Shown here piece by piece: positions 1 through 64,000 of a stretch of 64,000 nt of DNA. A program made the translations under genes and the position numbers. Origin of the DNA: Trichoplax sp. H2 (Eukaryota); assembly GCA_003344405.1 (NCBI GenBank), contig NOWV01000146.1, positions 62,001 through 126,000 of the forward strand, given 5' to 3'. The notes below the pieces were generated by a model. The model ran no database searches. It was not told where the DNA came from and saw only the letters and a program-made list of their open reading frames with translations. The stretch's first letter is position 1, and each line of letters opens with the position of its first letter.

Positions 1-1215
1 GAGAGAATAAATAATATGTGTCATTGATAGCATAAAAATGAAGATTCTATCTTCTCAGAAAAAAATAATTAGTTTATTACTGTTATTAATTATCTGTATG
101 TTACAGTGTTATAACACTGCAGAGATTAGAGTAGAATTATCTATGATAAGGCAATTTTATTAACTTGCCCTTATTTAGTCACTTTCTAATTTAGATATAT
201 TGTCTTATAATATAATACAGGCTTTTGTATGATAGCGGTATACGACCGAAAACTATATATATATAACAATAACATATATACTGAAATTAATAGCTATATA
301 AGGGATTCGAGAATAATCTATCCGTAGGTTGAATCACTGTGATTATACCTAATTGTCACAAACAGCTCGCGATGGAGATACCTTGGATCACTAAAACTCC
401 TTAAAAGATAAAACTATAACAGCTAAATATGTCTACAACAACAGACTAGGAGTAGGCTAGGTTTAGGTTTAATAGAATTTATTTAATTTAGAAGTCTTGA
501 CATCCAAGGCTACTTCATCTACACACGCATACTACGCGCTAATTATCAAATGATCAGTTAATGAGGGCACCGGGCTTCATATACCCTCTCTCGGCTGCAC
601 AGCTTACTGTAGATAAATAATTCTAAAACTAATATAGATTTGCATGGCAGACTGTCTACGGAGTCTGTACTCCGTCATACTAACTTATGGTAGAATGTAA
701 ATGAGCTTGAAAGTATTCCGTGTACGAACATATTGCAATCTGATTATCTTGCATTAGTCACTAGATGTCTATGCTCATAAATACTGTCGCCTTCATCAGC
801 TAGCAGTAGATAAAATTAATCTCTGATTCATTTCAAGGCTTCAAAGTTAAATGTACTAACTAGCACGCATGAATTATTACAAGAAAAAGTATAAATATGG
901 TATACTGTGTCATAAAGCGAGTTCTTCAAAATTTGGTTTTCACTTCAAATTCAAGGCGCCTAAGTTTTGGTATTGCTTCCTAATAGAGAAAATGTGTTCC
1001 TTATAGCGTAGAAATTGTTCATGATGCATGATGCAGGGGCTCAACTTATTGATCGGAAGTTACTTTAACATGTTGCAAACCTATGTTATAACACTGCAAT
1101 ATAAGTGTAATGAATACTGTGCTTGGATAGCATGTTCATGACTTATGAAATAAATGGTAAAAATAAAATTTATTGCATTAATGGCTAGTAACGCAAATTA
1201 TAAAATATAGAGCAG

Positions 1216-3590
1216 TTAAAATTGTTTTCGTAAAGGTAAAGTGTATTTTAATGGATTAGTCGCAATATTGGAGTACAGAATGTAACAGGACTTCTCACAC
1301 AGGATTTTTCGCCAATATCTGCGTTAATAAAGTACAGTAACAAATAAATATAATATATCAATAAGTATAAACTATTCAAACCTATGAAATTGGCCTAGTT
1401 ATACAAAACACCAATACCTAGCTAATTAATATGGCAAACAGACTTGGCTATAGACTGTATTCTGAAATATCACATAATGATATTCCTGTGAGATTGTAAG
1501 AAGTCTGCTTCTTATTTCTTTAAAACCGCCAATAATAATCGCAAAAGATTCGGATAGTAAAACAGAGTGTATGACACGTTTTTGTAAACAAAGTTTTCAA
1601 TACGAGTACTGCAGATTAAATAAATAATGAAAGATGAAGATATCGATATTGGAAGATGGTGGTTCATATTTGAGAAAATAATTGTAATAAACTAATGATC
1701 ACAAGAATAATGAGGAGCAGGGAAGGATCGACAGCACCATCCTTAAATACATATAGGAAACTAACTCTTACTAATCAAGATTTTCACTTAGTGAAGAAAA
1801 TAATACTTCTAGCTTGTATGTATATGGTATCTCCAGATACTTATGCTAAGAAGTTTCGTACAGTAGATAACTCAAAGAGAAGAAAACAGCCATACCTCGA
1901 ATAGGGCTGCTGATAAATGTACACCTGTACAGTATACATCATTTCATTAAACCAGCCATCATCTAGAATGACTTCATTAATAAGCACAGCCACTATTTTC
2001 TTGCCACATAGTGCTATAATACATATTTTCAAGTTCACTATTACCACATATTACTACATATTGTTATTAAATGTGGTTTATGGTAGTTCACAAAAATGGA
2101 CAATGTCTGTTTGTTCAACACCTTACCTAACCACTCTTGTACACATACGAGTATATCTATATATCTTGCTAAATGCAGTCTCATACCTAATCTTTAACAT
2201 TAACGTTAACACTGGAAAGTAATTTCTTCATTTACTTTTCTATTTACTTGTATTAAGTATTGATATGGGGAAATATTTTAGTAACGAAGCAAGGAAAACA
2301 AAACATGAAATATAATATCATGCTTCTAGATTAAAAATGATACCTTACTGATATATGCAGTACGTACAAATAGACTTATCCCAGGAGCTACTAAAGAAGA
2401 AACATTGTACCACTGCTTATACAGTACAGATATTTCGAAAGTGCTAAGATAAGTGTAGTACATACAGTATGACATAGAATAGCGACGTTAGGATCATAGG
2501 GAAGAATCACAATGGTTAGGACTTCCAAGTGTTAGGAAGGCTTACTGTAGATTCTGCAAACACTCTACGGTATCATCCACCGTCGAGGGTATAAAAGCCG
2601 AGAGTTTTTAAAGGAAGGAAAGTTGGGATTATATCACTATTAATTAATTAACGAACAAATGCTTTACAAGCATCAGCTTCAATAATTGCCTTATCAAGAT
2701 TTCAATATTTAGATACTATTAGTTTTCGAGTAAATTCGATTTACGAGTATGGACATCTAAAATTTATAGCACAAATTTGAAGGAGGATATAAGTTAATAT
2801 TTTAAAAAACTATTGTAAAAATTAAACCACTACTAAGGAACTAATTAACCTGCGCTTTTCATTGTAAGACAAAGCAAACAACAATATTTAAACAAATACA
2901 TGGTTACTGCTTTATAAAATAATAATATTAATGGTTTTTTTTTCCGATAACTCAGCAATTAACTAGCTTAGAGAGATCACTATAGCTAAACGAAAATTAG
3001 AATCACTCAAAATTAAAGCAGTAAACTTAGGGCCTATTGGTTTATTAGCTAATTAGCTATTCCAACGTCTAGTTCCTAGAAAAAAGCTCAGCCATATCTA
3101 TAGGTTGTTAACTAACTATTGTGACTGTTGTAGAGTATTAATTAATTAATGTACATTATAAAATTGCTCTGTTTTTAAGGCTTTCTTCTTATTGACAAAT
3201 TAGCCATATAGTGATTCAGACCTCAATTGTTAAGTCTAATTCAAGTTATCCGCAATACTTGGTGAATTCAGAAATTAAAATTAAAATCTCTAAACTAGTC
3301 CTAAACCGACTCTTTAACCCTTTTTTAAATTAGTTACGACTTATTAAATTGTGTTGTACTAGCGATAAAAGGAGGGAAATTAATTAAAACCCATTAAACA
3401 TCCTGAACAGTATCAGGTAGGTAACTTAAAAGGAGATAAACCATTGCATGGATATAACTGGTAATAATCTTTAGTTGCTAGTTCCAACATACACTCGAAT
3501 TGAAATTGCTAAACATTAGTGTTTTCATGACAATCCATAAATTGAAAAGGTAAGAAGTACCAGCACCGCTGATATCATAATTAAATGCAT
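1216..3590 (-). pseudogene. Decayed, apparently intron-poor LRR-ectodomain class A GPCR (LGR/RXFP-like) pseudogene
   Basis: Minus-strand fragments in the expected order, broken by stops and frameshifts. Signal peptide MHLIMISAVLVLLTFSIYGLS (ATG 3590). LRR-like pieces LSYLPDTVQDV (~3420), TSLEILIL (~3290), IIEADACKAFVR (~2670). TM3-like GCFLLFELSTVRNFLA*VSGD (~1830-1890), TM6-like SLFAILIS*VLVFCITRPIS (~1390-1445), TM7 CYILYSNIATNPLKYTL with NPxxY (~1240-1287). The ~2.4 kb span fits a ~790-aa receptor. Confidence 0.55.
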
Positions 3591-4305
3591 TTTACCGTAT
3601 TTGCTTCTCAGTTGAAGACCGTGCTTACTTATTTTCTTTGCAATTCTGTAACTAAATTAAAAATCTAAAATTATCTGTTGATAAAGTTCATCTTTAGCTA
3701 TTGGCAACTACTTCTGCGCCTCTGTCATTATCTCGAAGTCTTGCATCTATAAATAGATGTGCAATAAGATTTTCATTTTAACGGCATCATTCATATTCAG
3801 TTTTTATCGAATTAAGCAGTTGAGGTAAAAGTAAAGTAAGGCATTTAGGAGTTACTCCTTATGTCATGATACAATTATTGGAAAGATGAAAGCCTTGGAC
3901 GTTACCCGGAAACTGTATACCACTTCATAATGATTATATTGGCTTGATGTTAAGTTAATTAGATGAATAATTAGATATGTGACGTGAATGCAATCCTATT
4001 TCTATAATCGATTATAATTATACGGATATGAGTGTCTTTCACCCCGAGGTTGCAACACCAAAATTAGCAAGATTTTTTCCTTTAAAGTAGTCTTACCTAT
4101 CTAAACCACTATCTCCAGGCACTCTTTCTTTAATCTACCCAAACCTAGGATCGAGTCTTAGACGATAATGACGTTAAGAATGAAAACCTTATTGTAAAAA
4201 CTGTTTTACTCAATGTCCGGCTGAACTTACAGTATAACCTACAATTTACAACCAACCGTGATCGACTAACTTTATCAACTGCGAGGCGTTCTACGTACAA
4301 TATAG

Positions 4306-4680
4306 CCGCATCAATTTGCCTGGTGCAAAGCACTAATAAATTAATAGCCAAGTCTACATATTTGGTATAGTAAGAATCACAATGTACTTTTCTATGACAT
4401 TGGATATTTGTTGATGAATAGCTAGGTGTATACCGCACCAATTTGCCTGGTGCAAGGCAATACTAAATTAATAGCCAAGTCTACTTAGTATAGTAAGAAT
4501 CACAATATACTTTTCTATGACATTGGATATTTGTTGATGAATAGCTAGGTATATACCGCACCAATTTGCCTGGTACAAAGCAATAATAAATAAATTAATA
4601 GCCAAGTCTACTTACTTAGTATAGTAAGAATCACAATGTACTTTTCTATGACATTGGATATTTGTTGATGAATAGCTAGT
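4306..4680. repeat. Tandem repeat, 3 copies of a ~125-bp unit
   Basis: Unit ccgca(t/c)caatttgcctggtgcaaagc...gacattggatatttgttgatgaatagctag starts at 4306, 4433 and 4556 with small indels. Confidence 0.95.
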
Positions 4681-4904
4681 GTTAACATACGATTTATCAC
4701 TTATCCAAACTCTAATATGGATGAGACAATAATTCATTCATTCATGTCGTAGTGTCTGCAATACAAGCGTAAGCGAGCTATTACGCTGGAAAGCAATGCG
4801 CTTATACTGCAATACATCATGGTCTACACGATGGAGTCGAGAAGCCTTATGGCCAGATTTATGTTTGGCTATAGTTCTCTTTCAGTGGCTAAGTTAGAAT
4901 TGAA

Positions 4905-5357
4905 TCAAGCTTATCCTACTCTAAATCCCGACTTCAAGTGCAATTGAAAGCAACCCAGTTCCATGGCTGATCGAGCTTATCCTACTCTAAATCCCAACTT
5001 CAAGTGCACTTTAAAGCAACCCAATTCTATGGCTGATCGAGCTTATCCTACTCTAAATCTCGACTTCAAGTGCAATTGAAAGCAACCCAATTCTATGGCT
5101 GATCGAGCTTATCCTACTCTAAATCCCGACTTCAAGTGCGCTTTAAAGCAACCCAGTTCTATGGCTGATCGAGCTTATCCTACTCTAAATCCCGACTTCA
5201 AGTGCAATTGAAAGCAACCCAGTTCTATGGCTGATCGAGCTTATCCTACTCTAAATCCCAACTTCAAGTGCGCTTTAAAGCAACCCAGTTCCATGGCCGA
5301 TCGAGCTTATCCTACTCTAAATCCCAACTTCAAGCGCAATTGAAAGCAATCCAATTC
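4905..5357. repeat. 66-bp minisatellite, ~7 copies, with an alternating two-unit (132-bp) structure
   Basis: Unit tcgagcttatcctactctaaatccc...gcaacccagttc(c/t)atggctga starts at 4905, 4971, 5037, 5103, 5169, 5235, 5301. Odd units carry caattgaaag and even units c(a/g)ctttaaag. Confidence 0.97.
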
Positions 5358-5415
5358 GATAGCTGTTCGTCGCTCGTTGAACACGTGATTCGTACCTCAA
5401 TGGCCGATGCTCTGC

Positions 5416-5527
5416 TACAGTGTACAGTACGGTACAATTCATACTGTATGAATAGACTGTACCTTACAGTGTACAGTACGCTTGTACAGTACAGCACAAG
5501 ATGTACTGTACAAATAGATTGTACTGT
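5416..5527. promoter_or_regulatory. CAGTA/TACTG pentamer patch just upstream of the permease ATG
   Basis: Dense gtacagtac/tactgtac words ending ~50 bp before ATG 5580. The same words occur at other 5' ends in the window. Function is inferred. Confidence 0.55.
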
Positions 5528-5579
5528 CTTGGTTGAAGCGAGTGTACGTCACTTGTCGTCAAGCAAAATCGGATCCAGA

Positions 5580-8500
5580 ATGGCGTCGTCGCTGGATGAC
5601 TTCCAGGACGATTTGGATTTTCAATCCAACCATGACGATTATGGACACTCTTCTAAATTATCCAGAGCCTTGCTTTATCTACAAATCTGTAAGCTAACGT
5701 AAACCACTTCTTGTTAGGCTAATTCATTCTACCTCAAATTGTATAGCAAAGTACAGTAGTGCCATCGACAGCTGTTACTCGACTTTGAATACCTGATGCT
5801 AATGGCCCAAGTCCATCATGACTGTGTGCAATATTCTCTTCATGAATGATATTAATGAATATTCAAAAATCACTTGTTTTACGTCTATCGGTAATATTGC
5901 TTGCATACGTAGTGATATTCGTTATTAAAAAGGATTAAATGAATCCAAGTTGTTTTCATCTAAAATCGACATATACAGTACTGTATACCGCTACTCCCAC
6001 TAGGATGATTCGCAATAATAATGATAATAATAAACGAGTAATACGTATTACTTTGCTACCATATTGATCGCTTGCAGACTACCAACTAATTCAATTTCAG
6101 TCACGCTGATCATTCTGATAATTTTATTCCGTTGATACACGGATAAATAGAAAGATAGGGGAATAGTGGTTGTCAATGTTGGATCGATCAAGGTCATTCT
6201 TGCTTTATTTTGCATACCCGTACGATCTTTTGTGATGGATGTCTTACTTCTGTTTTAGATTTTGTTACTATTGCTACAATCCTTGGAACTGGAATTTTAG
6301 GTATGGATAATTATCAATCAGTATATGAAATGTTATTAGGCAACTCCATATCGTCTCTATTATACAGTATATTAGAATACTGTTTTGCTAAGAGTGAAAA
6401 TTTCACTGAAATAATTTTACCCAATATGCTAACGCAAATAGTTCAATTCATATGTCTGCTTATAATCATCATTGAATTAGAATGGTATATATAGAATCAA
6501 CCCATACGTACGAGTAGAATAGATTATCGTAGGAAATATGAAAATCGCGATTCAATGTTTAACTACAGTCATCCAGGAATTGTCGTAACATCAAATCCAT
6601 TATATTGTTGATGTTGTTTCTACGATGATATGATAGACTGTAATGCACACATGGATAATAATGAATTATTAGACGAGAGTTGTCATCAAAACTGAATCGT
6701 TTACTCCTAATATAAAACTCCATCTCTAAACTGGATTCTAATGTATCATGGTAGGTTTACCGGTAACATTGTCGCGTTCTGGGATGGGTCCATTTACTGT
6801 TGTTTTTATATTTGGTTTCTTTATGCAAGTATGTATGAGAATCAATCAATCAATAATTCACATTGTTTCATGTTCAATAATCCTTCCTGTGTTATGCAGT
6901 GTTTTCATGCCGTAGCGCGAACGTCAATGAGTAATATCGACAATTGAACTTTCATTCCAGGTCTTATTAATTTACTTTTTTACAATCCTGTTGCAAAAAG
7001 CATTTGCAATTAAAAATTTATATGGCGGCATCAATGATAAGGTAAGCTTGATTGTTATCGTAATGTGTAACTTAGTATTGGTTTTTAATCCTAGAAGAAA
7101 AAAATTCTCCATGACTCAATATCGCCATGTTCATTCTGTTATTGTAAATATCACTTTATGCCATCATCAAAATGTTCTTTACGAGCTCATCTGTTGCAAT
7201 CTTATCTGTAGCTTGTTTCCACAACGAATAGCTGACAAGATAGGATAGGATTAATTGTGATTAAGTATAATGGAGTGTTATCAATGGTCACGATCAATAG
7301 TGCCAACCTGAATGCATAATTGTACTACATTTCATTCCAAGGATCCTGATGTTTTACTGTCGTACTTCTATAATGTTTTTAATAGTCACGGTAGGAACTG
7401 ATGACTTGAGATTTTACAAGCAATCCCGAAATAGTGATCATAATAGAATCACTACGTTTCTTGATTCGTAACACTCTTCTAACCTTACCGTCTTCAGTAT
7501 GCGTAGTATCGACGTCCTAATCAGCTTCGTTTAAAATTCCTAGATAAGACAAGTTTAATGGCATCGGTCGGACATCCTAATGACCTATATTTAAATTTTC
7601 TTATTATAATTAATTATGGATGAGATTCTTTATTAACTTCTTTACATTCATTCAGTACAATGTTGCCCCTGACTTGGAAATACTGTATTAATGATGTTGT
7701 CTCGAAGAAATGAGTTAACTTCGTATTCGGAAATGCATCTGTTCTATTCGCTATTGAACAGCATCATTGCAGAAAATAGAATAAAATCAATGTCAACTTG
7801 CCTGCATGTATAAAATTAGTGTAAAATGTTGGAAATCATGAGCTAGTTGTAGTCAACGTTATAAATTTGGCTAATGCTTGACCGTCTTACGTATGAAGTA
7901 AAAGTACGGTGGTTATCAGTACCATTTAAAAAACATTATGAAATGTGGATAATGTCGTACAGTAGTGACATGTTTTATGTGCCTAAATTTTTTTTCGCTT
8001 CAATATTTAATAAATTGAGATAAGCTTAAATAATCATAACAGCTATACTAGTAAAAACTGTAAGTGTTAGCATTGAATAATGTTTGTGTAAGTACTCATT
8101 ATTGTACTTTTATACGCATTTTAGCAATGAATCGAATGCTACAGTATTATTACTTATTTTGAAATGTTTACTGACTCAGTTACGTATATATGAGTATATA
8201 CTTTTCATTTGACAAATCAGAACTGAGTGATGAAATGCATATATTTAGGATCTTGATAATGAAAGTTTGCCGCTACATCCAGTTCCGATCGCGTCGCAAG
8301 ATAATGAGGAAGAAAACGGTTAGGAAGATTTCATAGTTATCTTGAGTAATTACAAGGTAATAGAAACTGGTGATAAGTAAGTAACAGTTATTTCTTTGTT
8401 TATTAATGATGTTTACAGAAGATTTTGTTACTGGTAAAGTTATACAACCTCTGGATTTGAGTGAAAGAACTTACCCTGATTTACACATGATGGGCGAACT

Positions 8501-10972
8501 ATTTTTACCTTGTTTTGCGCGACAGTTGTTTGACCTATGTACAGTCTTGCTTTTGTAAGTAATTATTAACTCAGAATGCTGTAGCCGATATCTCACTTAT
8601 TAAATTCTGCCATTAAAATAATAAGTCGCTTGTTTCAAATCGAGTAGACTAATAATATGCCGTACAGTATTATGCACGTATAAAGTATACTTGTATATCT
8701 TTCTATTTATAACGTTTATGCATACGATATTTAATTATATGTTTTCTGGTAAATCTTCCTATAAAGTGTATCATTGCTCATTAGCTATGCATTGGCTGGT
8801 AGTGAAGCATATGCAGAAATTATTGGCGTTAGGTAAGTTTTGCTATCCTCAAATTAAGTGGCGAAAGTGATTAAGTTTTAGTTATAGCAAATCGACACTA
8901 AAAATGTAATATGATTTCTTTTGGTTATAGGCATGTCTTTGTTATTCCTTTTTTTTGTTGGATTTGCACTTTATTAATTATTTTCGCCCAAAAAATCATT
9001 CAACCCATGGTTTCTATTCTTACGTTAGCTAAAGGTGGCCTACTTATTGGAACGGTAAGTGTCTGAAGTAGAACTCGGACATATGCATCCCTATGTATCA
9101 GTTTCTTTGGACGTCTACGCTTACTCTGATTGATGGATATTTTACAAGTTATATTGAACATGATCTTTGTTATTCTATGATTTCTTTAAAAGGTCTTTGT
9201 TACATTCTACGTTGGTACACAAGTTAATCAAGATAGCCATACTAAATGGAAATACATAGGGTCTCCATTTCTGATGGGTACAGTTGCCGTAGGTAAGAAA
9301 TGCTGTATTACTGATCAAGCTGTATTTGGGAAAAACGATTAAAAATAGTCAATGTTTTTCAGGTGGTATAATAAATGTCATGCCAATGATGTTTAGTAAA
9401 ATAGAACATAATAGGAGTCAGGTATTGCATGTTATGTAAATGAACATTTTTACTCCTCAACGGTTAGGACGGTTACATATTTATTTACCTTTACCATCAT
9501 AATCAGGTCAAAGGATTTTTAAATTCTATCCTGCTTGGCTTATTAACATGTGTAATACTAAATATTGCTTGGTAAGAATTTATTTGTGTAACTGTATTTT
9601 ACTAAGATCACAGGTTATGAGCAATTCAATAATTTAGCGTTGCTAACGTTTTCAGGTGTTATTCCATTTTATCAATTGTGCCACAGAGATGCACTGACAT
9701 ACAGGGTGGCGATTTAATATTCAATGACACTAATGGTATTATCCATTGTAATGTCTCATTAGCGTGGTATGTTTCTTCTTCGATTATAACGATATGAGAT
9801 CAGTAACATTTTATTTGTAAGTTTTTCATCTAAAACATAATCTATCATTAATAAGGTCCAAGCGTAATGGTGAAATCTCAACTATCCCTTTGACAAGAGT
9901 ATGGAGATATTAATTTATACAAAAAAATTACGGGAATTCATTTATAATAATTCTATTGCTGCAGAATTTGTTTTCGTAACTGTAGTTAAATGAGACGTAA
10001 TAGCATGCTAAATTTTGTTCTAACAAAATCTATTACTCTAACTGTACTGTACTCTTTTAGATCATAAGAAGTGATTATATATCATACGATTGGGTTGCTT
10101 GGCTGGTCGAATTCTTTATTATGATTAGTATTACTGTTTCATTTTTAACAATAGGATCGGCTTATAGACATATGCGTAAGTTATATAACTGATTACCGCG
10201 GATTATCCATCTTCTCACGATATTATTAGCGCAAACTAAATGTGTATAATTATTTTGTTGTCTAGTTGAAGGAGTACTCAATTCGTTCACGGTCTCAACA
10301 AAGAGTTCGTTTTCTTTTAGAATTAATCAAGGTTACGGTCAACTTGTCAACCGTAAATGGTTAGTTAAGCACGGTTACTTACGTTCTAGACATATTTTAG
10401 TTTATATTCAATGGCTTGACTCTGTATAGTAAACAGTATGTCATTAAGCATCAAATCGACAATCGATGCTATTTCTAGAAGTATCTAATTTGATCGTTTG
10501 CTTATTACGATAGCACCATCGAATTGTCTGTATACTTCTTAGCTTTTGGTATCATCTTCGCCATTGCTATGATGGACCCTAGGGTGAGAATACTTGCTAT
10601 TCAGCTAAAATTCACTTAAAAGTTGGGATTTCTTTAATCATGTTTTTAAATAGGGATTCGTAACGATTCTCGACAAAGCAGCCTCGTTACTAATGAATTT
10701 GCAAGCTGGCCTTTTCATTACATTCATGATTCATAGAGCTCAGACTGGAGGTTACAAGTAAGTTGATATAGTATTTTATCATTATTCGGACAATACTTTC
10801 TCAACAAGGTTTTAATTTAATTTATTCTTTCTTCTTGTACTGATTCAGAAATTTACCCATTCCTGTCAAAATGAATGGCTATTTGTATTATTGTAGTTAC
10901 ATTATGACATTTTATTTTATATTTGCCGTCGTTTATGACGTCGTCATAACAGCAGTTCATGCTCTGAAATGA
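5580..10972 (+). CDS. Multi-pass amino-acid transporter (APC superfamily; Aa_trans / Trp-Tyr permease-like), ~16 exons
   Basis: Exons 5580-5688, 6259-6300, 6755-~6828, 6961-7041 ... 10849-10972 (TGA 10970-10972) splice in frame with GT-AG. The protein has YFVTIATILGTGILGLPVTLSRSG (TM1 signature), VSLLISYALAGSEAYAEI, GEISTIPLT, ISITVSFLTIGSA and many hydrophobic segments. Confidence 0.85.
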
Positions 10973-11829
10973 ACTGTATGCAGATTTACTTTTAATTGTA
11001 TAAATCAAGTACCGTACTAATTTTTGTAATTAAAATCATAGAAAATTCACGAATGATATTATAATTTTCCACTTAGAGAACACTGCATGCCTACTTTACC
11101 TTCGTGAATTTTAACTATCTATTATTTTGAATCATAAAAGAACTTCTACTACACGTAATAGAGCACATAGTCTTATATATAATATTTATAAATGCACTAA
11201 AAATTAATTACTTCATACGAGTAAGCAAGAACTGTTAGTTTTCTGCTAGAAATTTAAATACGAAAAGATTAATATATTTAATTGCGCAGAAAAAGTTGCA
11301 TTAATTATCAATCTGCTATCAATTTATACGGGTATTAGACATAGATTCTGATCGTGAAGGATTAATATATTGTATCTGAAGTACATATCTTATACAGTAC
11401 ATTAATTACCATAATGCAGATAAATTAGTTACGTCTCTATGTGAGCTATGCCTGTATGCAAATTATTTTGATTTTGATCCATTATTTTCTCGACAGCGCT
11501 TTGAATTAAAGACATCTGATATTTTATTTTGCCACACGATGCGTTCATGTTAAATAAGCACAGCTTGGTTTATTTGCCGTTTCTTTCATTACTATGTAAA
11601 TACATACAGTATATATATAGATATGGAGCTATATTTATATTTATATATAAATAATTCACTTTAATACGGACATATAGCTTCTTTATTTCTCGCCAACTCA
11701 ACTTAAAAATTAAAAAATCTCAATAAAAAAGTTGGCATCACATTGAAAAATTATTTGCGTGAATAATTAATAGATACTGATATGTAAATACACACATCCA
11801 TGAATGTTGTCTTCCTCCATATTTTCCAA

Positions 11830-14800
11830 TTAAGATTCAATGTCTTCAACCAATGCTTGCACCTGAGCACAAAAAGTGAATAAAAGTCAACCTAACTGAT
11901 AGCAATGACGTCGTCAACAGTCTCAAATACAGTCATGATAAATCACCGATATACGCGTATTATCTTCCTATTTTTATACTTACTAAGGCATCACTAGATA
12001 TTTCTCGCCCTAATATATCTAAGCAAATAAAGAATAGGCATTGACATAAAAGTGGCTGCCAACTTAATAAAATGGTTATTATCAAGATCCAAAGTTATAT
12101 TCAACAGTCATCTATATCAGGTACCCAGAGTAAATTTACCTTCAACCATTAACTTAGGCATTTTTCCTCCTCCATAAGCTAATGCTTTACGACGATAATT
12201 CTCACCACTAACACTAAGAAGTACGTTAAAAAATTATAAAAGTTTATTACAATGTCGATCCTGCGATCGGAGAGATTAGCCGATTAGCTAGCAACAAATC
12301 CACCCGACGTACTATTCAATATAATACCTCGAAAATGGATTCTCCTTGAAACATTCTGTCCATATCATAGAAGCAATTGCTCGGCTCCAAATGTAAGAGT
12401 AATACCTTGCTCCATAATGGCCAAAATGCCCAAATCGTAAATGTGGAGCCTACAAATTACATTCCAAATAGTGTTTAAATTTGCAATGCTTTTGTCTCAG
12501 TTAGCTAACGATCAATTCATAAACCCAAGCGCTCTTACCGCTCCTTTGACGTAAGGAATCGCAGAGTACTCTTCAAGAATTTCGTTCACTATGTTATTTA
12601 TATTCTATAATGTGCGTAACACGATCATAATATGCATAAAATTACAAGAGGAACTAATTTATGAGTTACTGTATGTCGAGCTTACTCCATCTGATGGATA
12701 ATGACAATGCAGTGTCAGGTCGATTATAGCTAAGTTCAGATGATGTTGTAAATCCTGTTAAATCGTATAATTGATCAAAATCGAATCGTTAGTAAAAATA
12801 AGATCGAGATACTACGTAGAAATATAACATCTCTAAGTAAAATGGCTAGGCGTATAGTACTTAGATAATTATGATTACCAGCGCAGTAAAACATTTTTGC
12901 TCGGCGATATAATCCTTAATGACATTATCAGGCAACATCTATTCGTTTTGGCATTTACATTTCGAATATCAATATAACGTGAATAAAACGAATGTTTTTT
13001 ACGGATAGACTAAGAAATAAGATATGCGTAAAGTACCATTCCTGTTTCATGATGTCGTCCAATTGCTGCTAAAACCTAGGATATACAAACATAAAGTGTG
13101 CTAATATATTAATATGGCTAAATAAACTAAAGTATTGCCATTAGTTACCCTATGATCAGAGGCAAAACGCTCCATTAATACCGATGGAACTTCTGCAAAA
13201 TCTATAGCGCAGCGAGTGCCTGTCAGCATAAAAATTTGTAAAATAACAGCTTCAAAGCAAGGCAATGATCTAATAAAGGCCAACAAGGAAGAGAATTGCT
13301 GTACCGGTAACATGTTGATATTTTGTTCTCGCGAACATTGCTGCCAATTGCAATATAATAAAAGAGGAAAATAATTAGCTACATTCTATTACATCTTACA
13401 GAAATCTTATTTCGATAAATAACTCAGAAAAGCTTACAGTGCATTGCGTGTCCCATTTCATGGAATAAATTCGACATGGACTGCATACATAGAGACAAAA
13501 CCTGATCAAAACTGAAGTAACTCATTTCCTATAACATCCAATATCACGATTAGATTTCAAAATTTCTTACCGAATAGTTAAGAAAGCTTGGTGTTGAAGT
13601 GCTCGGAGGTCTAGATTAAATAACCACATATGCCAGCAGAAAAATACTTATTCTAGTATTGTGCTTTATAATTTAAAGGTACACTGATTGATTAGCTTTG
13701 AATAACAGAAAAACTTACGCAAAGTTGCAAGACAAAACAGCAACAGGTAGCTAAAAACATTAACAATTTGATCTAATTTAATCATCCAATTAATAGTTCA
13801 AAACTATCGTCACAGCTTATTCTTACCTGATATGATCCATCTTCTAGTAACTTTCCTCCAGAAATAGTATGATGTGAATCCTGTATAATGTTAACCAAGA
13901 ACGTTAAAATTGTCCTTATGTTCGAGCATAATATCATTTAGTAACTTACCGAAGACGAAAACTTCTTGTAGCGTGCGTATAAATCGCAATATAAATACCC
14001 TAAAACATCACCGTCTCCATCGTAGACGCCCTTCATGGGTAAAGGAAATTAGTTATATTTACTATTTTTCCTTACAAATCACAGATAAAGCACCAATTAC
14101 GGAGCACTTAAAAAGAATTACCAGTTTAACAATCTTGTCGGCCCACAGCTATTAACAGATATCCAAAAAGTACATGCTCGGTAAATTTAAATTGTCATTT
14201 CAAACTATAAAATTATCAAAAGAGTACATTCTATTTAAAAATTTTATATACCTCATTTCGGCCACATGGCACTGGTACCAATGACACATTGTAAATTTTC
14301 TTGAACAATGTATTTAGTCCCTTTACCAAACAAGAGAATATAAATAGACGCAACGGGATGGGAGTAAAAAACAATATAATATTTATTTAGGATACTGGAG
14401 TACCTCCATGCAAGTGCCAACCGAAAAATATTCGGATACTGAACCACCTCCTGCTGGAAGTCTATTGAGAAATAACGAGTACTGCATGAATATTCATTAT
14501 TACTATAGCTGTATAGTTGAAAATGTATATTCACCTAATTTTTTTATTTGCTAAAGCAAAATGGTTTACATCCCAAGGTTTAATATCCTATAAGTGTAAG
14601 GGTTGCAAGATCTTTCAAATTAGTAAAATTCTATATAGTTCTGATATTTTACTAATTTCGTTTTCTGTAGAATTTAATATTGAAATCCAAGAGCCCACCT
14701 TGGCTAGAGGATATTCCAATTGCTTCATTCTGTAATCAATATTTAAAAAAAGTTATGCAATACATTAGTACTGCAATATAAGTGAATAAAGGAAAACTTA

Positions 14801-17800
14801 ATGCTCTTAAGATATTCGAACACAGTATACAACGTAGAACAGTAACAAATTATAGATAATCTTACATCACAAAGTCAAAATTATCCACAAATAAATTTGT
14901 ATAAGGTAAAATTTGTACATTATAGAAAGATATTTAAATAATACCTTAACATGTCCTCAAGTTCCTTTTCTACTCTATAAAGGAATAGGCAATTAAGATT
15001 AGAATATGAACCGCAGTAACAAAAGCTCATAATGATGAATTACTGCAACGTTACACAAATTCTAAATTCGTTAAATTACATATTCACATTACCTATGTTT
15101 AACTGCATTTGCAGCCGACTTTAAGAAATTTAACGCGTTTTCTAATAAATTTCAATTATAATTGAAATATAATCCTCTCAGTCATGCATAGAATTGTGTT
15201 AGCCAATACTCTGGTTAAAGAATAAATGTGACTCTCACCAGGTGTTTGAACCATAGTATCAAGAAGGATTTGATGTGCAAACGATTTAAAACTAATATGT
15301 ACAACAGAAATATATAAACGAATAATTATGGTAGGCATGAAGTAAGAATTATAGAAATTTAGCTTTATGTATTCATTGAATGATTCTAATCCAACCAACC
15401 CTGCAAGTTGCGACATATTCTGTCTGACTTTTAACAGGGACTTTAAGGTATCATCTTGCCGATAATTAAAGCTATTATAAGCTCTATAGGCGAACTCTCT
15501 TAACTGTAGTTAAAGTAGTTCCAATCAGCCAGTTACGAAATAATACTGTACTCGGACGCAATGGATACTAATAAGAAATGTATAAACTTACATCTTCTTG
15601 TGGGCTATCATGATAGGTATATGTAACTTCAACATAATTGGAAATACTTCTAAAACTGTTAGAACAAAAATAGAATAAATTCACAAAGCAAGTTAAGCAA
15701 GCTGGATAAGGTTTAACACAGATACAGTGCAATGATGAGATTGTAGCAATTCTGCATTAATAATACTTTCGCGTCAAATTTAGTTTTCTTTGCCACTAGT
15801 ATACGTACAGTATATAGCATGTGCGTTAACATAACCGATACATTTATATATACCTGTTGATTAAATGTTTCGGACACCGATCTGCAGATACTAAAGTTGG
15901 TGCTACAGAAAATAATATTCAATTATACTATCAGCTGGAATGATTAAATTATTTACCGATAAAACAATAAATTTGAGAAGATAGATTATTCTCACCATGA
16001 CACTGTTGAATAAACTGATCACATAATGAGACAATTTCCATATCTAATTTCACTTTTTTCTCTCTCTAGCAGGTACAAGACAATTAATACAAGATGTGAT
16101 ATAAGGACTACTTTGCCGTAATGGGCTATTATATTGGTAAACTTTACAACTTACTGTAGCATCGTCCAAGTGAACACCACTTTGTTCAAAATCATTTAAT
16201 AATAATCTTGCTACAATCCTAAATTGATATAATGATATATTAAATGCTAACATTAGCGTAATCATTTTAGTGCCAATTCCCGTAAGGAATTCTCTCAGCC
16301 AATGATTAACGATAAATCATAATCTTTATTAGGTTTGCTCAATGATTAATTTAGAATTGATTTTCTTCTATAAAAGCAGATCAATTTTTAAATCGCACTT
16401 TGTATCTTCTTTCATCGTATTAACAATGGTTTTATTATCGACAACTTCTTTTAAGACATTGTAAAGGCCCACATTGGTATTTAACTTTGACACTAGCGAT
16501 AGCATGGTCATGCAAGTACTTTCAGCAGCACTAACAAATGCAGGTTGAGAGTGTGACAGCCTGATAAAATTTGCCTATATACGCGTAAAATATAACAAGT
16601 TCAATTAGTTACGTGTAACGTTGTTGAATATTTATGGAAAAAACTAGCGTCAGACACCAATACAAAAGTTCCATTAGTTAAGTGTAATCTTGTTGATTAT
16701 TTACGCCAAAGAAATAGTCTCAGATACATATTTAACTTATGAGCTATGCAGTCAATCAATTTGAGGCATGTTTTAAAGTTTATTAAGCTGAGTGTATCCC
16801 TTGTAGAAGTGGGTAGTTTACTACCGAATGACTTACGAGGTCAGCAAGTAGGCATATTTCATTTGATAGCTGATCCAGAAGATCGACACTACGCCCTGAT
16901 GGAGGTTCGGTGAGGATCATCTGAACGAACCTAAAGTGTAAAGTATTACCTAATTGAAGTAATCATAGGATAGTATATCCGTAGTAATACTAGCAATATG
17001 ATACTATAATATCTTTTCCAGCTGGAAAAAATGTGTATTTATTACTTTAATTATTACATAATTAAATTAATCACAGGATAGTATATCCGTGGTAATACTA
17101 ACTAGCAATATGATCCTATAATATCTTTTCCAGCTAGAAAAAATGTGTATTTATGACTTTAATTATTACATAATTGAATTAATCATAGGATAGTATATCC
17201 GTAGTAATACTAGCAATATGATGCTATATCTTTTCCAACTGGAAAAAATGTGTATTTATTACTTTAATTATTTTCGCTATAGAATAAATAATCATCTTTA
17301 CTGTACGTTACCTCTCACATTCTTGCAACGAGTGCTTTTGCCATTTTGCAAAGTCCGACGGTCTTTGCAATTTATTAACTCCTAATAATCCCTAGTAACA
17401 GCACACAATGATATCAATTCTAATGGTTGAAATTGATTGAGGGTATGACATTATTTGTATACGTTTGCGATAATACGAGTTAAGCAACATTGATTCAATT
17501 GGTCCATGATTATGTTTTGCAATTTTGCAACAGTTGTAAATGGAATAAAAAAAAGAGCACAATTGCAGTTTGGATTAAGATTTTTTTATAATCTCTTTCC
17601 TTCATGTACTGTACAGTCTATTAACACATTGTATACGTCCATTTAATTGCAGCGGATTGATGATATGCTTCTCTTGTGTATTGGTGACGGGAATAGTAAA
17701 CAGACCATCTAATTTTATACATACGCATATACTGGTAGAAGCAATAAGAAACTATTTTCTCCTGCCTACGCGTCGATTGCTTCGGTATGGAAATGCGTCT

Positions 17801-18533
17801 ACAACTAATTCAGCGTTGAAATACGTAGGTATGCAATTTTAGCGTAAGTCAGTTTATTGGTGGATGGCCAATCAGGTCATTTTGCTGAAATTTAATAACG
17901 CAGTATTTATTCAATACTTTGCAACTGATTGGAAGCTAGATCAAACTTGGACAATTTGAGGTTCATATTTATTTGGTACCTGCATGAATTGAAGATAGCG
18001 TAGAGTACAGTAACATTTTCAGTCATTTTTAATCCTCATTGTAAGATAAAAATAAGTAGAGTATCGCATAGCATCGATCTCGGCTGATGATGACAGCTTG
18101 TGCCTCTACTGTGTACTGTATACTACGGTGTTACTGAGAGTCTCTGGCTGTCATTACCGTCATCAACTGATCTATTGACGATCGTAAAACAGAGGCATAG
18201 AGTATAGTAGGTAGCAGCACTGTCAAGTTGGTGTAAATTGTGCAATATGAAGGTTTAAAAGAGTCCATTGGAATGCAAGCTAGGATCTTTTAGTCTGCAA
18301 GCATCTTGTAGAATGTATACTCAATACAGTAGTAGATAATCCATCCATCTCAAAGCGCTTTAAAGCGTTGCAACAACGGTACAACCTACCACAAGATCAT
18401 TGGTTGTATATTGATGTGATTGATCTGGTCGATCAAAAGCCTCTGTAATCTTGGAGTATTTTCGATTCAATAATGGTGCAAAACGATGCAAGCTTGCAAT
18501 CTTGTTATATGGAAGAAATCGATTTGCAATCAT
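11830..18533 (-). CDS. MIPEP: Mitochondrial intermediate peptidase (M3 metallopeptidase), ~32 exons
   Basis: Zinc motif [12 protein letters not shown] (exon 13438-13480), [72 protein letters not shown]. First coding exon 18390-18533 encodes a basic presequence-like [28 protein letters not shown]... and joins in phase 0 to GLLGVNKL (17312-17391). Stop TAA at 11830-11832. Confidence 0.95.
16961..17272. repeat. Intronic tandem repeat in MIPEP, ~3 copies of ~110 bp
   Basis: aatca(t/c)aggatagtatatccgt...gaaaaaatgtgtattta recurs at ~16961, ~17069 and ~17181. Confidence 0.92.
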
Positions 18534-18707
18534 GGCCAGTCTGAGAATCTTTCTTGGATCGAAGAGCTAGTCATAAGCCAGGAGGCTCAAGGAGATGAGT
18601 TAACGTGCAGAGCTCAGCCAGACACCACAACTACGTGTAGAGTGACCTGAGGTGCAGTTCACTCACAGTCTGTGCCAACCAGCTCATTTGAATGACAATG
18701 GGGGACA

Positions 18708-18847
18708 GAGTACAGTACAGTGCTTAAGACAAGACTCGTTGTACTATACGCTACACGAGCATCGAGCGGTCTTCTTCTAGTAGTCCGTATAGAGTATAGT
18801 ACAGTACTGTGTTGTGATAGTACGGTCAGTACTGTACTATACTGTGC
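18708..18847. promoter_or_regulatory. CAGTA/TACTG pentamer patch upstream of MIPEP
   Basis: gagtacagtacagtg...agtacagtactgtg...cagtactgtactatactgtg lies directly 5' of the putative first (5'UTR) exon of MIPEP. Confidence 0.55.
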
Positions 18848-19611
18848 AGGCTACTGATTGCGTCACGTAATCACGATTCATCCATGGCTGGACATTTTGA
18901 AATTTTGAATACAAAATACTAAATCACCCTCATGAAATTGGTTTCAAGTTCCTTATGAAACATAACTAGACTATGTTAAACTTATTTATTTGAAAGATTG
19001 AATGCATCAACAGTTGTGAAATGGCTTTAGTATAGTCGCTGTCGTGTAGTAAACGCTTGGCGCATGCCGAGATTACTGTAAACGTACACAATCGCAATAC
19101 GAAATAAAAGCGTAAGGTACGGCGTTAGCGATCTATGCAAGGGCGATCCACCTTCATAAGACATGAAAATCAGTCCAATTTGCTGAAGTAAAACCATAGC
19201 GGTTCTTGTCATAGCAATGGCTGTTTATTGTACAATACTGACTCATGAAGGACGGTATAGAGCCTCTTATGACAGTAGTATCTTGACCCAAATAGCTATT
19301 TCTGACTGTCAAAGTGTGTACAGTACACTCACTCAACACAGTACTGCATGTTGAAGTTACGTGATCATCAAGTTACCTTAATTTCACCATCATGTTTAGG
19401 TTAATGGATGACTACAAGTACATACAGTTACAATACTAGACTGATTTCTTACTGACTACATAGTGCATACTGGAGAAGTGAAAAGAGGTCATTATTGGAT
19501 TGTATCTCCACTTCTTCCAAAGTCCTAACTCCTATCCTAACAAGGAGATTTTTGCCATTAGATTCAGCGTAAAAGCTTAGAAAGACATTATTAAAAAACG
19601 GTATGATAGGG

Positions 19612-19808
19612 GTCACGTGGGTCAGTACAGTACTGTACAGTACAGTACAGTATTGTTCTCGGTAGAAGTCCACATTCAGGCTGCAGTACTGTACAGTACT
19701 GTACAGTACAGTAAAGTACAATACAATGTACTGTACTGCACAGTGCACAGCGCAGAGTCTCGGCCAACCAATCCACAGCTCGCATTCATCCCCACATGGT
19801 CACGTGAC
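19612..19808 (+). promoter_or_regulatory. NALCN proximal promoter: E-boxes, CCAAT box and CAGTA patch
   Basis: GTCACGTGG 19612-19620, CAGTA/TACTG array ~19622-19750, CCAAT 19768-19772, palindromic GTCACGTGAC 19799-19808. ATG at 19943. Confidence 0.6.
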
Positions 19809-19942
19809 TAGGGGGACAATAGACTGAAGATCTTTCCCTTTAACGTTAACTTTGGTTACTCGGTTTATTGGCTAGACTAGCAGAAGGATTCTAGCGAAAA
19901 TTGATTAATTAATTAACTACCTAGGTAGAAAAAGCAACAACA

Positions 19943-35711
<15,769 letters not shown>

Positions 35712-37704
35712 TGACCGATGTCTATTTGACAATTTTAAAGATTTAAAATATTGACAACTGCACTTAATACGGAGCAAACTGTAATCCTCCATGATGGGTT
35801 ATATTAACTATTTTTACCATACGAAATTAACGATATCACGAAAGACTATTTATTTATTGGTGAAATTGGATCAATAAGATTAATATTTTAGTTATATCAC
35901 CTTCAAAGAATACATTAGCCACTTTAATGATTACTATAGGATTAGTAGTGATAATTGATGTAATCAATTTTGAATGGAAATGGACAGATTTTGATACAGT
36001 TAACAATTTTCCTATTTAATACCCGACCTGTACTATATACGAAGGGCGAAAATAACACTGAATAATGCAGCACCTTCAAAAATTTTACAACCCCTGTCAA
36101 TTGTACTATTTTGATACATCTTTGCTGAACATGTTTAGTGATGCTTTATTGTAATATATTAAATTATGCTCGCAATTTCAGGATATCTATGCGTAATATG
36201 GCAGATCTGCAAGCTTTTGATGCATTAAAAATGCACGGCTTCGAAAGATTGCAAGCATAAGATGTAAACTTCTATAGTGCTCCGTTATTCGCAGAAAACG
36301 CAACTATATTTCGTTTAAAGTTTCTTTGAGCCATCTCAGTAGATCACTATCCTAACGTATAAAATACGTACGAGATACTACGTACTAGAAGTCTTTAAGA
36401 GTTTTGCGAATGACAGCATCTGAAAATACCTATCTATCTTAATGAAATGATGAAATCGTTTGTCATAAATAACATCATTTATCATGCAACTAATATTTAT
36501 ATAATTTTATTTACCGCCCTTATTAAAGATTGCTTTGATTAAGCCTAATGTGGGTTACGGTGTAGTTATGTATGTATATATATTGCTTCTGAAACAATAT
36601 ATAAATCCACGCCCTTCGTATATGTTTATACCTGCAGTAATATTAATTCAACGCCTTCCGTTGCTAATTTTGATGGTAAGGATGGAAGTTGAGCGACATT
36701 TGTATAATATAGTAAATGAATTCTTCATTTGCTTGGCAAGGAATCGTGTGACCTTAGGTTCAAAGTATTAATAATATAATTCAGGAGAATTAAGTTGCAT
36801 AAATATCTTCCGATTAGTTATTACGAATTCTACTTTGTATATACTCGTAATTCATGATAAGCGTGTCTGTTCAACCAGCTAATTTCTATCTTCAAGAAAT
36901 AGGATTCACAAATGCATAGACCACGACTTGTAAGAGTAATTATTAATTATTCATAGAGCTGTTCTAACCTTCTAGGTTGCATTCAAGTCCACAATTTAAC
37001 CCAAAACGATACATCATAGGATCTAAAGTGATTCCAGGCTATGGTACAGAAGGAAAATAATTTATCATTCAAGAGAGAATCTTCAGCTCGATATGCAGTA
37101 CAACAGTATTTAAATACTATCTCCGCGTTACATCTTTGCTTACTATAACGTAATTTTATTTTCTATAATATCACAATATCAGTTTACTAGACATTATTAT
37201 ACGGAATATAATAATGTTTCTATAAACCCTTTAATACATTCGATGTTACAGTAATAATTAAACGGTAGTAGTACAATACCACAATAACTTTACATATCAA
37301 ATTGTGGTAAAGCTACCATTATCAATACGTGTACGAGCATGTATATCGGCATCTGATATTTTGGGAAAGCATAAAATTTATGTAATAATACAAATATGTC
37401 ATCGAAGACAGAGGTTGACAGTTGTAGTAGAGATATAATCAGAGCAACAAATTGCAATATCAATTAACAGACAAGAGCAATAGCTACCCATATTATTCTA
37501 ATTCAAATTGACTGTAACTTTTAAATTTAGTCCGAAATACCGTAAGCTGTACGTAATCCGCCGTACCGACACATACAAGATAAACAATTCATATTATAAT
37601 ATTACGGCCCACCGTGCGATAGCTATAGCTTCAATGCTAAATACTGTTAATTTATTATTTATTTTTTTCAATAATATATAATATAATCAGTGATGAGTAG
37701 GTAA

Positions 37705-40700
37705 CTACGATGACGTTGTCGAGTCACAAAACAGTGAAGTAGGCCCAGTAGGTACTTTCTCTTTATTAGAAGGATCTTTCTTAGTATGATCTGACTTTCT
37801 CTTTTGGACACGAGCTGATAAATTTTTGACAATGTCTAATAATTTCTCTGATTGCATACCAGATTTCGCCGGAAAAGCCGATGATTTATATCCTTTGCTA
37901 CTACAGGCATTGCTATTGCCTCGAGACCGACTATGATATCGTCCTTGCACTGAGCTTTTTGATGATAATGGGTCAGATGCCAATCTCGCTTTTTTGAATG
38001 ATTTATTAGTGGTGCCCCCAAAACTGTCATAGCAACAATTGCTACTATCGCGCTTAGAATAAATACTTTGGATAACGGGCAAATGCGACCATATGAAAGC
38101 ATCTTTCACGGGGTTACATTTTCGAATATCACCAAAACGATCTAAAGCCAAAACATAGTCATCTACAGAAATGCAAGGAAAGGTTTAAAAATGGCATGCA
38201 GCTAACGTCCGTTACTGTAAGCAATTAGTTTACACAGTCAATTTTACACTAATAAGTGAGTTACAACACTACTTGCAGCACGATAAAAACAACCTTTTGA
38301 TGCCTTGGTAAATTGATAGTATAAACTAGATTCCAAATCATTATACCAATAAGCTTCAATAAGGTAGAGCACATATTCATGAAATAGTGTATGAAGTAAA
38401 TGATACGATCCTAGATAGGAAATTATAATTGTCAGCCTTCAAAATTGTTCCTACTATTTAATAAAATAAAGTACAATACTATATGTTGCGTGATTTGCTG
38501 TATCATGCAAGACCTTACCAAAACTTCCAGCACTACGAAGAGTAAAATCTCGAATGACTAAGGATGATATAAAAGACCAAGTCAAAATAAATTCTTCTGC
38601 AGCTTTCTTTATTACTTTTCGATCGTTGGATTTCTATAATGTTAACCCAAAAATACGAGTATAAATAAGATGATTAAATTGTTGTAATTACTACATTTTA
38701 CGACACGACAGAAGAATTTTCTCAATATCCTACACATTTTTACCGAGAAAACACAATCATTGACAATAGCGCTTAGCCAACTGATATATTCTTCGATTGC
38801 TGCACGCTTCGATAATAAATCTTTAAATATATGCAAGTCTACATAAAATGCCATTAATCGAATAATTAGTCTACGAAATAGTAATAATCTGGTTATTGAA
38901 TTAGATATTGGCTGTTGCAACAGTAAAGCTTACTTTTTCCAATAGCTACAGCCATTATATCTGTCTTATCATGAGAATACATCCATACTGTCTCAAAAAT
39001 AACTCTTTGTTCGTCAACTATTTCCCAATCCGCTATCATACTTTCTAACACTGAAGCAGTGCCAAGTTCGTTACGAGCAGCCTAAAATAAAAAATTTAGA
39101 TCATATCGTACCTTACCGTACAGTTACTGTACCGGAACTAGTTAAAACAATAGCAGCGTTTCTATATCAACACGATGTTAGTGATACTACCAACCTGAGC
39201 CAAGTGAGCTAATGAAGTTAACCGATGTAGTGACTTGCTAAATGTATAAGCAACTAGTAGTAAAAGCCAATAAACAACGTAAGTATGTTGGGCTAAACTT
39301 GTATGCAGCCAAAAATTTAATTTACTATAGTTTAATGAATACAGGACTTTACGAACAGTCAATTTCTTCTAGACTATATATAGACAAGACAATTATGCTG
39401 ACAATCTTGACATACCGTTTGTCTTGCAATCAATTAAATATTGGGGCGCATATCCACTTAAACCGGACACAATCCAATCCTCAAGTTGATGCGCAAAATT
39501 TCTTATGGCCCGCGTCAGACTAATTTATCGAAATAAGTTAGTACGATATTTTTATAATTATCAATTAATAACACCACCGTACGGTAGAATATTTAATTTA
39601 AGCCAGCATTTCATTATTTCTTAAACCTGACGGCAATCGCATCTAACGTTCCAGGAACTAAAATATGACCAATACTCTATATAACAGTAATCGCTCATCA
39701 TTATTATTAAAGTTTTATCGTAGTAAAGTGATTACATAAAATGTTCTTACTTTATACAAAATCATATCACAAATACATATGAGATCACTTGCTGGTGGAC
39801 AGTGTAAAACATCTGTCATTTGCGGAGGCAAATCGTGCCAAAAATGAGAAATAATCTCTTGAATCTGCAGTTTTATTGCAATAAAACTTACATTAGTAAA
39901 GACGGACTACAAAAAAAATTAATCTACAGTATATTTACAGCAAAACTTGACCTGATACTAAAATACTTTTCTTGGTATCAATTACATTTATATTTTAATT
40001 TAAAAGCCGGTACGAAATATCTTACTTGTCTAAGATTGCCACACACCACGGTATCCAATAATTTATGGCAGTGCGCTCGATACAATATAAAGAAGGTTTC
40101 AATCTATAGCAAATAAGAAAGAAATTAAGATTTATAGCGACTATGAATAAATAGGATGATCTCGCTCTTACCTTATCTCGAATCTCCAAATCTGGTAAAT
40201 TTAAATCACCAGCATTAGGGAATTCAGGAAGCATAGCATCATGGCTACGTACTACATCATCTATGACAGATTTGGGCAAAACTAGTAGTCCTTCAGCCTA
40301 ATAATAAATTGATAATATTAAATACCTAAATGGAACGCTATTGTCAGTAAGGAAACTATTCGCTGCATAATATTCTATATAGATCAACTTACCGAAGGAT
40401 CATCATTTAACTGGTCGTTGAATCTGATTGACATGTATGACGTATAGATAAAGTAAGTATTACGTGACAACATGATATCATTGATATACGATAAAAGTCT
40501 TAAGTTAGATTGTTAATTTAAATATTAGACCTTGTATTGTGTTTAACACTAATTTTTCTAAAGTAGCTATGGAAATTTGATGTTGATTTCGGCCCAATTC
40601 CGTAGTAATGATATCTATGATAGCAATATAACTAGAAAATGAGTAAACTTAAATTTTGTAAGATCTTTCAGCGATATTTGACAATCCGTAAAATCTTTTG

Positions 40701-43700
40701 CCAAAAAATAATAAAGTTAAATTTTAAACTACCGAATAGTCCGTAAGTTCATAAAGAAAGGTGTGATTTCAATAACGGAAAAAAAATTTGTAAACCTGAC
40801 AACAATTTCAAATTATTTAACTATTGGTGCTAATAATGTCGTCCAGAGAAGCAAGAAATAGAATGAGATTGTAGGAGCAATATATCACAGCATACGAAAC
40901 TTTACACCCTGGAAGTGTGCGAGCAGTACATAAACAATACACCTGGGCACATTTGGTTTTACTACAACGTAACATCAAATATTATTTTCTTAATAAGCAC
41001 TATAGCAAGCAATGATTACGAACACATAAGTTTTAATTTGTAGTTTACCCATATTGCCGTATTAACTGATCCCCTGCCACATTTACCTAACCGTTAGATG
41101 ATTATGTGCAAATAAATGAAATACAGTACGAAACTACTACCTTTGTCGAGTTCATGCAAGCAATGGCACAATTAATACATTAATAGCACAATGCTATTAT
41201 AAATCCAATATAAAAGTATTATAATCGTATTAATTCATTACAAAGCTTCAATATTGTATTAAAATTATCTAACTCACAATTCTGTATCCATTATCTAATT
41301 AAAATTAATAAGCATTAAAGTGATACTTGATGAGTAAAATTACAGATATGCTAACACCTCTATCATACCTTCTGTTTAACAGATTATCATTGTTACCGGT
41401 ATCACAATAAGTCCATAAATATTCTTAAAAAGAATACAGTTACTTAATTTTATAATCAATTACGTGAGCCTATTCCTTACTTTGATTGCCCACGTTGCCC
41501 CAATCTTCTATTTTTGACCTGTGGATATATCCGACGTATGATCTAAAGTGCGAGATATGGTAATTTTAATGTAAATAGAAATAAAAATGAGTATAACTAC
41601 TCATCAGCATATACTAAAATTATGCCATTTCTGGCAGTCCATATCATTTCTAATGAATTTCTGAAGAATTAAATATTGAAATATTCACAATTTCATCGCT
41701 GAATAAGAATTTCGCACTTTGCACTACACGCTTAAAATTTTTGCATTTTAACGAAAATTGAGCAGATGCATATCACTAAAATCAATCAACTCTTCATATT
41801 TCTATCAGTAAGTTGTGATCCCGATAATACAGTATCGTTAAGTTTCGGTGCAAATTGATTCAAATGTATCAGTCCAAAAAGGTAACAAACGGTAAGATAT
41901 AATTGATATCAGAAATAAATTATGATCTAATATTAAGATCACAGCTAAATTAATTTTAGAAGATTTTCAGATGATTGTTACACACGTGTTTAAATAGCAA
42001 GAAAGAAGGTATTTGTACGCCATATGTGCTCATTTCAAGAATTAGTACACGAAGCATGTCTATCTATTGTAGTAATTCTAAATACGGTGCAATGTAAGCA
42101 AATAGTCAACTATTCTGATTAAAGGTGAGAACTAATCGATCATTAGTGATATACCATTCTGCTAAAAATTGACCTATCCATAGTGACTTAAATTAAAAAC
42201 CGACTTTATAACTACAATTAATTTTTGCAGAATAAGATACAACGAAGCTAAAATAGAAGATCTCCGATTATTTTATGAACACAACTTTTCAAACGGGTGA
42301 ATGATCAGTGATTGTAGTAATTGATCTGCTACTTACTTTTCCAAAACTTGCAGCATTAGCAGAAGTTAGGTCATTCTTTTGACAAAAATCCAAGTAATGA
42401 TTGTAGATTGCACTACGCGCCAAGCTTACGCCATCTGCTACTTCGTAATTTTCCATTAGCCTAATTATTGAATTATATACCAGTAACTTGTTAGTCGTCA
42501 TTATGAGACAGAATGAGCATCAAAAAATCCTAGCAGGTGATTCAGTATAGCAATTCAACGCCTTCCATCACACAATCCAGTATACAGCTAATTTATGAGA
42601 TGACCACAGTGTTTCTAATACTGATTACGTCATGTAACTAGCAAAGCATGTCAAAAATTGTCACTTTCTCCATTGCTGAGTGCACGGCACTTTATACCAA
42701 TATGATAGAGTTATATTTTCATAGGATACTATGCGTACGACGAATCTACTTCGAGTGAATACGTAATTATCTCGAATAATTGCAGGCTTCGCTACTTACC
42801 ACTTAGCTGTTACAGGGCATAATAGTTTATTTGACATTGGAGACTGATCTGCATCACCGGTTGGCGAATCTAAATACACAATTACGTATCAAATAAAATT
42901 GTTCAAAAACGGAAGTTTTAATTTAATGTTACTATGTAGTCCAACGAATTTGGTGATTCATTAAGCATTAGCGAATCATAATCTATTATTACATGCCACG
43001 GATACGATAATAAATACTAGAAAAAAATTGAATTTTTTAACCATTATTAAAATTACAAAGTATCTAAGCCAGTAATTTACGGGATATAAGCGGATAACAA
43101 ATCAGCAATCACCCGATTATATGCGATTGTATATCAATTATATGACAGTAATTGGAACGGAGATTTACTCTTCTTATATAATCTTAAAAACTATAATCAT
43201 CTATGCTGATGATGCTGCAATAAATCTATTCCTTTAATGCCATTAGTATGATATTAGTTATTGAGAAATGGCAATTATTTCTCTATCTAAAGCTATAGAA
43301 GGCTAAAGCATAATTTATATGTAATTATTAGGTAGACCTTTTCTCTCATTCTTGTAGTAATCTACTATACATTGTGCAATATGTCCAATCTAGCTACTCT
43401 GCTGATAAATTTTCACATACTAGGTAGGATTGGATATTTGGAGCGTTATATCTGTGCTTGATTGTCAGTAGTATAATGCCTACTGCTAAGAAATTAAATT
43501 ATTATGTTACTTTATAACCTGTGCCATAAGACTACTTGAAGGGCAAATTGTCTCTTTCCTTATTAGCTTATGTATAAAAATGAACTAACTGAATTTTTAC
43601 TTGTGCCAATTTGGCACGAGGCCGCGATAAGTTGGCTCATGGCAGCCACTTACTCATCTATAATATCAGGTATTTAGAAAGTAAACTTTCTTTGTACTTA

Positions 43701-45303
43701 CTTATCCTAATTCAAAATTATTTAAAGCATAGCACTACTGACATGAGATTTTACTTCCTGTGGTATCTACTCGTGTATCTAAATTAGCTAGCTAACCGAT
43801 TAAATTACATATTATACATCAGGTTTAGGTTTACATATCTGGAGTGAGGTATCAGTGAGCTCTTTGGTCATCTATGGCCTGGGCGCTAATAAGAATCCTC
43901 TCCTCTTGAAGTAATCTGAGTTATGTTAGCTCGTCTGATGATTAAACATCTAAATCTTTCATAAACGGCAGAGATCAAACTGCATCTGCATGTTATTAAT
44001 ATAATGTCAACGATTCAGTTATTGAGTAATTATACATTGTTTCAATTATAGCTATCTAAGACCTACGATTGCTGCTAACAGATCTTTTCCTCTTGCAGCA
44101 ATTATGGAAAAGCTAATCTACTGATTCAATTTGTGCATATATATCTTTTACAAAAAGAGTAATGTATGCATGCTTCTCTGCTTGTTAACAGTAGAAAAAT
44201 TGTTCATTCTTGTCCTATTATATTCCAGTTAGGTTGTAGAGGAAACCTTGCATAAACTGTAATCCATCAGTTAAGCAAGCAATTGCACTGATGCGAATGG
44301 TATTACAGCTTAACTCTCACATTCACGAGCGCTGAATAATTATTTGTATACCAGTACTGTGATATGAAGTGTGAAGGAATTTCACTTTCCAGTCTGAAAA
44401 CAATTTAAAACTGATGATGTCACAGCTTTTACATGAACATTTTTAATAATAAATGTTGAAAGTTAATCTATCGATTTCAGTAGTTCTCCACTCTACCTAT
44501 CCCAAGCAGAATAGTATACGTTTGCTATTAGCAAAAGCCGAAGATTTGATCCCGTTAAGCATATTATCCGTTGACAGGACATCGATATTAACGTAGTAAG
44601 CAACTAGTCAATGGTATGTTTTTTTTCAACCCCTTATTCATGGACAGAAATAAGCTGCTATCGCAAGTGGACATGACCAGCGTTCTATCCTACAACCGAT
44701 TATCTGCTTCTACAGCCTATACTTTATATCGATGTATACGTATATCTCTAAAGTATCTGCTTGAATGAATGATAATCTTGCTATGACTATAGATCTCATT
44801 TTATCAACTCGGATAAATAGTTTAATCGTTATCATCTACCAATGGTATATAAATCAAAATGGCCTACCGACCATACTTGCATTCAATGTATAAAAACACA
44901 TACCAATTGCAAGCGATTAAATTGACTATTAAATTACCTTCTTCGCTCCTTTGCTTGAGAATAGAATAGGCTGAACTAGAGCGATATTCTTTATGGCCAT
45001 CAGGAATTAAATTTAAGATTGGCCAAGTAACCACGGGTGTCGCTGGCATCGCATGATGGCTACTCTTACTGATTACTACAGCAGGCAAATAACAGTTACT
45101 ATGGCATCTTGATGAAAGTATTTTCAACCATACCACAACGTGTCTTAAGTACTATCCTTACCAGTCGTTTCCTTCATCGCCTCCTTATTGCTATCCCATG
45201 TCGTCGTATCCTGGCTGGAAACAATCTCTCTACTGTGACTAGGAGTCAAATTTTTGTCGAATTCAGCTGATTGAGATACAGGCATTTCTTGAACATCCGA
45301 CAT
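37705..45303 (-). CDS. RFX4: RFX-family winged-helix transcription factor, RFX4/6-type
   Basis: DNA-binding domain [71 protein letters not shown]/dimerisation segments [61 protein letters not shown]. First coding exon 45162-45303 (MSDVQEMP...). TAG at 37705-37707. RFX4 versus RFX6/8 orthology is a judgement by eye. Confidence 0.9.
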
Positions 45304-46010
45304 AGCTGATCTGGTTTGCAATATCGACAGTCAATCACCTTCAAAATAAATGTCAGCTTTTAAGCGCCATACCAATGATAACAACAACCCCATTTAATAC
45401 ACCTATACTCGACAAGCTTAATCCTATCTTATACCACAACTACAACAACAATAATGATGGTAGATTTCTTCTAAACTGTGATATGGCGTAGACGATGAAA
45501 AATAAATGAGTCCAAAGTAACAAAAAAGGCCAAAACAAAACATCAACTATGCGCCCAATCGACAACAAGTGGATCAAAAACATTCGGACAATACTCTGCG
45601 CTTGCAAGCGGAATATACCATCAATATCAAGATAAAGCAAGAAAGAAAGTGCAATAACCAATATAATAACAAGAATTAACATGAATTATGTCATAGCTAC
45701 TCTAGGATTGAATAAGGAAATGGAAAACCTTGAGATCGCGCCTACAATCCAACTTTCCAAGAGCAATACCAGGCAGCAAATGGCGGACAACTTTTCTAGT
45801 CATCAATAATTTGCGTAGAAGGGGCGGAAAAAATCCTCTCGGCGATACTGAACGGTAGTGGATGATGGGCAGTTTACGCACTTGTGGTCCTTGAAAATCT
45901 ATTGGATATTTTCTCACCTTTTCCTAGTCTACTATCTATGACGCCGAGCCATGTATGAGGTAGTACCCTTATGGTATGGCCGGGCTATTTTTGAAATACC
46001 GGGAAACGAT

Positions 46011-46026
46011 ATGCATAATTAATGAG
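46011..46026. promoter_or_regulatory. Candidate POU4 (Brn3) binding site upstream of RFX
   Basis: ATGCATAATTAATGAG matches the class IV POU consensus as I recall it. It lies ~700 bp 5' of the RFX ATG and ~95 bp 5' of a candidate 5'UTR donor (aag|gtgag, minus strand, ~45917). Confidence 0.55.
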
Positions 46027-46146
46027 GCCATTCGACCCCCTACGGCCATCTTATGCAATAGTATGGAATATCTACTCCAACCTAAAGCGCTATACTATAT
46101 TTACTATCAGATTTCATAAATGGCCGCTTGCTTATCCTAAACAAAA

Positions 46147-46189
46147 CATTTAGCGGCATTTAGCGGCATTTAGCGGCACATTTAGCCGC
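46147..46189. repeat. 10-bp tandem repeat (catttagcgg)x3 plus a variant copy
   Basis: catttagcggcatttagcggcatttagcggcacatttagccgc. Confidence 0.9.
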
Positions 46190-47753
46190 AATCCCTATAT
46201 AATATATATCAGCTTTTCTCGATTAAAACTTACTTAGTGGCTAAAAGTTAGATGGGAGCAGCAGTCAGTTTAGTAATCACGTTGTATTACTCTCGGATAG
46301 TGCAATCAGAGAATTGCAACTGTAGAGTTATTGCTCGGCAATAACCGATATCGAGATAGTATTAATAATATTAATATTGATAGAAGTAAGGATAGAAATG
46401 CGTGAGGTAATATCCAGGTTTGCATCATTTTTCAACAATAACGACTAGGTGTTGACCTATCATTTGCAACCATAACATGTTAATAATACTGTATAACTGA
46501 AAATAATTTTTGTTCCTGACAGCTATCGCATATAAAGCTGAAAATAAATTATACCTATAGTTTGATGAGTATAGACGCAATTATATATCGTACGTGCATA
46601 TGTCTATGCGGGTAATGTTACTGTAGATTAGTTCGATATTCTACGTCAAACGGATCAAATGTTGATTTAACGCATAACTAATCGATAGATGCTTTCCAAA
46701 AATTAGTAAATGCATCTGTAATGAGTATAAACTCATTTATGGCAAATATACTTTAAGTTGTATCGACACATTGCACCACCATGGCTCTGCTTGATTATAA
46801 TACGTACGAGTATAATTATAATCATAATATACTAATGCATTATCAGTGTTTTTAATCAAGCCCTATATTAGCTAGAGACTACAAATAATTAATTTATGCT
46901 ACTTTCGGTAAGCTTAGCATACCATACCGTGTATCCGTACGGCGTATACTCCAACAAGAGGATAATAAATGAATAAAGAATAGACTTTTAATTGACAGAA
47001 AATGAACGTTCTACATACGAGTATATATCTTCGCGGCCTTATTTCATCAACGATTTGAATAAGCAAAACCCCAAGTAGATTTCCTACGAATGATAGAGTA
47101 GCATACAAAAATAGCTGCTTATCGTAATAAATAGATGGAAAGCCCTTATCCACTATTCACACACATTATACAAGCATCTTACAGCCCGTACACTCGCTTG
47201 CATGAAGTGAGCTGACATAGTGAATTTGTAACTGTAGGAGGAGACAGGAATCACTGCGACATTATGCCAAAGCATTTCGGTATATGAAGAAGAACTTGAT
47301 TTTACTCCCTCCCTCTTATTACACGATATGCTTATATATACGTCAAATGTAATCCGTTTCAAAGTCTAACAAGATCACTGATATGGAGGCAAGATTGTTG
47401 CAAAATTAATATGGATGCTTGCATTAGAACGATATATTCAGAATTGAGAAAATACTTTATTACACCAACGATCAAACATTAAGGAACTGTATTCAATCAT
47501 GCAAATAGGAATAAAATTAAGAAACAGTAAAACTACAATTTTAAGTACCATAAACTTATATCCGGCCAAACAGGAAAGATAGCTGCTACTGACCGTAATA
47601 ATATACTGTTGCTTGAGCTGTATAGAGCATCGAGCAGTTACGGGGATTATACGTTACTCCAAGCTAATCTTCAGCCTACAGTATATCTACAAGCATCTCA
47701 TAAGCAAGTGCTGATATGACGAAAGAGTATTTATTATGATGCCTGCAATATAC

Positions 47754-47772
47754 ATATATATATATATATATA
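47754..47772. repeat. (AT)n microsatellite
   Basis: Uninterrupted atatat run. Confidence 0.85.
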
Positions 47773-48411
47773 CTGTATATATACCTTATAACTGGTGCAA
47801 ACTAACTAACTGCAAACACCCATACCTATATTACATAGAAAGTGAAAAAAAACAATACTAATACACAGCAACTTTCTGAACTGAAATAATAATGTCACCA
47901 TAATATTAATCTGGGTAATTAGAAATTATATATGACATATACATCGATAAAAATGAATAAATAATACAATTAATATCTAACATATCATGCATGTTTAATG
48001 CTAAAAACTGTCCTATGAGTGAGTGACTATAGATCAGAATTACTCATCCACATAATCTCATGGTAGAACACTAATCCGGAAGAAAATTAAAAGCAAACTC
48101 TAACGACTAATAAATTCACTGCTCTATTCAACATATCAGTGTAAGTATAAAAGGTTATCTAATAATATAATATACATAAGTTAAACCTTACGATTATGCG
48201 CTAGTGAATATTCAGTTTTGTTTGATATGAGAACTGTCAAAACTTCCATTCGTTAATGACATACACGTAGCAATATACTGGCATATTTTATTCGTCGAAA
48301 ATGATATATATACTAAAAAATATCCAACGTATACATAGCGATACAATTCTACGAGTTTCAACTCGTATACCAATATTCAATGGTATATTTATGTAATATA
48401 TCTAATAGACC

Positions 48412-50644
<2,233 letters not shown>

Positions 50645-50883
50645 ACTTGAGGAAACGATGGCGTAGCACGAAGTCTTGAGCGATTTGCAGTTTTGATGTT
50701 TGCAGAGTTGCAGAACGAATTGATGATGGGAAGCAATGTTGTCCACTGACTATTTCACCATATCCATATAGAGTTAATAGAAAAAGCTGTTTTTCTCTGA
50801 CCTCTATGGTACAGTATACAGTAGGACCGTATTACCAGGTTGCACAGCTTACTGATTGGTTGTTTCCAGCCGGTATCAATACG

Positions 50884-51125
50884 TACGGTACAGTACAGTA
50901 CAGTACAGTACTGTACACTGTACAGAACAGTAGAAACACAGTGCAGAAGTACAGTACTGTACTGTACACTGTGCACAAAATAATACAGTACAGTACAGTA
51001 CAGTACAGTACAATACTGTACGCTACGATGGCTGGTCCCCGTGACCCGTACTACAGTACTGTACACTGTACAGAACAGTAGAAACACAGTGCAGAAGTAC
51101 AGTACTGTACACTGTACACTGTGCA
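50884..51125. promoter_or_regulatory. CAGTA/TACTG pentamer patch in the SAT/POLA1 bidirectional promoter (long version; short version ~51746-51836)
   Basis: (cagta)n runs and cagtactg/tgtaca palindromes, next to a reverse CCAAT box (ctgattggtt ~50852). Confidence 0.6.
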
Positions 51126-51462
51126 CAAAATAATGTGTAAAATAAATGTCGTATAGAGCCTGAAAAGCCTGTATGCTACATTCGATATCTCTGCCTTAAG
51201 TTACGACATCTGTTTTACACAGGGGGCCTTCACTGTCAGACATGTCAACAACTAAAACAGGTAGTGGCTGAAGCCTGACATTCATTCGCCTTTCAAGTCA
51301 TCCAACACCAACCTTTTGGCGCCAAATTTATTTTCTTCCCTCCCCACTACCGACGACATCACCAGGATGATGGTGACCTCTGAAAAACAAAATGAGACCG
51401 TAGACGATTCCAATAATACAGGTAATAACATAAAATAAGAAGGAGAAAAGGATGCTAAAATA

Positions 51463-51536
51463 NNNNNNNNNNNNNNNNNNNNNNNNNNNNNNNNNNNNNN
51501 NNNNNNNNNNNNNNNNNNNNNNNNNNNNNNNNNNNN
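51463..51536. other. Assembly gap (74 N)
   Basis: Run of n characters. Confidence 1.
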
Positions 51537-52023
51537 AGTCTTGAGCGATTTGCAGTTTTGATGTTTGCAGAGTTGCAGAACGAATTGATGATGGGAAGCA
51601 ATGTTGTCCACTGACTATTCCACTATATCCATAAAGAGTTAATAGAAAAAGCTGTTTTTCTCTGACCTCTATGGTACAGTATACAGTAGGACCGTATTAC
51701 CAGGTTGCACAGCTTACTGATTGGTTGTTTCCGGCCGGTATCAATACGTACGGTACAGTACAGTACTGTACCGTACTGTACTGTACACTGTACAGAACAG
51801 TAGAAACACAGTGCAGAAGTACTGTACACTGTGCACAAAATAATGTGTAAAATAAATGTCGTATAGAGCATGAAAAGCCTGTATGCTACATTGGATATCA
51901 CTGCCTTAACTTACGACATCTATTTTACACAGGGGCCTGCACTGTCAGACATGTAAACAACTAAAACAGGTAGTGGCTGAAGCCTGACATTCATTCGCCT
52001 TTCAAGTCATCCAACACCAACCT

Positions 52024-52035
52024 TTTGGCGCCAAA
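52024..52035. promoter_or_regulatory. Palindromic E2F site upstream of POLA1
   Basis: TTTGGCGCCAAA ends ~40 bp before ATG 52077 and is identical in the duplicate copy at 51315-51326. It resembles the E2F consensus TTTSSCGC on both strands. Confidence 0.7.
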
Positions 52036-52076
52036 TTTATTTTTCTTCCCTCCTCACTACCGACGACATCACCAGG

Positions 52077-55000
52077 ATGATGGTGACCTCTGAAAAACAA
52101 AATGAGACCGTAGACGATTCCAATAATACAGGTAATAACATAAAATAAGAAGGAGAAAAGGATGCTAAAATAGTTCTCCCTATAAGATCATTCACTGTCA
52201 TTTATTTAAACCATTTGGACGGTATAGCAAGTAGGCGGTCATTGAGAGCCAAAACCAAATCCAAAGCCGATCGCGCAATAGAAAGCTTGAGGTAAGCTAG
52301 TATTGTGATTAGCATTTTATTCTTATCATGGCGCAGAATTCTATCATTTTGCAATCAGTTAAACTTTTTGCATGGCAGATGAATTGATATTGCCACACAG
52401 AGCCGAATAGAAACTCTGTTGTCAATGTGATTCATTGAAATTTTTGCCATCTTACGATCATGTTGAGCAGCTGCATACTCCAGACCTGAGAGTCACTCTT
52501 GGGTCTCTAGCGTAGTCAAGCGGACTCGTCCAATTGCCATGGCAATATTCGGTTCACACTGGCGATAAACTGCCACACTGGCTGGCATCCTATTGCCAGT
52601 CAAATATCAAAGGAGCTCTGCAACGATTAAATTCAACCTAGCTTGTATCATGACTACAATTTTATTTTGATATTTGCATATAATTTATGTCCCGCAACCA
52701 GTTAAGCTTCTTGGATCATACATTGAATCAACATTGCCATGCAGACCTAAATGGAAGCTTTGTAGCCAGCGTTATGTAGTAGATTTTTGCAATCTTACCA
52801 TGATGCAAAGCAGCTACAAAGGTGCACTTGTCAAATGGTTACGTTCTGTGCCTACTGGACGTAGAATTGGCATTCGATGTCATTATGTTACCAATCAAAT
52901 GTCCAATAAATTCCACTGACAATCTAATTTAAGCTAGCCTTGCATTTTATCCTTACCCTTGTTCATGATTTCCATTATCCTGCGATCAGAACTTCTCGGA
53001 TAACAACTGAATAGAAGCTCTGCTATCAGCTTATACATTAAGCCTTTCAACCTGACGTTGATGTTAAGCAGCTGTGTATAGCACTATGGACTACTAAATA
53101 TGCCCTCATATTGAGGGGCATAAGTATTTAGTGCTCCATGATTGTACGTATGCGTGTTCGTCGAATCGCTGTAACGATGTTCCCACCTAGCACAACTTTA
53201 ACATGCTCTCGATAACATCATGTTGCCAACAAATCGCTATCTAATGAACTCTATTGACGAGCTAATTTAAGAAAATTGATGTTTTACATTAATGTATATT
53301 TACTTTCAATAAAATTTATTGATTGATCCTACAACAGCTATTGATATTACACATGTTCTATTATAATTTAGGAAAGCCAAAGAAGATGGTGGACGTTATA
53401 AATACCAAGTAAGTTTATAATATCCTTATAATCCAATGCGATAACAACAAATCAACATTGATATTAGAAATACCTCATGTACATCAAGTAAATGTTTAGT
53501 CTAAAGATCAAAACAGCATCATTGATATCCAGTACCTCTATACACCACTCCAACATTACATACTCTTACCATATAGTTGGCCGATCAACTTGTAAACGGA
53601 GCGTGATTAGTATTTGGCAAGTACTGTAGAATGTTGAATAAAATCTTATCAATGGCTTGAATCCAACAGTGAACTTATTGGTAAATGAACAAAATCGCAT
53701 TATACGAGCCAAATTACAATGATAGTACAGCACTGTATGCCGATATACTATATAAAATAAGAATAGATCAGCATGTAAAAGACTTGATGCCTTTAAATAT
53801 ACCCTCAATAGCTTATATTCGACTTGAATACTCTACCTGCATTTCTCGTCACCCTTATGTATAGGTACAAAATTCGGTTAAATTATAGCCTAGCACTCAC
53901 CTAACAGTTACATAAAGTAAGAATTAAGTGAATTCAAGTGAATTGACCGAAGTCATCATGGTTTATTATATTACCGGCGTAATTACAGCAATGGGAATGC
54001 TTTCATTATTAGTAGGGTCTAGTTGCGTTAAAAATGTCAAAGTTAACTATTTTTATTATCGTAGGTTAATGTACCATCCAATAGTGTTAAATTAACAGAT
54101 TTGATGTCAGCTAGTACAGCGTGACGTTATCTACCAACTGTGTAAATAAACATTTTGTATACCAATTACTCCGATATCCAGGATAGAAGTAGCTTAATTT
54201 ACTAAATTTTAAAGGTATGATTGTTAATGCTTATTGTAAATTTTAATGCGATCGTAGTTGGAGAAACATTCAAACATCTATGAAGAAGTTGATGAAGTAG
54301 AATACTCACGAATTGTAACTTCAAGACAAGAAGATGAATGGATTGTTGATGATGGTAAAAAAGCTAATGCTGGAAAGCGTAAAAATTAAATTTCTATTGT
54401 AAAGCTCATGTCATAGGAGAAAGAGAATCGGATAGTATTTTCATTAACCATTTACGCAGACTACTGTACATTGTATGTAGAAGATACACTATGATGTCTT
54501 ATTTTTCTCTTTTTCATGCTACAATCAATATCACAACGTCATAATTGCTGTCCAGATTTAGTAATCAGTGATACCCGGAGCATGTGTACAAACCCATGTG
54601 AACTAATCTATTATTTTTAATAGATATATTTTATTCGATTATTGTATTAACAAATGGGATTCCACCATGACTCTATAATAACCTTTGCTTGATTTGTACT
54701 TGACAGTTCAATTATAACTTTAAACAGTATATTAACAGGCATTCTATTATTATTTAATTAGAGTCTCGGTTATAATGTTACTGCAGGCGTGAGCATTTAC
54801 ATGAGATAATGTTACATCTTCTTTACAGCTTTTACTATCGTAGTATACTGTCATTTCGTTTTGCTACTTTACTGATTTATATGTATATCTCATTGCAATG
54901 CAGATGGCACTGGCTATGCTGACCATGGAAGAGAAGTTTTCGACGATGACTTTGATCAAGAAGATACCGAAATGGATTCAGCTAATAAATATAGCGGAGG

Positions 55001-58000
55001 TAGCGTAATTGAGCGATATCTATTTACTCCGTGCACCGATTCATTGTTGCATAATTAGGTTGAGCCTACATGAGTGTTGTCATCATAAACATTAATGTAA
55101 TAGTTATAATAACCTGTGATATTAATATGATATTGATAATAAAAATCATCCAATCTTTTTATTATAATATGATTTGTGTTACACCATGTACATGCTTATT
55201 CGTGATTTAGTCATAATCTAATTTTTTGATTTTAGGCAATAAGCAGAAACGTGACAGTTTTGGCCATCCATCTGCAAAAAAGCAAAAAAAATTGGTAAAA
55301 TATTTACTCCGTTACATCGGTAGCAATGTTATAGCATTTACTACTGATTTATTGTTTACAAATTCTAAACCTATACGTAAATAATGGTCTGTAAATGTTA
55401 TTAGAAGTTGTCACTGAACGACTCGCCTGGGTTGTGAATATTGAAAAATATATGATGTAACAATCTTAGTTATAAGTTATGTACTACAGTAGTAATATCC
55501 AAATTATTTAAGACTTTATAGATAAGATATAACGTTTTCGAATGATTATGAGCATAATACCGTAGTATCTTTGAAGGAATGAGAATAACCTATAACATTA
55601 CTTGTACATGTATGTACGTGTGTTAATCAGAGTTACTTTAAGTGCACGACACAAAGTGTGACACGGAAATTCCGTTTTATGTAGTACTGTAACTGTACTT
55701 TCTGAACTGACCGTAGTCGAAAAGAAGTTATGTACCTTTTCTCTAGTTTCTATCCAAATTCATATTGGGCGTTATATCAAAAATTTTTTGTAACTTCAGG
55801 CAATGAAACCAATCCAAAGCATGTTTCTAGCAAGTAGCAAGAAGACTCAGGTAAAGCAGACTCTTTGAATTTTAGTGATCCACTGTTTTTTTTATGTTCT
55901 GGCTATGCTAACACCGTATCTTATGTTTATGTGTTCTTCTAGAATAACAAGAACGTAAAGTTAGAAAACGATGACCTGTTGGATGATATTTTACAAGAAA
56001 TAGAGGTAAAAAAATGTTATCGAATATATTCTTCTTGACGTCTTCCAGCCCTGGCCTACATGCTGTCATGAACACTAACCCTATTCTCGATTTTAATCTC
56101 TACTTTTAGAAAAAAGACCCTGTACCAAATGCGAATAAGTCTGATCGGTAAAATATTTTAACCAGAAATATCCGTTCTATTAAATTTCGATATTAATTAT
56201 TCTACTTGACCAATTACTGTCTACAATCCAATTACAGAACACCATCTAATCCTAGAAATCAAAAACAACTTACCGGAGCTGTATGTCATATAATATCTTG
56301 CAACAGCTACTTAACGCGATCGTCAGTTACATTAGTTCCAAAAGTTTTAATAATAAATCTGAACATATGCTTCGTTTAGGCTATGAAAAGGCGATTATAT
56401 GTCCGTGAGCCAATTGATGTTCAACCGGAGAAATCGAAAGTCAAACGCGTTGACAATATTTCATGTAGGTATACAAGTCATTTGAACGTATCAGGTCAGG
56501 ATAATTTTTCTGGCGCAACTACAGTATTTACATCACTAAGTAAAAAGATAAAGTTTCTTTAATGTTACTTACTAATTACTCAAACGATATTATTCGATTA
56601 GTTTCTGTAATATTCTCATTTTGTATAAATCAATGAATAGCATGCAATAAAACTTTATTTTTCTGGAATTGTATTATGATGATAATAGCATTCAAAAACA
56701 GCCGGATCGATAGGAATCTAACGGAGGCTTATACAGCAAGTAGCCTTCCTGTAATAAAAAAAGAACCAGGCATATATCGTGAACCATCGTGAGTACTGAA
56801 ATGTCAATCTAATACATTGCAATCTATTATGACATCACAACAACGTAACCACGGTTTCTCCTTATGCTGCAAATATTATATCCTAAGGCTTCCGGATTCT
56901 TCTATTAAACAAGAAATTGATTCTCATACCGAAAATTACATTCCTGCTGTGAAGGTATGTGATTCTTAGTTAAGACGATAGGTTACTACTTTAGAGCAAC
57001 ATACAGTTTTTGTTCTGACCAACAAAACACAACTTTTTATATAGGAATCTGACGATTTTACTAGCAATGATGACTTAGACATTGTAATGAATGACATTGA
57101 TGGTAAGTTATAACTAAAAATGCCATCGGTATCGGTTATTTTATACACAAAACGCTATTGAATTAAATTAAGCCCTAAAATGTTACATTTAACAAATTTG
57201 ATTAAACAGCCTTCCCAGATTGTGAGAATACAGATACGGTTAATCCTGAGGAGGAAAATGTAAATGCAGTCAAAAATGACCGATTGCGTCATCTTTCTAC
57301 ATCGTAAGCTACATTCACTGCTACCCTAGCTATTTTACGACTGATCCTGTAAAATAAAACTAAATATATTTACGTTGGGTCGTAACAGGTCGGACTTTAT
57401 TTCGAATCACGATCTGGAATTAATGACAGACGAGACGCTACATAATTCCGATTTTCAGGTACACTGTACCAACACTTACGAGTATTTTGATAATTATCTT
57501 CTTAGTCATAATATAGTGTCACTAATTAGTCGAATATTAATTCAAATTTACAGAAAGTCGATAGTATGGCTACTACAACACCCACTATACCAGTTGATGA
57601 GATAGACGGTCGGTTGCGCAACATTGCTATTCTAAACTTTTTAAGATAACGTTAATGTCTAACACTGGCAATATAATATCAAATTTGTTACAGGTGAAAA
57701 ATATATCGACTTCTTTTGGTTTGATGCTTACGAAGACCCAAGTCTTCAGAAAGGTAGGATTAAACATTGAGATAGATAGTTGGTTATATTGTTACTTATA
57801 ATTTTATCTACCGTAGGGATTATTTATCTGTTTGGTAAAGTCAAAACTAAAGAAAATGCATATGCTAGGTAATACATTGATTGGCCTAATGACTTTTATT
57901 TAAAATGGACGTTAATTCATACAGTAATGAGGTAATTTTCACTCGGATATAGTTGCTGCCTAATTGTGAAAAATATAGAACGCGATATTTACATCTTACC

Positions 58001-61000
58001 AAGAAAAACCGTAAGTGTTATTAGGAAATGTCCAAATGACGCTCATGAGACTGAAGTAGTTATTTATGCGTCTATGAAATAAAATTAACGTGAATTTATA
58101 TCATGTGTAGCGTTTAGACACGGACGGTTCAGACTCGGGAATTGAAGTTACTATGAAAGATGTGTACGAGGTACTTCTATAAATATATTAAATGTGTCAA
58201 ATTTTAATGAATTTTGTAAGACGATTTGCTTGATCTAAATAGGAATTTAGTGAAATTTGTAATAAGAACAAAATAATGACGTTCCGAAGCAGAGTAAGAT
58301 CATAGTAAAAACAAATTATAATACTTTACGAAACAAAATATGCTAAATTACATATTTTATAATTATGTGTGTTACTGTGCATTAATCGTTGACATATCAA
58401 TACTATATAGGTAACTAAAAAGCGATATGCTTTTGAATTGAAAGATGTGCCTGTTGAATCGGAATATTTGCACGTTAAATATAGTGTAAGCTTTATAGAC
58501 AATAAGTACATTTTAAACATGTATTTAGATGAAAATATTTCGGAATAACGTGCATTTATATTTTCCTTTCAATTCAGGCTGCTTTACCGCAAATAAAAAG
58601 TGATATGCAAGGGCAGACATTCAGTCATGTATTTGGAACCAACACGTCGAGGTCAGCTATATATTGAGTGTTCTAAGATGGAATCAAAATATTTATGTTC
58701 TGGCCAACTTTATCTTTGATTCATAGTTTGGAGTCGTTTTTACTACATAACAAAATTATGGGCCCCAACTGGCTTAGAATCAGAAACCCACGTTAGTTCC
58801 TAGTATATTGGTCAATTAGTACATAACATATGCAATTATTAATGTATAATTAATTCAATGCAATAGAATTTCCATCACAAAAAGTAAGCTACTGCAGATC
58901 TGAGGTACGTATACGCGTATACAAAATTTTGGCACTATACTTATATATCTGAAAATGACTGTATGTTGACATGTATGTAATCACATTTGCAGATTTGTGT
59001 TGATGACCCTGAAACTATTAAAGTCTTACAAGGGAATGAACTGCCTAAAATGGTACTTTTCTTGCTAATGTTAATATTTAATTTTTTTAATATTTTTACA
59101 TAATTCTGCTACCATATACTGCTTTGAATTAAATTTATATCTTACCTAAAATCTATACAGACTATCCTAAGTTTCAGTATGAAAACGATCATTAACCCTA
59201 AGACTCATGAAAATGAGGTTAAAAGTTTGATATTGCTTTTTAAGTGCTAATCCTCCTACCAATTATTCCGTGTGTACTAATTTCTGATCATAATTTTATC
59301 TCTGCAATGAATTTAAAATTAATGTACCCCAGATTGTAGCGATCGCTGCTGTAACACACCAATCATTTTACTTTGATAAACCACCCCCAAAATCTTTATT
59401 CGAGGGTCACTTCGTAGGTACGTAGAAAGATGTTGATTGACAATCATCTAGTTTTACTTGCTAAAATACCATTTTATGTGTTGCAAGATAAAATAAGATT
59501 ACATTAGCTTAATTGAAAAGGCTACATTTTTTATTTCTAGTTATTAGAAATCTCGTCGATCATAACATCCCGATGGGTTTTCGCGATTTTATGAAACAAA
59601 AGGTTTATGTCATGTTTTACAATCATACATTTTTATTAAACAATTTTACGCTCATCAAAACTGGCGCGACTAATCTGCAATTTTGATCGAGTAGAATATA
59701 AATCTTGAAATCTCATCCACGGAAAGAGCATTATTAAGTTTTTGGCTCGCTAAAGTACAACAAATCGACCCTGATATCATCGTGGTAAGCTAACTTGTAT
59801 CTTGCCATCGTTCTTTATACCTACATTGAAGTGAATGTGCCTTTTATCCAATTCTCAGGGACATAATATATGTGGATTTGATATCGATGTTATCCTTCAT
59901 AGAATGAATACGTGTAAAGTAAGATACCTATCGCTTATGTCTGGCACATGCTACCTTTTTGTTCTTATGCAATCTAATGGGAATGTCCTTATCTTAGGTG
60001 TCGTTATGGTCGCGAATTGGAAGAATTAAAAGACATGCCATGCCTAAATTATCTGTTAGTCTCGATGTGCACACATTTAATGGCGCATTCCGTTTATCCT
60101 CACAGCTGTATTTTAGTCTGATATGATATTAGTATCACATTTGCATTTATTATTCATCTTCGTAAATCGCTGTCATTTCCATTTAATCTTTATGATTACA
60201 GTCTACCGTCGGTGGTTTCGGATTTGCAGACCGTTCCGCTTGTTGTGGTCGATTAATTTGTGATGCCAAAACATCCGCTAAGGAATTAATTCGAGTTAAA
60301 AGTTATGATCTTACAGGTAATGTGTACAACTGTGAACCTTAGGTCTTGCCTAGTCTTTGATAGAAATGCTTATATAATTATTTCAATTACATATCTTTGC
60401 AGAACTCACATCATACGTTCTGAAAGCGAAAAGATTCGATATTAACCAAGATGAGATTGCAGATAAATTTAAGTATGGTGTTTATGGGTTTCAAAAATTT
60501 AAATCAGTTAATAGTATTCACTAATTTCTTTGCAAACTTTTAAAATATTTTTAGCTCTGTTGGTGATCTATTCGCTCTAGTAAACCATACTTTCGTAAGT
60601 AATAAAATATCACACTGTGATAATAGTATATGAATATCATATTTCTTTACTTAAATTATATCAAACTCATAATAGATGGATGCAACCTTTGCCTTGCGGA
60701 TTGTGTATGAGTTGAACGTAAGCATCTTAGAAATTTAAGGTCAATTTTGGCGATCAACTTTCAGCTCAAGGAATTTTCTTATTTACTTTTTAACGGACAG
60801 GCGTTACCCTTAGCCTTACAAATTACCAACATTGTTGGAAATGTACTATCACGAACTCTCCTTGGTGGAAGATCGGAGAGAAATGAATTTTTACTCCTGC
60901 ACGCATTTTCTGAAAAGTAAAGATTTAAAGAATTGCTGAATATTTAAATAGTACAAATTTTCTAAGTGTTATAATTTTATTACTATAGAGATTTCGTTTG

Positions 61001-64000
61001 TCCTGATAAAAGTTTTAAAAAGAAGCAACAGGTTTGGGTTCTATACGAATTTAACTTTTTATGCAATATTGATGATAATTGTATGTTACAAACTTGAAAA
61101 TATCAGTTTAATGAAGAATTTGAAGACCACGATGATGCGGCAAAATCTAATAATAGGCGTAAAAAGCCGGCGTATTCCGGTGGTTTAGTTCTTGAACCAA
61201 AAAAAGGTATAACACGAGTTGTTCTTAGTGGTATAACTAAATTATGTCCCTCATGATTTCATTGATGAATATTACTTACTTTGCTTTTCCTAGGCTTCTA
61301 TGACAAATATATTTTGCTGCTGGATTTTAACAGTCTGTATCCGACGATCATTCAAGAATTTAACATATGCCTCACTACAGTTGATCGTCATCATCTTGCA
61401 GCGGATGAGAACAATGATAACGTATGTCTACATTTCTGTCACTTTTAATGTCAAAAGATTTCGTTGTAGCTACATAAATGAGGTCGAATGATTATCATGA
61501 TCGATACTTGCTATAGGAGTTGGAATGTGAATATCCTAGTCCAGACTTAGAGCCTGGTGTTCTTCCGCTAATCCTGAAAGGACTTGTAGAGCGACGAAGA
61601 GAGGTATTTGTACAGCATATCTTATTTTGGCTGATAGTTAAGCTGCTGTTAACATCTTATGTACAATTAAAATTATAAAGGTAAAAGGCTTAATGAAAAG
61701 TTGCAAAGATGAATTGGCCTATAAACAAGTAAGTATAGCCTACTACTGGTAATACCGAAATATTTCGTTTTGGGAGTACGGCCACCTGTACTTAAGACTA
61801 ATATTCCTCATTCATCGTCTTGTATTGCAGTATGACATTCGCCAAAAAGCTCTGAAATTAACGGCAAACAGGTACATCATTCATATGCCTGTTACAACTT
61901 AGAATTTAAATTAAGACGTACTCTAATGCTTATTATATTGCAGCTTGTATGGCTGTTTAGGATTTTCGAATTCGAGATTTTATGCAAAACCTTTAGCCGC
62001 TTTGGTAACAAGTAAAGGAAGAGAGGTAGAAAACTATATTATTTATTTGTCATGCTTGCGTTTTAAAGCTAAAGATATTTTTGTTTTTCCAAGATTTTAA
62101 CTAAAGCTAAAGAATTGGTGGAAAATGTAAGATATAATAGTCAAACATATTAAATAATGAATATTTCCTTCGTCATATAAAATTACTTAAATCATGTTTC
62201 TTTGAATTACAGCAAATGTTATTGGAAGTTATTTATGGTGATACCGATTCAATCATGATAAATACCAATTCAACTAACTTAGACGAAGCTTATAACCTTG
62301 GTCATAAAGTGAAAGCAGAAATTAACAAATCCCATAGACTTTTAGAAATAGACATTGACGGTGTCTTCAAATCTATGCTTTTGCTAAAGAAAAAGAAGTA
62401 CGATATTTACTACAATATTTATACGAAAAGCTAGATATAACGAAACGATATATTAACTTAATATAATTTCATTTTACAAGGTACGCAGCTCTTGCAATCC
62501 AAAAGAATGAAGACGGTAGGAAGTTGTTTTTCGATATCAAAATTTTTCTCTAATAGGCTATTTGATGTCATTTGATCGTTACTTTTTATCTATAGGAACT
62601 CTTTCCGAAGTTAAGGAACTGAAAGGCTTAGACATAGTCAGAAGAGATTGGTGTCAATTAGCAAAGGACGTTGGAAAGTAAACACTATGGATACATAAAA
62701 TTTATAAATTTAAATCATTTGCTATAACAAGTTTAAAACTTTTCCAGCTACGCCCTATCACAAATTTTATCTTCGGATTCTCGTGAGAATATTGTCGATA
62801 AAATTCATTCCTATCTCACTGAAGGTAATTTATTACTATCTTCCTGAAATAATAATTAAGTTAAAACGTTTGTTTATCTTGGAAGTTCTACTTTATTAGC
62901 CAGTAAAAACTAAATATTGATGAAAATTTTAAAATTTCGTTTTTGTTTTATAATTAGTTGGAGACGACGTCCGTTCCGGTCGCATCGACATAGATAAATA
63001 CATTATTTTAAAAGTATGTCTTCATATTATACTGGAAGTTAGATATTCTGACTATGGTAAATGTCTATTTGCTTTAAAATTTTAATTCCCCTACTGCCAA
63101 TACAGACTTTGTCGAAGTCGCCTAACGATTACCCTGATAAAAAGAGCTTACCTCATATTCATGTGGCGTTATGGATGCAAACTGAAAATCGTAGAGTGCA
63201 AATTGGTGATGCTGTTCCTTATGTAATTTGTGATGTAAGTGCTGCTACCAAATTATGCACATATATATCCATGGAAAATAATTACTGGATGACAACAGTT
63301 AACTCCTATTGCAACTTAGGATGGATCGCAGTTGAATGTCGCCCAACGAGCCTTCCATCCTGACCAATTTCGCAGATCTGATTCCCTTAAGATTGGTATG
63401 TGCTAAGAATTTTATTCTTGAAATTAAGCTATTATCAATAGTTATTCCGAATTCGAATAGATTCTATCCCTGCGATTTGTGAAATTATAGTAACTTCATT
63501 TTTAATTTACACTTGTTGTATTTGTACCTTTCATGCAGATTTTAAGTATTATCTGGCATATCAAATACACCCCGTTGTTTCACGCCTATGTGATCCTATA
63601 GAGGGTACAGATTCCGCTCGGATAGCTGACTGCTTAGGTATTATATTACGAATTTAAAAAAGTCTGTAGTAGCTGTTGCAAATGATTCTTTGTACTGAAC
63701 AGTTTCTTATGTTTCGCTAGGTTTGGATGGCTCACAATACAAACATAAGAGCTATTCAGCAGAACAAAATGAATCTGATGCCATGCTTGGTGATATGCAT
63801 ATGAGCTTGGAAGAACAGTTTAAGGTTAATTTACAATATTAAGATTAATTGGGAATTCTTATTAATGATTAATATCAATTCTACTATGACACAGAACGTG
63901 GAACCTCTAAAAATTAGTTGTCCGAAATGTAAGGTAACAGAAGATTTTGCCGGTGCATATAATAAGGTAAGGACCAAATACAATTTGTTATTTGCTGCTA
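52077..64000 (+). CDS. POLA1: DNA polymerase alpha catalytic subunit (family B), 3'-partial, ~55 exons in window
   Basis: N-terminal [72 protein letters not shown]; motif [20 protein letters not shown]; motif [19 protein letters not shown]; motif [26 protein letters not shown]-terminal zinc finger begins CPKC. The last visible exon ends at 63966. Confidence 0.98.

What the first reader, a model, noticed from the sequence alone, without database searches (positions are those of the whole stretch)
5416..5527. CAGTA/TACTG pentamer patches mark gene starts: possible lineage-specific promoter element
Patches of 90-240 bp built from CAGTA, TACTG and the palindromes CAGTACTG/TGTACA sit within ~50-250 bp of the start codons of the permease (5416-5527), MIPEP (18708-18847), NALCN (19622-19750) and the SAT/POLA1 pair (50884-51125, 51746-51836). 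Elsewhere I see only isolated words, and there is no patch at the RFX promoter. A 5-bp period is half a helical turn, and the mixed orientations allow hairpins. Candidates are a multimeric factor-binding platform, a nucleosome-positioning signal, or a CpG-island-like promoter mark. This is the best candidate here for an undescribed system; function is inference and I cannot confirm novelty.
Basis: partly seen in the sequence, partly recalled or inferred. Interest (0 to 1): 0.75.

Follow-up and report, generated by a model that had tools for sequence, protein, structure and literature searches.

The report
Known Trichoplax ACAGT promoter microsatellite arrays
The patches are real runs of a five-base repeat sitting just upstream of genes in the placozoan Trichoplax adhaerens, but this repeat and its link to gene starts were published in 2010, and what it does is still unknown.

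Summary
The window is Trichoplax adhaerens DNA. The patches are tandem arrays of a pentamer, GTACN, equivalently the palindromic unit ACWGT. GTAC-to-GTAC spacing peaks at 5, 10, 15 and 20 bp. Arrays end 53-243 bp upstream of the start codons of five of the six genes I could identify. RFX has none.

Two corrections apply. The two "SAT/POLA1" patches are one locus written twice across an assembly gap. The MIPEP patch is weak.

It is not undescribed. Wang et al. 2010 (PMC2871265) reported (ACAGT)n as the dominant Trichoplax microsatellite: 5,624 arrays, 54% within 1 kb upstream of genes. Their table appears to list the NALCN patch. A 2026 neural-network study of Micro-C data recovered "repeating ACAGT" (PMC12817080).

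I found no transposon hallmarks and no CpG-island character.

Best reading, which is inference: a multivalent, orientation-free promoter element for an unidentified factor, turning over by slippage. Novelty: already known. Function: open.

The parts
5416..5527 (.). Patch P1: degenerate GTACN/ACWGT array upstream of the amino acid transporter gene (ATG 5580, + strand)
   Evidence: 4 GTACWGTAC hits. 9 ACWGT in 111 bp. Internal 42-nt direct repeat and a 23-nt inverted repeat. DNA fold z = -4.76, 0 of 200 shuffles as stable. Gene start from P0124 = TRIADDRAFT_51262 mapped to 5580-10969.
18708..18847 (.). Patch P2: weak, decayed array upstream of the inferred MIPEP start (ATG 18533, - strand)
   Evidence: 3 GTACWGTAC hits. 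17-nt perfect inverted repeat 18793-18809 / 18827-18843. Fold z = -2.59. Below the patch rule and the TRF threshold. Peptidase_M3 exons at 12315-13385 on the - strand. The N-terminal exon is inferred, not confirmed (uninformative).
19622..19750 (.). Patch P3: two nearly pure pentamer arrays (19623-19652, 19684-19725) upstream of NALCN (ATG 19943, + strand)
   Evidence: 9 GTACWGTAC hits. TRF period 5, 6.0 and 8.4 copies. 19-nt perfect inverted repeat 19625-19643 / 19686-19704. Fold z = -4.77. Ion_trans exons from 19925 onward. Probably the row 'scaffold_1 145402-145429, gene 18273, voltage gated channel like 1' in Wang et al. additional file 5.
50884..51125 (.). Patch P4, copy A: largest array block, centred in the divergent SAT (ATG 50644, -) / putative POLA1 exon 1 (ATG 51367, +) intergenic region
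   Evidence: 15 GTACWGTAC hits. TRF period 5, 27.8 copies over 50883-51021. Internal 148-bp duplication, 50904-50962 = 51052-51110 at 100%. Fold z = -4.25 for 50884-51030.
51746..51836 (.). Patch P4, copy B: the same locus repeated after the assembly gap, 155 bp shorter
   Evidence: 6 GTACWGTAC hits. The alignment of 50672-51462 with 51537-52175 shows indels of 143 and 12 bp, both inside the array, and about 2% substitutions in the flanks. TRF period 5, 10.6 copies.
50810..50829 (.). Small two-unit outlier (TACAGTA twice), closer to the SAT start. Duplicated at 51675-51694
   Evidence: TACWGTA clusters 50810-50823 and 51675-51688.
51463..51536 (.). Assembly gap (74 N) separating the two copies of the SAT/POLA1 promoter
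   Evidence: N run. Duplicated flanks.
5382..5387 (.). CACGTG E-box 34 bp upstream of P1
   Evidence: 4 CACGTG in the window, 3 of them within 150 bp of a patch (3.5% of the window).
19614..19619 (.). CACGTG E-box abutting P3
   Evidence: sequence.
19799..19808 (.). Palindromic GTCACGTGAC E-box between P3 and the NALCN start
   Evidence: (I18).
50853..50861 (-). NF-Y-type CCAAT box (reads CTGATTGGTTG on the + strand) beside P4. Duplicated at 51718
   Evidence: 8 matches to RRCCAATSR in the window, 2 beside patches (the two copies of one site). The factor name is recalled, not tested.

Best explanation
Identity (well supported): the patches are promoter-proximal copies of the Trichoplax adhaerens (ACAGT)n pentanucleotide microsatellite.
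- They are best written as tandem GTACN units, or as the self-complementary pentamer ACWGT repeated head to tail.
- Because the unit is its own reverse complement apart from the central A/T, 'mixed orientation' is only the central base toggling. Inverted repeats then arise automatically.

Mechanism (inferred, not shown): the arrays are kept at many constitutively active promoters as a multivalent, orientation-independent cis-element.
- A row of palindromic sites would be read by a not-yet-identified placozoan DNA-binding protein, plausibly a dimer.
- That protein would hold the promoter open or insulated, and may contribute to promoter-promoter contacts.
- The sites sit beside ordinary promoter elements (CACGTG and CCAAT boxes).
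- The arrays themselves turn over like any microsatellite. They expand and contract in 5-, 10- and roughly 150-bp steps by slippage or unequal exchange, then decay by point mutation. So presence and copy number would be selected, not exact sequence.

My confidence in the identity is about 0.95 and in the mechanism about 0.4. The figure below is for the whole statement.
For: Identity:
- The organism is T. adhaerens: 100% identity to TRIADDRAFT_49541 and TRIADDRAFT_51262, both on a 13.26-Mb contig.
- Period-5 arrays are called by TRF.
- GTAC-GTAC spacing counts are 46, 28, 19 and 13 at 5, 10, 15 and 20 bp, against 0-9 at other spacings.
- Of 46 GTACNGTAC, N is A or T in 40 and G or C in 6. Within GTACWGTAC the split is 23 A to 17 T on the + strand.
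- Wang et al. 2010 (abstract, passages, supplement file 4 and part 1 of file 5) report 11,697 microsatellites, of which 7,233 are pentanucleotide and 78% of those ACAGT. Counts are 5,624 in the genome and 14 in ESTs. They find 54% within 1 kb and 85% within 5 kb upstream of genes.
- In the 92 rows I read, 0 are under 100 bp, 17 under 300 bp and 50 under 1 kb. My own random-placement estimate from their gene count and genome size is 3.3% (<300 bp) and 10.5% (<1 kb).

Promoter context in the window:
- The three independent loci found objectively are all within 250 bp upstream of a start codon.
- 3 of the window's 4 CACGTG lie within 150 bp of a patch.

Chromatin link:
- A CNN trained on T. adhaerens Micro-C data converged on 'repeating motifs ACGG and ACAGT' (PMC12817080, section 61 read whole).
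- Kim et al. 2025 describe motif-bearing loop anchors at 2,978 housekeeping-type promoters (passages).
- The cell-type regulator RFX lacks a patch.

Turnover:
- The two copies of P4 differ by 143-bp and 12-bp indels inside the array, but by only about 2% substitutions outside it.
- Pure arrays are flanked by in-phase decayed units.
Against: - No binding protein is known, and none could be tested here.
- The window gives only four independent loci.
- P1 and P2 are degenerate, so if copy number matters it can be low.
- NALCN is not an obvious housekeeping gene.
- Phase is not kept between neighbouring arrays: the gaps are 41, 36 and 24 bp (read from the coordinates). This argues against a strict helical-phasing requirement.
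- The Chimaera evidence is in silico only and amounts to one sentence. Those authors equate the Kim et al. loop-anchor motif with the ACGG repeat, not ACAGT. ACGG repeats are absent from the patches (one ACGGACGG, inside a POLA1 exon). So the link between ACAGT arrays and promoter hubs is not established.
- The motif logos in both papers are figures I could not read.
- High length variability is also what a neutral microsatellite would show.
Confidence: 0.45

Rival explanations
1. Intrinsic DNA-structure element with no dedicated protein. The arrays act through their physical properties: very flexible TA and CA/TG steps every 5 bp, which cannot set a single rotational position on a nucleosome. 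Alternatively, cruciform or hairpin extrusion under transcription-driven negative supercoiling keeps the promoter nucleosome-poor.
For: - All five patches fold as single-stranded DNA far better than shuffles: z = -4.76, -2.59, -4.77, -4.25 and -3.72, with 0, 2, 0, 0 and 0 of 200 shuffles as stable. Two control stretches give z = +0.77 and +0.90.
- Perfect inverted repeats of 17-19 nt occur in P2, P3 and P4.
- The spacer base is nearly free (A 23, T 17, G/C 6). That is what one expects if composition and periodicity matter more than a precise site.
- The Chimaera authors note that some of their motifs reflect oligonucleotide bias rather than factor sites, though they say this of GC-rich motifs.
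Against: - The hairpin potential follows automatically from a palindromic unit, so it is not independent evidence.
- With three or four W positions per arm, perfect complementarity is expected by chance about 1 time in 8-16 (my estimate).
- Loop lengths of 17-42 nt are unfavourable for cruciform extrusion (established knowledge, not tested here).
- The strict conservation of G, T, A and C at four of five positions looks more like sequence recognition than a bulk property.
Confidence: 0.2
2. Neutral by-product. ACAGT is simply the slippage-prone repeat this genome happens to generate. It arises or persists preferentially in open, repair-active or recombination-active promoter DNA and has no effect on transcription.
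For: - Microsatellite-like behaviour: pure runs flanked by decayed units.
- Large length differences between the two P4 copies are confined to the array.
- Internal duplications of 10, 62 and 148 bp.
- Single TACWGTA words are spread through introns and gene bodies above expectation: 63 singletons (110 hits in all, against 14.5 expected).
- Nearby DNA is rich in other tandem repeats, with units of 66, 123, 112 and 199 bp.
Against: - A five-fold excess within 1 kb upstream of genes genome-wide: 54% observed against about 10.5% by my estimate.
- The published GO enrichment for translation and protein-modification genes needs a strong regional mutation bias to explain.
- No other eukaryote surveyed has a pentamer as its main microsatellite type, according to Wang et al..
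- A sequence-to-contact-map network found the repeat informative.
Confidence: 0.2
3. Transposon remnant. The patches are terminal inverted repeats of Mutator-type DNA transposons, or MITEs derived from them, that insert into or were domesticated at promoters. Kim et al. 2025 proposed this for the placozoan loop-anchor motif.
For: - Kim et al. report Mutator insertions at GP1 promoters, with the motif lying in the TIR (passages).
- The patches are rich in inverted repeats.
- Variant units GTACG/GTACC (ACGGT-like) occur inside P1 and both copies of P4. This could link the ACAGT and 'ACGG' motifs.
Against: - After masking array units, the four patch regions share only 10-nt chance matches (E about 0.85).
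- The only TIR-plus-duplication configurations (6, in P3 and P4; 0 in the control regions drawn from 40 random picks) have 12-14-nt arms and 8-bp 'duplications' that are themselves array units, each with one mismatch.
- No transposase-type Pfam domain appears in the 250 ORFs scanned.
- Wang et al. found only 6 MuDR fragments and 0.13% TE content by homology.
- Kim et al. annotated TEs with EDTA, per their Methods. EDTA finds TIR elements by structure (my knowledge). Palindromic arrays could therefore be called TIR elements falsely. That last step is my inference.
Confidence: 0.1

Closest known systems
(ACAGT)n microsatellite of Trichoplax adhaerens (Wang, Zhang, Meyer, Bao 2010, Biol Direct 5:18, PMC2871265)
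   Same: Same organism, same repeat unit and same position upstream of genes. The published locus table appears to include the NALCN patch. The authors also proposed a transcription-factor-binding role.
   Different: That paper counted only perfect runs over 12 bp. It therefore misses degenerate patches such as P1 and P2. It did not note that the unit is palindromic (ACWGT, GTAC every 5 bp). It also measured distances to 2008 gene models that can lack 5' exons, as POLA1 does here. No function was tested.
Repeating ACAGT motif recovered by the Chimaera network from T. adhaerens Micro-C maps (NAR 2026, PMC12817080)
   Same: Same repeat in the same species, reported as affecting predicted contact maps in in-silico insertion tests.
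   Different: It gets one sentence and a figure I could not read. The text does not say which pattern (insulation, fountain or loop) it was tied to, and the authors did not follow it up.
Placozoan loop-anchor / GP1 promoter motif in 'Mutator TIRs' (Kim et al. 2025, Nature, PMC12221973)
   Same: Same genomic niche: promoters of roughly one third of genes, housekeeping-biased, and conserved across four placozoans. It has the same flavour of a short lineage-specific motif.
   Different: The motif letters appear only in figures. The Chimaera authors equate it with an ACGG repeat, which is absent from this window's patches. I found no transposon features here.
GA-repeat promoter elements bound by GAGA factor / CLAMP in Drosophila (recalled, not tested)
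   Same: It would work alike: short tandem repeats at promoters giving many sites for a multimerising factor that keeps promoters nucleosome-free and helps long-range contacts.
   Different: Different sequence and different lineage. A binding protein is known there and unknown here.
Poly(dA:dT) tracts of yeast promoters and vertebrate CpG islands (recalled)
   Same: Both are composition- or repeat-based marks of constitutive promoters rather than single factor sites.
   Different: The Trichoplax unit has four fixed positions out of five and is not CpG-rich. It is not a homopolymer.

Membership tests
Trichoplax (ACAGT)n promoter-proximal microsatellite (Wang et al. 2010) | Organism is Trichoplax adhaerens | tested here: met
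   100% identity to TRIADDRAFT_49541 and TRIADDRAFT_51262, both on a 13,260,704-bp contig.
Trichoplax (ACAGT)n promoter-proximal microsatellite (Wang et al. 2010) | Tandem ACAGT/ACTGT units with a perfect run over 12 bp | tested here: met
   Met at P3 and at both copies of P4 (TRF period 5; consecutive GTACWGTAC hits). Not met at P1 and P2, which are degenerate relatives of the same repeat.
Trichoplax (ACAGT)n promoter-proximal microsatellite (Wang et al. 2010) | Lies upstream of, and within about 1 kb of, a gene 5' end | tested here: met
   Distances to start codons are 53, 175, 193, 240 and 242 bp. One start is an annotated protein, one has weak PDB support, and three are inferred from ORFs.
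Trichoplax (ACAGT)n promoter-proximal microsatellite (Wang et al. 2010) | Present in the published locus list | tested here: inconclusive
   The row scaffold_1 145402-145429 (28 bp), gene 18273 'voltage gated channel like 1', fits P3, whose two arrays each contain a 28-nt run. That this name is an old name for NALCN is recalled. I read only part 1 of 53, and name searches for the other genes found nothing.
Mutator/MULE transposon or MITE | Terminal inverted repeats of element-specific sequence shared between copies | tested here: not met
   After masking array units, the patch regions share only 10-nt matches at E about 0.85.
Mutator/MULE transposon or MITE | Target-site duplication of 9-11 bp flanking the TIRs | tested here: not met
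   Only 8-bp, one-mismatch pseudo-duplications made of array units. None of 9-11 bp.
Mutator/MULE transposon or MITE | Transposase gene, for autonomous copies | tested here: not met
   No transposase family among the Pfam hits for 125 + 125 ORFs. Non-autonomous elements would lack one, so this is weak evidence.
CpG-island-like promoter mark | Local excess of CpG and G+C over the genome background | tested here: not met
   CpG observed/expected is 0.51, 1.07, 0.18, 0.44 and 0.65 in the patches, against 0.93 for the window. GC is 0.38-0.45, as fixed by the unit itself.
Transcription-factor-bound promoter microsatellite (GAGA-factor type) | A sequence-specific protein occupies the repeat in vivo | not testable with these tools
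   Needs footprinting, DAP-seq or pull-down. None is reported in the passages read.
Placozoan loop-anchor motif (Kim et al. 2025) | Sequence matches the published motif logo | not testable with these tools
   [quoted passage not shown] 8. Two of the six supplementary files are picture PDFs, and the other four hold no match.

The most novel reading that the evidence does not exclude
The ACWGT/GTACN arrays, rather than a transposon, are the true sequence basis of placozoan promoter hubs. On this reading, the 'Mutator TIRs' reported at loop anchors are structure-based mis-annotations of these palindromic arrays and their GTACG/GTACC variants. A placozoan-specific dimeric protein reads GTAC at 5-bp spacing and tethers thousands of housekeeping promoters together. 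That would be an architectural system analogous to, but independent of, CTCF in vertebrates and CTEP1/2 in ctenophores.
Probability: 0.2. Interest if true: 0.7.

Novelty: already known. Interest (0 to 1): 0.3.

Why it matters
An early-branching animal carries the same five-base repeat at thousands of its promoters, and sixteen years after the first report nobody has shown what reads it.

If the arrays are binding platforms, they offer a direct handle (a simple oligonucleotide bait) on a lineage-specific promoter or architectural factor. They also bear on how promoter hubs form without CTCF.

For this scan, however, the finding rediscovers a published feature. What this analysis adds:
- The palindromic-unit description (ACWGT, GTAC every 5 bp).
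- Evidence against a transposon origin at these loci.
- The observation that degenerate patches and truncated gene models make the published promoter association an underestimate.

Tried and rejected
- Literature search by the 9-mer plus 'promoter' returned 72 papers. The 20 listed had unrelated titles, and none was opened.
- 'Trichoplax' plus either 7-mer gave 4 and 2 papers with unrelated titles. None was opened.
- The search that worked combined Trichoplax, pentanucleotide, microsatellite and ACAGT. A follow-up for 2024 onward on placozoan promoter hubs / Mutator found nothing new.
- The Sebe-Pedros 2018 paper on Trichoplax promoters is not held, so it stayed unread.
- The supplement of PMC12817080 could not be read. 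Two picture-PDF supplements of PMC12221973 could not be read either. The motif logos therefore stayed unseen.
- ncRNA gene hypothesis for the 775 bp between P2 and P3: no Rfam family reached its gathering score and no tRNA was found anywhere in the window.
- ACGG-repeat motif: absent from the patches.
- TATA boxes: none within 150 bp of any patch.
- Gene identity checks that led nowhere: ORF 6159-6491 found no annotated protein. PDB searches with two presumed MIPEP exons were uninformative. Pfam did not name the transporter; one search did.
- Cross-species comparison and genome-wide density could not be done.
- Helical phasing between arrays was rejected: the gaps of 41, 36 and 24 bp are not multiples of 5.

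Full report
**What the window is.** The sequence is 33% G+C and has one 74-N gap. An exon of DNA polymerase alpha (62141-62431) is 100% identical to Trichoplax adhaerens TRIADDRAFT_49541 on a 13.26-Mb contig. The first exon downstream of the first patch is 100% identical to TRIADDRAFT_51262, named by UniRef as an amino acid transporter.

Pfam scans of 250 stop-to-stop ORFs, plus tblastn, give six genes:
- Amino acid transporter, + strand, 5580-10969.
- M3 peptidase (MIPEP-like), - strand, M3 domain exons at 12315-13385, with the start inferred at 18533.
- NALCN-like channel, + strand, 19943 to about 35700.
- RFX, - strand, DNA-binding exon at 42292-42519.
- GNAT acetyltransferase, - strand, start at 50644. 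All six PDB matches of its first exon are to residues 3-31 of diamine acetyltransferase 1, though weak (E 0.16-0.63).
- DNA polymerase alpha, + strand.

- GTACAGTA, GTACTGTA and CAGTACTG are 22- to 26-fold over mononucleotide expectation.
- GTACWGTAC occurs 40 times against 0.34 in dinucleotide-preserving shuffles.
- A blind rule (at least 5 ACWGT per 100 bp) recovers four of the five intervals and nothing else. It recovers nothing in 200 shuffles.
- Tandem Repeats Finder calls period-5 arrays in P3 and in both P4 copies.
- The MIPEP patch (18708-18847) is a weaker, decayed version.

**What the repeat is.** The distance between successive GTAC tetramers peaks at 5 bp (46 pairs), 10 (28), 15 (19) and 20 (13), against 0-9 at other distances. 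The fifth base is A or T in 40 of 46 GTACNGTAC and G or C in 6. Among the 40, A and T split 23 to 17 on one strand.

The unit is therefore GTACN. Read in another register it is ACWGT, which is its own reverse complement apart from the centre. This removes the puzzle of "mixed orientations". There is one palindromic unit whose central base toggles, and inverted repeats follow automatically.

All five patches fold as single-stranded DNA much better than shuffles, and two control stretches do not. I treat this as a consequence of the unit, not as separate evidence for hairpins. Neighbouring arrays are not in 5-bp phase with each other (gaps of 41, 36 and 24 bp).

**Two patches are one.** The stretch 50672-51462 recurs at 51537-52172, immediately across the N gap, at 95-98% identity. 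In the alignment the flanks differ by about 2% substitutions, while the array differs by a 143-bp and a 12-bp indel. The longer copy carries an internal 148-bp duplication (50904-50962 = 51052-51110).

Either two haplotypes were laid side by side at a gap, or this is a recent tandem duplication. The window cannot decide. Either way there are four independent loci, and the array is the most length-variable part of the locus.

**Position relative to genes.** The proximal edges of the arrays lie at the following distances from start codons:

| Gene | Distance | Status of the start |
|---|---|---|
| Amino acid transporter | 53 bp | annotated start, |
| MIPEP | 175 bp | inferred |
| NALCN | 193 bp | inferred |
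| SAT | 240 bp | weak PDB support, |
| POLA1 (putative first exon, 51367) | 242 bp | unverified |

- The public POLA1 model begins at 54879. A DNA_pol_alpha_N exon sits at 54258-54386, so the model is 5'-truncated.
- No patch occurs in 42.5-48.4 kb, where the RFX promoter must lie.
- The patches sit among ordinary promoter elements. 3 of the window's 4 CACGTG are within 150 bp of a patch, which covers 3.5% of the window. A CCAAT box of the RRCCAATSR form lies beside P4. No TATAAA is nearby.
- CpG is not enriched.

**Is it a transposon?** I found no sign of one here.
- With array units masked, the patch regions share only 10-nt chance matches.
- The only TIR-plus-duplication configurations are built from array units themselves.
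- No transposase domain appears among the 250 ORFs.
- No RNA family or tRNA lies in the window.

**What is already known.** Wang, Zhang, Meyer and Bao 2010 (PMC2871265) reported the following. I read the abstract, the passages around the motif, supplement file 4 through a search, and part 1 of 53 of file 5.
- Pentanucleotides are the commonest microsatellite class in T. adhaerens: 7,233 of 11,697.
- 78% of those are ACAGT, with 5,624 loci in the genome and 14 in ESTs.
- 54% lie within 1 kb, and 85% within 5 kb, upstream of the nearest gene.
- Associated genes are enriched for translation and protein modification.
- The authors suggested a transcription-factor-binding role.

Their locus table has a 28-bp array 387.5 bp from gene 18273, "voltage gated channel like 1", on scaffold_1. 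This fits P3. That the name is an old name for NALCN is my recollection.

In the 92 rows I read, none is closer than 126 bp, 17 are under 300 bp and 50 are under 1 kb. A random-placement estimate from their genome size and gene count gives 3.3% and 10.5%, so the excess is about five-fold. That estimate is my own inference.

Two features of this window suggest the published association is an underestimate:
- P1 and P2 are too degenerate to have been counted.
- POLA1's truncated model would put its array more than 3 kb away.

**Later chromatin work.** Kim et al. 2025 (PMC12221973; passages only) describe promoter hubs in placozoans. The 2,978 "GP1" housekeeping-type genes have loop-anchor motifs said to lie in the TIRs of Mutator transposons. 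TEs were annotated with EDTA. The motif's letters appear only in figures.

[quoted passage not shown] It assigns the former to the transposon motif of Kim et al. and leaves ACAGT without comment.

Searches for the pentamer together with placozoa, and for later work on promoter hubs, found nothing else in the held library.

**How it most likely works.**
- Shown: identity, periodicity, palindromic unit, promoter-proximal position, length instability, and absence of transposon and CpG-island features at these loci.
- Inferred: that the arrays serve as multivalent, orientation-free sites for an unidentified factor at constitutive promoters, with copy number rather than exact sequence under selection.

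The fixed G, T, A and C with a nearly free fifth base, the genome-wide promoter bias, the near-absence from ESTs and the in-silico effect on contact maps favour this reading. The lack of any known protein, the microsatellite-like turnover and the unresolved relation to the published loop-anchor motif count against it.

The rivals are:
- A purely structural role.
- A neutral repeat favoured by promoter mutational context.
- Transposon remnants.

The first two remain live. The last is the least supported here.

**Verdict.** The promoter interpretation is partly supported. The claim of an undescribed system is not supported. The feature has been in print since 2010, so the novelty class is "already known". 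The function is still open, which keeps some interest.

Noticed in passing
window 50672-51462 and 51537-52172, gap 51463-51536: About 640-790 bp holding the SAT 5' end, the array and the putative POLA1 exon 1 is present twice, across a 74-N gap. Identity is 95-98%, and the copies differ by 155 bp inside the array. It looks like two haplotypes placed in tandem, or a recent duplication.
   Followed up: partly
window 20126-20524: Exact (100% matches) 199-bp tandem duplication, 2.0 copies, inside the first coding region of the NALCN-like gene. It repeats about 65 residues of ORF. It may be an assembly artefact or a real exon duplication.
   Followed up: no
window 4838-5435 and 4300-4679: A 66-bp tandem repeat (7 or more copies, 91% matches) runs directly into patch P1. 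A 123-bp repeat with 3 copies lies just upstream. Its relation to the promoter is unknown.
   Followed up: no
window 54258-54386 versus 54879: The public POLA1 model (TRIADDRAFT_49541, 1203 aa) starts mapping at 54879, but a DNA_pol_alpha_N exon (Pfam E 8e-10) lies upstream at 54258-54386. The model is therefore 5'-truncated.
   Followed up: partly
window 5382, 19614, 19801: Three of the four CACGTG hexamers in 64 kb sit within 150 bp of a patch. One of them is the 10-bp palindrome GTCACGTGAC between P3 and the NALCN start.
   Followed up: partly
whole window: Single TACWGTA words number 63 (110 hits in all, against 14.5 expected for the 7-mer on composition) and are uneven. There are 38 in 0-24.3 kb, 9 in 24.3-46.4 kb, 16 in 46.4-58 kb and 0 in 58-64 kb. 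They may be decayed arrays around promoters and first introns.
   Followed up: no
window 5427, 50883, 51748 (GTACGGTAC); 51768 (GTACCGTAC): Variant units with G or C as the fifth base occur inside P1 and both P4 copies. They resemble an ACGGT unit and might connect the ACAGT repeat with the 'ACGG' repeat reported for the transposon-associated motif.
   Followed up: no
whole window: CpG observed/expected is 0.93 over 64 kb, so there is no CpG depletion.
   Followed up: no
window 16944-17272; 22236-22713: Further intronic tandem repeats with units of 112 bp (3 copies) and 191/104 bp (2-2.7 copies) lie in the MIPEP-like and NALCN-like genes.
   Followed up: no
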